DNA from: an uncultured bacterium | GTDB lineage: Bacteria > Acidobacteriota > Vicinamibacteria > Vicinamibacterales > UBA2999 | Length of the DNA stretch: 64,000 nucleotides | Reading direction: 5' to 3' | Assembly (NCBI GenBank): GCA_963923455.1 | Contig: CAWULT010000004.1 | Span: 16,315-80,314, forward strand | Shown: positions 1 through 64,000 of the stretch, one piece after another | Layout: each line of letters opens with the position of its first letter | Position numbering within the stretch: position 1 is the first letter of the stretch | Made by a program: the position numbers and the translations under genes | Notes under the pieces: generated by a model | Databases searched by the model: none | What the model was told of the DNA's origin: nothing | The model's input: only the letters and a program-made list of their open reading frames with translations

Positions 1-43
1 TGTCAAGTGGCCGAGCCCTCGAACAGGCTGGCGAACGGCCTTG

Positions 44-1204
44 CTAGTGGGGGAGGACTGGAAGGGGCGGCAGGCGCTTGACGACGAAGACCGTCAGGTC
101 GTCGAGGAGCCGCCGCTGCTCCGTGTGTGTCTCGACGGCGGAGAAGAGTGCCCAGCCCATCTCCTTCGGCGTGGCCAGTTCGGGCGAAGCCATGACGGCT
201 TGAACGCCCTCCTCGTCGAAGGGACGGCCGTGGCCGTCCTCGGCCTCCGTGACACCGTCGCTGTACATCAGCAGGACATCGTCGAGCGCGAGCTCGACGT
301 GTCCCGCAACGTAGGTGGCGTCATCGAACAGACCGAGTGCCATGCCGCCGGCGCGGAGCCGTTCGTAGGCACCGGACGCGCGACGGAGCAGCGGAGGGTT
401 CTGTCCGGCGTTGACGTAGGTCAGCCCGCCGGACGCCGGGTCGAAGACGGCGACGAAGACCGTGACGAAGCGGGATCGGGGCGTGTGCTTCAGAATCTGG
501 ACGTTGAGCCGTTGGACCAGTGCCGCGCCCTCGAGGCCCTCGTCGACGAGTGTCCGCATCATCGCCAGGAACAAAGCCATCAGCAGCGCCGCGGGGCTGC
601 CCTTGCCCGCCACGTCGCCGAGGGCCAGGAGCACCCGCCCGTCCGGCAGTGGCAGGATGTCGTAGAAGTCGCCGCCCACCGTGTTCGCCGGGCGCGTCAT
701 GCCGAACGCCTCGAGGCCCGCGGTCTGGTACGTCGCCCGCGGGAGCATCGCCTGCTGGATCTGGCGCGCGATCTCCAGGTCGTTCTTCAGGGTCAAGCGG
801 TCCGCCACCTCGAGCAGCACCAGCAGATTGAGCAGCAGGAACCCGCCGAGCAACCACAGTGTCCCCGGTGCGAACGCAGGGTGTGGGATCAGGAACAGGT
901 GCACTTCGCGGAACAGTTCGATGAGGCCGACGAGCGTCGCAAGCAGCGCAATGGCGTAGATGGCGCGGCGCGCCGGGGACAGCCGCAGCGTGAAGGCCAG
1001 GAAGAACAGCCGTCCGTGCTCGAGCACTCGCCGGTGCCAGGGCAGCTTCCGCAGCGCATCACCGTCGATGTGGCGCGAGAACAACCGGTACGCCTCGGGC
1101 GTGTCCCGCGTGAACAGCCGCTCCAGCGCGGTCGGCGTGAGCCCTTCCGTGTAGGTGCTCAGAAAGCGGCCCGAGTCGGCGCGCGGCAGCGGTGGAACGC
1201 TCAT
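44..1204 (-). CDS. PP2C-family (SpoIIE/RsbU-like) serine/threonine phosphatase with N-terminal membrane segments
   Basis: 386-aa ORF. The C-terminal half carries PPM/SpoIIE hallmarks (VGGDFYD, ALGDVAGKG, MYSDGVTEA, DDLTVFVV). The N-terminal half has long hydrophobic helices (IALLATLVGLIELF, LWLLGGFLLLNLLVLL). The ATG lies 13 nt downstream of the kbl stop on the same strand. Confidence 0.85.
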   Translation of the reverse strand: MSVPPLPRADSGRFLSTYTEGLTPTALERLFTRDTPEAYRLFSRHIDGDALRKLPWHRRVLEHGRLFFLAFTLRLSPARRAIYAIALLATLVGLIELFREVHLFLIPHPAFAPGTLWLLGGFLLLNLLVLLEVADRLTLKNDLEIARQIQQAMLPRATYQTAGLEAFGMTRPANTVGGDFYDILPLPDGRVLLALGDVAGKGSPAALLMALFLAMMRTLVDEGLEGAALVQRLNVQILKHTPRSRFVTVFVAVFDPASGGLTYVNAGQNPPLLRRASGAYERLRAGGMALGLFDDATYVAGHVELALDDVLLMYSDGVTEAEDGHGRPFDEEGVQAVMASPELATPKEMGWALFSAVETHTEQRRLLDDLTVFVVKRLPPLPVLPH

Positions 1205-1217
1205 CGACGACGCGCCC

Positions 1218-2399
1218 TCACCGCAGGCCCAGCCGGGTTCCGATCGTTCCGAAGCACTCCAGCGCGAATGCGAGCTCCTCCCGCGTATGGGTTGCCGTCA
1301 CGATGGTGCGGACGCGCGCCTTGCCCTGCGGTACCGTGGGGAACGCGATACCTTGTGCGAAGACACCGGCCTCGAAGAGCCTCGCGGAGAGCGTCATCGC
1401 CAGTGCCGCATCGCCCACCATCACGGGCGTGATCGGGCTCTCGCTGTGTCCGGTGTCGAAGCCCAGCGCAGCCAGGCCCTCCTTGAAGAAGCGCGTGTTC
1501 TCCCAGAGCCGCTCGATCCGCTCTGGCTCCTGCTGCAGGACGTCGAGTGCTGCTATGCAGGCCGCCGCGACGCCGGGCGGGTGGGACGTCGAGAACAGGA
1601 ACGGCCGTGCGCGGTGGTACAGGAACTCGACGAGGCTGCGGGACCCGGCGACGTACCCTCCGAGAACGCCGACGGCCTTGGACAGCGTGCCGACCTGAAC
1701 GTCGACGCGCCCGTGCAGGCCGAAATGGTCGACGGTTCCACGGCCCTGCCGGCCGAAGACGCCGCTCGCATGTGCGTCATCGACCATCATGATGCAGCCG
1801 AACTCCTCGGCGAGGTCGCACAGCGCAGGCAGGGCACCCAGGTCGCCATCCATGCTGAACACGCCGTCGGTGATGAGCAGGGTGCGCTGCCCCCGAGGCC
1901 GCTCCTCGAGCAGGCGCCGGGCCGCCGCGACGTCGCGATGGGGAAACACCTTGATCGTCGCGCGGCTCAGACGGGCGCCGTCGATGATGCTGGCGTGATT
2001 CAGCTCGTCGGAGACGATCAGGTCGTCACGCCCCAGGAGCGCCGCCACCGTGCCGGCGTTGGCGGTGAAGCCACTCTGGAACACGACGGCGGCCTCGGTC
2101 TGCTTGAACTCGGCGAGGCGCCGCTCCAGCTCGAGGTGAATCGCCATGGTGCCGGCGATCGTGCGGACGGAGCCGGAGCCGACGCCGAGGGTACGGGTGG
2201 CCTCGAGCGCACGTTCCTGCAGCAGCGGGTGCGTGGTCAGGCCGAGGTAGTTGTTGGAAGACAGGTTGACCACCGATCGGTGGTCGACCGACGCGTGCGG
2301 CCCCTGCGCGCCGTCGAGGACCCGCAGACGCTGATAGAGGCCCTGTTCGCGCAGGCCACTCAGGGCCTGCGCCAGGAAGTCGAGAGGGTCATGGCGCAT
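1218..2399 (-). CDS. kbl: 2-amino-3-ketobutyrate CoA ligase (glycine C-acetyltransferase), alpha-oxoamine synthase family
   Basis: Full-length resemblance to Kbl: NNYLGL, SDELNHASIIDG, DGVFSMDGD, VDDAHA, PLP-lysine context GTLSKA, ITPVMVGDA, PQGKARVRT. The track ORF opens at 2453; I chose the ATG at 2399 (MRHDPLDF...). BioF-type specificity cannot be strictly excluded from sequence alone. Confidence 0.85.
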   Translation of the reverse strand: MRHDPLDFLAQALSGLREQGLYQRLRVLDGAQGPHASVDHRSVVNLSSNNYLGLTTHPLLQERALEATRTLGVGSGSVRTIAGTMAIHLELERRLAEFKQTEAAVVFQSGFTANAGTVAALLGRDDLIVSDELNHASIIDGARLSRATIKVFPHRDVAAARRLLEERPRGQRTLLITDGVFSMDGDLGALPALCDLAEEFGCIMMVDDAHASGVFGRQGRGTVDHFGLHGRVDVQVGTLSKAVGVLGGYVAGSRSLVEFLYHRARPFLFSTSHPPGVAAACIAALDVLQQEPERIERLWENTRFFKEGLAALGFDTGHSESPITPVMVGDAALAMTLSARLFEAGVFAQGIAFPTVPQGKARVRTIVTATHTREELAFALECFGTIGTRLGLR

Positions 2400-2413
2400 C
2401 GTCTGCCCGCGCC

Positions 2414-2419
2414 AGTATA
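2414..2419 (-). promoter_or_regulatory. -10-like TATACT, 14 nt upstream of the kbl ATG
   Basis: An AT-rich TAnnnT hexamer in otherwise GC-rich spacer. No clear -35. Confidence 0.35.
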
Positions 2420-2472
2420 CGCAACCGTGAGGCTGCCGGACGCGGGGCCGCACGGTGCGGCCGGCGGGCCCG

Positions 2473-3690
2473 TCAGCCTCTGTCCAGGTACCGACGGGTG
2501 AAGTCGCCGATCTCGGTGTAGATGCCCCGCAGCTCGTCCGGGCTGGCCAGGAACACGACGCGGAAGGAACCGCGCTCCGGCGCGACGCCGAACCCGGACC
2601 CGTACACGCAGAGGATGCCGGTCTCGCGCAGCAGGGCCAGGATGTAGTCCTCGTCCGTTCTCCCGGGCGGCAGTGTCACCGACGGCATGGCGTAGAAGGC
2701 CGCCTGAGGGGCGACGCACGACATGCCCGGGATCGCGTTCAGCATCTCGGTCGTGACGCGGGCACGCTCGGCCAGGGCCGCCTGGAACGACTTCTGATGG
2801 GACCGGTCGCCGGTGAGGGCGGCTGTCACCGCATACTGCATCGGCCCAGGACTGCACAGCCGCCCGTCCGCCATCTTCCTGATGGCCGCAAGGGCGTCGT
2901 CGAGCCGAGGTGTCGCGCCGACGACCAGCCATCCGGTGCGCCAGCCGGGCGCGAGATAGGCCTTCGACAGGCTCGAGAACGAAATGATCGGTGCGTCGAG
3001 GTCGAGGGTGCCGAGCAAGGGCACCGAGCCGTTGAAGCCCAGGTCCCCGTAGACCTCGTCGGCGAGGATCGTCAGGTCGTGCCGCTCGGCGACGTCGATG
3101 AGCGCCCGACGGACAGACGTGGGATAGACGGCGCCGGTCGGGTTGTTGGGGTCGATCACCACCATCACGCGCGTCCGGGGCGTGACGAGGCTGCGCAGGT
3201 GATCGAGGTCGGGAAGCCAGTCGCGGGCCGGATCCGTCCTGTAGTAGAGAGGTTTGGCGCCGATCTTTGCGAGCACCGCCGTGTAGAGCGGGTAGGTCGG
3301 CGACGGCACCAACACTTCGTCACCCGGGTCGACCAGCGCGTTCAGCGCCAGATCGATGCCTTCGGACGTACCGGCCGTGATCACCACGCGATCGGGCGAG
3401 ACCGGGACTCCGCGGGCCGCGTAGTCGGCCGCGACGGCTTCCCGCGCCGGCAGAATTCCGGCCGACGGCAGATAGCCGTTGTGACCGTCGCGCATCGCCT
3501 TGGAGACCGTCTCGATCAGGTGGTCGGGCGTCTTGAAGCCGAAGGCAACCGGGTCTCCGATGTTCAGATACCGAACCTTGACGCCACGAGCCTCGACGGC
3601 CTTCGCCTCAGCGACGATGTTCCGAATCGCGTAGGAGAACTGGTTGACCCTGGAGGCCACCGGCACGGATCGAGAACTCTTCGTGGGCAT
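2473..3690 (-). CDS. alaA: class I/II PLP-dependent aminotransferase, AlaA (glutamate-pyruvate)-like
   Basis: 405-aa ORF collinear with AlaA-type enzymes: LNIGDP..FGF, LVPSPTYPLY, IDPNNPTGAVY, ADEVY, SFSSLSKAY PLP-lysine motif, GWRTGW. Confidence 0.8.
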   Translation of the reverse strand: MPTKSSRSVPVASRVNQFSYAIRNIVAEAKAVEARGVKVRYLNIGDPVAFGFKTPDHLIETVSKAMRDGHNGYLPSAGILPAREAVAADYAARGVPVSPDRVVITAGTSEGIDLALNALVDPGDEVLVPSPTYPLYTAVLAKIGAKPLYYRTDPARDWLPDLDHLRSLVTPRTRVMVVIDPNNPTGAVYPTSVRRALIDVAERHDLTILADEVYGDLGFNGSVPLLGTLDLDAPIISFSSLSKAYLAPGWRTGWLVVGATPRLDDALAAIRKMADGRLCSPGPMQYAVTAALTGDRSHQKSFQAALAERARVTTEMLNAIPGMSCVAPQAAFYAMPSVTLPPGRTDEDYILALLRETGILCVYGSGFGVAPERGSFRVVFLASPDELRGIYTEIGDFTRRYLDRG

Positions 3691-3696
3691 CAGTCC

Positions 3697-3702
3697 ATAT
3701 TA
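3697..3702 (-). promoter_or_regulatory. -10-like TAATAT, 6 nt upstream of the alaA-like ATG (leaderless-type)
   Basis: The minus strand reads TTTAATATGGACTGATG. There is no room for an SD. Confidence 0.45.
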
Positions 3703-3943
3703 AAGGGCAAATGTCGATTTTGGGCAGTCCGATGCGTCCGCGGGATGCGTCGTCGCCGGGTTCGAGCGGCGCCCAGCCCACGGGGAGGGGCTCGCCGGCA
3801 GATCCTACATACTTCCGAGCCGATCAATGTAAGGATTACACCTCCAGACCCTACTTAGGCTAAGCTCGAAAAGGTGACTGGTTGTAAGTGATTGATTCTG
3901 AAGGATCGGGAGTCATGGCAAGGCTATTGATCATCCCACGGGC

Positions 3944-4915
3944 GTGAGACGACGTTCCGTCATCCGGGTTCTGCTGGCCACGGCGCTCGCCGAGATGGCC
4001 GGGCCGTCGCTCGGGGCGCAGGCCGGAGTGCCGATGCCGGCTCGGGAGTCGCAGCCGCTGTTCCGCTCCGGTGTCGAGGTCGTCACCGTTTCAGTGGCTG
4101 TCCGGGACGGTCGCAACCGCGTCGTCCGCAATCTCCAGAAGTCCGACTTCGAAGTCCTGGACTCCGGCGCCCCCACTGCCATCCGCGACTTCTACTCCGG
4201 CGACTCGCCGATCAGCCTGGCGATCCTGCTCGACATCAGCGGCAGCATGGCGGTCGGCGGCAACATGACCCGCGCCCGTGAGGCCGTCAGCGTCGCCACG
4301 ATGAACCTGCGCCCGCGGCAGGACGAGGTGGCGCTCTTCACGTTCGACTCGAAGCTGCGCGAGGTGATGGCCTTTACGGGAGACATGAACCGGGTGTACG
4401 CACTGAACCTGGAAGGCACACCGTGGGGCGTGACCTCGCTCTACGATGCCATCGAGGCCACGGCCCGGAAGGTGTCGGAGCGCGCCAATCGCCACCGGGC
4501 ACTGCTCGTGATCAGCGATGGTGTGGACACGGCCAGTCGGTTGACCGCGCCGCAGGTATCCGGCGTCGCTGCCTCCATCGACGTGCCGGTCTACCTGCTC
4601 ACGGTCGTCAACCCCGTCGACCACCCGGACGGTGAGTTCGAGGTGCTCCGGGGTGCCGACAAGGCGGCAGGGAGCGCGTCGCTGGTCGACCTCGCGCAGT
4701 GGACCGGCGGGGACATCAGGTTTGCGAGCGTGCCGGCGCACACGGTCGCCGCCGTGCGGGACCTGTTCTCCGAGCTGCGGTTCCAGTACCTCATCACATT
4801 CGAGCCGGGCGCCCGTCCTGGGTGGCATCCGCTCGAGATTCGGACGCGGAAGAAGAGCCTTGTCGTGCATGCGCGAAGTGGGTACGTCACGGGCCCATCG
4901 CAAAGGGGAACGTAG
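3944..4915 (+). CDS. secreted VWA-domain protein of the 'VWFA-related acidobacterial domain' type
   Basis: Signal peptide (VIRVLLATALAEMAG). N-terminal beta-sandwich motif (FRSGVEVVTVSVAVRDGRNRVVRNLQKSDFEVLD). MIDAS-type DISGSM, ISDGVDT, and C-terminal YLITFEP..WHPLEIRTR..VHARSGY. GTG start. Paralogue of 30507..31565. Confidence 0.85.
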   Translation: MRRRSVIRVLLATALAEMAGPSLGAQAGVPMPARESQPLFRSGVEVVTVSVAVRDGRNRVVRNLQKSDFEVLDSGAPTAIRDFYSGDSPISLAILLDISGSMAVGGNMTRAREAVSVATMNLRPRQDEVALFTFDSKLREVMAFTGDMNRVYALNLEGTPWGVTSLYDAIEATARKVSERANRHRALLVISDGVDTASRLTAPQVSGVAASIDVPVYLLTVVNPVDHPDGEFEVLRGADKAAGSASLVDLAQWTGGDIRFASVPAHTVAAVRDLFSELRFQYLITFEPGARPGWHPLEIRTRKKSLVVHARSGYVTGPSQRGT

Positions 4916-4959
4916 GGAATCGACCGGTTGGTCGTGAACGGAGACAGAGGAGAAACACC

Positions 4960-5646
4960 ATGCGAAAGAGTCTTTATGCAGCGTCGATGCTTGCCCTGAC
5001 CGTGGCGGTGGCCCCGGCTTGCGCAACGAAGAAGTTCGTCCGAACCGAGGTCGGCAACGTGAACTCGAAGGTCGACACGTTGAGCACCTCGCTCGAGGAG
5101 ACCCAGGAGCGCACCCGCCGCAACGAGGAGCGGATCGGCGTGGTCGATCAGAAAGCCGAGGCCGCGGGCCGGTCCGCGACCGATGCGCGCGGGGCGGCTG
5201 ACGCGGCGGCGGCAGCGGCCCGCACGGTGAACGGCCGCGTCGACACCGTGGCGACCGAGGTGGCGGCCAACGCCGCGGCCGCGCGCAAGCTGGTGTTCGA
5301 GGTGACGCTCAGCGAGGACCAGGGCAACTTCAAGTTCGGCGGCGCCGAACTGCCGGATGCCGCGCGCGCGCGCCTCGACCAGGTGGTCGCACAGCTGAAG
5401 GGCGACTCGAAGAACGTCTTCATCGAGATCGAGGGCCACACCGACAACGTGGGCTCGAAAGAGATCAACCAGCAGCTGGGCCTCGAGCGCGCCGAGGCGG
5501 TGAAGCGGTACCTGTACGAGCAGCACCAGATCCCGCTGCACAAGATGAACGTGATCAGCTACGGCGAGGACAAGCCGGTCTCGCCGAACAACACCCGCGA
5601 CGGCCGTGCGCAGAACCGCCGCGTGGTCGTCAAGGTTCTCTCGTAG
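4960..5646 (+). CDS. OmpA-family lipoprotein with coiled-coil/Ala-rich linker
   Basis: Lipobox (LTVAVAPAC). C-terminal OmpA_C motif (GHTDNVGSKEINQQLGLERAEAV..NRRVVVKV). Strong RBS GGAGACAGAGGAG upstream of ATG 4960; the track ORF opens earlier at 4699. Confidence 0.9.
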   Translation: MRKSLYAASMLALTVAVAPACATKKFVRTEVGNVNSKVDTLSTSLEETQERTRRNEERIGVVDQKAEAAGRSATDARGAADAAAAAARTVNGRVDTVATEVAANAAAARKLVFEVTLSEDQGNFKFGGAELPDAARARLDQVVAQLKGDSKNVFIEIEGHTDNVGSKEINQQLGLERAEAVKRYLYEQHQIPLHKMNVISYGEDKPVSPNNTRDGRAQNRRVVVKVLS

Positions 5647-5659
5647 GGCATACAGTCAG

Positions 5660-5690
5660 GTCCGGCCGGGGACGCGTGCCCCGGCCGGAC
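5660..5690. terminator. 12-bp perfect GC hairpin between convergent genes (bidirectional terminator candidate)
   Basis: GTCCGGCCGGGG-acgcgtg-CCCCGGCCGGAC lies 14 nt after the OmpA-like stop and 40 nt after the opposite-strand stop. No U-tract. Confidence 0.55.
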
Positions 5691-5729
5691 CGGCCCTGGC
5701 GGCGCCCGTCCGGCGACTTCGGCGTCGCC

Positions 5730-6389
5730 TCACCGCAGACGGCCCAGATCGATGACCGCCCGCCCCAGGTCCTTCCCGCGCTCGGTCACCAGCAGGTCGT
5801 AGACCCCTCTCGGGTCGATCGTCTCCCCATCGAACGATGCCATCAGCGTGGCGCCGAGCATCGGCGGCTGACGTGCGCCGCGCGACAGCGGTGCGATCCC
5901 GCCCGACTGCACCGAGGGTGGCAGCACGTCGTCCGTTCTCGTTCCGAAGCGGGGGATGCGATCCTGGCTGACCGGCCGTATTCCAGGCCTCCCCTTCGCG
6001 ACGAGCACGGCGTCGTACTCCGGCGCCAGCACGTAGGCGTTCAGCGGGTGGAACGTGAACTCGATTCGGAGGGTCACCTGCGTCGGCGAGGGTGACAGCA
6101 GTTCCAGAGCCTGGCGTTGACCGAACCGGTGATCGCCCTGCCGGGCCCGCTCCTCGGCCGCGAGTTCGACCCGCCGAAAGGGCGTGATCACGTCGACGAA
6201 GTCGAGGGGCGGTCGCGACACCACGATGCGATAGGCCTGATGGAAGGCCCGGCGGTCGCCGTCGAACGCCGTGTGCCCGATGGCGATGGCCTCCCGGATG
6301 GCCTCGTTGTCGAGCCGCTGCGTGTATGCGAGGCCGCTGGCCGCCGACAACCCGAGAGAGAGCGCGAGCATGAAGACCGGGGTGCGCAC
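5730..6389 (-). CDS. hypothetical secreted protein
   Basis: Long ORF with GC3-rich codons. GTG at 6389 gives a signal peptide (VRTPVFMLALSLGLSAASGLAYT). I recognise no family motif. A TACGAT hexamer lies 7 nt upstream of that GTG. Confidence 0.6.
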   Translation of the reverse strand: MRTPVFMLALSLGLSAASGLAYTQRLDNEAIREAIAIGHTAFDGDRRAFHQAYRIVVSRPPLDFVDVITPFRRVELAAEERARQGDHRFGQRQALELLSPSPTQVTLRIEFTFHPLNAYVLAPEYDAVLVAKGRPGIRPVSQDRIPRFGTRTDDVLPPSVQSGGIAPLSRGARQPPMLGATLMASFDGETIDPRGVYDLLVTERGKDLGRAVIDLGRLR

Positions 6390-6396
6390 GCTCGCG

Positions 6397-6402
6397 ATCG
6401 TA
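6397..6402 (-). promoter_or_regulatory. -10-like TACGAT, 7 nt upstream of GTG 6389
   Basis: The minus strand reads CGCTACGATCGCGAGCGTG. Confidence 0.4.
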
Positions 6403-6500
6403 GCGCGAGAGCGGGCGACGTGCCCGGCGGGAGATGACTGGCGGCGAGGAACGAGAAAACGTGTGCGCCGCGGCGGGGACGCGGCGCACACGCCCGGGCT

Positions 6501-6983
6501 CTACTGACGAACCGTCAGCTGCCCCCGGATCTCTCCAGCGGGAGACTGCGTGGAGTGGATGTTGACGTAGCTGTTGCCCCCGACGACGGCCTGGATGGCG
6601 TCATCGACGGTGACAATGCCGATCTCGGGACGCGGGACGAAGGCTGCCTCGCCCACCCGGAAGGTGAGGGTCAGGTCGCCCGTTCGCCCGGGGGGAATCG
6701 GGAAGTTGAAGACGACGGGCCCCGCCACGCCCTTCGGCCCCACGTGGATGTGGCCCGCGGTGGTGCCCGTCGCGAAGTTGAAGAGACGCAGGGACACCGC
6801 CATCTCCCGCGCCCCGGTGTCGACCGAAATCTCAGCCGTCCCGACCGCGCCCGACAGGAGCGCCGGCGTTTCCTCTCCGCTGCTCAGAATCGCTGTCAAC
6901 GTGACCGTCTGCGCTGACGCCGACACTACTCCCATCAGCACGGCCATTAGCGCGAGCGTTCCCAGTACCAGACTTCGCTTCAT
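6501..6983 (-). CDS. CHRD domain-containing secreted protein
   Basis: Signal peptide (MKRSLVLGTLALMAVLMGVVSASA). CHRD-like pattern (LSSGEETP...GTAEI...TAGHIHVGP..AGPVV...NIHS...GEIRGQL). RBS GAGAGGAG before ATG 6983. Confidence 0.8.
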   Translation of the reverse strand: MKRSLVLGTLALMAVLMGVVSASAQTVTLTAILSSGEETPALLSGAVGTAEISVDTGAREMAVSLRLFNFATGTTAGHIHVGPKGVAGPVVFNFPIPPGRTGDLTLTFRVGEAAFVPRPEIGIVTVDDAIQAVVGGNSYVNIHSTQSPAGEIRGQLTVRQ

Positions 6984-7224
6984 GCGATCTCCTCTCGCAG
7001 CGACCCAGCCGCCGGCTGGCGGCGCCGCAGTCGAGGACAGCATGAAGCAGACCAGTCTGCCGGCCAATGGAATCAATGGCTTACGGCAACGCTCGCTCCA
7101 GTCCGCTTACGGCGCGCGAAAGGGGTTTTCCGGGCGCGGCCCATCCACGTACGGCATGGCCGCGGCACCGTCCCGCACTGCGAACCGCGCGGCCCCGCCG
7201 GCGGAACGGCGAGGACCTGAAGGG

Positions 7225-7230
7225 TATAGT
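7225..7230 (+). promoter_or_regulatory. -10-like TATAGT, 6 nt upstream of the SDR ATG
   Basis: GGGTATAGTGAGCGGATG. Confidence 0.45.
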
Positions 7231-7236
7231 GAGCGG

Positions 7237-7977
7237 ATGGAACTGCAGGGCCGGGTAGCCCTGATTGCCGGCGGCACACGGATCGGCGGCCCTGTGGCGC
7301 GGGAGCTGGCGCGGGGAGGCGCCCATGTGGCCGTGGTCTACCGTACGTCGCGGCTGGCCGCAGAGCGCACCGCCGAGGACGTACGCGCGCTCGGGTCCCG
7401 CGCCGTCGTGTTGCAGGCGGACCTGGCCACCATCGACGCCGGCGACCGGGTGGTGACCGAGGTGGTGGCGGCACTGGGCCGGCTCGATGTGCTCGTCCAC
7501 ATGGCCTCCGTCTATCGGCAGCGGGCCTTCGACGTGCTGACGCCGGCCGACTGGGACGAGCAGATGGCCGTGGATCTCCGGTCGGCCTGGCTGTGTGCCC
7601 GGGCAGCCGTGCCGCACATGCGGCGGGTCGGCGGCGGCCGCATCGTCGTCTGCTCGGACTGGGTGGCACGCAGCGGGCGCCCGCGATATCCGGGCTACCT
7701 CCACTACTACGTGGCCAAGGCAGGTGTCATGGCCCTGGCCGAGGCGCTGGCCCTCGAACTCGCGGCCGACGGCATTCTGGTCAACGCCGTGGCGCCCGGC
7801 CCGATCCTGCCCGGTGATTCGGCCACGGCCGAGTACGTCCAGGCCGTCGAACGCGAGACCCCTGTCGGGCGCTGGGGCGGCGGCGAAGAAGTGGCCAAGG
7901 TCATTGGCGCGCTCATCGCCAGCGACTTCGTCACCGGGGAGACGATTCGGGTCGATGGCGGACGCCACGTCCGCTGA
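7237..7977 (+). CDS. short-chain dehydrogenase/reductase (SDR) family oxidoreductase
   Basis: N-terminal Rossmann motif (VALIAGGTRIGG). YxxxK active site (YYVAKAG). NAVAPGPI and C-terminal FVTGETIRVDGG. The track ORF is 5-prime-extended to 6574. Confidence 0.9.
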   Translation: MELQGRVALIAGGTRIGGPVARELARGGAHVAVVYRTSRLAAERTAEDVRALGSRAVVLQADLATIDAGDRVVTEVVAALGRLDVLVHMASVYRQRAFDVLTPADWDEQMAVDLRSAWLCARAAVPHMRRVGGGRIVVCSDWVARSGRPRYPGYLHYYVAKAGVMALAEALALELAADGILVNAVAPGPILPGDSATAEYVQAVERETPVGRWGGGEEVAKVIGALIASDFVTGETIRVDGGRHVR

Positions 7978-8004
7978 AGCCCCTGGGAACCAGGAGCAGC
8001 CGGC

Positions 8005-10239
8005 CTACCTCGTCCGGCTGTCCGGCGCCGCCGACGCGCCAACCGTGCGCAGCACGAAGTCGAGTATCGCCTGCTGCAGGTGCTTCGTCAGTCGTGCGTC
8101 GTCGAATCCGTGGCGCTGGGTCGGGTAGAGCATCATCTCGAAGGGCTTGCCGGCGCGCTGCAATGCGTAGGCGAACTGCACGGAGTTCTGCATGTGGACG
8201 TTGTCGTCCATCGTGCCGTGCACGAGCAGCATGCGTCCCTGCAGGCGATCCGCGGCGAACCGCGGCGCGGTACGCGCGTAGCCGTCGGGATTGTTGCGCG
8301 GCAGCTTCATCAGCCGCTCCGTGTAGATCGAGTCGTAGTCGCGCCAGTCGGTCACCGGGGCCCCGACGACGCCGCCGGCCCAGCTCGTGCTGTGCGTCAG
8401 GGCATAGGCGGTCATGAAGCCACCGTAGCTCCACCCGCTCAGGACGATGCGGGACGGGTCTACGAAGCTCTGCTGCCGCAGCCAGGCGACGCCGTCCTCC
8501 AGGTCCTGCAGTTCGAGCTCGCCGAGCCGGCCGTAGACCGGCCACTGGGACTCGACGCCCTTCGCGCTGGCGCTGCGGTTGTCGAGCATCCAGACGATCA
8601 CGCCCTGCTGCGTGAGCAACTGGTGGAACATGTACTGCGAGCCGCCCCAGCGGTCGCGGACGACCCCCGCGCCGGGCCCGGCGTAGGTGAACTGGTACAC
8701 GGGATAGCGGCGGGCCGGGTTGAAGTCGGCCGGCTTGATCAGCATGCCCTCGAGCATCGCGCCGTCGCGCGCCCGCACCTGCACGAACTCCGGCTTCGCC
8801 AGGGCATAGCGCGTCAAGGCCGGCACCGGGTTCGCATCGATCACCCGCAGCTCCTGGCCGTCCCCGCGGTGCAGGCGCACCTGCGCGGGCGTCGTCGCGT
8901 CACTCCAGACGTCGATGAACTGCGAGAAGTCTGAGTTGAAGATCGCCCGGTGCGTCCCGGTGGCCCGCGACAGCCGCGTCAGGCCCGAGCCGTCCAGCCC
9001 GATGCGGTAGATGTCCATGCCGACGGCACTGCGTTCGGGCGAGGCGAAGAACACGTGGCCGTTTCCGTCCTCGCCGTACAGCGTCGCGACGTCCCATCGG
9101 CCCGTCGTCACCTGTGCCATCCCGGTTCCGTCGGCGCGATACCGGAACAGCTGCCGGAAGCCGTTGCGCTCGCTGATCCACAAGAATGAGCCGTCCGACA
9201 GCCACACCGGGTTGCCGTTCTCGTTCACCCAGGCCTTCGTCGTCTCGCGCAGCAGCCGTCGGCTCGCACCGGTCGCGGCGTCGCCGACGTTCAGGTCCAG
9301 CCACGTCTGTTCCCGGTTCTGCGCCTGGTACACGACTCCGTGTGAGTCGGGCGTCCAGCCGACGTTGACGACCAGCAGGTCGGCTCGGTCGTAGGCCGTC
9401 GTGTCGATCCAGGCCGGGGCGCCGCCGGCGATCCGCACCACGCCGAGCGTCACCTCGGGGTTGGGATCGCCCGCCTTCGGGTAGTCGGTCACTTCGAGTG
9501 CGGGACGATAGGGAAGGTGATCGACGACGGTGTACTCCGGCACCGGACGCTCGTCCAGGCGCAGGAACGCAATGCGGGCGGAATCGGGGCTCCACCAATA
9601 TCCGCGGAACCGGCCGCGCCCGTAGATCTCCTCCTGGTACAACCAGTCGAGCCGCCCGTTCAGGATGGCGTCGCTGCCGTCCCCGGTGAGTGCGCGCTCG
9701 CGCTGCGTGGCGACGTCGACGGCATACAGGTCGTTGCCGCGGAGGAAGGCGACGAGGCGGCCGTCTGGGCTGAACGACGGCTCGTCCTCACGCCCTGCCG
9801 TCGCGGTGAGGCGGACGGCCCTCGACGAACCGAAATCGTAGAAATACAGGTCGTCGGCAATGGTGACCAGCGCCCCGCTCCGCGCCGGGTTCAGCGTCAG
9901 GCCCCGCGCGCGCGCGGCGGTCCGCGCCGCGCCGGCATCGACGCCCGGCAGAGCCGCCAGAGCCGACGCCATCGCGTCGGCAGCGAAGAGCCGCGACTCG
10001 GCACCGGTCGCCGCGTCCACGCGCATCCAGTCGTACCCGCCGTCGCCCCGCCTCGCCCACAGGTAGGTCGAGGTGTCGAGCCAGGACAGGTCCGTCGGCG
10101 GGGTACCGCTGAAGTCGAGCCGCGTGGCCGGGTCGTAGATGACGTCGATGCTGAGCCGCGCCGGGGCCTGTGCGTGCGGCACGGCGCCGGCGACGAGGAC
10201 TGAACCGATGAGCACGGCCAGGCGAAGGCGTCTCGGCAT
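8005..10239 (-). CDS. S9B dipeptidyl-peptidase IV family serine peptidase
   Basis: 744 aa with a signal peptide. DPP-IV N-terminal beta-propeller-type region (WSPDS, WLSDGSFLW). C-terminal catalytic GWSYGG nucleophile elbow, plus D and H regions (HGTMDDNVH, QRHGF). Confidence 0.9.
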   Translation of the reverse strand: MPRRLRLAVLIGSVLVAGAVPHAQAPARLSIDVIYDPATRLDFSGTPPTDLSWLDTSTYLWARRGDGGYDWMRVDAATGAESRLFAADAMASALAALPGVDAGAARTAARARGLTLNPARSGALVTIADDLYFYDFGSSRAVRLTATAGREDEPSFSPDGRLVAFLRGNDLYAVDVATQRERALTGDGSDAILNGRLDWLYQEEIYGRGRFRGYWWSPDSARIAFLRLDERPVPEYTVVDHLPYRPALEVTDYPKAGDPNPEVTLGVVRIAGGAPAWIDTTAYDRADLLVVNVGWTPDSHGVVYQAQNREQTWLDLNVGDAATGASRRLLRETTKAWVNENGNPVWLSDGSFLWISERNGFRQLFRYRADGTGMAQVTTGRWDVATLYGEDGNGHVFFASPERSAVGMDIYRIGLDGSGLTRLSRATGTHRAIFNSDFSQFIDVWSDATTPAQVRLHRGDGQELRVIDANPVPALTRYALAKPEFVQVRARDGAMLEGMLIKPADFNPARRYPVYQFTYAGPGAGVVRDRWGGSQYMFHQLLTQQGVIVWMLDNRSASAKGVESQWPVYGRLGELELQDLEDGVAWLRQQSFVDPSRIVLSGWSYGGFMTAYALTHSTSWAGGVVGAPVTDWRDYDSIYTERLMKLPRNNPDGYARTAPRFAADRLQGRMLLVHGTMDDNVHMQNSVQFAYALQRAGKPFEMMLYPTQRHGFDDARLTKHLQQAILDFVLRTVGASAAPDSRTR

Positions 10240-10246
10240 GGGGGTC

Positions 10247-10252
10247 AGATTA
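10247..10252 (-). promoter_or_regulatory. -10-like TAATCT, 7 nt upstream of the DPP-IV ATG
   Basis: The minus strand reads GTGCTAATCTGACCCCCATG. Confidence 0.4.
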
Positions 10253-10307
10253 GCACCCGGTGTCCCGCGCCGATCGGTCGAATCCGAAACCTGATATCGT
10301 CAGGACC

Positions 10308-11684
10308 GTGACGCGGCTGACATTTCTCGGCGCCGCCCGGACCGTCACCGGGTCGAAGTATCTGCTGACGCACAACGGCCGGCGGGTGCTGTTCGACTGC
10401 GGGCTGTTCCAGGGGCTCAAGGAGTTCCGCCTGCGCAATTGGGAGGACTTTCCGGAGCCGCCGGGATCGATTGACGCGGTCGTGCTCACCCACGCACACC
10501 TCGACCACGTCGGGTACCTGCCGCGTCTCGTTGCCCACGGCTTCGAGGGGCGTGCGTTTTGCACTCCCGGCACCAGGGATCTGTGCCAGCTCGTCCTGCC
10601 GGATGCCGCCAAGATTCAGGAGGAGGACGCACGGCAGGCCAACCGGCACGGCTATTCGAAGCATCATCCGGCACTGCCGCTGTATGACGCAGCCGACGCG
10701 CAGCGTGCGCTGACCCGCCTCCATCCCGTCAGCTATCGGCGTGAGGTCGAGATCGCGGAGGGCGTCAGCGTCGAGTTCGTCCCCGCGGGGCATCTGCTCG
10801 GGTCGGCGTTCGTGCTGGCGCGCCTGAAGGGCGGCCCGACGATCCTGTTCGGCGGCGACCTGGGCCGGTACGGGCGGCCCGTGCTCCCGGATCCGGAGCC
10901 GGCGGCCCGCGCCGACGTGGTCCTGGTGGAGTCGACCTACGGCGACCGCGACCATGCGGAGGACGACAACGGAGCGGCCCTCGCCGAGGTGATTCACGAC
11001 ACGGCGGCTCGCGGGGGCAAGGTCATCATCCCGGCGTTCGCGATCGGTCGCGTGGAGGAGCTGCTCTACTGGATCCGCCGGCTGGAGAAGGAGAGAAAGA
11101 TCCCGGTGTTACCCGTGTTCGTGGACAGCCCCATGGCGACCGAGGCGCTGAAGTACTACACGGCGCGCGTGTCGGAGCTCGACGAGGAGATGCGCCCGTC
11201 GCAGAAGGCCGTCTCCACGTTCGCGACGGCGCGCTTCCAGACCATCGCGTCGCCGCAGCAGTCGAAGGAGCTGACGGCGAGCCGCCGCCCGGCCATCGTG
11301 ATCTCGTCGAGCGGAATGGCCACCGGCGGCCGTGTGCTGCACCACCTCCAGGCGGCGTTGCCCTACGCGCGCAACACGGTGCTGTTCGTCGGCTATCAGG
11401 CGGCCGGCACGCGTGGCCGGCTGCTGGTGGACGGTGCCGCAGAGATGAAGATGCACGGCAGCCTCGTCCCGGTGCGGGCGCGGGTTGCGAAGATCGACTC
11501 GATGTCGGCGCACGCCGACCGAGGGGAAGTGCTGCGCTGGCTGCGCACCATGCCCGCGGCGCCGTCGCGGGTGTGCCTCGTCCACGGCGAGCCCGGCCCG
11601 CTCGAGGCGCTCCAGGGGCTCGTCCGGCAGGAGCTGGGCTGGACGCCGGTGATTCCCGAGCACCGGCAGACGATCGACCTCTGA
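10308..11684 (+). CDS. MBL-fold beta-CASP family hydrolase (RNA-metabolising metallo-beta-lactamase)
   Basis: LTFLGAARTVTGSKYLL, THAHLDHVGYLP (HxHxDH), beta-CASP region, C-terminal SAHAD and VHGEP. The start is uncertain: GTG 10308 is chosen, while the ORF opens at GTG 10260. Confidence 0.85.
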   Translation: MTRLTFLGAARTVTGSKYLLTHNGRRVLFDCGLFQGLKEFRLRNWEDFPEPPGSIDAVVLTHAHLDHVGYLPRLVAHGFEGRAFCTPGTRDLCQLVLPDAAKIQEEDARQANRHGYSKHHPALPLYDAADAQRALTRLHPVSYRREVEIAEGVSVEFVPAGHLLGSAFVLARLKGGPTILFGGDLGRYGRPVLPDPEPAARADVVLVESTYGDRDHAEDDNGAALAEVIHDTAARGGKVIIPAFAIGRVEELLYWIRRLEKERKIPVLPVFVDSPMATEALKYYTARVSELDEEMRPSQKAVSTFATARFQTIASPQQSKELTASRRPAIVISSSGMATGGRVLHHLQAALPYARNTVLFVGYQAAGTRGRLLVDGAAEMKMHGSLVPVRARVAKIDSMSAHADRGEVLRWLRTMPAAPSRVCLVHGEPGPLEALQGLVRQELGWTPVIPEHRQTIDL

Positions 11685-11712
11685 ACGCGCACTGGCGGGG
11701 CCCGACGGACCG

Positions 11713-13662
11713 ATGGACGCCGAATCCTCACTGATGGCCTCGACGCGCCGCTTCCTGCTGGAGCGCGTCGACGACGTGGCCATTGTCCAGATCTACGCCG
11801 ACGGATTCTCGCGTCTGTCGCGGCGCGAGAAGGTGCTGACCTGGCACCTGTACCTGGCCGCGCTCGCCGGCCGCGACATCTACTACGACCAGCGCTACGC
11901 GTACGGCCTCGAGATGCGGGCCGTGCTCGAGGGCGTGCTGCGCCACGCCCGCGGGCTCGACCCGCACGTGCTGGCCGAGCTGCGACGCTACACGAAGCTG
12001 TTCTGGATCGGCAGCGGACCGTTCAACAACGTCACCGCGCGCAAGATCCTGCTTCGGCTGACGCCCGAGGAGCTGACGGCGGCGGTCGCGTCGGCGGCCG
12101 AGCACGGGGCGCCGCTGCCGCTCCGCCCGGGCGAGACGCCCGGGGCGCTCGTCGCGCGCCTCGCGCCGCGGTTCTTCGACCCGGCCGTCGATCCGCTCGT
12201 GACCAACAAGACGCCGGGACCCGGGCGCGACATCCTGCGGTCGAGCGCCAACAACCTCTACGTGGACGTCTCGATGGCCGACTTGGACGGCTTCCGAGAG
12301 CACTACGGGCTGAACTCGCGCCTGGTCAAACGGGACGGCCGGCTCGTCGAGGAGGTGTACCGCGTCGGCGGGCGCTACGACGCCGAGATTCGAAGGGTCG
12401 TGCGGCACCTGACCGACGCGGTGGCGTTCGCGGAGCCCGCCACCGCGGAAGCCCTGCGCGCGCTGATTCGCTTCTACACCACCGGGGAGGAGGCCGACCG
12501 CGTCGCCTACGACATCGCGTGGGTCCGCGATCGGGACTCGAGCGTCGACACGATCAACGGCTTCGTCGAGGTCTACATGGACCCGCGAGGCATGAAGGGG
12601 TCGTGGGAGGCGCTGGTCTACCACGTCAACGAGGAGCGGACCAGGCGCATCCACGAACTCGCGCGCCACGCGCAATGGTTCGAGGATCACATGCCGTGGG
12701 AGCCGCGGTTCCGCAAGCCGGACGTCACGGGCGTGACCGCGCGCGCCATCGATGTCCTCATCGAGACCGGCGATTCCGGGCCGATGACGCCGGTCGGCAT
12801 CAACCTGCCGAACGACCAGGCCATCCGCGAGCGCCACGGCAGCAAGTCGGTGTCGTTGTCGAACGTCACCGCCGCGCACGAGCACGCCACGCCGAAGGCC
12901 ATGCGCGCGGAGTTCTCGTGGAGCGCGGAGGAGGTGGCGCGTGGCGAGGCGTGGGGCGCCTTCTCGCTCGAGCTGACCACCGAGATGCACGAGGTGATCG
13001 GCCACGGGTCGGGGAGGATGGCCGACGGCGTGACCGCCTCGCCGCACGAGCTGCTCAAGGAGCAGTACTCGGCGATCGAGGAGGCCCGGGCGGACCTGGT
13101 GGCGCTGTATTTCCTGCCCGATCCGAAGCTCGTCGAGCTGGGGCTGGTGCCCGCTGAGCACCATGGCGCCATCGTACGGGCGGAATACGAGCACTACACG
13201 CGTGGAGCGCTGGTGCAGCTCAGGCGCGTGCGCGAGGGCTCGCAGATCGAGGAGGACCACATGCGCAACCGCCAGATGGTGGTCAACTGGCTGCGCGCGC
13301 ACACCGACGCGATCGAGCTCCGGCGGCGTGAGGGCAAGACCTACCTCGTGATGGTCGATCCCGTCCAGTTCCGCGCCGGCGTGGCGCGGCTGCTGGCCGA
13401 GGTCCAGCGCATCAAGGGCGAGGGCGATCATGCGGCCGCGCGGGCCTTGATGGAGCGGTACGGCGTGCACTTCGATCCCGCGCTGCGCGACGAGGTGGTG
13501 GGTCGCGTCGACGCGCTGCAGCTGCCGTCGTACACGGCCTTCGTGATGCCGCGGTTGTCGCCGGTCTTGGGCGACGACGGCGAGATCGTCGACGTCGAGG
13601 TCTCCTATCCGTGCGACTTCGAGGCACAGATGCTGGAGTACTCGGCGCTGGGCCGCCCGTGA
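11713..13662 (+). CDS. M49-family (dipeptidyl-peptidase III-like) zinc metallopeptidase
   Basis: 649 aa. Contains HEVIGH (HExxGH) followed by EEARADL (the EExxAE second zinc motif typical of M49). An alternative ATG at 11734 is possible. Confidence 0.8.
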   Translation: MDAESSLMASTRRFLLERVDDVAIVQIYADGFSRLSRREKVLTWHLYLAALAGRDIYYDQRYAYGLEMRAVLEGVLRHARGLDPHVLAELRRYTKLFWIGSGPFNNVTARKILLRLTPEELTAAVASAAEHGAPLPLRPGETPGALVARLAPRFFDPAVDPLVTNKTPGPGRDILRSSANNLYVDVSMADLDGFREHYGLNSRLVKRDGRLVEEVYRVGGRYDAEIRRVVRHLTDAVAFAEPATAEALRALIRFYTTGEEADRVAYDIAWVRDRDSSVDTINGFVEVYMDPRGMKGSWEALVYHVNEERTRRIHELARHAQWFEDHMPWEPRFRKPDVTGVTARAIDVLIETGDSGPMTPVGINLPNDQAIRERHGSKSVSLSNVTAAHEHATPKAMRAEFSWSAEEVARGEAWGAFSLELTTEMHEVIGHGSGRMADGVTASPHELLKEQYSAIEEARADLVALYFLPDPKLVELGLVPAEHHGAIVRAEYEHYTRGALVQLRRVREGSQIEEDHMRNRQMVVNWLRAHTDAIELRRREGKTYLVMVDPVQFRAGVARLLAEVQRIKGEGDHAAARALMERYGVHFDPALRDEVVGRVDALQLPSYTAFVMPRLSPVLGDDGEIVDVEVSYPCDFEAQMLEYSALGRP

Positions 13663-14834
13663 TCGTCTCGGACCGCGTGCCGGTCGACGCGAACACCAAC
13701 GCGCTGACCCGCCTGCTCGCCGCCCGCCGCGCCGCCGGTGTGCCCGTGATCGACCTGACCGAGTCGAACCCGACCCGGGCCGGCATCGCGTATCCCCCGG
13801 ACCTGCTCGCGCCGCTCGGCGATCCCGCCGGGCTGCGGTACGCTCCCGATCCGCGCGGGCTCGAGGGCGCCCGCCGGGCGATCGCCGGCGACGCCGCCCG
13901 GCGGGGCGTCACCGTGTCACCGGACGCGGTGGTGCTCTCGGCCAGCACCAGCGAGATGTACAGCTGGCTGTTCAAGCTGCTCTGCAATCCCGGAGACACG
14001 GTGCTGGTGCCGAGGCCCAGCTACCCGCTCTTCGAGCACCTGACGCGGCTCGAGCAGGTGCGGGCGTGCCCGTATCGGCTCGAGTACCACGGACGCTGGA
14101 CCGTGGACCTGGCGAGCGTGCGCGAGGCGCCGGCCTCGACGCGGGCGCTGCTCGTGGTCTCGCCGAACAACCCCACGGGCTCGTACGTGTCGCGCGCGGA
14201 CCTGTCGGCGCTCGTGGCCCTGTGCGGCGAACGGGGATGGGCGCTGATCGCCGACGAGGTGTTCGTCGATTACCCGCTTGCGTCGCCCGAGGCCGACGGG
14301 CCCCTCACCGACGTCGCGGCTCGCGCCACCGACGTCCTCACGTTCACGCTGGGCGGACTGTCCAAGTCGGTCGGGCTCCCGCAGGTCAAGCTCGGGTGGG
14401 CCGTGGTCGGCGGGCCGCCCGGCGACGCCCGGCAGGCGCTCGACGGACTCGAGCTCGTCGCCGATACGTTCCTGTCGGTATCCACGCCGGTGCAGCTCGC
14501 GGCCTCCACGCTGCTCGCGCGGGGGCTGGAGGTGCGCGACGCCATTCGTCTTCGCGTGCGGGAGAACCTCGCGCGGCTGCGCGCGATGGCGACGGCGCAC
14601 CCGTCGTGCGACGTGCTGCCCGTGGAGGGCGGATGGTCCGCCGTGGTGCGCGTGCCGGCCACGCGCAGCGAGGAGGCGCTGGTGCTCGACCTGCTCGCCC
14701 GCGAGTCCGTCCTCGTCCACCCTGGCTACTTCTTCGACTTCGACCACGAGGCCTTCCTGGTGCTCAGCCTCCTGCCGCCACCCGACGCGTTCGCCGAGGC
14801 GTGCGCGCGCGTGCTGCGCTTCGCATCCGCATGA
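13659..14834 (+). CDS. class I/II PLP-dependent aminotransferase
   Basis: LVPRPSYPLF, SPNNPTG, ADEVF, GGLSKSVGLPQVKLGW (PLP-lysine context). The GTG start overlaps the upstream stop (GTGA). Confidence 0.8.
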   Translation: MIVSDRVPVDANTNALTRLLAARRAAGVPVIDLTESNPTRAGIAYPPDLLAPLGDPAGLRYAPDPRGLEGARRAIAGDAARRGVTVSPDAVVLSASTSEMYSWLFKLLCNPGDTVLVPRPSYPLFEHLTRLEQVRACPYRLEYHGRWTVDLASVREAPASTRALLVVSPNNPTGSYVSRADLSALVALCGERGWALIADEVFVDYPLASPEADGPLTDVAARATDVLTFTLGGLSKSVGLPQVKLGWAVVGGPPGDARQALDGLELVADTFLSVSTPVQLAASTLLARGLEVRDAIRLRVRENLARLRAMATAHPSCDVLPVEGGWSAVVRVPATRSEEALVLDLLARESVLVHPGYFFDFDHEAFLVLSLLPPPDAFAEACARVLRFASA

Positions 14835-16417
14835 GCACCGACGCCCTCCGGCGAGCCGGCGTCATGGTGCCGCTGTTCTCCCTGCGGTCTCCCCAGAGCT
14901 GGGGCCTCGGGGAGATCGGCGATCTGGCGACGTTTCTGCCCTGGGCGGAGTCCGCGGGGCTGCGCCTCGTGCAGCTGCTTCCGATCAACGAGATGCCGTT
15001 CGGCGAGGCGTCGCCGTACTCGGCGTTGAGTGCGATGGCCGTCGACCCGCAGTTCATCTCGATGGGCGCCGTCGAGGACTTCACGGCGATCGGCGGCGAG
15101 CACGGGCTCGAGCCCGGCCTGCGGCATCGGCTGGCCGCGGTCCGTGCCGCGGAGGCGATCGACTACCGCCAGGTGCGGATCCTCAAGTTCGCGGCGCTGC
15201 GGCAGGCGTACGCGTACTTCGTCGAGCGCGAGCTCCCAGCCAGGTCGCGCCGGGCGCAGGCGTTCCGGGCGTTCGCGGCCGAGCAGGCATGGTGGCTCGA
15301 CGGGTACGCCCTCTTTCGGGCGCTGCACGCCTGGCACGAGGGACGGCCCTGGACGGAGTGGCCCGAGGGGATCCGTCGGCGCGATCCGGCAACCGTCGCC
15401 GAGGCGCGTGCCGCGCTCTCCGACGAGATCCGCTTCCGGCAGTACGTCCAGTGGCTCGCATCGGAACAGTGGCGCGCCGTCCGGGCGTCGGCCGGCAACG
15501 TGGCGCTCTTCGGAGACCTGCCGTTCATGGTGGCGCTGGACAGCGCGGACGTCTGGGAGCGCCAGGACGAATATCGCCTGGACGTTTCGGTCGGCGTGCC
15601 GCCCGACGCGTTCAGCGAGACGGGTCAGGACTGGCGGCTGCCGGCCTACGACTGGGACGTCTTCGCCGCCCGTGACTTCGACTGGCTGCGCCGGAGGGCC
15701 CGCCGCAACGCGGAACTCTTCGACGGGTACCGCGTCGATCACCTCGTGGGCTACTACCGGACCTACGTCCGGCCGCACGACGGCAGCCCGGCCCACTTCA
15801 TGCCCGCCGACGAGGCGGCGCAGACGCAGCTCGGCGAGCAGGTGCTCGGCGTGTTCCGGGCCTCGGGCGCCGAAATCGTCGCCGAGGACCTGGGCACCGT
15901 TCCCGATTTCGTCCGGGCGTCGCAGGCGCGGCTCGGCGTACCGGGCTGCAAGGTGATGCGCTGGGAGCGGCAGTGGCAGGCGCCGGGACAGCCGTTCACG
16001 GATCCACGCGACTACCCGGAGCTGGCCGTGGCCACCTCGGGCACGCACGACACCGAGCCGATGGTCGCGTGGTGGGCGGCCACGCCTGCCGAGGAGCGGG
16101 CGGCGCTGCTCGCCGTGCCGTCGGTCGGCCGGGGCCTCGACGACGCGGAGCGCGAGGCCGCCATCGCCGGGCCGCTCATGGCGCCGGGTCTGCGCGACCG
16201 CGTGCTCGAGGCCCTCTACGCGTCGCGGGCCTACCTGATCATCCTGCCGATGCAGGATCTCTTCGGGTGGGACGATCGCATCAACGAGCCCGCCACGATC
16301 GGCGAGCACAACTGGACGTGGCGCATGCGGTGGACCACCGACGAGTTGCGGACGCGCGCAGAGAGCGTGTCGGTGGCGGCCCGCCTCCGAGGGTGGACCG
16401 ACGCGCACGGCCGCTGA
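14831..16417 (+). CDS. malQ: 4-alpha-glucanotransferase (amylomaltase, GH77)
   Basis: GVMVPLFSLRS..WGLGEIGD, LLPINE, SPYSALSAMAVDP, GYRVDHLVGY, EDLGTVP, TSGTHDT. The ATG overlaps the upstream stop (ATGA). The track ORF is 5-prime-extended to 14066. Confidence 0.9.
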   Translation: MSTDALRRAGVMVPLFSLRSPQSWGLGEIGDLATFLPWAESAGLRLVQLLPINEMPFGEASPYSALSAMAVDPQFISMGAVEDFTAIGGEHGLEPGLRHRLAAVRAAEAIDYRQVRILKFAALRQAYAYFVERELPARSRRAQAFRAFAAEQAWWLDGYALFRALHAWHEGRPWTEWPEGIRRRDPATVAEARAALSDEIRFRQYVQWLASEQWRAVRASAGNVALFGDLPFMVALDSADVWERQDEYRLDVSVGVPPDAFSETGQDWRLPAYDWDVFAARDFDWLRRRARRNAELFDGYRVDHLVGYYRTYVRPHDGSPAHFMPADEAAQTQLGEQVLGVFRASGAEIVAEDLGTVPDFVRASQARLGVPGCKVMRWERQWQAPGQPFTDPRDYPELAVATSGTHDTEPMVAWWAATPAEERAALLAVPSVGRGLDDAEREAAIAGPLMAPGLRDRVLEALYASRAYLIILPMQDLFGWDDRINEPATIGEHNWTWRMRWTTDELRTRAESVSVAARLRGWTDAHGR

Positions 16418-16445
16418 CGCGGCGCCGTGCGGATCCGGGGCGGGT

Positions 16446-18149
<1,704 letters not shown>

Positions 18150-18159
18150 CGAACTTCGG

Positions 18160-18165
18160 ATCTTA
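18160..18165 (-). promoter_or_regulatory. -10-like TAAGAT, 10 nt upstream of the glnS ATG
   Basis: The minus strand reads GAGTAAGATCCGAAGTTCGATG. It overlaps the rmuC stop codon. Confidence 0.35.
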
Positions 18166-19479
18166 CTCGGTGACGTCGGCTTTCGGGATGGCCTCGTCGG
18201 GCAGACCCATGAGTCCGGCTTGGGTGAGCACCCGGGGGACGCTGGCAATCGGTTGTGCGGGCGGCAGTTCGGCCGCCGTCGTGACGTCGAGATCCCGGAG
18301 CCGGCGGGCGCTGACGAGCACGCGGCTCTCGAAGGACCCGGCGGCCTGGTTGTAGGCCTGCACGGCGCCGTCCAGGCGTTTCCTGACGTCGTCGAAGTGT
18401 CCCGTGAAGGTGGCCAGGCGCTCGTAGAACTCCTTGCCGAGGCGGGCGACCTCGCGGGCGTTCTCGGCCAGCGCCTCCTGGCGCCACGCGTGGGCGACCG
18501 TCGTCAGCAGGGCGATGAGCGTGATCGGGCTCGCCAGCAGCACCCTGTTCTGGAGTCCGTGCTCGATCAGCGTCAGGTCCTGCTGCAGCGCCGTGCTGAA
18601 CAGGGTCTCTCCCGGCAGGAACATCACGACCATGTCCGGTGAACCGGGAAGCTGGTCCCAGTACGCCTTGCTCCCCAGCTTGTCCATGTGGTCCCGAACC
18701 TGCCGGGCATGCTGGGCCAGCTTCTCGGTCCGGACGGCGTCGTCGTGCGATTCCTGTGCGTCCAGGAAGGCGTCGAGCGGGGCCTTGGCGTCGACGACGA
18801 TCTGCTTGTCGCCGGGCAGCCGGACGATGAGGTCGGGCCGGAGCCGGCCGCCCTCCGTCGCCAGGCCCCGCTGCTCCTCGAAGTCGCACTTGTGCAACAT
18901 GCCGGCCAGCTCGACGACGCGGCGCAGCTGCATTTCGCCCCAGCGGCCCCGCGCCGACGGTGTCCGCAGCGCCCTCGCCAGGCTCTGTGCCGACTGCCCC
19001 AGCGCGGCGACCTGCTCGCTCAGCCGGGCGTAAGCCGACACACGCTCGCGCTCGACGTCCCCGAGCCGGGACTCCACCTTCCTGAGCGTGTCGGCGAGTG
19101 GCTGCACCAGGCCGTCCACGGCCTTCTGCCGGGCCTCGAGCTGCGCGGCCGCGTCCTGGCGGTAGCCGTCGAGCGTGGCCTTCGCCATGTCCATGAACGC
19201 GCCGCGGTTGGCGTGGAGGGCGTCGGCGGCGAGCGACTGGAAGGCGTCCCGAAGATTCTGTCCGGCCGAGGCCAGCAGTGCGTGCGTCGCGTCGACCGAC
19301 TGCTGCTGACGCTCGACCTCCTGCTGCAGCCACTTGTTGTCCTGCCGGGCCGCGGCCAGCTCCGTCGCGGCAGCGAGCCGGGCCTCGTCGAGGCGCCGGG
19401 CCCACACGCTCCGCGTGACGAGGAACGTCACGACGGCCGAGACGGCCACGGCGAGCACGAGCAGCAGGCTGGTGTCCAT
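18163..19479 (-). CDS. rmuC: DNA recombination protein RmuC
   Basis: N-terminal TM helix, long coiled coil, and C-terminal RmuC nuclease-like region ([26 protein letters not shown]). Start chosen at ATG 19479 (MDTSLLLV...); the ORF opens at 19560. Confidence 0.85.
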
Positions 19480-19520
19480 GGAAGGGCGCGTCGCCGCGCC
19501 ACCGATGAGTGTACCGGGTT

Positions 19521-19529
19521 TGGTATTCT
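19521..19529 (+). promoter_or_regulatory. extended -10-like TGgTATTCT, 9 nt upstream of the M23 peptidase ATG
   Basis: TTTGGTATTCTGCTGCGTCGATG. Confidence 0.4.
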
Positions 19530-19538
19530 GCTGCGTCG

Positions 19539-20792
19539 ATGACGTGGGCGTGTCCGTCATGGCGCATCGCCGCGGGGGTCGGGTGGCTGGGCCTGCTGGC
19601 CGCCTGTGGTGGAGGGCCGCCGGCGCCGCAGCCCGGCGGCCGTTCCGCCGGCGACGTCCGCCTCCCGATCGATACGTTGCGGGTCGAGGGCCTGGTGCCG
19701 GACCGCGCGACGCTCGACATGCTGCTGCGCGGGCACGGCGTTGCCGAGGACGCGGCGGCCAGCGTCGTCGCGGCCGCCCGGCAGGTGTTCGACCCGCGAC
19801 GCCTGCGATCCCTGCAGCCGTTCGCCATCGAACGCAGTATCGAGGGGGTGTTGCGGGTGTTCGAGTACGAGATCGACGCCGATCGACTGCTGCGCGTCAC
19901 GGCGAACGAACTCGGCACCGAGACGGCCAGCGCGGCCGTGCTGCCCATCCCGAAGACGCTCGAACGGGGGGTTGCCTCGGGCGCGATCGACACGCGGACC
20001 CCATCGCTCTTTCAGGCCATGGACGCGGCGGGCGAGCGCCCGGAGCTGGCGATCGCCCTGGCCGGCATCTTCGCGGGCGAGATCGACTTCAACACGGAGC
20101 TCCAGCCCGGCGACCAGTTCTCGCTCGCCTTCGAGCGCTTCCGCCGCGACGGCCGGCCCACGAGCTATGGCAACGTCACCGCCGCCGAGTTCCGCACCGA
20201 CGGCCGCGTGCTGCGTGCGATCCGCTTCACGGTGCCGGGAGAGGCGGCTGGCTACTACGACGAGCAGGGGCGGTCGTTGCGCCGGTTCTTCCTCCGGTCC
20301 CCGCTCAAGTTCGAGCCCCGCGTCACGTCCGGCTTCTCGTCGAGCCGCCTGCACCCGGTGCTGCACGCTGCGCGGGCCCACCGCGGCATCGACTACGCGG
20401 CGCCGACCGGCGCCCCCGTCGTGGCAGCGGCCTCGGGCACCGTGCTCGCCGCCAGCTACGACGGCGCGAACGGACGGATGGTCCGCATCCGCCACGCCTC
20501 GGGCTACGAGTCGTTCTACCTGCACCTGTCGTCGTTCGCGCCGGGGGTTCGCGCCGGTGAGCGCGTCGAACAGGGTGAGTTGATCGGCCGGGTCGGCTCG
20601 TCGGGGCTGGCCACGGGGCCTCACCTGCACTACGGTCTGACGAAGAACGGCGCGTTCGTGAACCCGCTGGTCGAACAGCGCAATCTGCCGCCCGGCGAGC
20701 CGGTGCCCGAGTCGGCGATGGACGCCTTCCGCGCCGAACGCGCGTTGCAGATCGCGCAGCTCGAGGCGGCCAGCCACCTGCGCGCCGATTGA
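19539..20792 (+). CDS. M23-family peptidoglycan metalloendopeptidase, lipoprotein
   Basis: Lipobox (LGLLAACGGG). C-terminal M23 catalytic motifs HRGIDYAAPTG ... YLHLS ... GPHLHYG. An alternative ATG lies at 19509. Confidence 0.85.
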   Translation: MTWACPSWRIAAGVGWLGLLAACGGGPPAPQPGGRSAGDVRLPIDTLRVEGLVPDRATLDMLLRGHGVAEDAAASVVAAARQVFDPRRLRSLQPFAIERSIEGVLRVFEYEIDADRLLRVTANELGTETASAAVLPIPKTLERGVASGAIDTRTPSLFQAMDAAGERPELAIALAGIFAGEIDFNTELQPGDQFSLAFERFRRDGRPTSYGNVTAAEFRTDGRVLRAIRFTVPGEAAGYYDEQGRSLRRFFLRSPLKFEPRVTSGFSSSRLHPVLHAARAHRGIDYAAPTGAPVVAAASGTVLAASYDGANGRMVRIRHASGYESFYLHLSSFAPGVRAGERVEQGELIGRVGSSGLATGPHLHYGLTKNGAFVNPLVEQRNLPPGEPVPESAMDAFRAERALQIAQLEAASHLRAD

Positions 20793-20799
20793 CGGCCGT

Positions 20800-20805
20800 T
20801 ATAAT
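20800..20805 (+). promoter_or_regulatory. consensus -10 TATAAT, 14 nt upstream of the DUF1015 ATG
   Basis: GGCCGTTATAATCAGCGGACACGCCCATG. No convincing -35. Confidence 0.45.
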
Positions 20806-20819
20806 CAGCGGACACGCCC

Positions 20820-22034
20820 ATGGCCACACTCGTCCCGTTCCGCGCGCTTCGGCCCGTTCCCGAGGCGGCCGCACGGGTGGCCGCCGTTCCCTACGACGTC
20901 GTCAGCACGGACGAGGCGCGGGCGCTCGCGGCCGGCAACCCCCTGAGCTTCCTGCACGTCTCGCGGCCCGAGATCGACCTGCCCCCCGGCACCGATCCGC
21001 ACACGGACGGCGCGTACGACCGCGCGGCGGCCAACCTGGCGGCGCTTCGGCGGGAGGCGCCGCTCGTCGTCGACGCCAGCCCCGCCGTCTACGTCTACCG
21101 GCTCACCATGGGGGCGCACGTGCAGACCGGCGTCGCGGCCTGCTATGCGATCGACGAGTACGACCGCGGCGTCATCAGGAAGCACGAGCGCACGCGCCGC
21201 GACAAGGAAGACGACCGCACCCGCCACCTGATCGCGTTGCGTGCGCAGACGGGTCCCGTCTTCCTGGTCTACCCCGGGTCCGCGGCCATCGACGCCGAGC
21301 TCGATCGTCTCGCCACCGGGACGCCGCTGTTCGACTTCACGGCCGCCGACGGCATCCGCCACACGCTGTGGCGCGCCGACGAGGCCGGGCAGGGCCGCCT
21401 CGTCGAGGCGTTCGCCGCCGTGCCGGCGCTGTACATCGCCGACGGGCATCACCGCGCGGCGAGTGCGTCGCGCGCGCGCCATCACGTCCGAGGCGTCGAC
21501 GGGCCGGGCGAGTGCGACACGTTCCTCGCCGTCGCCTTTTCCGGCGCCCAGACCGAGATCCTGGCCTACAACCGGGTCGTCAAGGACCTGAACGGACACT
21601 CGCCGGGCTCGCTCGTCGACGCCGTCCGTGCGCGGTGCGGCGTCACCGACGGTCCGGCGTTGCCGGCGCAGCGCGGCCACGTGTCGATGTTCGTCGACGG
21701 CCGCTGGTACGACGTCACGTTGCCGGAGGCGCCCGGCACGCTGCCGGCGGCCGAGCGTCTCGACGTCGCCCGGCTGCACGCGCTGGTGCTCGCGCCGGTG
21801 CTGGGGATCGGCGACGAGCGTACCGACGCCCGCATCGACTTCATCGGCGGGGGCCGCGGCACGGCGGCGCTCGAGGCCCGCGTCACCTCGGGGCAGGCCG
21901 GCGTGGCGTTCTCGATGTACCCGGTCAGCGTCGACGACCTGATGGCGATTGCGGACGAAGGCGGCATCATGCCGCCGAAATCGACCTGGTTCGAACCGAA
22001 ACTCCGCGACGGCCTGCTGTCGCACCTGATTTGA
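20820..22034 (+). CDS. DUF1015 family protein
   Basis: N-terminal FRALRP...PYDVV, HERTRRDKEDDR, LYIADGHHR: the pattern I know from DUF1015. It lies directly upstream of serC, an association I recall as commonly seen for this family. Confidence 0.8.
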   Translation: MATLVPFRALRPVPEAAARVAAVPYDVVSTDEARALAAGNPLSFLHVSRPEIDLPPGTDPHTDGAYDRAAANLAALRREAPLVVDASPAVYVYRLTMGAHVQTGVAACYAIDEYDRGVIRKHERTRRDKEDDRTRHLIALRAQTGPVFLVYPGSAAIDAELDRLATGTPLFDFTAADGIRHTLWRADEAGQGRLVEAFAAVPALYIADGHHRAASASRARHHVRGVDGPGECDTFLAVAFSGAQTEILAYNRVVKDLNGHSPGSLVDAVRARCGVTDGPALPAQRGHVSMFVDGRWYDVTLPEAPGTLPAAERLDVARLHALVLAPVLGIGDERTDARIDFIGGGRGTAALEARVTSGQAGVAFSMYPVSVDDLMAIADEGGIMPPKSTWFEPKLRDGLLSHLI

Positions 22035-22042
22035 GGGAACCC

Positions 22043-23134
22043 ATGTCCGGTACCGCTCGCATCTACAACTTCTCCGCCGGCCCGGCCGTGCTGCCGCTGC
22101 CCGTGCTGGAGCAGGCCCAGCGCGATCTCGTGTCGCTGCCCGGCGTCGGCATGTCGGTGCTCGAGATCAGCCACCGCTCGAAGACGTTCGAGGGGATGCT
22201 GAACGGCACGATCGCCGACATGCGAGCGCTTGCCGGCATCTCCGACGACTACGCGATCCTGCTGCTGCAGGGCGGCGCCAGCCTGCAGTTCTCGATGGTG
22301 CCGATGAACCTGCTGGGCCCCGGCCAGACGGCCGACTACGTCGACACGGGCACCTGGGCCGACAAGGCGATCAAGGAAGCGACGCGCGTCGGTGCCGTCA
22401 ACGTCACCGGCTCGACCAGGGCCGACAACTACAGCCGCATCCCGTCGCCCGACGAGATCCACCTGACGCCCGGTGCGGCCTACGTGCACCTGACGACGAA
22501 CAACACGATCGAGGGCACCGAGTGGAGGAGCCTGCCCGACTCGGGCCCCGCACCCCTCGTCGCCGACGCGTCGTCCGACATCTTCAGCCGGCCGATCGAC
22601 GTGTCGCGGTACGGCCTCATCTACGCCGGGGCGCAGAAGAATCTCGGCCCGTCGGGCGTCACGCTGGTCATCATCCGCAAGGATCTGCTCGAGCGGTCGG
22701 CGGCCTCGCTGCCGACGATGTTGAACTACAAGACGCAGGCCGAGAACAACTCGCTCTACAACACGCCGAACACGTTCGGCATCTACGTCCTGGGCCTGAC
22801 GATCGGATGGCTGAAGGGGCTGGGCGGGCTGCACGCGGTCGCGGCGATGAACGAGCGCAAGGCGCGGCTGCTCTACGACGAGATCGACCGGACCGGCTTC
22901 TACCGCGGGACGGCACAGCGCGAGAGCCGCTCGCTGATGAACGTGACGTTCCGCCTGCCGAGCGAGGAGCTCGAGAAGAAGTTCGACAAGGCCGCGACCG
23001 CCGCGGGCCTCGACGGCCTCAAGGGCCATCGATCCGTCGGCGGGATGCGGGCGTCGATCTACAACGCGTTTCCCGAAGCCGGTGTGCAGGCGCTCGTCGA
23101 CTTCATGCGGGAGTTCGAGCGCACCAACGGCTGA
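22043..23134 (+). CDS. serC: 3-phosphoserine/phosphohydroxythreonine aminotransferase
   Basis: YNFSAGPAVLP, SHRSK, LQGGAS, GAQKNLGPSG (PLP-lysine), SVGGMRASIYNA. RBS GAGGGA before ATG 22043. The track ORF is 5-prime-extended to 20789. Confidence 0.95.
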   Translation: MSGTARIYNFSAGPAVLPLPVLEQAQRDLVSLPGVGMSVLEISHRSKTFEGMLNGTIADMRALAGISDDYAILLLQGGASLQFSMVPMNLLGPGQTADYVDTGTWADKAIKEATRVGAVNVTGSTRADNYSRIPSPDEIHLTPGAAYVHLTTNNTIEGTEWRSLPDSGPAPLVADASSDIFSRPIDVSRYGLIYAGAQKNLGPSGVTLVIIRKDLLERSAASLPTMLNYKTQAENNSLYNTPNTFGIYVLGLTIGWLKGLGGLHAVAAMNERKARLLYDEIDRTGFYRGTAQRESRSLMNVTFRLPSEELEKKFDKAATAAGLDGLKGHRSVGGMRASIYNAFPEAGVQALVDFMREFERTNG

Positions 23135-23147
23135 CGAGGGCGTTCGC

Positions 23148-24464
23148 TCACGACTGCGGGGGCGGCGGCCGCCGCGGACGGCGGCCGCGCCGGCGCCGGC
23201 GCCGCGGGCGCGGTTCGGCCTCGGCCTCGGGCGTGCCTTCGAACGTGGCCGCCGCCTCGACGAATCCCCGCCAGTGCTCGAGGACCTCCGGCGCGTTGCC
23301 GTGGATCTCCAGCCAGGTCATCGCCTCGCGGAACGGACCGCGATGCATGAGCGCGCGGCGGGCCCGGGGCGAGAGGGTCAGGTCCGTGAGGCGGCGCTGC
23401 AGGCCCAGCACCTGGCGCAGCCGCTCGACGTCGCGCCTGGCGAGGGGCAGCATGCCCAGCGACGGCGCCGGCTCCTTCTTGAAGTCGCCGTCGGCGTGCG
23501 GCGGCGGCGCGAGGATCTGGGCGGCCCGGCCGAGGGGCACGATCAGCGACCCGAGCAGCACCGCGTTCGTCAGCGTGTCGGGAGCCGACTCGAAGCGCGA
23601 GCGGTAACGGTCGACCGCGGCCAGCGACTGCCACAGCGGCTCGCGCGCCGCGGCCTGGAGTTCCGGCGAGATCGGCTCGAGCAGCCGTCGCTCCGCCAGC
23701 AGCCGGAAGGCCCGCTCAGACGAACCGGACCGCAGCAGCTTGTAGAACTCCTCGATCATCCGCGCCGGCGCGCATCGCGCGATCGCCGCCCGGTGGGTGT
23801 CGATGGCCTGCTCGATCGGCGCGTCGATCGTGAAGCCGAGGCGCGCCGCGAACGCGACCGCTCGCAGCATCCGGGCCGGGTCCTCCTGGAAGCGCTCGTT
23901 CGGGTCGCCGATCGAACGCACCACGCCCGCCTTCAGATCCTGCAGGCCAGACGTGTAGTCGATGATCGAGAACGTCCCGATGTCGTAGAACAGGGCGTTG
24001 ATCGTGAAGTCGCGCCGGAAGGCGTCCTCTTCTGGCGTCCCGAACGTATTGTCGCGGTGGATCATCCGGTCGCGCTGCACGTCGCGCTCGGACCGTTCGG
24101 CGCCCTCGGTGGCGACCTGGTCCTCGGCGGCCGCCGCCTGCTCCAGTTCCTCCTCCGACACCTGCCGACGGAAGGTTGCGACCTCGACAGTCTTGGCGCC
24201 GAAGCGGACATGGGCCAGGCGGAACCGCCGGCCGATGATCCAGCAGTTGCGGAAGAGCTTCTTGACCTCGTAGGGATGGGCCGACGTCCCGATGTCGAAG
24301 TCCTTGGGGTGCCGGCCGAGCAGCAGGTCGCGGACGCTGCCGCCGACCAGATATGCCGTGTGCCCCGCCTGATGCAGACGGTAGAGCACTTTGAGCGCGT
24401 CGGGATCGATCAGTTTGCGCGAGATCGCGTGCTCGGACCGCGGCACGACGAGGGGCTCACCCAT
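23148..24464 (-). CDS. pcnB: poly(A) polymerase I / CCA-adding nucleotidyltransferase family protein
   Basis: LVGGSVRDLLLG..PKDFDI (class II nucleotidyltransferase head), RRDFTINA, and a basic C-terminal tail. Start chosen at ATG 24464. Confidence 0.8.
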   Translation of the reverse strand: MGEPLVVPRSEHAISRKLIDPDALKVLYRLHQAGHTAYLVGGSVRDLLLGRHPKDFDIGTSAHPYEVKKLFRNCWIIGRRFRLAHVRFGAKTVEVATFRRQVSEEELEQAAAAEDQVATEGAERSERDVQRDRMIHRDNTFGTPEEDAFRRDFTINALFYDIGTFSIIDYTSGLQDLKAGVVRSIGDPNERFQEDPARMLRAVAFAARLGFTIDAPIEQAIDTHRAAIARCAPARMIEEFYKLLRSGSSERAFRLLAERRLLEPISPELQAAAREPLWQSLAAVDRYRSRFESAPDTLTNAVLLGSLIVPLGRAAQILAPPPHADGDFKKEPAPSLGMLPLARRDVERLRQVLGLQRRLTDLTLSPRARRALMHRGPFREAMTWLEIHGNAPEVLEHWRGFVEAAATFEGTPEAEAEPRPRRRRRRGRRPRRPPPPQS

Positions 24465-24473
24465 GCGAAGCCG

Positions 24474-24479
24474 ATTGTA
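24474..24479 (-). promoter_or_regulatory. -10-like TACAAT, 9 nt upstream of the pcnB ATG
   Basis: The minus strand reads TTTGCTACAATCGGCTTCGCATG. Confidence 0.45.
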
Positions 24480-24582
24480 GCAAAGCGGCACCGGCGCACG
24501 GGCCCAAGTGCCGGACGCCAAACGGCTTACTGCGCAGCGCTGGTACGCGTTCGGCGCGGGCGCCGGGGCGCTGCGATGGGAC

Positions 24583-24588
24583 TAGAAT
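24583..24588 (+). promoter_or_regulatory. -10-like TAGAAT, 7 nt upstream of ATG 24596
   Basis: GGGACTAGAATCGAAGTCATG. Confidence 0.45.
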
Positions 24589-24595
24589 CGAAGTC

Positions 24596-25411
24596 ATGAG
24601 GAAGCTCCGGGCGCTCGTCGCCGCGCTCCTGCTCACGTGCGCGGCGTATCCCGCCTGGGCGGCGCCCGCCGAGCCCGCCGCGCTCGTCCGCGCCCGGACG
24701 TCGTACAACGCCGCCGACTATCAGGCGGCGATCGACGCCGCGGCGGTGGCGCGCCGCCAGCCGGAGTGGGCCGACGCCGCCGCGCTCGTCATGGGCCGGT
24801 CCTACCTCGAACGGTACCGCCGGAACGCCGCGGCCGAGGACCTGGCCGCGGCGCGCGAAGCGCTGGCCGCCGTCCGGATCGACACGCTGAAGCCGCGCGA
24901 TCAGCTCGACCTCAACATCGGACTCGCTCAGGCGCTCTACTTCGGCGAGCTCTTCGGGGCTTCGGCCGAGTTGTTCGAGACGGCCCTGGCGGGCCTCGAC
25001 CTGCTGACTCCGCCCGAACGTCTGCGCCTGCTCGACTGGTGGGCCGGTGCCCTCGACAAGGAGGCGCTGTCGCGGCCCGGCGATCGCCGCGGCCCGCCCT
25101 ACGCGCGGATCATCGAGCGGATGGAAGAGGCCCTTCGGGCGGATCCGGCGAACCCCGTGGCCAACTACTGGCTGGCGATCGCGGCGCGCGGCGCGGGCGA
25201 TCTCGACCGGGCCTGGGACGCGGCGATCGCCGCGTGGATTCGCGCCGGACTGCGGCGGGACGACACCGAGCAGCTGCGGGCCGACCTCGACCGCCTGGTC
25301 GAGCAGGCACTGATCCCCGAACGCGCCCGCACGCGGGTGAGCCGGGAGAACGAAGACGCCCTCACCGTGCTGCGTGAGGAGTGGGCGCTCGTCAAGCAGC
25401 GCTGGAAGTAG
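24596..25411 (+). CDS. hypothetical secreted alpha-helical (TPR-like) protein
   Basis: Signal peptide (LVAALLLTCAAYPAWAAP). Ala/Leu/Arg-rich helical repeats. No family motif recognised. Confidence 0.6.
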   Translation: MRKLRALVAALLLTCAAYPAWAAPAEPAALVRARTSYNAADYQAAIDAAAVARRQPEWADAAALVMGRSYLERYRRNAAAEDLAAAREALAAVRIDTLKPRDQLDLNIGLAQALYFGELFGASAELFETALAGLDLLTPPERLRLLDWWAGALDKEALSRPGDRRGPPYARIIERMEEALRADPANPVANYWLAIAARGAGDLDRAWDAAIAAWIRAGLRRDDTEQLRADLDRLVEQALIPERARTRVSRENEDALTVLREEWALVKQRWK

Positions 25412-25435
25412 CCGGCCCGGCGCCGCGGCGTCGGA

Positions 25436-28174
25436 TCACGCCTTCGCCTCGCGCCAGTTCTCGCCGACGCCGACGTCGACGGTCAGCGGCACCGTGAGGG
25501 TGACGGCGTGCTCCATCCGATCGCGGATGATCGCGAGCGCACCGTCGACCGATTCCCGGGGACACTCGAACACCAGCTCGTCGTGCACGGTGAGGATCAT
25601 CCGCGCCCGGAGGTCGGTGGCGGCCAGCGCGGCGTGCAGGTCGATCATCGCCCGCTTCAGGATGTCGGCCGCCGTGCCTTGGATGGGCATGTTGACGGTC
25701 GCCCGCTCGGCGGCGGCGCGGACCTGCCCGTTGCGGCTGTTCAGCTCGGGGACGAGCCGGCGGCGCCCGAACATCGTCCGCACGGCGCCCGACGCGCGCG
25801 CTTCCTCCAGCGTCCGGTCGATGAAGCCGCGGACCCGCGGGAAGCCGGCGAAATACGCGTCGATGAACGCCTGCGCGGCGTCGATCGGCACGCCGATGTC
25901 CTTGGCCAGCGTGAAGGCCGTCTTGCCGTACAGCAGGGCGTAGTTGACGATCTTCGCGCGGCGGCGCAGCTCGTGCGGGTCGATCCCGCTGGCCTCGCCG
26001 AACACCTTCCGCGCCGTCCGCTCGTGGATGTCCTCGCCCGACCGGAAGGCCTCGATGAGCGTGTCGTCCCCGGCGAGGTGGGCGAGCACCCGCAGCTCGA
26101 TCTGGGAGTAGTCCGCCGAGATCAGCAGATGACCCGGGGCGGCGACGAACGAGGCCCGGATCTCGCGTCCGAGCTCGGTCCGGATCGGGATGTTCTGGAG
26201 GTTCGGCTCGGAGCTGCTCAGCCGCCCGGTCGCGGCGATGGCCTGGTTGAACGACGTGTGGAGCCGCCCGGTCTCGGGGTGGACGAGCAGCGGCAACGCA
26301 TCGATGTACGTGCTCTTCAGCTTGTGCAGGGTGCGCCAGTCGAGGATCAGGCGTGGGAGCTCGTGCGTGAGCGCCAGCTCCTCCAGCACCTCGACGGCCG
26401 TCGACGCCGTGCGCGTCTTGCCGGTCTTCTTGAGCGCCGGCAGGCTCAGCCGCTCGAACAGGACCTCGCCGAGCTGTTTCGGGGAGTTCACGTTGAACTC
26501 CATGCCGGCCAGGCCGTGGATGCGCGCCGTCAGCGCCGCCAGCTCGCGCTCGAGCCGCGACGAGAGCGCCGCGAGCGCCGCGGAGTCGAGCCGGACACCC
26601 GCAGCTTCGATGTCGGCCAGCACCGCGATGAGCGGCAGCTCCAGGTCGCGGAACACCGGCTCGACCTGGGCCTCGGCCAGCTTCGGCGCGAGGTGATGGG
26701 CGAGCTGGCGCGCCAGGTCTGCGCGCTCACCCGCGAACGTCACGGCCGCCGCGGGCTCGATCCGCGACAGCGGCACGGCCTTCGCGCCGGTTCCGGTCAG
26801 GCTCTCTTCCGCGACGGCCTTGTAGCCGAGGAACTCGAGCGCGAGCCCGTCGAGGCCCTGGCTCTGGCGGGTGGGGTCGAGCACGTAGCTCGCGAGCATC
26901 ACGTCGAACGACTGCCCGCGCAGCGTGACGCCGTGCCGGGCCAGGAGGACGGTGTCGCGCTTCAGATCGTGCCCGAGCTTGCGGACGGCCGCGTTCTCCA
27001 GCAGCGGGGTCAGGCGCGCCAGCACGGTGCGGGTGTCGAGCTGGGCCGGTGTCGACGCCGACGCCAGCAGGTCGCCGCTCGTGTCGGCGCCGACGTGCCC
27101 CAGCGGGACGTAGCGCGCGTGCCCGTCGGCCGTGGAGAAGGCCAGGCCGACGAGCCGCGCGCGCATCGTGACGTGGCTGTCGCCGATCACCTGCATGCCG
27201 ACCTCGCCGGCCGCGGCGAGCGCTCCTGCCAGCGCGTCGAGGTCCGCCGCCGTGGTCACGAGCGCGTAGTCGCGCGCGACGCTCTCGGCCGACGGCGCGT
27301 ACTCGTTCATCAGCGAGCGGAAGGCCAGCTGCGAGAACAGCGCGTAACAGCGCGCGCGGTCCGCGCCGCGGAACCTGAGCGCCTCGATGTCGGCATCGAT
27401 CGGCACGTCGGTGCGGATCGTCACGAGCGTCCGGCTGCGCAACGCGTCGTCCCGGTGCGCGGCGAGCGACTCGCGCTGCTTCCCCTTCAGGTCGTCCACG
27501 TGTGCCAGCACCCCGTCGAGGCTGCCGTAGCGCGTGACGAGGTCGATCGCGCCCTTCTTGCCGATACCCGGCACGCCGGCCACGTTGTCGCTGGCGTCGC
27601 CGACGAGCGCCAGGACGTCGACGACCTGCTCCGGGTACACGCCGAACTTGTCGAGCACGCCCTGCGCGTCGAACCACGCGCCGTCCTCGCGCGGGTCGTA
27701 GATGCGGATCCCGTCCTGCACGAGCTGGAAGAAGTCCTTGTCGATCGAGACGATGGCGACGTCGAATCCCCGGGCCCTGGCCCGCAGCGCCATCGTGCCG
27801 ATCACGTCGTCGGCCTCGAAGCCGGGCGCGGTCAGGATGGGCACGCCGAGGGCTTCGCACGCCTGGTGCACCCAGTCGATCTGCTCGGCCAGATCGTCGG
27901 GCATGGCCTCGCGGTTGGCCTTGTAGTCGGCGACGAGCTCGTCGCGGAACGTGGGGCCCGCCAGGTCGAACGATGCCGCGATGTGGCTCGGCCGGTGGTC
28001 GGCCAGCAGCTTTCGCAGCATCGTGACGAACACGTACACGGCGTGCGTGCTCTGTCCTTCCTGGTTCGACAGGCCCTTGCCGCGGAACGCGTGGTACGCG
28101 CGGTACATCTGCGAGCTGCCGTCGATCAGGAAGAGGCGGGGGCGGGACATCGGTGGCGTCGTCGAGGATATCAT
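25436..28174 (-). CDS. polA: DNA polymerase I
   Basis: 912 aa with a 5-prime nuclease domain, a 3-prime-5-prime exonuclease-like domain and the family A polymerase motifs (DYSQIELRVLAH, RRAKIVNYALLYG, QGTAADI, VHDELV). An alternative ATG at 28150 is possible. Confidence 0.97.
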   Translation of the reverse strand: MISSTTPPMSRPRLFLIDGSSQMYRAYHAFRGKGLSNQEGQSTHAVYVFVTMLRKLLADHRPSHIAASFDLAGPTFRDELVADYKANREAMPDDLAEQIDWVHQACEALGVPILTAPGFEADDVIGTMALRARARGFDVAIVSIDKDFFQLVQDGIRIYDPREDGAWFDAQGVLDKFGVYPEQVVDVLALVGDASDNVAGVPGIGKKGAIDLVTRYGSLDGVLAHVDDLKGKQRESLAAHRDDALRSRTLVTIRTDVPIDADIEALRFRGADRARCYALFSQLAFRSLMNEYAPSAESVARDYALVTTAADLDALAGALAAAGEVGMQVIGDSHVTMRARLVGLAFSTADGHARYVPLGHVGADTSGDLLASASTPAQLDTRTVLARLTPLLENAAVRKLGHDLKRDTVLLARHGVTLRGQSFDVMLASYVLDPTRQSQGLDGLALEFLGYKAVAEESLTGTGAKAVPLSRIEPAAAVTFAGERADLARQLAHHLAPKLAEAQVEPVFRDLELPLIAVLADIEAAGVRLDSAALAALSSRLERELAALTARIHGLAGMEFNVNSPKQLGEVLFERLSLPALKKTGKTRTASTAVEVLEELALTHELPRLILDWRTLHKLKSTYIDALPLLVHPETGRLHTSFNQAIAATGRLSSSEPNLQNIPIRTELGREIRASFVAAPGHLLISADYSQIELRVLAHLAGDDTLIEAFRSGEDIHERTARKVFGEASGIDPHELRRRAKIVNYALLYGKTAFTLAKDIGVPIDAAQAFIDAYFAGFPRVRGFIDRTLEEARASGAVRTMFGRRRLVPELNSRNGQVRAAAERATVNMPIQGTAADILKRAMIDLHAALAATDLRARMILTVHDELVFECPRESVDGALAIIRDRMEHAVTLTVPLTVDVGVGENWREAKA
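28169..28174 (+). promoter_or_regulatory. -10-like TATCAT, 8 nt upstream of ATG 28183
   Basis: GAGGATATCATTGGGGTTCATG. It lies inside or against the polA 5-prime end. Confidence 0.4.
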
Positions 28175-28182
28175 TGGGGTTC

Positions 28183-28941
28183 ATGTCCTCGACGGTGCGC
28201 CGGCGGCTCCTGCTCGCGGCCACGCTGGCGTCGCTGCTGTGCTCGCTCGCGTGCGGCGGGGGTGTCTTCAAGCGGCAGTACGAATACGAGGAGGAGTTGT
28301 ACCTGGCGCTCGACGGGTCCGCGACGCTGAACGTGAACGCCTCGGTCGCCGCGCTCGTGGCGCTGCGCGGCGCGGACCTGAACGTCGATCCGAAGGCCCG
28401 CATCGACCGCGGCGCCGTCCGCGCGCTGTTCGAGGGGCCTGGCGCCGAGGTGACGCGGGTGAGCCTCTCGCGGCGCCATGGGCGCCGCTTCGTGCACGTC
28501 GGCGTGAACCTGGCCGACCTGCGGCGGGCGCGGGGGCTCGCGCCGTTCGCCTGGTCCGAATACCGGCTCGCCCGTCAGGGCGACGTGGTGCAGTTCCGCC
28601 AGCGGGTGGGCGCCGCCGCTGGCCGGCCGGTGGGCGCCGTCGGCTGGGACGGCAGCGAACTCGTGGCGTTCCGCGTCCACGTGCCGAGCGCGATCCCGTT
28701 CCACAACTCGCCCGGCACGATCCAGCGCGGCAACATCCTCGAGTGGGAGCAGCCGCTGACGGCCCGGCTGGCCGGCACACCGCTCGACGTCCAGATCGAC
28801 ATGGAACCGGAGTCGATCCTCTACACCACGCTGCTGCTCTTCGGAGCGACGATCGTCGCCGCGGCCGCGGCGTTCGGGGTGGTCATCTGGCTGTTCGTGC
28901 GCCGCGGGCGGGACGCCGATCCCTCGGCGTCCCACGGATAG
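28183..28941 (+). CDS. hypothetical lipoprotein with C-terminal transmembrane anchor
   Basis: Lipobox (LLCSLACGGG). C-terminal EPES + 27-residue hydrophobic helix + RRGR. No family recognised. The track ORF opens at 28153. Confidence 0.6.
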   Translation: MSSTVRRRLLLAATLASLLCSLACGGGVFKRQYEYEEELYLALDGSATLNVNASVAALVALRGADLNVDPKARIDRGAVRALFEGPGAEVTRVSLSRRHGRRFVHVGVNLADLRRARGLAPFAWSEYRLARQGDVVQFRQRVGAAAGRPVGAVGWDGSELVAFRVHVPSAIPFHNSPGTIQRGNILEWEQPLTARLAGTPLDVQIDMEPESILYTTLLLFGATIVAAAAAFGVVIWLFVRRGRDADPSASHG

Positions 28942-28956
28942 CCGCGGCGCCGCCCG

Positions 28957-29496
28957 CTACAGCTTCTCCAGGGCGTCCTTCACTTCCCGTTCCGTCTTCA
29001 GCTCGTTCCGGAGCTCGAAGCTGAGGAACGGGGCGGCGATGGACTGCGCGATCATCCGGTCCACGTCGTTGAGCACCACGCCCTCCAGCGTGACGCGGCC
29101 GCGTTCGACGATCACGTGGATCGGCGGGTTGGCCATCATCGCGAATGGCCGGAACGACGGATTCGAGTAGATGGCGCGGGCGATCCTGAACCGCAGGTCG
29201 TCGTCGAACTGCGAGACCGGCAGCACGTCGATGCGGTTCTCGACCCGTGCGACACCGTCCACCCTGCCCACGCGCTTCTCGAGCGCCTCGCGCTTGAACG
29301 GCATCGTCACCTTGCCGGTCAGCACGACCGCGCCGTCGTGCACCTGGGCCTGCACGCTGTCGAAGATGGTGAAGAACGGATAGCGCAGCACCTCGCGCTG
29401 CACCGCGCGGAACAATTGGAGATTCTCGGTCTGGGCCGCGGCGGGGCCGGCGAGGCCCAGCACCACGAGACCGGCGAGCAACAGTCTGGCGACCAT
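28957..29496 (-). CDS. BON domain-containing periplasmic protein
   Basis: Signal peptide, then two BON-like modules (V.V.DGAVVLTGKV......V.GV..V.N.I and I.V.V.RGRVTLEGVV). RBS GGAGGG 5 nt before the ATG. Confidence 0.8.
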   Translation of the reverse strand: MVARLLLAGLVVLGLAGPAAAQTENLQLFRAVQREVLRYPFFTIFDSVQAQVHDGAVVLTGKVTMPFKREALEKRVGRVDGVARVENRIDVLPVSQFDDDLRFRIARAIYSNPSFRPFAMMANPPIHVIVERGRVTLEGVVLNDVDRMIAQSIAAPFLSFELRNELKTEREVKDALEKL

Positions 29497-29730
29497 GATG
29501 ACCCTCCGTCGAACCCGCGGATGACCCGCGGCGTCGTTCTGGCAGGCCGTTGAGCCCTGGCACTGGCTGCTTCCGCAAAGAGCTTGCCAGAACGAGATCG
29601 CCTGTCCGGCGCGCTGACGTCGAGGAATTCGCGAGGGTTCGCGAGCGCCCGCCCGCCGGTGTCCACCGACAGGGACGCGAGAGACGGGGGAACGCCCAGT
29701 GGAGGACGGTGCGCGGCCGCCGGGGCGGCG

Positions 29731-30462
29731 TCAGAAGACCAGCATGGTCGCGATGCCGGCGGCGATCAGCACGATCTGCCGCATCGACCCCGCGTCGGTG
29801 CGGCCGCGGTGAAGGCCCGGAATCAGATCGGCCATCGCCACGTAGAGGAAGCTCGACGCGGCCAGCGCGAGGCAGTAGGGCAGGATCTGCGGCACCGTGT
29901 CGAAGGCGAGCACCGCGACGAGCGCCCCGACCGCGCTCGCGAGTCCCGAGAGCAGGTTGAGCCCGAGCGCCTTGGCGCGCGGGTAGCCGGCGTGGAGCAG
30001 GATTGCGAAGTCGCCCACCTCCTGTGGAATCTCGTGCGCGGCCACCGCGACCGCGGTGCTGACGCCGAGGGGCACCGACGTCATCACGGCGGCGGCGATG
30101 ACCGCCCCGTCGACGAAGTTGTGGAACGCATCGCCGATGAGGACCGGGAAGACCGCCCCGTCGTGGACCTCGCAGTCGTGGGTGTGGCAGTGGCGCCAGA
30201 GCACGAGCTTCTCCAGCACGAAGAACAGCATGATCCCGGCGAGCAGGGTGGCGAGGACGCGGGGGGCGGGCAGCTGCGCGAGGGCCTCGGGCAGGATCGC
30301 GAGCATCGAGACGCCGAGCAGGGCGCCGACGGCGTAGCTGACGAGCCAGGGGACGATCTGGCTGCGGGCGGAGTCCTTGACGAGGAGCACGGCCGCCGCG
30401 ACGAGCAGGCCGCCCAAGCCGCCCAGCAGGCTCAGCCCGAGCGCGATCAGCAGCGTGGACAC
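29731..30462 (-). CDS. ZIP-family divalent metal (zinc) transporter, ZupT/GufA-like
   Basis: Multi-TM protein with HNFVDG and HEIPQEVGDF signature helices. GTG start at 30462. The track ORF is 5-prime-extended to 31584. Confidence 0.85.
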   Translation of the reverse strand: MSTLLIALGLSLLGGLGGLLVAAAVLLVKDSARSQIVPWLVSYAVGALLGVSMLAILPEALAQLPAPRVLATLLAGIMLFFVLEKLVLWRHCHTHDCEVHDGAVFPVLIGDAFHNFVDGAVIAAAVMTSVPLGVSTAVAVAAHEIPQEVGDFAILLHAGYPRAKALGLNLLSGLASAVGALVAVLAFDTVPQILPYCLALAASSFLYVAMADLIPGLHRGRTDAGSMRQIVLIAAGIATMLVF

Positions 30463-30471
30463 AGGAGGTCG

Positions 30472-30477
30472 ATCATA
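30472..30477 (-). promoter_or_regulatory. -10-like TATGAT, 9 nt upstream of the ZIP transporter GTG
   Basis: The minus strand reads GACTATGATCGACCTCCTGTG. Confidence 0.4.
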
Positions 30478-30506
30478 GTCCAGGACGCCGGTCCGCCCCT
30501 GCGTCG

Positions 30507-31565
30507 TCAGGAGGCGACGTACCCGCGCCGTGCCCGGATCGTGAGACGGCGGTTCCGCACCTCCACGCGGATGTCGTGCCAGCGCCCATCCCTGGGCTCC
30601 GTGCTCGCGTAGCCCAGGTAGTACTGGCTGCGCAGTTCGTCGGCCAGCCTCGCCGTGGCATCGCCGAGGTCGCCGACGCCGCGGACGATCTCGGTGCGTC
30701 CGCCCGTTTCGTCCGTGATGGCGCGCAGTGCGTCGGCGTTGACGCGGTCGCCGAGCCGCTGCGGCCGGGTGCCACCACCGACGATTGGCGGTGGTACGCG
30801 CGGGGGAAAGCGGCCGCGGCCGGCGGGGCCCGGGAATGGAATCCGGATCTGGAACGGCGGCATCGGGACCGGCGCGCGGGGGCGCAGGATGCGTGGGGCC
30901 TCGCGCGGGCGCCCGTCGATACCCAGCGCGTAGACGAGCACCTCGCTCTCGCGGATCAGGCGCTGCACGTCCCTCTCGGTGTGCCGGCTGCTGGTGTCGT
31001 TGCCGTCGGAGATGAGGAGCACGGCCTTCTTGCGATGCGAGCCCGTGGCGGCCATCGGGACGGCCGCGGCGATGGCGTCGTACATCGCCGTGCCGCCGAT
31101 CGGCACCACGGAGGCCACCGCGCGGCTGACGGCGCGCCGGTCCGTCGTCCAGCCCTGCGTGACCCGCGGGCTGTCGGCGAACTCCTCGAAGAACAGCTCG
31201 TCCCGGGGGTCGAGCAGCTCGACGACGAACCGGTCGATGGCCGAGCGCGCCGCGTCCATCTTGTCCGCCGTCATGCTGCCGCTGGCGTCGAGCACGATGC
31301 CCAGGCTCACCGGCACCCGTTCGCTGCTGAACAGGGTGATCTCCTGCGGCCGTCCGCCCTCGTAGACCGCGAAATCCTCCTTGCGCAGTCCGGGCACGAA
31401 GCGGCCGTCGCCGTCGGTGACGGTTGCCGTGACGTTGACCAGGGCGATGCCGCCGCGGAAGGTGTCGGTCTGTGCGCGAACGGCCGCTCCCGCCAGCGCG
31501 GCCAGCAGGCCGGCGGCGAGCGTCAGTCGTACGGGGAGACTCCGCGGCCCGGGCAGGCGTGCCAT
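30507..31565 (-). CDS. secreted VWA-domain protein ('VWFA-related acidobacterial domain' type), paralogue 2
   Basis: Signal peptide. Same N-terminal sandwich motif as 3944..4915 (FRGGIALVNVTATVTDGDGRFVPGLRKEDFAVYE), DASGSM MIDAS, ISDGNDT, and C-terminal YYLGY..WHDIRVEV..IRARRGY. Contains an extra Pro/Arg-rich insert. Confidence 0.85.
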   Translation of the reverse strand: MARLPGPRSLPVRLTLAAGLLAALAGAAVRAQTDTFRGGIALVNVTATVTDGDGRFVPGLRKEDFAVYEGGRPQEITLFSSERVPVSLGIVLDASGSMTADKMDAARSAIDRFVVELLDPRDELFFEEFADSPRVTQGWTTDRRAVSRAVASVVPIGGTAMYDAIAAAVPMAATGSHRKKAVLLISDGNDTSSRHTERDVQRLIRESEVLVYALGIDGRPREAPRILRPRAPVPMPPFQIRIPFPGPAGRGRFPPRVPPPIVGGGTRPQRLGDRVNADALRAITDETGGRTEIVRGVGDLGDATARLADELRSQYYLGYASTEPRDGRWHDIRVEVRNRRLTIRARRGYVAS

Positions 31566-31683
31566 CGTTCCGACGGCGACGCAATTCCCTTGCCTCGACG
31601 TGCCGCGGGTTTGGCCGGGGCTCCGCATACCGGCTCCCCGCGGCCGCCGCGGCGGTGTCACCCGGCGGCGCCGGCCCGTCCCT

Positions 31684-32262
31684 TCAGGCGGTCGGGCGGA
31701 TGCCCTCGGTGAACCGGTAGCCCTCTCGCTCGCCCAGCACCCTGACGGCCGAGAACCCCGCCGCCTGCAACACGGCCGCAGTGCCTCCGGCGTCCTGGTA
31801 CTCGGCGTCTCCGGCCGGCCGGGAGCGAAGCAGGGCCGACAAACCTTCGGGCGCGCCGGCCTCGATGGCGACCAACCGCCCCCCTGGGCGCAGCGCTGCC
31901 AGGCACCCGCGGATGGCGTCGGCACGCGCGGCAGGCGTCATCGAGCCCAACCAGCCCTTGTGGCTGTGGATGACCACCAGGTCGAAGCCAGGACCCTCGA
32001 ATGCGGTCGACTCGACCGCTCCCACCCGTACGTCGACCAGCGCGCCCGCTTCCGCGGCCGCCTTTCGCGCCTGGTCCGCCTGCGCCTCGGAGGGCACCAC
32101 GACGGCCGCGTGGCCGTTCAGCCCGCTCTTGGCCGCGAGCCTGGCCGTGAGCGCCCGATCGTCGAGGCCAACCTGGAGGACGCGCTCGCCCGCCCGCGCG
32201 CCGGTCATGGCGACGGGCAGCGGATCGGTGCCTTCTGCGGGGCGACGCAAAAACATGCGCAT
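31684..32262 (-). CDS. class I methyltransferase-fold protein with degenerate SAM motif I
   Basis: Methyltransf_11-like layout (..RVLQVGLDDRAL..DLVVIH......LRPGGRLV), but the usual GxGxG is replaced by GLDDR. The start ATG is 32262 or 32256. The track ORF is hugely 5-prime-extended (antisense to the next gene). Confidence 0.65.
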   Translation of the reverse strand: MRMFLRRPAEGTDPLPVAMTGARAGERVLQVGLDDRALTARLAAKSGLNGHAAVVVPSEAQADQARKAAAEAGALVDVRVGAVESTAFEGPGFDLVVIHSHKGWLGSMTPAARADAIRGCLAALRPGGRLVAIEAGAPEGLSALLRSRPAGDAEYQDAGGTAAVLQAAGFSAVRVLGEREGYRFTEGIRPTA

Positions 32263-32268
32263 TTCCTC

Positions 32269-32274
32269 ATGATA
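32269..32274 (-). promoter_or_regulatory. -10-like TATCAT, 6 nt upstream of the methyltransferase-fold ATG
   Basis: The minus strand reads CGACTATATCATGAGGAAATG. It overlaps the opposite-strand hexamer in a 24-nt divergent spacer. Confidence 0.45.
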
Positions 32275-32278
32275 TAGT
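32273..32278 (+). promoter_or_regulatory. -10-like TATAGT, 8 nt upstream of the ino1 GTG
   Basis: CATGATATAGTCGCGGGTTGTG. Confidence 0.45.
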
Positions 32279-32286
32279 CGCGGGTT

Positions 32287-33600
32287 GTGACGAAACCACT
32301 CGACATCGCCCCTGCACGCGGCAAACTCGGCGTGCTGCTCGTCGGACTCGGTGCCGTGAGCACCACCACCATCGCAGGCGTCATGGCCATCCGAAAGGGC
32401 CTCGCGCTCCCGATCGGCTCGCTCACGCAGATGGGTACCATCCGGCTCGGCAAGCGCACCGAGGGCCGCGCGCCCAAGATCAACGAATTCGTCCCGCTCG
32501 CGGGCCTCGACGACATCGTCTTCGGCGGCTGGGACATCTTCGAGGAAGACTGTTACGGCGCCGCGAAGACGGCGGGCGTGCTCGAGACGTCGCAGCTCGA
32601 CCAGGTGCGCGGCGAGCTCGAGGCGGTCAAACCGATGCCGGCCGTCTTCGACCAGCGCTACGTCAAGCGCCTCGACGGCCCCAACGTCAAGAAGGGCAAG
32701 AACAAGAAAGACCTCGCCGAGCAGCTCGTCGCCGACATCCGCGCGTTCAAGGCCAGGCACAACTGCGATCGGATGGTGATGCTCTGGGTGGGCAGCACCG
32801 AGGTGTTCATGAAGGAGGGGCCGGTCCACCAGAGCCTGGCCGCCTTCGAGAAGGGCCTCGAGACGAGCGACGACCAGATCCCGTCGAGCATGATCTACGC
32901 GTACGCGGCGATCAGCGAGGGCCTGCCATTCGTCAACGCGGCGCCGAACCTGACGGCCGACATCCCGGCGCTCCAGGAGCTGGCCGCGAAGACGAAGTCG
33001 CCGCTCGCCGGCAACGACATGAAGACCGGGCAGACGCTGATCAAGACGATCATCGCCCCGGGTCTCAAGGCGCGTCTGCTCGGCGTCAAGGGCTGGTATT
33101 CGACGAACATCCTGGGCAACCGGGACGGCGAGGTGCTCGACGATCCCGAGTCGTTCAAGACGAAGGAAGAGAGCAAGAAGTCGGCGCTCGACTACATCTT
33201 CCAGCCGCACCTGTACCCGAGCCTGTACGGCGACCTGACGCACGTCGTGCGCATCAACTACTACCCGCCGCGCGGCGACAACAAGGAAGGCTGGGACAAC
33301 ATCGACATCTTCGGCTGGCTCGGGTACCCGATGCAGTTGAAGATCAACTTCCTCTGCCGCGACTCCATCCTGGCGGCGCCGATCGTGCTCGACACGGCGC
33401 TCTTCATGGACCTGGCCAAGCGGACGGGCATGTCGGGCATCCAGGAGTGGCTGTCGTTCTACTTCAAGGCCCCGATGCACGCCCGCGAGGTGTATCCGGA
33501 GCACGACCTGTTCATCCAGCTGATGAAGCTGAAGAACACGCTGCGCCACATGATGGGCGAGGAGCTCATCACGCACCTCGGCCGCGAGTACTACGACTGA
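32287..33600 (+). CDS. ino1: myo-inositol-1-phosphate (inositol-3-phosphate) synthase
   Basis: 437 aa of the bacterial/archaeal MIPS type: N-terminal NAD-binding VLLVGLGAVSTT, NAAPN, SPLAGNDMKTGQT, LGNRDG. GTG start. Confidence 0.88.
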   Translation: MTKPLDIAPARGKLGVLLVGLGAVSTTTIAGVMAIRKGLALPIGSLTQMGTIRLGKRTEGRAPKINEFVPLAGLDDIVFGGWDIFEEDCYGAAKTAGVLETSQLDQVRGELEAVKPMPAVFDQRYVKRLDGPNVKKGKNKKDLAEQLVADIRAFKARHNCDRMVMLWVGSTEVFMKEGPVHQSLAAFEKGLETSDDQIPSSMIYAYAAISEGLPFVNAAPNLTADIPALQELAAKTKSPLAGNDMKTGQTLIKTIIAPGLKARLLGVKGWYSTNILGNRDGEVLDDPESFKTKEESKKSALDYIFQPHLYPSLYGDLTHVVRINYYPPRGDNKEGWDNIDIFGWLGYPMQLKINFLCRDSILAAPIVLDTALFMDLAKRTGMSGIQEWLSFYFKAPMHAREVYPEHDLFIQLMKLKNTLRHMMGEELITHLGREYYD

Positions 33601-33619
33601 CGGCCCTCCGCACGCCGTC

Positions 33620-34114
33620 ATGATCCAGCCCGCGCTCGTCGGCGGTCTCTTCATCGGCGTGCTCTCGGCGTTGCCGGTCGTCAGCCTCGGCAACTGCTGC
33701 TGCTTGTGGATGGTTGGCGGTGGATTCCTCGCCGCCTACCTCGAACACCTCCGTGACGCCCGCACCGTGCCATCCGGGCGCGGTCTGCTGCTCGGGGCGC
33801 TGGCCGGCGTCGCGGGTGCGTTCGTCTGGCTGCCCGTCTCGATCGCGATCACCGCGCTGGTCGGGCCGCTGCAGCAGCGGCTGGCCGGGGCGCTGGTCGC
33901 CGCCCCAGACATGCCAGCCGAGGCGCGCGGGTGGCTCGAGGCCCTCACCGGTCCGTTCCTCTATGCCCTCGGCTTCACGTTCCAGCTGGTCGCCGGCGCC
34001 GTCGCCGGCGCCATCGGCGGCCTGCTGGGCGCGGCATGGTTCCGCACGGACGTCCCGCCGGCGATGGGCGGTACTCCGCCCCCGCTGCCACCCGATCTCG
34101 GGGGCCTGCGGTAG
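33620..34114 (+). CDS. hypothetical small integral membrane protein (CCC motif)
   Basis: 164 aa with about four hydrophobic helices, an unusual GNCCCLW motif in TM1/2 and a Pro-rich tail. The ATG is 19 nt after the ino1 stop. Confidence 0.55.
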   Translation: MIQPALVGGLFIGVLSALPVVSLGNCCCLWMVGGGFLAAYLEHLRDARTVPSGRGLLLGALAGVAGAFVWLPVSIAITALVGPLQQRLAGALVAAPDMPAEARGWLEALTGPFLYALGFTFQLVAGAVAGAIGGLLGAAWFRTDVPPAMGGTPPPLPPDLGGLR

Positions 34115-34141
34115 TTCGCTCCTGCGGTATTCTGGGGCGCC

Positions 34142-36109
34142 ATGTCTGACGCGACCCCGTCCCCAGAGATTGCCGACCTCCTCCAGGAAGACCGCACGTT
34201 CACGCCGTCCGAGGCGTTCCGCGCCGCGGCCAACGTCCGCGACGAGGGCGTCTATGCCCGCGCGGAGGCCGACCCCGAAGGCTTCTGGGCCGGTTTCGCC
34301 GCCGAGCTCGAGTGGTCCACGCCGTGGACGCAGGTGCTCGACTGGCAACCACCGCACGCCAGGTGGTTCCTGGGCGGGCGGATCAACGCCAGCGTCAACT
34401 GTGTCGATCGCCACGTGCGCGGCGCACGGCGCAACAAGGCTGCGATCGTCTGGGAGGGCGAGCCGGGCGACCGGCGGACGCTGACCTACTTCGACCTGTA
34501 CCGGCAGGTGAGCCAGTTCGCCAACGTGCTGCGCGGCCTCGGCGTGAAGAAGGGCGACCGCGTCGCGCTGTACCTGCCGCTCGTGCCCGAGCTCGCGATC
34601 GCCATGCTCGCCTGCGCGCGCGTCGGGGCGGTGCACTCGGTCGTCTTCGGCGGATTCAGCGCCGAGTCGCTGCGGGACCGCATCAACGACGCCCAGTGCT
34701 CGCTGCTCGTCACGGCCGACGGCGGCTGGCGGCGCGGCCACATCGTCCCGCTCAAGAAGATGGCCGACCAGGCGCTCGAGGAGACGCCGTCGATCCGCCA
34801 CGTCGTCGTGGTGCAGCGGCTGCGCGAGTCGGAGGCGCCGGTCCACATGCAGGAGGGGCGCGACCACTGGTACCACGCGCTGATGCAGGACGCCTCCAAC
34901 GTCTGCCCGCCCGAGCCGATGGACGCGGAGGACATGCTCTACATCCTCTACACCTCGGGCACGACGGGGAAGCCGAAGGGCATCGTGCACACGACCGGCG
35001 GGTACCTCGTCGGCACCTACGCCACCACCAAGTGGGTGTTCGATCTGAAGGAGGACGACGTCTACTGGTGCACCGCCGACATCGGCTGGGTGACGGGCCA
35101 CAGCTACGTCGTCTACGGCCCGCTGGCCAACGGCGCCACCGTCGTGATGTACGAGGGTGCCCCTGACTGGCCGGAGAAGGACCGCTTCTGGCAGATCATC
35201 GAGCGCTACGGCGTGACCATCTTCTACACGGCGCCGACGGCGATCCGTGCCTTCATGCGGTGGGGCACGGAGTGGCCGAAGAAGCGGGACCTGACGTCGC
35301 TGCGCCTGCTCGGCTCCGTGGGTGAACCGATCAACCCCGAGGCGTGGGTGTGGTACCACCGGCACATTGGCGGCGAGCGCTGCCCGGTCGTCGATACCTG
35401 GTGGCAGACCGAGACGGGCGCCATCATGATCACGCCGCTGCCAGGCATCACCAGCACCAAGCCCGGTTCGGCGACCCGGGCGTTTCCCGGCATCAGGGCC
35501 GAGATCAAGACGGACAAGGGCGTCTCGATCGAGGGCCCGGGGGGCGGTCTGCTGGCGCTGACGCGACCGTGGCCCTCGATGCTGCGCGGGATCTACGGCG
35601 ACCCGCAGCGCTACGTCCAGCAGTACTGGAGCCGCTGGACCCCCGACATCTACTTCACCGGAGACGGCGCCAAACGCGACGCCGACGAGTTCTTCTGGCT
35701 GCTCGGACGCGTCGACGACGTGCTGAACGTGGCGGGGCACCGTATCGGGACGATGGAGGTCGAGAGCGCGCTCGTCGACCACCCGAGCGTGGCCGAGGCG
35801 GCGGTGGTCGGCCGCTCGCACGAGATCAAGGGCCAGGCCGTGGCCGCGTTCGTGACGCTCAAGGAGGGGGTGGCGGGTGGTCCGCAGGTCGTGGCGGACC
35901 TGAAGGAGCACGTCGTCAAGAAGATCGGGGCCATTGCCAGGCCCGACGACATCATCTTCGCGGCCGACCTGCCGAAGACGCGGTCCGGCAAGATCATGCG
36001 GCGGCTGCTGCGCGACATCGCCGAGGGCAAGACGCTCGGCGACACGACCACGCTGGCCGACCCGGGCGTGGTGGCCCGGCTGAAGGACCAGTACCAGGAC
36101 GAGCACTGA
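34142..36109 (+). CDS. acs: acetyl-CoA synthetase (AMP-forming)
   Basis: 655 aa: [14 protein letters not shown]-binding motif, [37 protein letters not shown]. Confidence 0.97.
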
Positions 36110-36158
36110 GCGGGAACGGCCGGAACCCCCGCCCGGCCGGCCTCGTATCCGGACACTG

Positions 36159-36845
36159 ATGGCACTCATCGAGACGCGCGACCTCTGGAAGACGTACGTC
36201 ATGGGCGACGAGGAGATTCACGCCCTGCGCGGGGTCTCCATTCAGATTGAGCGGGGCGAGTACGTGGCGATCATGGGGCCGTCGGGGTCCGGCAAGTCGA
36301 CCCTGATGAACCTGATCGGGTGTCTCGACACCCCGACGAAGGGCAGCTATCTGCTGAACGGCAAGCAGGTCAGCCAGATGAACGACAACGAGCTCGCCCG
36401 GATCCGGAACCAGGAGATCGGCTTCGTCTTCCAGACGTTCAACCTGCTGCCGCGCGCCACGGCGTTGCAGAACGTCGAACTGCCGCTGGTCTATGCGGGC
36501 GTGTCGGCCAAGGACCGCCAGGCGCGGGCCAAGGAAGCGCTGGAGCGCGTCGAGCTGACGTCGCGGATGAGCCACCGTCCGAACGAGCTGTCCGGCGGCC
36601 AGCGCCAGCGCGTCGCGATCGCACGGGCGCTCGTGAACAACCCCTCCATCCTGCTCGCGGACGAGCCGACGGGGAACCTCGACTCGAAGACCGGCAGCGA
36701 GATCATGGCTCTCTTCGCGCGGCTGCACGCGTCGGGCAATACGATCGTGCTGGTCACGCACGAGCCCGACATCGCGGTGTTCGCCCACCGCACCATCTCA
36801 GTGCGCGACGGGCAGGTCGAAAAGGACGTCCGCCGCGCCGCCTGA
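36159..36845 (+). CDS. stand-alone MacB/LolD-type ABC transporter ATP-binding protein
   Basis: Walker [11 protein letters not shown]-loop, signature [15 protein letters not shown], Walker [13 protein letters not shown]-loop VTHE. No FtsX/MacB permease or MFP gene flanks it. Confidence 0.93.
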
Positions 36846-36903
36846 CGCGGGGCGTCACGGGTCCCGCGGTCTGCGCTACGATGGCCAGCCGAGGAGGCTG
36901 GTC

Positions 36904-37905
36904 ATGCGGATCATCCATGCGTTCCTGGCGGTGGCGGCTGCCGTGCTGACGCTCGCGGCTGTTCAGGCGGCCGGCCAGGCCGCCGGGCAGTCGCGGCGTT
37001 CACCCGGGGCGGCGGCTTCCCGGTCCGTGCCCCGTCGTGACGCGCCTGTCGCGCAGGGGCCGACCTGCGACCGGCGCTGCCTGTTGCAGTTCCTGTTCGA
37101 GTACACCGAGGCCCTCACCGACAACGACACCTCGAGGCTGGCGGTGGCGCCGACGGTGCGCGTGACCAGTAACGGGACCGTGACGACGCTCGGCAAGGGT
37201 GACGTGTGGGGCCCGGCCCGGCGCCTGCCGTACCGGCAGACGTTCGTCGATCCGGTCACCGGCGCGGCTGTGTTCTACGGCGTCGTGACCATGTCGACGC
37301 GGCCCACCCGGCCCGACACGCCCGCGCCCTCCGAGCAGCCCCGGTGGTGGTACTACGTCGCGCGGCTCAAGGTGGAGGCGAGGAAGCTGTCGGAGGTCGA
37401 GGAGATCGCCTACGAGCCGGGCCCCAACGCGTTCGGTGCGCCCCCGTCGTCGCTGACGCTGCCCGACCGCATCTTCGATACCGTGCTGCCGGAGGCCGAA
37501 CGATCGACGCGCGAGCAGCTGTTCGACATCGCCAACCGGTACTTCGACGCGGTGTCGCAGCGGATCGACTACCGGCAGGTGCCGTGGCACCCCGAGTGCC
37601 AGCGGGTGGAACTGGGGGTATTCACGGTCAATGCCCCGCGCACCGCCGGCAGCTGCGGCGGGGAGTTCCAGGTGCCGTCGGTCAAGTGGAACGTCGAGAA
37701 CCGCCGCTTCTACATCGCCGACGTCGAGCGGGGCGTGGTGCTCGCGGCCGGCAACTTCATGGCGCCGAAGGAGTACCCGACCAACAACCCGTCGGTGGTC
37801 ATGGAGGTGTTCAAGGTGCAGGACGGGATGATCCGGCACATCCACGCGTTCTTCCGTGGCAACGGCCAGCCCCGCTCGGGCTGGGGCTCGGGACCGGGGG
37901 CGTAG
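36904..37905 (+). CDS. hypothetical secreted protein, possibly tandem NTF2-like folds
   Basis: Signal peptide with RBS GAGGAGG. Two segments resemble SnoaL/NTF2-like cores (FLFEYTEALTDNDTSRLAVAPTVRVTSNG... and IANRYFDAVSQ...VMEVFKVQDGMIRHIHAFF). The fold call is from memory of the pattern only. Confidence 0.6.
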   Translation: MRIIHAFLAVAAAVLTLAAVQAAGQAAGQSRRSPGAAASRSVPRRDAPVAQGPTCDRRCLLQFLFEYTEALTDNDTSRLAVAPTVRVTSNGTVTTLGKGDVWGPARRLPYRQTFVDPVTGAAVFYGVVTMSTRPTRPDTPAPSEQPRWWYYVARLKVEARKLSEVEEIAYEPGPNAFGAPPSSLTLPDRIFDTVLPEAERSTREQLFDIANRYFDAVSQRIDYRQVPWHPECQRVELGVFTVNAPRTAGSCGGEFQVPSVKWNVENRRFYIADVERGVVLAAGNFMAPKEYPTNNPSVVMEVFKVQDGMIRHIHAFFRGNGQPRSGWGSGPGA

Positions 37906-37947
37906 CCCGACGCCGAGCCGCGGCCGGACGGTCGCGGGGGAGGGGTC

Positions 37948-38829
37948 CTACACGGCGGCCCAGTGGCCCTCGCCGACGGCCACCAGTGCCGCCGACGGGT
38001 CGAACGTCGACGGGTCGAGTGCGATGCGCTGCCGCCGGGCGTCGGGATCGAGCGAGGGAATCGCGCTCAGCAGCGCCCGCGTATACGGATGGACCGGTGC
38101 CGCGAAGATCGCGGCGGTGTCGCCGACCTCGACGATCCGGCCCAGGTACATCACGGCTACCCGGTGGCAGATGTGCTCGACGAGCCGCAGATCGTGCGCG
38201 ATGAAAAGGTAGGTGAGCTTGAGCCGCGCCTGCAGCTCCAGCAGCAGTGCCACCACCTGGGCCTGGATCGAGACGTCGAGCGCCGAGACGGCCTCGTCCG
38301 CGATCACGAGGGCGGGGTTGAGCGCGAGCGCCCGGGCGATGCCGATGCGCTGGCGCTGGCCGCCGCTGAACTCGTGCGGATAGCGGCGCAGGTGCGACGA
38401 CGTGAGGCCCACCAGCGAGAACAGCTCCTCGACCCGAACCCGACGCTCGTCGCGCGAGCCCAGGCCGTGAATGACGAGGGGCTCCTCCACGATGTCGCCG
38501 GCCCGCATCCGCGGGTTCAGCGAGGAATAGGGGTCCTGGAAGACGATCTGCATGTCACGCCGCGCCCGGCGCATGCGCTCCTTCGAAAAGCGCAGGACGT
38601 CCTCGCCGCGGAACCGCACCTCACCTGACGTCGGCTCGATCAGCCGCAGGATGCAGCGGCCCGTCGTGCTCTTGCCGCTGCCCGACTCGCCGACCAGCCC
38701 GAACATCTCGCCCTCGTCGATGACGAAGCTGACGTCGTCCACCGCCCGGACGACGGACGGAGCCCGGAACAGGCCCTGCCTGCGGACGAAGTGCTTCGTC
38801 AGGCCCCGCACCTCGAGAAGGGCGCTCAT
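37948..38829 (-). CDS. peptide/nickel (PepT)-family ABC transporter ATP-binding protein, OppF/DppF-like
   Basis: Walker [10 protein letters not shown], signature [15 protein letters not shown], Walker [12 protein letters not shown]-terminal oligopeptide-ATPase motif [16 protein letters not shown] overlap with the upstream gene. Confidence 0.9.
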
Positions 38830-39638
38830 GACGCCGCGCCGCTTCCGCCCGTGGCAGGCCGCATGCCCGGTACCGCGGCGAGCAGCGACCGCGTGTACGC
38901 ATGGGCCGGCTCACGCAGGATCTGCCTCACCGGACCCTGTTCGACGATGCGGCCGCGGTGCATCACCGCGACGCGTGACGCCATCTCGGCGATGACGCCG
39001 AAGTCATGGGTGATGAGCAGCAGCGCGATGCCGAAGCGGGCCTGCAGCTCGCGAAGCAGGTCCAGCACCTGCGCCTGGATGGTCACGTCGAGCGCCGTCG
39101 TGGGCTCGTCGGCGATCACCAGCGGCGGCCTGCACGCGATCGCAATCGCGATCATCACGCGCTGGCGCATGCCACCCGAGAGCTGGTGGGGATAGTCGCG
39201 TGCGCGGCGCGACGGGTCGGTGATCCCGACCGCCGCCAGCAACTCGACGGCCCGTGCACGGGCATCGGCCCGCGACTCGAGCCCATGGGCCGTCAGGGCC
39301 TCGGCGATCTGGTCGCCCACCCGCATCACCGGGTTGAGGGCCGTCATCGGCTCCTGGAAGATCAGCGAGATTCGCGATCCGCGGAGGTCCCGCATTTCCG
39401 GCTCGGACAGCGCGAGCAGGTCACGGCCCTCGAACAGCACCTGTCCGCCCACGATCTCACCAGGGGGCCGCAGCAGGCGCAGGATGGAGAACGCGGTGAC
39501 CGACTTGCCGCTGCCGGACTCGCCAACGAGGCCGAGCGTCTCGCCGCGGGCGATCTCGAAGCCGACACCGTCGACGGCCGGGTCGCCGCCGCGCCCGAAG
39601 CGGACCGTCAGGCCGCGCACCTCGAGCAGCGCCGTCAT
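38826..39638 (-). CDS. peptide/nickel (PepT)-family ABC transporter ATP-binding protein, OppD/DppD-like
   Basis: Walker [45 protein letters not shown]. The ATG overlaps the mutase stop (ATGA). The track ORF is 5-prime-extended to 41252 in the antisense-free frame. Confidence 0.9.
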
Positions 39639-41206
39639 CCGAGATCCGCCGGGTCGCGGTGCTCCCCGAACACCCCGCGGAGCGCGTCGGCGACCTCGCC
39701 GACGGTGGCGTGCCGCTCGACCGCGGTGATGATCGGCGGCACCAGGTTGTCGCCGCCCCGCGCGGCCCGCGTGACCGCGTCGAGGGCGACCCGCCACTCG
39801 TGCTCGCTGCGACTGGCGCGGACGGCCCGGACGCGGGCCACCTGCTCCCGCTCGACCGCCGGGTCGACGCGGAAGACGTCGACGTGCGGCGGGGCGTCGT
39901 CGGCGAACCGGTTGACGCCGACCACCGTCGCCTCGCCGGCGTCGATCGCCTGCTGCGCCCGGTACGCGGACTCCTGGATCTGCCGCTGGATGAGGCCCGC
40001 GTCGATGGCGGCCAGCGTGCCGCCCGCCGCGTCGATGCGCGCCAGGAGTTCCAGGGCCTCGCGCTCGATCCGGTCGGTCAGCGCCTCGACGGCGTAGGAC
40101 CCGGCGACGGGGTCGACGGTGTTCGCGACGCCGCTCTCGTGCAGCAGGATCTGCTGGGTCCGCAGCGCGATGGTGGCGCTCTCCTCGGTCGGCAGGGCCA
40201 GCGCTTCGTCGCGGCCGTTGCAGTGCAGCGACTGCGTGCCGCCCAGCACGGCGGCCAGCGCCTGCAGCGCCACGCGGACGATGTTGTTGTCCGTCTGCCG
40301 GGCCGTCAGCGTGCTGCCGGCCGTCTGCGTGTGGAACCGCAGCTGCTGGGCCCGTGGGTTGGTGGCGCCGAACCGGTCGCGCATCAGGCGCGCCCACAGC
40401 CGACGCGCCGCCCGGAACTTGGCGATCTCCTCCAGGAAGTCGTTGTGGGCGTTGAAGAAGAAGGAGAGCCGCTCCCCGAAGCGGTCGACGTCGAGTCCGG
40501 CCGCCTGGCACGCCTCGACGTAGGCGATTGCGTTGGCGAAGGTGAACGCCACTTCCTGCACCGCCGTCGCGCCGGCCTCGCGGATGTGGTACCCGCTGAT
40601 GGAGATGGTGTTCCACTGCGGCACCTCGCGCTCGCAGAACGCGATGATGTCGGCGACGACCCGCAGCGAGGGCCGGGGCGGGAAGATGTAGGTGCCCCTC
40701 GAGACGTACTCCTTCAGGATGTCGTTCTGCACGGTGCCGGCCAGGCGGCGGGCGTCGACGCCCTGCCGCCGGCCCACGGCGACGTACAGCGCGATCAGGA
40801 CGATCGCCGTCGCGTTGATCGTCATCGACGTCGACACCTCGGCGAGCGGGATGCCGTCGAAGAGCGCGGCCATGTCCTCGATCGAGTCGATGGCCACACC
40901 GACGCGGCCGACCTCGCCGGCCGCGAGCGCGTGGTCGGAGTCGTAGCCGATTTGCGTCGGCAGGTCGAAGGCGACGCTGAGGCCCGTCACGCCCTGTTCC
41001 AGCAGGTAGCGGTAGCGCCGGTTGGACTCGGCTGCCGAGGCGAAACCCGCGTACTGCCGCATCGTCCAGGGCCGCCCGCGGTACATCGTCGGCTGGATGC
41101 CGCGCGTGAACGGAAAGCGGCCGGGGAAGCCGATGTCGCGACCGGGTTCGGTGCCGGCCAGGTCGTCGCGCGTGAAGTACGCACGGGTGTCCGTCTGCGC
41201 GCTCAT
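39635..41206 (-). CDS. methylmalonyl-CoA mutase, catalytic (large/N-terminal) subunit without B12-binding domain
   Basis: [58 protein letters not shown] (Tyr/Arg positions of the MCM rather than ICM type), [12 protein letters not shown]. The protein ends before any DxHxxG cobalamin-binding domain. Confidence 0.92.
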
Positions 41207-41219
41207 GGAAGCGTCGGCG

Positions 41220-41225
41220 ATTGTA
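41220..41225 (-). promoter_or_regulatory. -10-like TACAAT, 13 nt upstream of the mutase ATG
   Basis: The minus strand reads GCGGTACAATCGCCGACGCTTCCATG. Confidence 0.4.
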
Positions 41226-41245
41226 CCGCACGGCATCCGCGCGGT

Positions 41246-41274
41246 TTGACACCCCTGATGGGGCTCTCTACAAT
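41246..41274 (+). promoter_or_regulatory. near-consensus sigma70-type promoter TTGACA-17 nt-TACAAT
   Basis: TTGACA at 41246-41251, a 17-nt spacer, and TACAAT at 41269-41274. It points toward the small ORF at 41414. Confidence 0.6.
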
Positions 41275-41413
41275 GCGCCAGCCTGCACCTGAGGCGTCCC
41301 CCTGCTCATGCACATCCTCGGCGCTCGTATCCGGCACGATCACCCGCGGGGCGCCGGCGTCCGCCGACCCATGCCCGGGGCCTCCGGCCGTCCGGTCCAG
41401 AAGAGGAGCTGCA

Positions 41414-41716
41414 ATGGATGACGTGGTGAACCAGTTCGCCCGCGAGCTGGCCGATGCGATCGCCGCGGCCGTTGCCGACAACCCGCAGGTCGAGGCCTGC
41501 CGGGCCCGCGCGCGCGAGGCGGGCTTCGACATGCGGGTGACGCTCGAGGCCGTGGTGGGGTTCGTCAACCGCAACGGCGGAGCGCCCGTCACCCGAGTCT
41601 CCACGCCGGCGCGCGTGCTGGTCGGTCGCCACCTGTTCGAGCTGACGGCGAACGATCGGCGATTCCTCCGGTCGCTGCGGATCGGGTGCGACCAGACCCG
41701 CGAAGCCGTCGAGTAG
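41414..41716 (+). CDS. hypothetical small protein (100 aa)
   Basis: ATG preceded by RBS AGAGGAG. GC3-rich codons. It is the 3-prime in-frame end of a 685-aa artefactual track ORF. A near-consensus promoter lies about 140 nt upstream. No family recognised. Confidence 0.5.
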   Translation: MDDVVNQFARELADAIAAAVADNPQVEACRARAREAGFDMRVTLEAVVGFVNRNGGAPVTRVSTPARVLVGRHLFELTANDRRFLRSLRIGCDQTREAVE

Positions 41717-41739
41717 CGCGGATCGCCCGGGCGGGTGTC

Positions 41740-41758
41740 CCGTGGGGCCGGCCCACGG
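41740..41758. terminator. 7-bp hairpin between convergent small ORF and gpmA
   Basis: CCGTGGG-gccgg-CCCACGG. No U-tract. Confidence 0.35.
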
Positions 41759-41767
41759 ACGGCCCGG

Positions 41768-45124
<3,357 letters not shown>

Positions 45125-45270
45125 CACGTGACCCCCGGGGACCGTCCGATGTCCGCCGAGGGGACCAACAGTGACGCACGAGCCATCGGCGGCCAGGCAC
45201 CGAATGTTAGCACCCGCCGCGGGAGCCGCCGGTCTGAGCATTTACGTGGTGGCGATGGGGTTTTGGGCGT

Positions 45271-45299
45271 TTGACTTCACGTGACATCGCGCCTATGAT
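45271..45299 (+). promoter_or_regulatory. sigma70-type promoter TTGACT-17 nt-TATGAT
   Basis: TTGACT at 45271-45276, a 17-nt spacer, and TATGAT at 45294-45299, about 70 nt upstream of ATG 45369, which has a good RBS. Confidence 0.55.
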
Positions 45300-45368
45300 C
45301 GGGCGATTCGGATAGTTATCCACCGTCCTTCCCCCGTGCTCGCCCGGGGTCGAACAGGAGAAGCACTG

Positions 45369-46475
45369 ATGTACATCCGTCGGGTTCTCGTCCTCAGCGC
45401 CGCCGCGGTGCTGGTGGCATCCGCGCTGCCGGCCCTGGCCCAGCGGAACAACAACGCGCCGAAGCGCAGTCAGGCGGAGCAGGCGGACATCGAGACCCTG
45501 GTGCGCCTGGTGGACACGTCCTTGACCAGCGAACCGGTCGTGACGGCCGGCGCGGCGGATGCGGCCCCGGCACTGGCGGCGAAGGAAGCGTCGACGGGCG
45601 ACATCAAGGTCGCGTGGGAGTCGAACCACTTCGTCAAGGGGCAGGATGGCAGCACCTACATCCCGTACACCCTGGCGGTGGACAAGAACGCCCTCGGCAA
45701 GAACGCCGCCTTCTACGTGAGGGTGCTGGATGCCGCCCAGGCGCAGGCGTTCGGCGCATCGATGGCCAGCGCCAACAAGGACGGCAAGCCCGCCGCGCGC
45801 CCGACCTTCGCGTGGGACAACATCAGCTTCATCGAGACGCCTGACGACGGCAAGCTGTCGCGGGCGATCCAGTTGAAGCCGGGCAAGTACGTCGCCTTCT
45901 TCGCGTTCAAGGAAAAGGGCAAGGACGAGAAGAAGAAGGAGAAGAACGCGCCGCCCGTGAAGACCGGGCTGCTCCGGCGGGAGATCGTGGTTCCCGAGTA
46001 CAACGCGGTCGACCTCGGTACGAGCAGCGTCATCCTGGCCAAGGCCGTGGAGCCGATGGCCAAGGCGCTCTCGCCGCAGGAGCAGGAGTCGAACCCCTAC
46101 GTGTTCGGACCGATGCGGATCGTGCCGCAGTTCGACGGCAAGTACTCGAAGGCCGGCGAGCTCAACGTGATCTTCTGGATCTACGGGGCGCGCGAGGCGA
46201 CCGGCGGGAAGCCGGACGTGACGGTCGATTTCGCGTTCCACCAGAAGCTGCCCGAGGGCGGCGAGAAGTACTTCAACCGGACGGCGCCGCAGGCGCTCAA
46301 CGGCGAAACGCTGCCGCCGGAGTTCAGCGTGGCGGCCGGACACCAGCTGCCGGGCAGTCTGGTGGTGCCGCTCGCGAGCTTCCCGGCCGGCGACTACCGG
46401 CTCGAGATCAAGGTGACCGACAAGCCTTCCGGCCGTACGGTCACGCAGAACGCCGCGTTCACGGTCACGCAGTAG
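45369..46475 (+). CDS. hypothetical secreted protein with Lys/Glu-rich insert
   Basis: RBS CAGGAGAA. Signal peptide (VLVLSAAAVLVASALPALAQ), beta-rich sequence, KEKGKDEKKKEKN low-complexity patch, and a C-terminal Ig-like segment (PAGDYRLEIKVTD). No family recognised. Confidence 0.7.
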   Translation: MYIRRVLVLSAAAVLVASALPALAQRNNNAPKRSQAEQADIETLVRLVDTSLTSEPVVTAGAADAAPALAAKEASTGDIKVAWESNHFVKGQDGSTYIPYTLAVDKNALGKNAAFYVRVLDAAQAQAFGASMASANKDGKPAARPTFAWDNISFIETPDDGKLSRAIQLKPGKYVAFFAFKEKGKDEKKKEKNAPPVKTGLLRREIVVPEYNAVDLGTSSVILAKAVEPMAKALSPQEQESNPYVFGPMRIVPQFDGKYSKAGELNVIFWIYGAREATGGKPDVTVDFAFHQKLPEGGEKYFNRTAPQALNGETLPPEFSVAAGHQLPGSLVVPLASFPAGDYRLEIKVTDKPSGRTVTQNAAFTVTQ

Positions 46476-46496
46476 CGCCGCGTCCCGAGTTCCCGA

Positions 46497-46525
46497 GGCG
46501 GAGGCCGCTGTCCGTGGCCTCCGCC
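46497..46525 (+). terminator. 10-bp intercistronic hairpin after the secreted-protein gene
   Basis: GGCGGAGGCC-gctgtccgt-GGCCTCCGCC lies 22 nt after stop 46475 and 38 nt before the OMP ATG. With no U-tract it could be an attenuator or mRNA stabiliser rather than a full stop. Confidence 0.4.
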
Positions 46526-46563
46526 CGTGCGGCCCACACGCGGGGATACGAAAGGGCAGGGTC

Positions 46564-48471
46564 ATGACAGGTAGCCCGTCGTCTCGCTGGCGCGTCCTCG
46601 CGGCCGCGGTGTGCCTGGCCAGCCCCTCCGTCGCCTTCGCTCAGCATCCGGGTTGGTCCCGGCCCGAGCCGGTCACCGAGGTCGCCGACGTGGCCCCCGG
46701 CGAGCTCGCCGGCGTGGTGCGAGACAGCGCCGGGCAGCCGCTGGCCGGGGTCGTCGTGTCCGCGATCGGGTCCACCACGGCGTTCGCCGTGTCGGATCGC
46801 GACGGGCGCTTTCTGCTGCGCGGGCTCCCGGCCGGGCCCTATCTGATTCGTGCGCATCTGCAGGGATACGTGCCCGCACGCGGCCGTCTGCAGCAGATCG
46901 CCGTAGGCACTCGCAGCACGGCACTGATCACCTTGACCCGTCAGGGAGATACGGGCGCCCCAGCGGTGCTCGAAGCCGGCGTTGGCGGGTCCGGGACGAC
47001 CGCCTCTGCGCCCCGAACGGCCGAGACGGAAGCGGAACACGATCACGGCGAGCTGGCTTGGCGCCTGCGGCATGCCCGTCGCAGCGTGCTGCGTGAGGCC
47101 ACGGCATCGGCGGCCGGGGCCGATGGCGCGCCCGGTGACGACGAGCCTTCGCTGTTCGGAGAGTCGGTCGGCAGCCTGGCCAGGGCCGTGGACACCTCCG
47201 CACGCCTGGCGACGGCGCTCTTCGCGGACCTCGAACTGCAGGGGCAGTTGAACCTCTTGACCTCGGCCTCGTTCGATCGGCCCGAGGAACTGTTCTCGTC
47301 CACGGCGGGCCTGCCACGCAGCGTCGCGTACCTGGCGCTCTCGGCACCGGCGGCCCGCGGGGAGTGGCGCGCGCGCGGCGCGATTACCCAGGGCGACCTC
47401 TCCTCCTGGCTCGTTGCGGGGACCTTCACGAGTCAGTCGAGCGGTGCGCACGCGTACGAGGCCGGTTTCTCCTACGGCATGCAGCGGTATTTCGGGGCCA
47501 ACGCCGAGGCGCTGGCGGCCCTGCGCGACGGCAGCCGCAACGCGGCCGCCGTGTACGCGTACGATACGTGGCGGCTGACGCCCCGTGTCAGGGTCGGCTT
47601 CGGAGGTGAGTACGCCAGCTACGACTACCTGCCGCAGGCCGCCCTTCTGAGTCCGCGGATCAGCGTGTCAGTGAAGCCCGTGGATGGCGACCCGCTGCTG
47701 CTGAGGGCGACCGTCGCGCACCGTGAGACCGCCCCGGGGGCCGTGGAGTTCCGTGTGCCGGACGGAGACGTGTGGGTGCCCCCGGAGCGGACCTTCTCCG
47801 CGGTGTCGGCTGGCGGCTTCCGGCCGGAGCGGCTGGACCACGTCGAGGTGGGCGCCGAGCGCCAGCTGTCGGCCACGACCGCGGTGGGCGTGCGGGTGTT
47901 CCGGCAGCGCGTGCAGGATCAGGCGGTGACCGTGTTCGGTTCGTCGATCGCCCAGTCCCCGTCCCAGACCGGTCACTACTACGTGGGTTCGGCAGGTGAC
48001 GTCGAGGCGCTTGGCTGGGGCGTGACGTTCACCCGTGAGGTCGCCGACGGCGTCCGCGCCTCGCTCGACTACACCCAGGCCGCGACGGAGTGGGTCGGCG
48101 CGTCCCTCGATCGGGCGGTCCTCGCGAGGTTCGCCGGGTCGGCCCTGCGGGCCGGCGAGCGGTTGCACGACCTGACGGCGTCGATCGAGAGCGTGGTGCC
48201 CGTGACGGCCACGCGGCTCTTCGTCGTCTACAAGCTGAACACCGCGTTCTCGAGTTCGGCCGATTCGGATCTGCCGGGCCCTGGGGCGCGGTTCAACGTG
48301 CAGATCAGCCAGTCGCTGCCGTTCCTGAAGTTCACGAGCGCCCGCTGGGAGGCGCTGGTCGCGGTCCGAAACGTCTTCACCGAGGACGTGTCGAACGCGT
48401 CGGTCTACGACGAACTGCTCGTCGTGCGGCCGCCGAAGCGGGTGCTGGGAGGCGTGACGGTCAAGTTCTGA
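46564..48471 (+). CDS. outer-membrane beta-barrel protein with N-terminal CarboxypepD_reg-like domain
   Basis: Signal peptide. CarboxypepD_reg pattern (GVVRDSAGQPLAGVVVSA......DGRFLLRGLPAGPYLIRAHLQGY). Alternating beta-strand sequence ending in ...GVTVKF (C-terminal Phe, an OMP signature). Confidence 0.75.
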   Translation: MTGSPSSRWRVLAAAVCLASPSVAFAQHPGWSRPEPVTEVADVAPGELAGVVRDSAGQPLAGVVVSAIGSTTAFAVSDRDGRFLLRGLPAGPYLIRAHLQGYVPARGRLQQIAVGTRSTALITLTRQGDTGAPAVLEAGVGGSGTTASAPRTAETEAEHDHGELAWRLRHARRSVLREATASAAGADGAPGDDEPSLFGESVGSLARAVDTSARLATALFADLELQGQLNLLTSASFDRPEELFSSTAGLPRSVAYLALSAPAARGEWRARGAITQGDLSSWLVAGTFTSQSSGAHAYEAGFSYGMQRYFGANAEALAALRDGSRNAAAVYAYDTWRLTPRVRVGFGGEYASYDYLPQAALLSPRISVSVKPVDGDPLLLRATVAHRETAPGAVEFRVPDGDVWVPPERTFSAVSAGGFRPERLDHVEVGAERQLSATTAVGVRVFRQRVQDQAVTVFGSSIAQSPSQTGHYYVGSAGDVEALGWGVTFTREVADGVRASLDYTQAATEWVGASLDRAVLARFAGSALRAGERLHDLTASIESVVPVTATRLFVVYKLNTAFSSSADSDLPGPGARFNVQISQSLPFLKFTSARWEALVAVRNVFTEDVSNASVYDELLVVRPPKRVLGGVTVKF

Positions 48472-48502
48472 GCCCGGCCCATCGCCTGGCGACGACATCG
48501 CG

Positions 48503-48527
48503 GGGGAGCGCAGGCTCCCCATTTTTT
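48503..48527 (+). terminator. canonical Rho-independent terminator
   Basis: GGGGAGC-gcag-GCTCCCC followed by ATTTTTT, about 30 nt after the OMP stop at 48471. Confidence 0.7.
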
Positions 48528-48555
48528 GCCGCGATTTTCCGCTCCATTCGATTGA

Positions 48556-51464
48556 ATGAACAGTTCCGGTTCTTGGATTCGAGCCCCGTTCGGCACTGCT
48601 GGCGTCATGCGGCCCGCCCTGCCCATCGTCGTCGTCTCCGTGCTGCTGTGCCTCGGTCTCGCGAACATCGCGTCGCGGCTCGCGTGGCGCGAGGTCGAGG
48701 ACGGCGTGCTGTGGGCGTCGCGCGCGGAGGGTGTCGTGGCGGCGGAGATCGCCGCAGGTTCGCCGGCCGCGGCCAGCGGGCTGGCCCGCGGAGACCTGCT
48801 GATCGCGATCGACGATCGACCCGTCGATGACCCGGCGGACGTCGTCGAGGCGCTGCACGCGGCCCGTGGCGCCGCGACGCTGCGCTACACCGTGCTGCGG
48901 CTCGGCTCGAGCGACGTGGTCGACGTCCGGCTCGCACCGGTGCCGGGCGGCGCCGGCATTCTGTATTTCGTGCTCGCGGCGGTGGGCACCTTCACGCTGC
49001 TCGTCGGCGGCGCCGTCCGGCTCCGCCGCCCGCGGGATCCCGCGACGCTGCACTTCCTCTGGCTGTGCGTCGCGTTCTTCGGCGTGTTCACGTTCTCCTT
49101 CAGCGGCCGCCTGGACCGCCTCGACTGGGTCTTCTACTGGGCCGACGTCGTGTCCATCCTGGTGCTGCCCCCGATGTTCCTCCACTTCACGGTGGTCTTT
49201 CCTGAGCGCCCGCGCTCGTGGATGGAGGGTGCGACCGGCCGGACGCTGATGGCGCTGGTCTACGTGCCGGCCGTGCTCCTGGGCGTCGCCCGGGTGGTGG
49301 CGGTCGCCACGAGCGAGCGTGATGCCAGCACGTTCGCGACGGCGACCGCGGCACTCGACCGCCTCGAGTTCCTGTATCTCGCGCTGTGTTTCGTCGGGGG
49401 GTTGATCACGCTGTCTCGCGCGCTGGCGCAGCTACGCACCATCACCGCGACGCGGCAACTCCGGTGGATCGCGTGGGGCACCGCTCTGGGCGCCGGCCCG
49501 TTCGCGATCGGGTACGCCTTTCCCTACGCCCTCGGGGTCGAGCCGTCGCTGCCGATGGAACTCTCGGCGATTCCGCTCAGCCTCATCCCACTCGCGTTCG
49601 CCTCCGCCATCGTTCGCTACCGGTTGATGGACATCGAGGTGATCGTCAAGCACGGCCTCGTGTACGCGGCGGCGCTGTCGTCCATTGTCGCGATCTACGT
49701 CGGCCTGCTGGAGCTGGTGCAGCGCGTCTTCACCCGGGGAGCGGACGGCAACGAGTGGGTGATCGCGTTCCTGGCCACGCTGGTGGCAGTCCTGCTGGCG
49801 CCGCCCGTCAAGGAGTTCGTGCAGACCGCCTTCGACCGCGCGTTCTATCGCGATCGCTATGACTATCGCCGGGCCCTCGTTGGCTTCGCCCGCGACCTCA
49901 GCGGCGACCTCGATCTCGACCGGCTCTCGGAGCGCCTCGTCTCGCGTGTCGTCGAGACGCTGCTCGTCGACCGGATGGCGCTGATGCTCGAGGACGGCAC
50001 CGGCCACGGCTTCCGGCCCGTGCGGGCGTCGGGCTTCGCCGACGACGGCGCCCCGGCGCTGCCGAAGGGGCTCGGCGTGGGTGGGCGCCTGGCCGCCGGG
50101 CACCTGGTGGCGCTCGACGACCCGATCGCGGCGACGCGCTTCGCGGCGGAGGAGATCGAGTTCTGGCGCGATCACGGCCTGTACTACTTCGTGCCGTGCG
50201 TGTCGGCCGAGGGGACGATCGCGGTGCTGGCGCTCGGGCGCAAGGGCACCGGCGAGCCGCTCAACAGCGAGGACGTGGCGCTGCTGGCGGCGGTGGCCGG
50301 CCAGGTGGCCACGGCGCTCGAGAACGCGCGCCTGTACCGCCAGCTGCACGACAAGGCCGTCGAACTCGACCGTCTGCGCGCGTTCAACGAGAACATCCTC
50401 GAGTCGCTCGACGACGGCCTGCTGGTGCTGGACCTCGACGACCGCGTCGTGCGCTGGAACACGGCGATCGAGCGTGTCTACGGCGTGCCCAGGGCCGACG
50501 CGATCGGCCGGCCGCTCGACGCGCTGTTCGATCCCGACTTCGTCGAGGCCGTGCGGGCGTCGCGCCGCGACACGCCGGACGGCGCCGTGCTGTCGCGCAT
50601 CCCGCTGCACGGCCGTGGCGCCCGCGCCGGCGTCCCGTTCACGGTGAACGCGGCGGTCGTGCCGCTTCGGTCGGACTCCGAGTCGGGCGTGGCGGCCGGC
50701 ACGATCGTGATCGTCGAGGACATCACGACACGCGTGCAGCTCGAGGAGCAGCTCCGGATCTCGGAGAAGATGGCCTCCATCGGCCTGCTCGCCGCCGGCG
50801 TCGCGCACGAGGTCAACACGCCGCTGACCGGCATCTCCAGCTTCACGCAGATGCTGCTCCAGAGCGCGGACCCGGACGATCCCCGCACGCGGCTCCTCGA
50901 GAAGATCGAGCGGCAGACGTTCCGTGCCGCCAAGATCGTCAATGGGCTGCTGAACCTGTCGCGTCCGTCCTCCGGGATGGCGGCCGAGCAGGCGCCGGTC
51001 GACGTCAATACGGTGATCGGTGACGTGCTCGGCCTGCTCGAGCACCAGTTCGGCACGCACCGCATCAAGGTGCGCCGTGAGCTGAGCGCGGAGCCGGCGC
51101 TCGTGCTGGGCCTCGAGCACCAGCTCCAGCAGGTCTTCCTGAACCTCTTCCTGAACGCCAAGGACGCGATGCCCAAGGGCGGCTGGCTGTCGGTCGTCAC
51201 CCGCGTCGATGCGGGACGTGTGAGCGCCGAGGTGGCCGACACGGGCTCTGGGATCCCCAACGAGTACCTCGCGCGGATCTACGATCCGTTCTTCACGACG
51301 AAGGCGATGGGCCAGGGCACCGGTCTCGGCCTGTCGATCACCTATGCGATCGTCCGCGAGCACGGCGGGTCGATCGAGTGCGACAGCACGGTCGGGCAAG
51401 GCACCCGGTTCACCCTGCTCCTGCCCGCGGTCGCGGCGGACATGGCCGCATCGGTGGCACGACG

Positions 51465-51468
<4 letters not shown>
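48556..51468 (+). CDS. sensor histidine kinase: PDZ - multi-TM - GAF - PAS - HisKA - HATPase
   Basis: TM1, then a PDZ-like module (GSPAAASGLARGDLLIAIDDRPV). About 7 hydrophobic helices, then a GAF-like region and a PAS-like region. H-box GVAHEVNTPL, N/G boxes (LNAKDAM, DTGSGI, GTGLGLS). An alternative ATG at 48607 is possible. Confidence 0.9.
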
Positions 51469-52946
<1,478 letters not shown>

Positions 52947-52959
52947 GCGGCGCCCCGGG

Positions 52960-54240
52960 CTACCGGGGCTTGGCGCGCGACACCAGCCGTTCGAGCCTCG
53001 CCAGCACGGCGTCCCAGCGATACTGCTGCTCGACGTAGGCCCGGCCCGCGTCGCCGAGCCTCCGGCGCAGCGCGGAGTCGGCCGCCAGCACCTGCATCGC
53101 CTCGGTGAACTCGTCCCGGCTTCCGTAGTAGAGGCCCGCATGCGCCCGCCGGCAGTGGTCCACCGCGGCCGCGTTGGCGCTGCTCGCCAGCACCGGGGTG
53201 CCGACCGCGAAGCTCTCGAGCACCGGCTGGGCGAGCAGGTCGTCGGAGGCCGGCGTGATCGTCAGGTCGGCCGCCTCGAAGGCGATCATGCGATCCCGGT
53301 CCGGGAGCACGCCTGCCTGGCGGAGGTAGCGCTCGTCGGGCACCTTCATCATCTTGACGCCCATCAGCACGAGGGGCATCTCGCCACCGTGTCCCGCGTA
53401 GGTGTCGAAGTAGTCCAGCATCTCCTCGCAGCCGTTGTCGGGCTCGATCCGGCCACCGTAGAGCGCGAATGGCCCGTAGAGCCGGTGGCGCCGGCGGAAC
53501 GGAACGCCTGGAGCGGTCAGGTACGCGTCCTCGGGGGGAAGGTCCTCCTCGCCATGCTCCGGAGCCGGTTCGTCTTCGTCGACCACCGCGTCGGCGGGGT
53601 CCTGCTGGTGGCGGGGATACGACTGGCGCGGGGGCGGATCGATGCCGATGCCGACGAGTTCGGTTGGGACCGACAGGCCCGGGAACCACGCGCGCAGCAA
53701 CCGGTGCTCGGCGCTCGAGAACAGTCCGAGCGCGCGCGCCGACGCCAGCACGTCGCTCCAGAGCGAGAGGCGCAGCACGTCCCTGTACTGCAGGTACGGA
53801 AACAGCAGACTGCGTTCGGGCGCGATGGCCAGGCCCTGCACCGTCGTTGCGTGGAAGAGCGAGAAGAACAGGATGGCGTCGTAGCTGCGGTGCTGGCGGC
53901 TCAAGTGCTCGAGAAGCCCGGCCGACCACGGCCCGGCTCGCCTGGCCAGATCGAGTTCCTCCTCCCGCGTGTGCGGCTCGGCCAGCAGACGGCGGCGCAC
54001 GGCCGCAACGGCGTCGGGGTCCTCGGCGCTGCCGACCATGAACCGCCGCACGCGAACGCCGCGCACGCGGTCCTGGCCCTCCTGGTACTCGTTGCGCCAC
54101 GTCAGCGGGTCACGCGCGCAGGTGGTCAGGACGTCGACGTCGTGCCGCTGGCTCGCGTGCTCGGCGAGCAACCGGCAGGCGTGTTCGGCCCCAGAAGGGA
54201 TATCGGCGCCGTAGCGGGGAGTGATGAACGCGAGTTTCAT
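52960..54240 (-). CDS. GT4-family (group 1) glycosyltransferase, paralogue B, with acidic insert
   Basis: N-terminus MKLAFITPRYGADIPSGAEH...VLTTCARDPLTWRNEY is paralogous to the upstream gene. C-terminal GT-B half with the E..S.P..ES.AVGTPVLA EX7E-like region. ATGA overlap with the upstream stop. Confidence 0.85.
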   Translation of the reverse strand: MKLAFITPRYGADIPSGAEHACRLLAEHASQRHDVDVLTTCARDPLTWRNEYQEGQDRVRGVRVRRFMVGSAEDPDAVAAVRRRLLAEPHTREEELDLARRAGPWSAGLLEHLSRQHRSYDAILFFSLFHATTVQGLAIAPERSLLFPYLQYRDVLRLSLWSDVLASARALGLFSSAEHRLLRAWFPGLSVPTELVGIGIDPPPRQSYPRHQQDPADAVVDEDEPAPEHGEEDLPPEDAYLTAPGVPFRRRHRLYGPFALYGGRIEPDNGCEEMLDYFDTYAGHGGEMPLVLMGVKMMKVPDERYLRQAGVLPDRDRMIAFEAADLTITPASDDLLAQPVLESFAVGTPVLASSANAAAVDHCRRAHAGLYYGSRDEFTEAMQVLAADSALRRRLGDAGRAYVEQQYRWDAVLARLERLVSRAKPR

Positions 54241-55547
54241 GAGACGGCGTACCGCGAAGGCGCGGCGGCACGCACGGGGCCTGACGGCGCGTCGCGCAGC
54301 ACGGCCGTGGCCGGCGGCAGCGTACGCGCGCGCCTGGCGAACCAGTGCGGCAGCGGCGCCATGGAATGGGCCGGCGGTTCGCCGGCGAGGCGAGAGAACA
54401 TGTCGAGGTAGGCGCGCTCGATGACGGGCCAGCTGTAGTGCTCGGCGTAGTAGCGCCGGCCGCTGGCGCCCATTGCCGCGGCGAGCGGCGCGTCGTCGAG
54501 GACGCGGTCCGCCATGCCGATGAACTCCGCGGACGAGGTGTACGCCAGGCCCGCGTTGCTCCGCAGGCACTGGCCGGCCAGCACGTCGCACCGTCCGTTG
54601 GCGAGCACCGGCCTCCCGAGAGCCCAGGCCTCGAGGGCCGCCATCGACAGACTCTCGTAGTAGGACGGGACGACGACGAGGTCGGCGGCGGCGATCACCG
54701 AGAACTTCTCCTCGTCAGTGACGTAGCCGAGGTGCCGGATCCGCGGGTGCTGCGGAATGGGCATCGTCGGCCTGCCGACGAGGACCAGGTCGATGGATCG
54801 ATCCGAGGCGTGCAGGTACTGCGTGAAGTAATCGAAGAGTTCCGCGCAGCCCTTGTTCGGGTCGATCCGGCCGACGTAGAGCATGAACGGCGCGGTCAGT
54901 CCGAACCGCTGGCGCGCGATGTCGGGTGCTGCCGCGGTCGGCACGTCGGAGCCGATGCCGACGACCACGCCGGGAACGTCGGCATTCGACGTCAGCGCGG
55001 TGATGAGGGCCTGTTCCTCCGGCGTGTTGTACATGACTGCCCGGACCCCTCGGAAAACAGGCCCGAACAGCGCCAGGCCGAGTGCGGGATCGCGCTCGGC
55101 CGTCGGCACCAGCACGGCGCGTCGCCCGGCCGCGCGCGCGGCGTGGTAGGCGCAGTGATACCGGATCGTGAAGATCAGCACGAAGTCGAATTCGTCGCCG
55201 GCCTGACGGACGCGAGCCGTCAGCCGGGGGCAGACGGGTCCCTCGCTGTCGAGCCACCGCAGCTCGTCGGCCAGGGAGTGCCGCTCGTCGAACACGAGTC
55301 GCGAGAGCCGGGCAAACGCCTTCAGGTCGCGTTCGCGCGCCACGGGGAACCGTTCGACCGGGACGCCGTTGACCTGGTCCGCCCCGGCCGGATACTCGTT
55401 GCGCCAGCTCACGTGGTCGCGCGCGCAAGTCGTCAGGACGGTGACTTCGGCATGCGCGGACAGCCGCTCGGCCACGTAGCGCGCGTGCAATTCCGATCCG
55501 GCCCCGATGTCGCTTCCGTACCGCTGCACGACGACAGCGAGCTTCAC
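54237..55547 (-). CDS. GT4-family (group 1) glycosyltransferase, paralogue A
   Basis: MKLAVVVQRYGSDIGAGSELH...VLTTCARDHVSWRNEY, YVGRIDPNKG, PSYYESLSMAALEAWALGRPVLAN (EX7E region). The GTG start overlaps the upstream stop (GTGA). Confidence 0.85.
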   Translation of the reverse strand: MKLAVVVQRYGSDIGAGSELHARYVAERLSAHAEVTVLTTCARDHVSWRNEYPAGADQVNGVPVERFPVARERDLKAFARLSRLVFDERHSLADELRWLDSEGPVCPRLTARVRQAGDEFDFVLIFTIRYHCAYHAARAAGRRAVLVPTAERDPALGLALFGPVFRGVRAVMYNTPEEQALITALTSNADVPGVVVGIGSDVPTAAAPDIARQRFGLTAPFMLYVGRIDPNKGCAELFDYFTQYLHASDRSIDLVLVGRPTMPIPQHPRIRHLGYVTDEEKFSVIAAADLVVVPSYYESLSMAALEAWALGRPVLANGRCDVLAGQCLRSNAGLAYTSSAEFIGMADRVLDDAPLAAAMGASGRRYYAEHYSWPVIERAYLDMFSRLAGEPPAHSMAPLPHWFARRARTLPPATAVLRDAPSGPVRAAAPSRYAVS

Positions 55548-56614
55548 TGCCCGTTCTGGTCCGTGTCCTGCCGTTCCGCCGGCGGTGCGGGTGCCTCGGT
55601 GTCGGCGGCCGGTCTGGGGCGCGCCGGTTCGACCGCCGGGCCCGGCTCGGGCGCCGCCTGGACGCCGCCGGTCTCGGCGCCCTCGTCGCCGGCTTCGGCG
55701 CCGTCGTCCTCGAAATCGCCGTCCGGCGCCTGCGCGTCGGGCGTCGCCTCGGCGCCCCCCTCACCCTGCCCCATGCCGCTCCGGCGTCCGCGGCGCCGCC
55801 GCCGCCGGCGGCGAGTGCCGTCGCCGGCGGCCGCCTCGCTGCCGGTGCCCTCCGCCCGGCCTGCGGCGGGAATCGAAGTGGCGGCCGTGTCCGCCGGTGA
55901 CGGTCGGGCGCTCGCGGGCGGAGCCGTCTCCATGCTTCGCACCCGGCGGTCGTTGAACTCGACCCGCGCGTCCAGGGCCTCGACTCGGGCTGCGAGGCTC
56001 TGCACCTCGACGCTGACACGGGAGATCTCGACGACGAGGCGCTGCAGGATGCCGTAGTGCAGCGCGTTCCACTCCGCCTGCCGGCGTTCCCGCTCCTGCT
56101 CGCGCCGCCCGGCCTCGAGGTTGATTCGGGCCTGCGTGTTCAGCGCCTGGATCAGCGGGTTCGGGTTGAAGAAGAGCTTCAGCACCGGCTGCAGCAGCCG
56201 GCGCATGAACCGGACGAATCCGCTCTGGGACTCGTACAGGGTGTCGTCTTCGAAGCTGAACCCTGTCGAGGGTTCGGGCGCGACGGCGTCCACCGAGGCG
56301 CCCGCGCTTCGCCGAAGCTGCTCGAGGAGCGACGGCTTGACGTTCCTGGGGTCGAGAATCGCCTCGAGCCGCCGCGCTGCCAGCTCCTGGATCTGGGCGT
56401 TCGAGAGCTCTATACCGTGGCGCTGCGCGATGCGGGACCGGATCTCCCGCATGATCTGCTCGACGTCCGCGTGTTCGCCGCGCGGCTCCTGGCGCTGGTG
56501 CTCCGGCCCGTGTGGGGCCTGGCTGCGTCGCTCTCCGCCGCCGCGCTTGTCCGGACCGCGCCGGCGGTGGAAGTGCGGACGGCGGCCGGACGGCTGATTC
56601 TGATCAGTTGGCAT
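55544..56614 (-). CDS. hypothetical coiled-coil protein with basic N-terminus, Arg tract and acidic C-terminus
   Basis: 356 aa. Conserved-looking core (IMREIRSRIAQRH...LYESQSGFVRFMRRLLQPVLKLFFNPNP...) followed by heptad-like coiled coil. Disordered termini. Translationally coupled to the GT genes. Confidence 0.7.
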   Translation of the reverse strand: MPTDQNQPSGRRPHFHRRRGPDKRGGGERRSQAPHGPEHQRQEPRGEHADVEQIMREIRSRIAQRHGIELSNAQIQELAARRLEAILDPRNVKPSLLEQLRRSAGASVDAVAPEPSTGFSFEDDTLYESQSGFVRFMRRLLQPVLKLFFNPNPLIQALNTQARINLEAGRREQERERRQAEWNALHYGILQRLVVEISRVSVEVQSLAARVEALDARVEFNDRRVRSMETAPPASARPSPADTAATSIPAAGRAEGTGSEAAAGDGTRRRRRRRRGRRSGMGQGEGGAEATPDAQAPDGDFEDDGAEAGDEGAETGGVQAAPEPGPAVEPARPRPAADTEAPAPPAERQDTDQNGQ

Positions 56615-56750
56615 GGTCCATTCACTCGTCGACGGCCCGCTCGGGAACGCCGAGCGAAAGGCCGAGCGTCCGTGGCCGTGCAGGCCGCCAGACGCCAGTG
56701 GGCATTGTCCCCGATCGCTCCTCTGCCGGGAAGGGCTCTAATCGGCGGCC

Positions 56751-57632
56751 TCATCGCCCCAGGGGGGTGTACAGAATCAGCCCCACGCTCAGGACCCACA
56801 AAGCCACGCAGACCAGCAGCGGGCGGTCGGACACCAGCATCGCGGAGGGGCTTCCGCCCCCGCGCCGCTGGTGGACCAGGTAGAGATACCGGAAGATGCC
56901 GTAGAGCACGAACGGAATCGTCAGGCCCAGCCGGGACGTGCCGAAACGCTGCGCAGTCTCGGAACTCGTCGCGTACAGGCTGTAGGTGATCACCGTGGAC
57001 GCCGTGACGACGCTGATCATCTGGTCCAGCAGGTAGGGGCTGTAGTGGTCCAGGATGGGCCGGTGGCTCGAGGCGCCATCGGCCAGCAGCACGAGCTCGT
57101 GCCGGCGCTTGCTGAAGGACAGGAACAGGGCGAACAACGTCGTGCACACGAGCAGCCAGTGGCTGATCGGCACCGCCACTGCCACGGCGCCGGCAACGGC
57201 ACGCAGCACGAACCCCCCCGCGATGGTCAGGGCGTCGACGATTACTATGTGCTTGAACAGAAACGAGTAAAGCGTCAGCACCACGACGTAGGCCACGGTG
57301 ACGAGGGCCAGCGTCGGACTGATCCAGAGCGCGCCGGCGATGCCGGAGGCGACGAGCACCACGCCCGCCCCGAGCGCGACGCGCACGGGGAGCTGTCCCG
57401 CGGCGATCGGTCGCGTCCGCTTCAGGGGGTGCTGCTGGTCACCGTGCCGGTCCGCGATGTCGTTGAAGAGGTAGATGGCCGAGGAGAGGCCACAGAAGAT
57501 GACGAACGTGGCCGTGGCCGAGCCGAGCGCAGCCGGGTCGAACAGGCGACCGCCGAACAAGAGGCCAGCGAAGACCAGCAGGTTCTTCGTCCACTGCTCG
57601 GGGCGGAACGACGTGACGAGCGGTGACAGCAC
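56751..57632 (-). CDS. UbiA-superfamily polyprenyl-phosphate phosphoribosyltransferase homologue (decaprenyl-phosphate PRPP transferase-like)
   Basis: RPEQWTKNLLVFAGLLF, NDIADRHGDQQHPLKRTRPIAAG (NDxxDxxxD plus the Rv3806c-like context), second Asp-poor motif, about 8-9 TM helices. GTG start. Confidence 0.8.
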   Translation of the reverse strand: MLSPLVTSFRPEQWTKNLLVFAGLLFGGRLFDPAALGSATATFVIFCGLSSAIYLFNDIADRHGDQQHPLKRTRPIAAGQLPVRVALGAGVVLVASGIAGALWISPTLALVTVAYVVVLTLYSFLFKHIVIVDALTIAGGFVLRAVAGAVAVAVPISHWLLVCTTLFALFLSFSKRRHELVLLADGASSHRPILDHYSPYLLDQMISVVTASTVITYSLYATSSETAQRFGTSRLGLTIPFVLYGIFRYLYLVHQRRGGGSPSAMLVSDRPLLVCVALWVLSVGLILYTPLGR

Positions 57633-57724
57633 TGGATGTTATGAGCGGCCGCCGGGACGCGCTCGGGAGGCGAGGCGTCCGATGGCGATGGAATGGCGCC
57701 TGGGCCCTGGCCCGCAGACCCGGC

Positions 57725-58078
57725 CTAAACCTTGGCGGCGCCCGAGAAGCTTCGGACTGCGTCCGCTTCGTTGTCGTGCGTTTCGAAGACGGTGAGCAGC
57801 TTCGTAATGGACAGCAGATCGGTAATGCGCTTGGTCAGGTTCAGCAGTTTCAGGCTGCCGCCCTGCCGGCTGACGGTCGTGTAGGCGCCAACGATCTGGC
57901 CCAGGCCGGCGCTGTCGATATAGGGCACTTCCGCGAAATTGAGGATGAGCTTCCGCTGCCCCTGCATGATCAGGCTGTTGATCTTGTCCTTGAGGATCTC
58001 GTCACCCTCGCCCAAGGTCATCTTGCCCTTGAGGTCGAGAATGATCACGTCCCCGGCGGATCGTTCCTCGATCTTCAT
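57725..58078 (-). CDS. STAS-domain anti-sigma-factor antagonist (SpoIIAA/RsbV-like)
   Basis: 117 aa: VIILDLKGKM, YIDSAGLG (phosphorylatable Ser context), LKLLNL. RBS GAGGA 4 nt before the ATG. Confidence 0.9.
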   Translation of the reverse strand: MKIEERSAGDVIILDLKGKMTLGEGDEILKDKINSLIMQGQRKLILNFAEVPYIDSAGLGQIVGAYTTVSRQGGSLKLLNLTKRITDLLSITKLLTVFETHDNEADAVRSFSGAAKV

Positions 58079-58198
58079 ATGTCCTCAGTATGCGTGCGGC
58101 CGCGCAAGGGGCGCAAGTTTAGCATACCCAGCCAAGGCCAGCGGGCGTGCGGCCGCTGGCACGCGCGGGCAGACACCCGAGACTGGCTCCTATGCAAC

Positions 58199-58224
58199 AA
58201 GGGCCAGACGCTCGTCTGGCCCTT
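58199..58224 (-). terminator. 10-bp hairpin downstream of the zinc-ribbon gene
   Basis: AAGGGCCAGA-cgctcg-TCTGGCCCTT, about 58 nt after the stop at 58282. No U-tract on either strand. Confidence 0.4.
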
Positions 58225-58281
58225 GTCGTGACCGAACCCGGTCAAGGGGTGTCGGCGTGATCGTCGAGAGCGGCCGAGGCG

Positions 58282-58590
58282 CTAGCCGCCCGCGCCTGCA
58301 AACTTCCGTTGCTGGAAGCATTCCTTGCAGAACACGGGGCGGCCCTGTGTCGGGCGGAAGGGCACGGTGGTGTCCATGCCGCATGCCGAACAGGTGGCCT
58401 GGGTTTCCACCCGGTCGCGTGGGGGGCCCGGGTTCATCGTTGCCCGGTTGGCCCGTTTGGCCTTGCAGGCCTTGCAGCGCTTGGGTTCGTTCTTGAACTG
58501 CTTGTCGGCGAAGAAGAGCTGTTCGCCGGCCGTCCAGATAAACTCAGTACCGCAATCCACACACGTGAGGGACTTGTCCTGGAACTCCAT
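58282..58590 (-). CDS. zinc-ribbon domain protein (duplicated CxxC...CxxC module)
   Basis: 102 aa with two repeats of the C.DCG..F........F......F...P.RC..C pattern (CVDCG...CKAC and CSACG...CKEC). RBS GAGGTGG. Confidence 0.75.
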   Translation of the reverse strand: MEFQDKSLTCVDCGTEFIWTAGEQLFFADKQFKNEPKRCKACKAKRANRATMNPGPPRDRVETQATCSACGMDTTVPFRPTQGRPVFCKECFQQRKFAGAGG

Positions 58591-58631
58591 CGGCCGCCAC
58601 CTCGTGAGCTCGTCGATCGTGCCGTGTCGCG

Positions 58632-58829
58632 CTACTCCGACTCCCGCCGGAGCTTCTTGCGGTTCCTCTTCCGCGCCAGAGCCTGCTTGGCCCGACGCTT
58701 GTCGCCTGGTTTCAGATAGAAAGAGTGCTTCTTGATGTCCTTGATGATGTCTTCCTGCTGAACCTTGCGCTTGAACCGCCGGAGGGCGCTCTCGATCGAC
58801 TCGCCCTCCTGGATCTTGACTTCAGCCAC
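58632..58829 (-). CDS. rpsU: 30S ribosomal protein S21
   Basis: VAEVKIQEGESIESALRRFKRKV...KPGDKRRAKQALARKRNRKK matches the S21 pattern. GTG 58829 is chosen; the track ORF opens at TTG 58859. Confidence 0.88.
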   Translation of the reverse strand: MAEVKIQEGESIESALRRFKRKVQQEDIIKDIKKHSFYLKPGDKRRAKQALARKRNRKKLRRESE

Positions 58830-59048
58830 GCCTGAATACACCCCCTCTGACGGCTGCAAACCTTCCTGTGAACGGCCTCGTAAAGTGGCGAATATGTTAG
58901 GCTATCACAGGCAGGCGCGGATTCTAGGCGGTACACGGCTCTAGGTCAACGAAATTACTCGCGTGCCCCCTCTCGTTTGCACGCGGAGCGCGCCTCGGCC
59001 GAAAGCTCAGCCGTAAGGCGCTGACCTGTAGTCTCTTGGGCTGATTCG

Positions 59049-60332
59049 ATGAAGATCCTTGTCGTCGGGAGCGGTGCCCGCGAGCACGCCCTGGCCTGGA
59101 CCCTGCGCCAGGACCCGACCGTCTCCGAAGTCGTCTGTACTCCAGGAAATCCCGGCATCGCCTCCGTTGCCCGATGCGTACCGGCCGACGTCTCGAGGCC
59201 CGAGCAGGTGCTGGCGGTGGCCGAGTCGGCGGGCGTGGACCTCACCGTCGTCGGGCCAGAGATGCCCCTGAGCAACGGGGTAGTCGACCTGTTCGAGGCC
59301 CGCGGCCGCGCCATCGTCGGTCCCACCCGGGCAGCCGCGGCGCTCGAATGGAGCAAGGCGTTCGCGAAGGACTTCATGGCCCGGCACGGGGTGCCGACCG
59401 CCAGGTTCCATGTCTGCGCCGGCCCTGAGGAGGCGCTGGCCGTCGTGGGCGCCGGAACCTTTGGCTTTCCTCTCGTGATCAAGGCCGATGGCCTGGCCGC
59501 CGGAAAGGGCGTCGTGATCGCGGAGGACCGGGCGGGCGCCGAGGCGGCCGTCCGGTCGATGATGGTCGACCGCCGCTTCGGCGCGGCGGGCGATCGCATC
59601 GTCTTCGAGGAGTTCCTGGTCGGCCAGGAGGCCTCATACTTCGTCCTGTCGGATGGCACGTCGTTCGTGACGTTGTCCTCGGCCCAGGATCACAAGCGCA
59701 TCTTCGACGGTGACCGCGGCCCGAACACGGGCGGCATGGGCGCGTTCGCGCCCAGCCCGCTCGTGACCGAGGCCGTCGAGCGCCGGATCGTCGACGAAAT
59801 CGTGCGCCCCGTGCTCGATGGCATGCGCAGGGAGGGGATGCCGTACCGCGGCTTCCTCTATGTCGGGCTGATGCTGACTGCAGCCGGGCCCAAGGTGATC
59901 GAGTTCAACGTCCGGTTCGGCGACCCGGAGGCGCAGGTGATCCTGCCGATGCTCGGCGAGAGCCTGGCGGCGCTGCTGATGGGTGCCGCGCGGCGCACGC
60001 TGACGCCGCGGGCGGCCGTGTTCAAACCCGAGCGGCTGGTGGGCGTCGTCCTGGCCGCGGGAGGCTATCCGGACGATCCGGAAACGGGACGCGCCGTTGC
60101 CGGCCTCGAGGCCGCGGCCGCCACGCCGGGAGCGATCGTGTTCCACGCCGGCACGAAGATGATCGACGGCGCGCTGGTCACGTCGGGCGGGCGCGTCCTC
60201 ACGGTCGTCGGACGCGGGGCGACCTATGAAGAGGCGATCGAGATCGCCTATCGTGCCGCGGCGCACGTCAGGTTCGACGGCCTCCAGTTCCGCTCAGACA
60301 TCGGCAAGAAGGCGCTGACGATCGCTTCGTGA
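59049..60332 (+). CDS. purD: phosphoribosylamine--glycine ligase
   Basis: MKILVVGSGAREHALAW, ATP-grasp core (VIKADGLAAGKGV), GPNTGGMGA, EFNVRFGDPE, GGRVL.V. Confidence 0.97.
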   Translation: MKILVVGSGAREHALAWTLRQDPTVSEVVCTPGNPGIASVARCVPADVSRPEQVLAVAESAGVDLTVVGPEMPLSNGVVDLFEARGRAIVGPTRAAAALEWSKAFAKDFMARHGVPTARFHVCAGPEEALAVVGAGTFGFPLVIKADGLAAGKGVVIAEDRAGAEAAVRSMMVDRRFGAAGDRIVFEEFLVGQEASYFVLSDGTSFVTLSSAQDHKRIFDGDRGPNTGGMGAFAPSPLVTEAVERRIVDEIVRPVLDGMRREGMPYRGFLYVGLMLTAAGPKVIEFNVRFGDPEAQVILPMLGESLAALLMGAARRTLTPRAAVFKPERLVGVVLAAGGYPDDPETGRAVAGLEAAAATPGAIVFHAGTKMIDGALVTSGGRVLTVVGRGATYEEAIEIAYRAAAHVRFDGLQFRSDIGKKALTIAS

Positions 60333-61611
60333 AGTACGCCGTCATCACGTTCGGCTGCCGCGTCAACCAAGCCGACTCGCTGGCCGTCGAGGGCGAGTTG
60401 CGGGCCCAGGGCGCCGAGTGTGCCTCGCCGGAGGCGGCGGACGTCGTGGTGATCAATACCTGCTCGGTGACGGCCGCGGCCGATCAGGGCGCGCGCCAGA
60501 TGGTTCGCCGCGTGGCTCGAGGGAACCCGCGCGCGCGCATCGTCGTGACGGGATGCTACGCGACGCGCCGGCCCGACGAGGTCGCGTCGCTTCCGAACGT
60601 CCTGCGCGTCGTGCCCAATCCACGCAAGGACCGCCTCGTCGCCGACCTCGTGCCGCACCGCGTCGTGACGACGGCCGATCGGTACGCGGGCGCTGACGGT
60701 CCATGCGGGTCGACGCTGGCGCCTGGAGCCGCCGGCCGGACGGCCTTCACGCTGCGGGTGCAGACCGGCTGCGACCAGCGCTGCAGCTACTGCATCATTC
60801 CGCGCACGCGCGGCGCCGGCCTCTCGCGGCCGCTGGACGTCGTGTGCCGCGGCGTGGCCGACGCGGTGCAGGCCGGCTACCGCGAAATCGCGATCACGGG
60901 AGTGCACCTCGGCTCCTACGGCCGCGACCTCGGGGACGGCACGTCCCTGGTGGCACTCGTACGGCGGCTCGCGGCGTGGGAGGCCGACGTGTTGTTCCGC
61001 ATCAGCTCCCTCGAACCGATGGACTGCGGCGACGATCTCGTCGACCTCGTGGCTGCCTCGCGACGGCTGGCGCCGCACTTACACCTGCCGCTGCAGCACG
61101 GGTCGGACGCGATGCTGGCCCGCATGCGCCGGCCGTACACGGCGTCGGCTTACGCCACGATGGTGGAGCGGATCCATCGCCTGATGCCGCACGCATCGAT
61201 CGGGACCGACCTGATCGTCGGATTCCCCGGCGAGACCGATGCAGAGGCCGACGAGACGGCCCGCGTGGTATCGGCGCTGCCGCTGTCGCACCTGCACGTC
61301 TTTCCCTACTCACACCGCGAGGGCACGGAGGCCAGCGGCCTGAACGGGTTGCCCGACGGCGCGGCGGTTCGTGCGCGCGCCCAGCGGCTGCGCGAGATCG
61401 GCGCGGCGCTCACCGCGCGATTCAAGGCCTCGCAGATCGGCGCCGTGCGCCGCGCGCTCGTCGTCGACGACGGCCAGGCGGTCGTGACCGACAACTACCT
61501 GAAGCTGCGCCTCGACACGCGTGAGCCCCGAAACACGTGGGTGCGCGTGCGGGTGGGCGAACAGGGCCGCGGCGTCGTCCTGCCGCCCGCGCCGCCAGCG
61601 GCCGAATCCGC

Positions 61612-61615
<4 letters not shown>
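60329..61615 (+). CDS. mtaB: radical-SAM methylthiotransferase, MtaB-like (tRNA t6A37 methylthiolation)
   Basis: UPF0004 N-domain (TFGCRVNQADS, INTCSVT). Radical-SAM CSYCIIP cluster (GCDQRCSYC). C-terminal TRAM-like region. The GTG overlaps the purD stop. Confidence 0.88.
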
Positions 61616-62685
<1,070 letters not shown>

Positions 62686-62746
62686 CCTGCTACTATCGCG
62701 CGCCGGCGGGCCGTTTGCGAGCGGCTCCGCGGTCGCCGGTTTACGA

Positions 62747-62776
62747 TTGCGGCCGCCGAGCCCCGCGTGGTATCAT
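62747..62776 (+). promoter_or_regulatory. candidate promoter TTGCGG-18 nt-(TGg)TATCAT
   Basis: An extended -10 TGGTATCAT at 62768-62776, with a weak -35. It lies upstream of the M16 peptidase gene. Confidence 0.4.
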
Positions 62777-62843
62777 GCCCGTGTTCTCTAATTCCTGATC
62801 TGTCAACGACTTGCGGATGCCTCTGGCGCTGCGGTCACGGCAG

Positions 62844-64000
62844 ATGTCCTTGACTCGCAGCCCCTCGACCCTCGACCCGGTGACACCATCGACGATCGTC
62901 CGTGAAGTGCTGCCGAACGGACTCCGCCTCCTGACGGAGCGGATGCCGCACGTGCGGTCGGTCAGCATCGGCGTCTGGCTGGCACGGGGGTCGCGCCACG
63001 AACCCGCACAGCTCGGGGGCATCGCCCACTTCGTCGAGCACATGCTGTTCAAGGGCACCCTGAGCCGCAGCGCGGAGGACATCGCTCAGGTGATCGACTC
63101 GGTCGGCGGCCAGATGGACGCGTTCACCGGCAAGGAATACGCGGGCTACTACCTGAAGGTGCTCGACGAGCACCTGTCCCTCGCCGTCGACGTCCTGTCC
63201 GACATCGTGATGAACCCGGCCTTCAGCCCGGAGGACATCGAGCGCGAGAAGAAGGTCGTCCTCGAAGAGATCAAGATGGTGGAGGACACGCCGGACGACC
63301 TCGTCCACGAGCTGTTCACCGAACACTTCTGGCACGGGCACCCCCTGGGGCGCCCGATTCTCGGCACGCCGGAGTCTGTCTCGTCGCTCACCGCCGACGG
63401 CCTGCGTGGCTACTTCGCCGAGACGTACTCGGCGCCGAACCTCATCGCCGTCGCCGTCGGCAACATCGATCACGACCGCGTGCGCGAAATCGTGGCCCGG
63501 GCCTTCAGCGGGTTGCCGCAGGTGAGCAGTCCGGTCACCTCTGATCCCCCGAGAGTCGTGCCGAGCGTGACCATCCGGAACAAGGAACTGGAGCAGAGCC
63601 ACGTGTGCCTGGGCACCAGCGGCTACTGCCAGGATCACGAGGACCGCTACTCGAGCTACGTGCTCAACACGGTGCTCGGCGGATCGATGAGTTCGCGCCT
63701 GTTCCAGAACGTCCGCGAGAAACGGGGCCTGGCGTACGCCGTGTTCAGCGGCCTGAGTTCGTACCGGGACGCCGGACAGATGACGGTCTACGCGGGCTGC
63801 GCCAACGATGCCGTCGGCGAACTGATCGACGTCGTGGTTCCGGAGCTGCGGCGGATGAAGGACGAGCCGTTGTCGGAAGCCGAGTTGCGCCGCGCGAAGG
63901 ATCACCTCAAGGGCAGCCTGATGCTGAACCTCGAGAGCACGTCGAGCCGCATGTCGCACCTGGCACGGCAGGAGATGTACTTCGATCGGCACTTCGGACT
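62844..64000 (+). CDS. M16-family (pitrilysin/insulinase-like) zinc peptidase, 3-prime truncated by the window end
   Basis: Not in the ORF track because no stop is reached. My translation from ATG 62844 gives ...LPNGLRLLTERMPHVRSVSIGVWLARGSRHE...GIAHFVEHMLFKGT (HxxEH), EREKKVVLEEI. Confidence 0.85.
   Translation, partial: MSLTRSPSTLDPVTPSTIVREVLPNGLRLLTERMPHVRSVSIGVWLARGSRHEPAQLGGIAHFVEHMLFKGTLSRSAEDIAQVIDSVGGQMDAFTGKEYAGYYLKVLDEHLSLAVDVLSDIVMNPAFSPEDIEREKKVVLEEIKMVEDTPDDLVHELFTEHFWHGHPLGRPILGTPESVSSLTADGLRGYFAETYSAPNLIAVAVGNIDHDRVREIVARAFSGLPQVSSPVTSDPPRVVPSVTIRNKELEQSHVCLGTSGYCQDHEDRYSSYVLNTVLGGSMSSRLFQNVREKRGLAYAVFSGLSSYRDAGQMTVYAGCANDAVGELIDVVVPELRRMKDEPLSEAELRRAKDHLKGSLMLNLESTSSRMSHLARQEMYFDRHFG

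Follow-up and report, generated by a model that had tools for sequence, protein, structure and literature searches.

A lineage-specific operon arrangement of a split methylmalonyl-CoA mutase subunit and two Opp/Dpp-type ABC ATPases in Vicinamibacterales

Analysis of the window (the whole stretch of 64,000 nucleotides under study) revealed well-known gene families in an operon whose arrangement is lineage-specific: the catalytic subunit of a split methylmalonyl-CoA mutase (MCM) is followed by two ABC ATPases, here called ABC1 and ABC2. The ATPases are probably ordinary importer ATPases of the Opp/Dpp type, with their membrane partners encoded elsewhere, that share a transcript with the mutase because the synteny was inherited; we favour this explanation without regarding it as secure. 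The genes and their junctions are as follows.

39635..41206, minus strand: mutase, split-type methylmalonyl-CoA mutase catalytic (large) subunit, 523 aa; PF01642, TIGR00641
39635..39638, minus strand: ATGA shared by the stop codon of the mutase and the start codon of ABC1, read directly in the sequence
38826..39638, minus strand: ABC1, OppD/DppD-like nucleotide-binding protein, 270 aa; PF00005 and partial oligo_HPY
38826..38829, minus strand: ATGA shared by the stop codon of ABC1 and the start codon of ABC2, read directly in the sequence and kept in relatives
37948..38829, minus strand: ABC2, OppF/DppF-like nucleotide-binding protein, 293 aa; PF00005 and partial oligo_HPY

The initial annotation had described three minus-strand genes joined by two ATGA overlaps, and both the ORF calls and direct reading of the sequence agree with it. 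At the mutase/ABC1 junction a 1- or 4-base overlap is preserved in the related loci L081, L084, L089 and L090. The four-base overlap is the commonest operon junction, and the ATGA junctions found here are therefore unremarkable in themselves. The start first assigned to the mutase, at 41206, is likely to be right, as the product on record has 523 aa and relatives have 520-521 aa; an alternative upstream ATG is located at 41236.

A Pfam scan found PF01642 to be the sole domain of the mutase, matched end to end (positions 7-512 of 512, E 2e-219), and the TIGR00641 score was 748 bits against a cut-off of 303.8. Alignment with 1REQ showed a substrate pocket of the MCM type, with Tyr in RQYAGF, Arg in SRGTY and His in SGYH, plus SVAFD; these residues match Tyr89, Arg207 and His244 (P. 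shermanii numbering) and not the ICM or HCM replacements. The original description of an MCM-type catalytic subunit with a Tyr/Arg pocket and no cobalamin-binding domain is thus borne out. An identity as 2-hydroxyisobutyryl-CoA mutase was also considered and rejected: HcmA is the best solved match, yet it has Ile, Gln and Asp at the specificity positions where the mutase is MCM-type.

In both ATPases the Walker A, Q-loop, signature, Walker B, H-loop and H(A/P)YTRxLL motifs were all found intact by alignment, as had been noted earlier for the Walker, signature and HxYTRxLL motifs. Among solved structures ABC1 is closest to M. tuberculosis OppD/DppD and to E. coli DppD, and ABC2 is named on record as 'ABC-type oligopeptide transport system ATPase subunit'. 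The best NCBIfam match of ABC1 was DppD (PRK11022), at 308 bits against a cut-off of 541, and ABC2 scored 355 bits on the DppF-type subfamily model PRK11308, with a cut-off of 408. Both proteins fall below every curated equivalog cut-off (DppD, OppD, DppF, OppF); their placement in the PepT family is clear and their exact orthology is not.

The oligo_HPY match was partial in the Pfam scan, covering profile positions 1-32 of 65 in ABC1 and 1-37 of 65 in ABC2. Alignment attributed this to a C-terminal truncation in ABC1, which removes the four-cysteine C-terminal domain, and to an internal deletion of about 24 residues in ABC2, which takes out the cysteine motif. The motif is present in E. coli DppD/DppF and in the Pyrinomonadaceae orthologues, which are full-length Opp/Dpp-type proteins with a complete oligo_HPY domain. 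Since these orthologues, as well as ABC1 of the related loci L002-L004, keep the Opp/Dpp C-terminal domain, the short form is derived, by a recent loss within Vicinamibacterales. More than 100 ABC1 homologues of 260-280 aa were found at about 80% identity. Purifying selection on the ATPases is similar to that on the mutase: compared across the two classes, the ATPases are 60-64% and the mutases 65-67% identical. That Vicinamibacterales lost the cysteine-motif domains is a point against the importer reading.

The initial annotation had raised a cobalt/corrinoid-supply link, with the ATPases powering a transporter encoded elsewhere. On this reading the transporter would be a Nik/Cnt-type nickel/cobalt importer, and coupling of the ATPases to the mutase would coordinate cobalt supply with the B12 enzyme. 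The lengths of ABC1 and ABC2 are similar to those of NikD/NikE and CntD/CntF, and the scores on the NikD and NikE models (274 and 273 bits) are not far under the TIGR02770 and TIGR02769 cut-offs of 318.7 and 332.55. However, both ATPases score higher on the Dpp/Opp models, and their shortness is derived from an ancestry in which the Opp/Dpp C-terminal domain was present. No nikABC-like neighbours were found, nor were cobalamin biosynthesis or Nik/Cbi genes detected in 84 kb. No cobalamin riboswitch was detected at the Rfam gathering score over 64 kb or at E<=1 over 37700-42000, and no other Rfam element was found in or around the operon. We consider a cobalt importer quite unlikely; what stands of the proposal is a transporter encoded elsewhere, which is still the most likely arrangement, while the cobalt link is left without support.

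A PepT permease, a binding protein, a B12-binding subunit and MeaB had all been reported missing nearby, and the wider search upheld this. None of them was found in about 84 kb (the window and 10 kb on each side) by Pfam scans of about 40 window ORFs and by gene tables reaching 10 kb past each window end. Six-frame tblastn with E. coli DppA/B/C, which covered the window, its extensions and 87 loci, found no similar sequence, and six-frame tblastn of the window gave no match to the B12 small subunit, MeaB or epimerase. A PepT permease or binding protein was likewise absent from about 1.3 Mb of related loci. This absence from the window, the 20 kb of extensions and the related loci counts against the importer reading, which assumes a remote partner. 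The literature search on orphan Opp ATPases of Acidobacteria or Vicinamibacter turned up no specific account.

The absence of these partners is not unusual, judging from other loci. It had been stated that split mutases normally adjoin the B12 subunit and MeaB, which is overstated: the B12 subunit was within reach of the mutase in only 21 of 80 species loci and MeaB in 17 of 80, and no sampled mutase locus of Acidobacteriota had the B12 subunit, MeaB or epimerase, lineages without the ATPases included. For transporters, the TIGR03434 'acidobacterial duplicated orphan permease' (ADOP) family documents that permease and ATPase genes are routinely separate in this phylum. Unlinked, shared importer ATPases have precedents in MsiK of Streptomyces and MsmX of Bacillus.

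These findings bear on whether ABC1 and ABC2 are transport proteins at all. The pair might instead act outside transport and independently of the mutase, for example in regulation or as another kind of soluble ABC protein, the adjacency being neutral synteny. This would agree with a membrane partner being seen nowhere in the data and with the loss of the iron-sulfur motif domains. Against it stands the very high similarity to bona fide importer subunits across the whole ATPase core, and, as unlinked ATPase genes are common in the phylum, a missing neighbour is weak evidence; we judge this role unlikely.

Had the arrangement been peculiar to this genome, this would have told against the initial annotation by its own reckoning; instead, Vicinamibacterales and most Pyrinomonadaceae have conserved it. 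All Vicinamibacterales contigs examined that were long enough kept the trio, overlaps included. The trio is looser in most Pyrinomonadaceae, where unrelated exported-protein genes (polysaccharide deacetylase, TonB_C, VanZ or DUF3828) lie between the mutase and ABC1. In Terriglobia, Bryobacterales, Thermoanaerobaculia and several Blastocatellia the mutase is not followed by the ATPase pair, and the trio was absent from all lineages sampled beyond Vicinamibacterales and Pyrinomonadaceae. The genes glgC, eno and gpmA do not adjoin the mutase in Pyrinomonadaceae. The mutase-ATPase adjacency thus outlasted the surrounding synteny between two classes, which hints at some selection for linkage and is a further observation against the importer reading.

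Such selection might be expected if the ATPases formed a soluble heterodimer acting on the mutase (in cofactor loading, subunit assembly or repair) and replacing or assisting MeaB, as PhnK/PhnL act on C-P lyase. The overlaps conserved throughout Vicinamibacterales, the adjacency that survives in the second class and the lack of a permease nearby are consistent with such a role, and PhnK, a detectable relative (E 1e-45), is an example of this ATPase lineage in the service of a soluble enzyme. If true, it would explain why two acidobacterial classes have the pair beside the mutase and why, in one of them, the genes are translationally coupled. However, transporter subunits are far closer (E 1e-125 to 1e-80) than PhnK; the PhnK model TIGR02323 gave 137 bits against a cut-off of 302.85, and no phn genes were found in the window. 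Both ATPases are of the ABC class and not of the G3E (SIMIBI-class) GTPase fold of MeaB/ArgK. The pair is missing from most acidobacterial and all other mutase loci, and comparison of ATPase-linked with unlinked mutases found no discriminating columns and no clade-specific indels. Nor is the absence of MeaB nearby a sign of its having been replaced, being the norm for the phylum. The genes that intervene in Pyrinomonadaceae, the loci without the pair and the comparison of linked with unlinked mutases show that the link between ATPases and mutase is loose. The earlier proposal that the ATPases were recruited in place of MeaB thus found no positive evidence, and we regard an action on the mutase as highly improbable.

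Three further features flank the trio.

36159..36845, plus strand: LolD/MacB-type ABC ATPase, convergent with ABC2; PF00005
41246..41274, plus strand: putative sigma-70-like promoter facing the 99-aa gene; TTGACA, 17 nt, TACAAT, 11/12 positions
41417..41716, plus strand: conserved 99-aa gene, divergent from the mutase; >4400 homologues

The LolD/MacB-type ATPase scored below the cut-offs of the LolD and MacB models and, like ABC1 and ABC2, has no nearby permease gene, a further case of unlinked partners in this phylum. In L002-L004, L016, L081-L084, L089 and L090 it follows ABC2 convergently at 76-89% identity, and it belongs to the conserved block. A protein of 333 aa with a signal peptide matched nothing in the relatives and is an insert specific to this lineage. 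On the other side, the 99-aa gene lies upstream of the mutase and divergent from it in 19 loci that span several classes; it is the most widely conserved neighbour of the mutase in Acidobacteriota, more widespread than the ATPases. Its family comprises 313 clusters at 50% identity, and a Pfam domain was found in none of the >4400 homologues. A model of its product (moderate confidence, pLDDT 70) gave no fold match in the PDB. Both hexamers of the putative promoter facing it are conserved in the Vicinamibacterales intergenic alignment. This gene poses a cleaner question than the ATPases do.

Taken as an importer ATPase pair behind a mutase, the operon may work as follows. The mutase gene encodes the catalytic subunit of a split B12-dependent MCM, whose B12-binding subunit and MeaB would be encoded elsewhere, and ABC1 and ABC2 would make up the nucleotide-binding pair of an Opp/Dpp-type (PepT) importer with permease and binding-protein genes elsewhere. 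A single transcript would begin upstream of the mutase, and the ATGA junctions would let ribosomes ending one gene restart on the next, so that synthesis of the ATPase pair would accompany that of the mutase, in balanced amounts. As a heterodimer, the ATPases would then dock on remotely encoded membrane subunits and drive uptake by ATP hydrolysis, most likely of peptides. The adjacency would be inherited synteny, tightened to overlapping genes in Vicinamibacterales, and may at most reflect co-regulation of peptide uptake with propionyl-CoA catabolism; propionyl-CoA is yielded by valine, isoleucine, methionine and threonine.

For annotation, the locus calls for caution: genes for ABC ATPases, mutase subunits and chaperones routinely lie apart from those of their partners in Acidobacteriota, so that a "missing partner" argument based on model organisms does not hold for this phylum. 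Should whole genomes of these lineages lack PepT permeases, the pair would be a soluble ABC machine, and its place behind a B12 enzyme would be a real lead.

Compared with known mutases, the gene product shares with P. shermanii MutB (1REQ) the same full PF01642 barrel and the same Tyr, Arg and His substrate-pocket residues. HcmA (4R3U) and archaeal McmA resemble it in having no fused B12 domain, but the specificity residues of HcmA, its best solved match overall, are HCM-type. The small subunit, MeaB and epimerase adjoin the mutase in 21, 17 and 35 of 80 sampled loci, whereas none adjoins it here.

The ATPases share the ATPase core, the D-then-F order and the H(A/P)YTRxLL start of the C-terminal region with E. 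coli DppBCDF (8Z1V) and M. tuberculosis OppABCD (8J5Q). They differ from OppD/OppF and DppD/DppF in having no adjoining permease or binding-protein genes and in the four-cysteine domain, which is gone from ABC1 and internally deleted in ABC2. NikD/NikE and CntD/CntF are like them in length and in having no C-terminal cysteine domain, but the shortness of ABC1 and ABC2 is a recent Vicinamibacterales loss, and nikABC-like genes are not found here. PhnK/PhnL (7Z15), bound to the soluble C-P lyase core, represent a related ATPase lineage (E 1e-45) working without a membrane domain; no phn genes are found here, and binding of the mutase by the ATPases would be conjecture. Finally, in MsiK, MsmX and ADOP the ATPase genes lie apart from the permease genes served, as those of ABC1 and ABC2 probably do. 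Those are systems of the sugar (CUT1) and MacB/FtsX families whereas ABC1 and ABC2 are PepT proteins, and by analogy the pair might likewise be shared.

Sequence reading confirmed the core observation of the initial annotation, namely that three minus-strand genes are joined by ATGA overlaps. The trio and the features around it are located as follows:

39635-41206, minus strand: split methylmalonyl-CoA mutase catalytic subunit
39638-39635, minus strand: ATGA overlap, mutase stop/ABC1 start
38826-39638, minus strand: ABC1, an OppD/DppD-like ATPase
38829-38826, minus strand: ATGA overlap, ABC1 stop/ABC2 start
37948-38829, minus strand: ABC2, an OppF/DppF-like ATPase
36904-37905, plus strand: gene encoding 333 aa, the N-terminus resembling a signal peptide
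36159-36845, plus strand: LolD/MacB-type ABC ATPase, convergent to ABC2
41246-41274, plus strand: near-consensus sigma-70-type promoter-like site (TTGACA, 17 nt, TACAAT), facing the small ORF
41417-41716, plus strand: small ORF, divergent from the mutase

The G+C content of the window is about 70%, its nearest relatives are Vicinamibacterales genomes (phylum Acidobacteriota), and its proteins were also found on freshwater-metagenome contigs. NCBI assigns one homologue of a window gene to Vicinamibacterales. The longest contig on record bearing the ATPase genes is 89 kb.

Pfam scanning found that the acyl-CoA mutase barrel PF01642 spans the mutase end to end (E 2e-219), with no other domain, and the TIGR00641 cut-off was exceeded by a wide margin. 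The best solved relative was 4R3U, the large subunit of 2-hydroxyisobutyryl-CoA mutase (HcmA), with the classical mutases ranking behind; that identity was rejected on the pocket residues, since residue-by-residue alignment revealed a methylmalonyl-CoA pocket (Tyr of RQYAGF, Arg of SRGTY, His of SGYH, and SVAFD), whereas HcmA carries Ile, Gln and Asp there. We prefer the start at 41206, because the resulting 523-aa product is the form on record and relatives have 520-521 aa.

The small ORF (99 aa) is a real gene, in view of its homologues, its divergent position across loci, its invariant residues and the conserved promoter-like site, both hexamers of which are conserved among Vicinamibacterales relatives. 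Homologues number in the thousands and form 313 clusters at 50% identity; neither Pfam nor NCBIfam matches any of them. Two distant groups share 18 invariant positions. The predicted structure is of moderate confidence and gave no fold match. In 19 related loci, from Vicinamibacterales, Pyrinomonadaceae, Terriglobia and Bryobacterales plus one from Methylomirabilota, the ORF is divergent from the mutase and upstream of it. Besides the window, the loci with this arrangement include L002-L005, L016, L018, L025, L028, L029, L031, L035, L039, L041, L043, L047, L057, L081 and L084. The ORF accompanies the acidobacterial mutase more widely than the ATPases do, and its product could regulate or assist the mutase. 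The domain also matches five separate stretches of a 903-aa library protein (P0493), and therefore exists as a tandem repeat as well. On the opposite strand, a TACAAT (41225-41220) lies 13 nt ahead of the mutase ATG at 41206 and would leave a very short leader.

The absence of a permease, binding protein, B12-binding subunit and MeaB, reported initially, was upheld by three approaches. Pfam, run on about 40 ORFs across the window, detected neither a PepT permease nor a family-5 binding protein, and no B12-binding domain or MeaB; the gene tables of the 10-kb extensions on either side include none of these. When E. coli DppA, DppB and DppC served as queries, six-frame tblastn gave no match in the window or 87 related loci, some 1.3 Mb of sequence altogether. 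Queries drawn from other loci for the B12 small subunit, for MeaB and for methylmalonyl-CoA epimerase gave none in the window, the extensions or any acidobacterial locus. The premise that split mutases normally sit beside their B12 subunit and MeaB was overstated: these were within reach of the mutase in only 21 and 17 of 80 loci, respectively (epimerase, 35), and no acidobacterial locus was among them. Acidobacterial lineages without the ATPase pair likewise have no adjacent small subunit or MeaB, so this absence is uninformative on the ATPases, and the missing partners of the trio are not unusual. No FtsX/MacB-type permease gene accompanies the LolD/MacB-type ATPase in the window either; in Acidobacteria, permease genes are known to lie apart from ATPase genes (ADOP family, TIGR03434).

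Whether the adjacency extends beyond this genome, a check proposed initially, was examined in 80 species-level genome loci with a mutase, plus metagenome contigs:

Vicinamibacterales genomes L001-L004: ATPase pair directly after the mutase (the L001 contig ends within the first ATPase)
Vicinamibacterales-like L005: contig ends within the mutase; uninformative on downstream genes
Vicinamibacterales metagenome contigs L081-L084 and L089-L091: small ORF, mutase, ABC1, ABC2 and convergent LolD-type ATPase, with 1- or 4-base overlaps
Pyrinomonadaceae-type L016, L020, L022, L025 and L044: pair present, 0.5-2.2 kb past the mutase
Blastocatellia L029, L036 and L072: no downstream pair in the 2.9-8 kb of sequence present
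Terriglobia, Bryobacterales, Thermoanaerobaculia and all other phyla: pair absent

The adjacency is thus conserved, tightly in Vicinamibacterales and loosely in Pyrinomonadaceae, and the arrangement is old and lineage-restricted. In the Vicinamibacterales contigs the trio lies within a larger syntenic block, with glgC, eno and gpmA on one side and acs and ino1 on the other. The glgC-eno-gpmA block is not retained in Pyrinomonadaceae, where the gap holds same-strand polysaccharide deacetylase, TonB_C protein, VanZ or DUF3828 genes. Within the block, conservation is highest for the LolD/MacB-type ATPase gene (76-89% identity in Vicinamibacterales and one Pyrinomonadaceae locus), which directly abuts ABC2 in relatives; the 333-aa gene, which matches no family and is missing from this position in every relative, is therefore a lineage-specific insertion. 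Given that the adjacency outlasted the surrounding synteny in two classes, and that no permease partner was seen in the window, the extensions or the 87 related loci, a soluble role for the ATPase pair keeps a low probability. Alignment of 11 ATPase-linked and 19 unlinked mutases, allowing one exception per column, found no residue common to the linked group and never present in the unlinked one, and no clade-specific indels.

In both ATPases (ABC1, 270 aa; ABC2, 293 aa) the ABC core is complete, with every catalytic motif, and by sequence they belong to the peptide/nickel (PepT) family. The top-scoring models were DppD, YejF and OppD for ABC1 and DppF, GsiA and OppF for ABC2, all scores being under curated cut-offs. 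Only the first half of the oligo_HPY C-terminal region was matched in each, because ABC1 is truncated and ABC2 internally deleted: orthologue alignment revealed that ABC1 of the window's clade ends just past LLAAVPGM, without the whole four-cysteine segment, and that a deletion of about 24 residues removes the motif from ABC2 of all Vicinamibacterales. The motif is kept in ABC1 of L002-L004 and in both Pyrinomonadaceae orthologues. It was lost stepwise, from ABC2 in all Vicinamibacterales and from ABC1 only in the window's subclade. The short ABC1-type form is common (more than 100 homologues of 260-280 aa, about 80% identity).

The initial interpretation is only partly supported by these data. 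Its proposal that the ATPases energise a transporter encoded elsewhere is the best-supported reading, the importer being of Opp/Dpp type with its membrane and binding components encoded apart, while the cobalt/corrinoid-supply link is disfavoured because the NikD/NikE models score below the Dpp/Opp-type ones, the short ATPase form is derived, and no cobalamin riboswitch was found over 64 kb at the Rfam gathering score or around the operon at E<=1. At gathering thresholds Rfam gave 0 RNA families in window 1-64000, tRNA included.

Peptidases are abundant nearby (S9 dipeptidyl peptidase IV, M49 and M23 in window 8005-13662 and in related locus L085; M1 and M16 immediately beyond its edge), as are class I/II aminotransferases, surroundings that fit a peptide-degrading lifestyle. 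At 6574-7977 (plus strand) the longest ORF has 467 aa; its true start is probably internal, as the short-chain dehydrogenase domain covers residues 228-465 only and the matching called gene in L085 has 311 aa.

For the importer reading, the ATPases would share a presumed single transcript with a housekeeping split mutase and be translationally coupled to it, and the permease and binding protein would be encoded at a remote site. The linkage would be inherited synteny; it may have persisted because peptide uptake is used alongside propionyl-CoA catabolism. The feature is an ordinary gene set in a lineage-specific operon. The closest solved structures to its ATPases are the M. tuberculosis OppD and DppD subunits and E. 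coli DppD, with PhnK a far more distant match; unlike ABC1 and ABC2 of the window, E. coli DppD and DppF keep the four-cysteine motif.

Follow-up and report, generated by a model that had tools for sequence, protein, structure and literature searches.

A predicted polyprenyl-phosphate phosphoribosyltransferase encoded beside a coiled-coil and GT4 glycosyltransferase module in a Vicinamibacterales acidobacterium

In Mycobacterium tuberculosis, Rv3806c (UbiA) is the decaprenyl-phosphate 5-phosphoribosyltransferase, for which structures are available (8j8j/8j8k; PMC10994848). Outside Actinobacteria, lipid-linked pentofuranose glycosylation from PRPP was described in 2024 (PMC11127046), with a polyprenyl-phosphate phosphoribosyltransferase (PPPRS), a phosphatase, a flippase and a GT-C enzyme acting together in Gram-negative bacteria; the three-component side-chain system of Citrobacter youngae consists of ORF15 (a PPPRS-phosphatase), a MATE flippase and a GT136 GT-C enzyme (PMC11127046). 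The chemistry of the locus studied here had been called undescribed in a first-pass annotation, yet a PRPP-derived polyprenyl-phosphoribose donor for extracytoplasmic pentofuranosylation in Gram-negatives is thus already on record, and PGAP-type annotation already names PPPRS homologues in Bacteroidota, Alphaproteobacteria and haloarchaea. Finally, coiled-coil polymerase/terminator complexes are known from ABC-transporter-dependent O-polysaccharide synthesis (WbdD-WbdA of E. coli O9a; Klebsiella O4/O7/O12; PMC3482155, PMC11231755), an assembly strategy of which coiled-coil proteins are a marker (PMC11231755).

The locus belongs to a soil acidobacterium of the order Vicinamibacterales and lies in a 64-kb window (the whole stretch of DNA that was analysed). 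As first noted, it holds four co-directional genes on the minus strand, in the order UbiA homologue (PPPRS), coiled-coil protein (CC), GT4-A (GTA) and GT4-B (GTB). The full co-directional run has seven genes, with rpsU and the zf_Tbcl gene at its head (58282..58859) and the STAS gene next, ahead of UbiA:

58921..58949, minus strand: sigma-70-like promoter match, TTGACC-17-TAGAAT (10/12 matches)
58632..58859, minus strand: rpsU (translation matches ribosomal protein S21)
58282..58590, minus strand: zf_Tbcl/CxxC protein (Pfam zf_Tbcl)
57725..58078, minus strand: STAS-domain anti-sigma-factor antagonist (Pfam STAS 59.7 bits, TIGR00377 65.3 bits)
56751..57632, minus strand: predicted PPPRS (UbiA superfamily; Rv3806c / DPPR-synthase type), 293 aa, GTG start
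56615..56750, minus strand: spacer between PPPRS and CC, 136 nt
55544..56614, minus strand: CC, 356 aa
55781..55813, minus strand: poly-arginine tract RRRRRRRRGRR, CC residues 268-278 (alignment of 37 homologues)
54237..55547, minus strand: GTA, 436 aa, GTG start overlapping the CC stop (GTGA)
52960..54240, minus strand: GTB, 426 aa counted from its MKLAF start (the open frame extends further upstream), ATG start overlapping the GTA stop (ATGA)
53521..53628, minus strand: GTB linker joining the two Rossmann-like halves, acidic and of low complexity (residues about 205-240)

The start/stop overlaps that join CC, GTA and GTB are exactly as first reported (GTGA at 55547-55544, ATGA at 54240-54237), while UbiA stands apart from CC by 136 nt. 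This gap had been named as a place where a promoter or terminator might separate UbiA from the other genes. In the spacer, neither a consensus sigma-70-like promoter nor a terminator-like site was found; it has no match in Rfam and an RNA fold z-score of -0.97, and comparison with relatives, most of which carry a DUF362 gene at this position, showed no DUF362 remnant and no conservation. Ahead of the seven-gene run there is a single sigma-70-like promoter match (58921..58949), which is a match to the consensus alone. The STAS gene, 92 nt upstream of PPPRS, is a syntenic neighbour: it precedes UbiA in 66 of 77 loci and is absent in locus L062. The rpsU family (PF01165) is found in the syntenic locus L001.

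The UbiA homologue is predicted to be a PPPRS of the Rv3806c type, as the first-pass annotation had proposed, and not a quinone or haem prenyltransferase. It exceeds the cut-offs of both curated DPPR-synthase HMMs of NCBIfam (NF008977, 289.5 bits vs. 234; NF008978, 240.7 bits vs. 207), and its sole PDB relatives at E<=1 are the Rv3806c entries 8j8j/8j8k (E 4e-41, residues 4-285). The motif stretch first singled out, NDIADRHGDQQHPLKRTRPIAAG, is indeed present and aligns with NDVRDVEADREHPTKRFRPIAAG in Rv3806c. Moreover, 14 residues are identical to those of Rv3806c (R22, K28, Y70, N73, D74, D77, D81, K87, R90, Y138, K143, R192, E195 and R207 in Rv3806c numbering) and recur across 81-82 of the 82 clade members in the same alignment as the window protein; nearly all PRPP/Mg ligands are conserved. 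Y157 is replaced by F, as in some mycobacteria, and the ribose-O3 ligand Q135 by Leu. A crude hydropathy scan delineates seven hydrophobic segments. Pfam recognises only the general UbiA family in this protein, and JGI automatic names label close homologues as '4-hydroxybenzoate polyprenyltransferase'.

The coiled-coil protein has no significant family in Pfam or NCBIfam and no catalytic domain. Its N-terminal peptide is basic and is followed by a conserved helical core spanning about residues 50-230, whose last helix is 78 residues long, and then by an Arg-rich/acidic tail that is disordered; AF2 places helices at 51-66, 72-86, 94-104, 130-149 and 152-229, with pLDDT >90 in the long one. Its family counts 642 representatives at E<=1e-3, and across 37 homologues R271-R275, G276, R277 and R278 never vary, and R268 and R269 hardly ever do, while the surrounding tail is not conserved. 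With hhalign, the CC family matches the coiled-coil proteins (with or without a methyltransferase) that precede the same GT4s elsewhere (probability 88.7%, E 2.6e-6, 163 columns).

GTA (Pfam Glycos_transf_1 and Glyco_trans_1_4) and GTB (Glycos_transf_1, 27.8 bits; Glyco_trans_1_2, 30.2 bits) align end to end with 32% identity (E 8e-59) and have in common the N-terminus MKLA..RYG.DI..G.E...V.VLTTCARD..WRNEY; in this alignment, GTB has DX7E where GTA has EX7E. The closest solved structures to GTA are other GT4 enzymes (Tll1590, MshA, PimB', PglA). The paralogy proposed earlier stands, but not its reading as a tandem duplication: the two proteins are old paralogues that form separate orthologue clades across Vicinamibacterales, and two further GT4 genes lie between them in most relatives. 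Similarly, the acidic insert of GTB relative to GTA is real (36 residues), but its acquisition by this GTB is not supported: of the 50 full-length GTB orthologues, all but that of L081, a poorly aligned outlier, have an acidic segment of variable length at the linker site, flanked by conserved YPR... and RG..FRRR.

CC and the GT4s constitute a module of their own, encountered in many bacteria (24-73% GC) and often devoid of UbiA, which is missing from 19 of the 29 metagenome loci anchored on the GTs; the GT4s are not specific to UbiA. GTA is 54-71% identical to orthologues of Vicinamibacterales loci and 36-48% identical to GT4s from UbiA-less modules. In some lineages, the module sits inside O-polysaccharide-type loci. 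These carry a CC-methyltransferase fusion along with Gmd, Wzm, Wzt (with Wzt_C) and a GDP-sugar reductase, and their GT4s are 36-41% identical to GTA over the full length; the module is homologous to units of ABC-transporter-dependent O-polysaccharide-type loci. Pfam scans of about 50 ORFs of the window detected neither a DprE1-like FAD oxidoreductase nor a GT-C, and its 64 kb hold no phosphatase, flippase, epimerase, DprE1/E2 (as previously stated) or Wzm/Wzt; the only SDR (6571-7977), about 50 kb off, resembles FabG or pteridine reductase, and a sensor kinase is, besides PPPRS, its one polytopic membrane protein.

Our preferred explanation, to which we give about an even chance, is that two separable modules, a GT4 glycan-building module and a synthase of a lipid-linked pentofuranose donor, serve one envelope polysaccharide. 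At the inner membrane face, PPPRS would transfer ribose-5-phosphate from PRPP to polyprenyl phosphate, and the resulting polyprenyl-P-ribofuranose-5-P would be dephosphorylated, and perhaps epimerised, into a lipid-linked donor, from which GT-C enzymes outside the cytoplasm would add pentofuranose residues. We regard PPPRS as a donor synthase because of the system of PMC11127046 and because clade members in other phyla adjoin GT-C genes (PMT_2 in L062 and L073, GT87 in L070); L070 and L075 also have EamA transporters close by. CC, lacking a catalytic domain, would have no role beyond that of a scaffold or spacer and, with the translationally coupled GT4 pair, make up a glycan-building unit that works in the cytoplasm with nucleotide sugars. 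The GT4 module would make the backbone in Vicinamibacterales and PPPRS provide for its pentofuranose decoration; genes for the phosphatase, flippase and GT-C would lie elsewhere. Against this explanation count the partners missing from the window (Wzm/Wzt included), the Leu at Q135, the GT4 modules without UbiA, and four outgroup loci with UbiA but no GT4s (L070, L073, L075, L079).

Gene linkage, a point that the first-pass annotation had proposed to check, also speaks for the two-module explanation. CC, GTA and GTB follow UbiA in 50 of the 56 Vicinamibacterales-type loci with enough downstream sequence, as they do in another five metagenome loci that are Acidobacteria-like (L107, L112, L114, L129, L138). 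However, synteny within the order takes in the whole 20-kb region, with purD, rpsU and the genes for an NtrC-type regulator and a kinase, and conserved gene order within Vicinamibacterales is therefore weak evidence of shared function. It is conceivable, if fairly unlikely, that the genes are functionally unrelated neighbours, kept together by nothing more than the general conservation of gene order here, PPPRS serving another glycoconjugate or lipid and CC-GT4 a separate polysaccharide or glycolipid. The equally conserved flanks (purD, rpsU, zf_Tbcl, STAS, NtrC, kinase, TonB-type protein) would fit, as would the gap before CC (filled by DUF362 in relatives), the frequent separation of the modules and locus L001, which lost GTA and kept UbiA. 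Yet the linkage recurs in L062, a 45% GC bacterium in which UbiA, CC-like, GT(A/B), GTx and GTy genes keep the same order amid different flanking genes; rearrangement of the upstream region in L048, L025 and L071 has left the block whole; and a Marivivens plasmid likewise has PPPRS beside GT4 and Gmd.

Lipid-linked phosphoribose might instead be a primer, with the GT4s held by CC using nucleotide sugars in the cytoplasm to extend polyprenyl-P-ribose(-5-P) into a monophosphate-linked lipid oligosaccharide. No GT-C would then be needed in cis for the pentose, in line with the lack of an initiating phosphoglycosyltransferase, GT-C, flippase or phosphatase nearby; the order PPPRS, CC, GT4s recalls an initiator-then-extender layout, the GT4 relatives PglA and PimB' use lipid-linked acceptors, and monophosphate-linked oligosaccharide carriers exist in archaeal N-glycosylation. 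We nevertheless consider it improbable: most other lineages have the module without UbiA, also in Wzm/Wzt loci, for which the expected primer is an Und-PP-sugar, glycosylation of polyprenyl-P-ribose has no known precedent, and outgroup relatives of the UbiA clade adjoin GT-C genes. We see an equally small chance for a Corynebacteriales-style D-arabinofuranose pathway, in which DprE1/DprE2-like enzymes encoded elsewhere would convert the PPPRS product into polyprenyl-P-arabinofuranose for arabinosylation. The kinship with Rv3806c, the trio of PPPRS, FAD oxidoreductase and SDR outside Actinobacteria (e.g., on a Flammeovirgaceae plasmid) and Pseudomonas pilin arabinosylation (cited in PMC11127046) agree with it, but DprE1/DprE2-type genes are usually adjacent in Araf-making systems, no FAD_binding_4-type oxidoreductase occurs in the window or in 80 inspected 17-kb genome loci around the gene, and the one SDR of the window lies far away and resembles FabG. 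An aromatic prenyltransferase (for quinone, haem or chlorophyll) unconnected with phosphoribose, for which the general Pfam family and the JGI names would speak, is hardly credible. The haem O synthase, UbiA, MenA/MqnP and chlorophyll synthase models yield 15-33 bits against cut-offs of 180-375 (about 30 bits for the haem O synthase and UbiA models, whose cut-offs are >200), the PDB search at E<=1 returned no aromatic prenyltransferase structure, and a K/R cluster typical of Rv3806c stands in place of the second Asp-rich motif; at the level of these tools, this reading is refuted.

Returning to the two-module explanation, the novelty lies in an arrangement of known kinds of parts, the combination of PPPRS, CC and GT4s being previously unstudied. 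Altogether, the PPPRS type and the linkage of the first interpretation are supported, and the gap shows no consensus promoter or terminator; the tandem duplication, the acquired insert, the undescribed chemistry and the GT4 specificity are not supported or were overstated. The window enzyme is collinear with Rv3806c over 282 residues (E 4e-41) and shares its NDxxDxxxD loop, K/R cluster and 5'-phosphate ligands, but it has a shorter N-terminus besides the Leu at Q135, lacks an adjacent PAP2 phosphatase (Rv3807c), DprE1/DprE2 and arabinofuranosyltransferases, and presumably uses an acceptor other than decaprenyl phosphate; its host is a diderm acidobacterium. Homologues annotated as decaprenyl-phosphate phosphoribosyltransferase outside Actinobacteria (33-34% identity) occur on plasmids of Marivivens sp. 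JLT3646 (NZ_CP018573), flanked by GT4 and near Gmd, and of a Flammeovirgaceae bacterium (CP139022); unlike the window cluster, these are 'complete', with PAP2 and EamA in the former and an FAD oxidoreductase and SDR in the latter.

The likeness to WbdD-WbdA-type complexes is one of layout, a long-coiled-coil protein being encoded directly before GT4 glycosyltransferases, and extends to the homologous CC and GT4 sets of Gmd/Wzm/Wzt(Wzt_C) loci. The methyltransferase fusion resembling these 'ruler/terminator' proteins is found in CC homologues elsewhere, whereas the window CC lacks any methyltransferase, kinase or GT as a terminator domain, has no Wzm/Wzt nearby and is distinguished by its invariant poly-Arg tract and its basic N-terminal peptide; the homology shown is with uncharacterised metagenomic CC proteins. 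With respect to the Gram-negative O-antigen pentofuranose systems, the window PPPRS lacks the fused HAD phosphatase domain of C. youngae ORF15 and has no flippase or GT-C within 64 kb, but its relatives in other phyla do have PMT_2/GT87 GT-C and EamA genes nearby. As in those systems, a PPPRS of the same family is found beside genes for a cytoplasmically built polysaccharide, and the plausible common logic is a Leloir-made backbone with a lipid-linked pentofuranose decoration.

The cluster lies on the minus strand at 52960-57632, in a window of about 70% G+C, to which MAGs labelled as Vicinamibacterales (phylum Acidobacteriota) are most closely related. The first-pass annotation had described four co-directional genes; all four are confirmed, but the run is longer, with three further genes ahead of them:

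58632-58859, co-directional, ahead of the UbiA-family gene: rpsU
58282-58590, co-directional, ahead of the UbiA-family gene: zf_Tbcl/CxxC protein
57725-58078, co-directional, 92 nt upstream of the UbiA-family gene: STAS anti-sigma-antagonist
56751-57632, minus strand: UbiA-family gene, 293 aa, GTG start (polyprenyl-phosphate phosphoribosyltransferase homologue, hereafter PPPRS)
55544-56614, minus strand: coiled-coil protein (CC), 356 aa
54237-55547, minus strand: GTA, GT4 glycosyltransferase
52960-54240, minus strand: GTB, GT4 glycosyltransferase

The last three genes are coupled, as originally described, by start/stop overlaps (on the minus strand, GTGA at 55547-55544 and ATGA at 54240-54237), while a spacer of 136 nt separates PPPRS from CC. 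In line with the proposed linkage of PPPRS to the GT4 genes, this gap yielded neither a promoter nor a terminator match in a consensus-only scan, which may be insensitive at 70% GC, and the sole sigma-70-like match for the run was located upstream of rpsU by consensus scanning. The gap sequence is not kept in relatives, its predicted RNA fold is not unusual (z -0.97), and Rfam at a permissive threshold returned no match over 52000-59200.

On its downstream side, the cluster faces two convergent genes, for an NtrC-type regulator and a large sensor kinase. Roughly nine hydrophobic segments fall within the N-terminal 420 residues of the kinase (48556-51468, 970 aa), a PDZ domain lying between segments one and two; GAF, PAS and HisKA/HATPase domains come after them. 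The partner of the kinase is an NtrC-type sigma-54 activator (51378-52946); both are syntenic with the GT4 genes throughout the order, and a regulatory link between this pair and the glycan cluster is possible. A SpoIIE-type PP2C phosphatase is encoded at the opposite end of the window (44-1297) and is, like the STAS anti-sigma-antagonist, a partner-switching component. Finally, a myo-inositol-1-phosphate synthase gene, followed by a small membrane-protein ORF (three hydrophobic segments, no Pfam match), is found at 32278-34114, some 20 kb away from the GT4 pair, and hints at inositol-containing lipids or solutes.

The assignment of PPPRS to the Rv3806c type of phosphoribosyltransferase, already made from the sequence, is borne out by profile scores, structural matches and active-site residues. 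Two NCBIfam models for decaprenyl-phosphate phosphoribosyltransferase score above their cut-offs (NF008977, 289.5 bits vs. 234; NF008978, 240.7 bits vs. 207), while those for haem O synthase, 4-hydroxybenzoate polyprenyltransferase, MqnP and chlorophyll synthase reach 15–33 bits vs. cut-offs of 180–375 (e.g., haem O synthase, 32.7 vs. 210; UbiA, 28.7 vs. 275; MqnP, 18.4 vs. 375). In the PDB, the sole matches at E ≤ 1 are two Rv3806c entries (E 4e-41), collinear over residues 4-285. According to Pfam, the 293-aa protein consists of the UbiA domain alone; a crude hydropathy scan detects seven segments, and the solved nine-TM relative aligns end to end. When the PRPP-site ligands of Rv3806c (PMC10994848) were mapped onto an alignment of 82 clade members, the Mg ligands N73 and D77, the pyrophosphate ligands R22, K87, R90, K143 and Y138, and the 5'-phosphate ligands K28 and Y70 (Rv3806c numbering) proved to be identical in the window and kept in 81–82 of the 82 sequences. 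The R192/E195 pair is also kept in the window, and the 5'-phosphate ligand Y157 is replaced by Phe, a variant also found in some mycobacteria. The one departure concerns the ribose-O3 ligand Gln135, which is Leu119 in the window and varies across the clade (L 51, Q 14, F 10, N 3). A Leu at this position could imply a different way of gripping the sugar, and it is not disqualifying, since the Q135A mutant of Rv3806c retains about 30% activity (PMC10994848). Because of the HMM cut-offs, the exclusively Rv3806c matches in the PDB and the ligand conservation, we rejected a quinone or haem prenyltransferase; PRPP as the donor is well supported at the sequence level.

A TAA lies directly upstream of the GTG start (57630-57641), and the 293-aa protein therefore lacks the N-terminal extension of about 24 residues seen in most relatives (about 317 aa). 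The closest plasmid-borne homologues (43% identity) are encoded on haloarchaeal megaplasmids (NZ_CP007056, NZ_CP149788 and NZ_CP132295), two of the three being annotated as decaprenyl-phosphate phosphoribosyltransferase, so that the PPPRS clade spans Bacteria and Archaea.

According to Pfam and the nearest solved structures, GTA and GTB are predicted to be ordinary GT4 enzymes. GTA scores 53.3 and 59.7 bits in Pfam and has an EX7E motif (ESLSMAALE), while GTB scores 27.8 and 30.2 bits and carries DX7E (DLLAQPVLE) in its place. They had been read as a recent tandem duplication, one copy of which had acquired an acidic insert; neither part of this reading survives. The two proteins are old paralogues: they share 32% identity, whereas each is 42–71% identical to its own positional orthologues, and a neighbour-joining tree sets the GTA clade apart from the GTB clade, with the only A/B-type GT4 of the distant locus L062 placed on the GTA side. 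Moreover, all 50 full-length GTB orthologues save one poorly aligned outlier (L081) have, at the site of the acidic segment, a linker that varies but is mostly acidic, bordered by conserved YPR... and RG..FRRR. Database entries 100% identical to PPPRS and CC exist, and the best match of GTA is at 79% identity, likely because the source record places the start of this gene elsewhere or does not call the gene.

CC has no relatives in Pfam, NCBIfam or the PDB, and no catalytic or terminator domain was found. Sub-threshold matches (HPTransfase, 18 bits; a chain-length-determinant model, 17.9 bits vs. a cut-off of 279) were discarded; a PDB profile search retrieved generic coiled coils only, and Foldseek with the AF2 model (pTM 0.28) nothing better than E 6. 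With 642 cluster representatives at E ≤ 1e-3, the family is of modest size. Aligning 37 homologues reveals a conserved basic N-terminal peptide (GRRPHFHR.RRGPD.R, window 56540-56590), a core opening with (V/A)DVEQIMR.IR.RI, and an invariant RRRRRRRRGRR tract (residues 268-278, window 55781-55813), around which the tail is acidic, proline-rich, disordered and unconserved. Binding of membranes or nucleic acids by the poly-Arg tract or the basic peptide would be a guess. AF2 predicts short helices, then a 78-residue helix (152-229, pLDDT >90), the remainder being disordered. With this long coiled coil and a gene overlapping that of GTA, CC displays the coiled-coil feature of polymerase/terminator complexes.

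The conservation of the locus was examined in 80 loci anchored on PPPRS (one genome per GTDB species), nearly all from Vicinamibacterales or "Acidobacteriota" MAGs. The order established by tblastn is purD (opposite strand), [rpsU], zf_Tbcl, STAS, PPPRS, [DUF362], CC, GTA, [two more GT4 genes, GTx and GTy], GTB and NtrC (opposite strand). The proposed linkage of PPPRS to the GT4 genes is indeed conserved, CC, GTA and GTB all being present in 50 of the 56 loci whose downstream sequence reaches 7.9 kb or more, and STAS precedes PPPRS in 66 of 77. Gene order within one taxon nevertheless says little about function on its own, since synteny extends equally to the housekeeping genes on the flanks. 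In one Vicinamibacterales subclade, an RND efflux pair (HlyD-type adaptor and AcrB-type pump, about 4.5 kb; L009 3077-7377, L033 3029-7361, L060 2290-6546) is inserted between zf_Tbcl and STAS; we set it aside as unrelated, and its presence means that the operon-like run tolerates insertions.

A DUF362 gene (PF04015) immediately follows PPPRS in 42 of 62 loci (e.g., L001 10919-12043; L070 8880-9956; also L002, L003, L009, L075 and L079), and this adjacency recurs in Aminicenantes, Bacteroidota and Methylomirabilota. The window's subclade lacks DUF362 as well as GTx and GTy, and tblastn detected no DUF362 remnant in the 136-nt gap or the rest of the window; decayed fragments only are left in L021. 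On a Marivivens plasmid, the slot where relatives carry DUF362 holds a PAP2 phosphatase, as does the slot after PPPRS in M. tuberculosis. DUF362 occupies the phosphatase slot beside the PPPRS clade in several phyla and may act as an unrecognised polyprenyl-P-ribose-5-P phosphatase or as some other partner enzyme. A search for a solved relative of DUF362 returned none, and literature searches linking this PPPRS to Acidobacteria or to DUF362 returned nothing.

A second scan, of metagenomes, with an alignment of A/B-type GT4s (those resembling GTA and GTB), recovered 80 loci of 24–73% G+C, in which the GT4 set (an A/B type, GTx, GTy and often a second A/B type) is widespread. Among the 29 loci that extend 3.5 kb or more upstream, PPPRS is present in 10, all high-GC and Acidobacteria-like, and missing from 19. 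One group without it (L097, L125, L085, L104, L120, L123) carries, ahead of the GT4 genes, a GDP-mannose 4,6-dehydratase (Gmd), a second GDP-sugar dehydratase/reductase, an ABC-2 permease and an ABC ATPase with a Wzt C-terminal domain, an arrangement that is standard for ABC-transporter-dependent O-polysaccharide loci. It also encodes a protein with a CC-like N-terminal half and an FkbM or class I methyltransferase C-terminal half (L097, L125, L085, L123). Along its full length, GTA of the window shares 36–41% identity with the GT4 of these Gmd/Wzm/Wzt loci, and hhalign aligns the CC family with their CC proteins at 88.7% probability (E 2.6e-6, 163 columns). A second group (L092-L095, L100, L101, L111, L133; e.g., L133 5409-12481) combines an LtaS-like "sulfatase" membrane protein (about 630 aa), a CC-like protein of about 200 aa and four GT4s; a similar sulfatase gene occurs near PPPRS, DUF362 and GT87 in the Aminicenantes locus L070 (12985-14895). 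Since homologous CC and GT4 genes occur in loci devoid of PPPRS, they constitute an independent glycan-building module, of which the window holds a reduced version, with two GT4s and a CC without catalytic domain.

In favour of a functional tie of PPPRS to this module, an unclassified bacterium of 45% G+C with flanks unlike those of the window (L062) combines a PMT_2 GT-C (divergent), PPPRS (53% identity), a 164-aa CC-like protein and GT4s of the A/B, GTx and GTy types (41%, 42% and 41% identity). Five further metagenome loci, whose PPPRS is closer to that of L062, show STAS-PPPRS-CC-GT4s or the part of it covered by the contig, and on the Marivivens plasmid an annotated PPPRS lies between a GT4 and the PAP2 phosphatase, with Gmd and an EamA transporter close by. 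Against it, the module often occurs without PPPRS, as the 19 of 29 GT4-anchored loci indicate, and clade members in Aminicenantes, Elusimicrobiota, Bacteroidota and Methylomirabilota have no GT4s, their neighbours being DUF362, EamA, epimerase and GT-C genes (GT87, PMT_2). These GT-C neighbours fit the published logic, in which PPPRS makes a lipid-linked pentofuranose donor that, once dephosphorylated and flipped, serves a GT-C outside the cytoplasm (PMC11127046).

On balance, we give about an even chance to two modules serving one envelope polysaccharide: the CC-scaffolded GT4 unit would build a backbone from nucleotide sugars and PPPRS would supply a lipid-linked pentofuranose donor for its decoration, with the decorating enzymes encoded elsewhere in the genome. 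The main rival is that PPPRS and the CC-GT4 module are mere neighbours, which the separate occurrence of both would allow; given the loci that unite them outside the order, we hold it rather unlikely. That the lipid-phosphoribose acts as a primer for the GT4s seems very unlikely, an idea weakened because the module is independent of PPPRS in most lineages. A mycobacterial-style arabinose route, for which the enzyme itself is of the right type, appears just as improbable, the required epimerases being absent from every neighbourhood examined: neither DprE1 (FAD oxidase) nor DprE2 (SDR) was found in the 64-kb window or the scanned 17-kb neighbourhoods of relatives. The distant SDR at 6571-7977 looks like FabG or a pteridine reductase and was rejected as a DprE2 candidate for this reason. 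A bolder proposal, which we consider distinctly unlikely, is that Vicinamibacterales possess a PRPP-derived lipid-linked phosphoribose pathway wired unlike the mycobacterial and enterobacterial systems. In one version, a polyprenyl-P-ribose(-5-P) primer may be shown to the GT4s by a non-catalytic poly-Arg CC scaffold; in the other, a new pentofuranose-bearing envelope polymer may be made, with DUF362 as the polyprenyl-P-ribose-5-P phosphatase.

Vicinamibacterales rank with the commonest bacteria of soils, and to our knowledge almost nothing is known of their envelope glycans, on which a conserved PRPP-dependent lipid-sugar synthase and a widespread CC/GT4 module offer a concrete handle. Work on lipid-linked pentofuranose chemistry has so far dealt with a drug target in tuberculosis and with the modification of O antigens in enterobacteria. 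If the two modules cooperate, this chemistry would reach into Acidobacteriota, and a ruler-type coiled-coil protein would work without a terminator domain; if they are mere neighbours, the locus is a matter of routine annotation. The more intriguing leads are the ruler-like poly-Arg CC without terminator domain and the PPPRS-DUF362 pairing across phyla, whose recurrence could lead to a functional assignment for this large domain.

Among about 50 scanned ORFs of the window, Pfam and NCBIfam detected no PAP2 or HAD phosphatase, flippase candidate, GT-C, ABC-2 or Wzt_C, and a hydropathy scan of the 64 kb identified PPPRS and the sensor kinase as the only polytopic membrane proteins. The decaprenyl-P-arabinofuranose pathway of Corynebacteriales includes an adjacent PAP2 (Rv3807c type) and GT-C arabinofuranosyltransferases, whereas the window has neither. 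ABC-transporter-dependent O-polysaccharide systems are characteristically marked by a coiled-coil "ruler" with a terminating enzyme (PMC3482155; PMC11231755); CC lacks the terminator domain typical of such complexes, and Wzm/Wzt, absent from the window, are present in its L097-type relatives without PPPRS. Of the three-component pentofuranosylation system (PMC11127046), the window has the PPPRS component but not the phosphoribose phosphatase (fused HAD/PRP or separate), in place of which relatives carry DUF362, nor the flippase and GT-C, which occur near clade members from other phyla (L062, L070, L073, L075). The first-pass annotation was right about the enzyme type and the conserved linkage and overstated the novelty of the chemistry, a lipid-linked pentofuranose route being already published (PMC11127046); the locus brings parts of known kinds together in a new arrangement.
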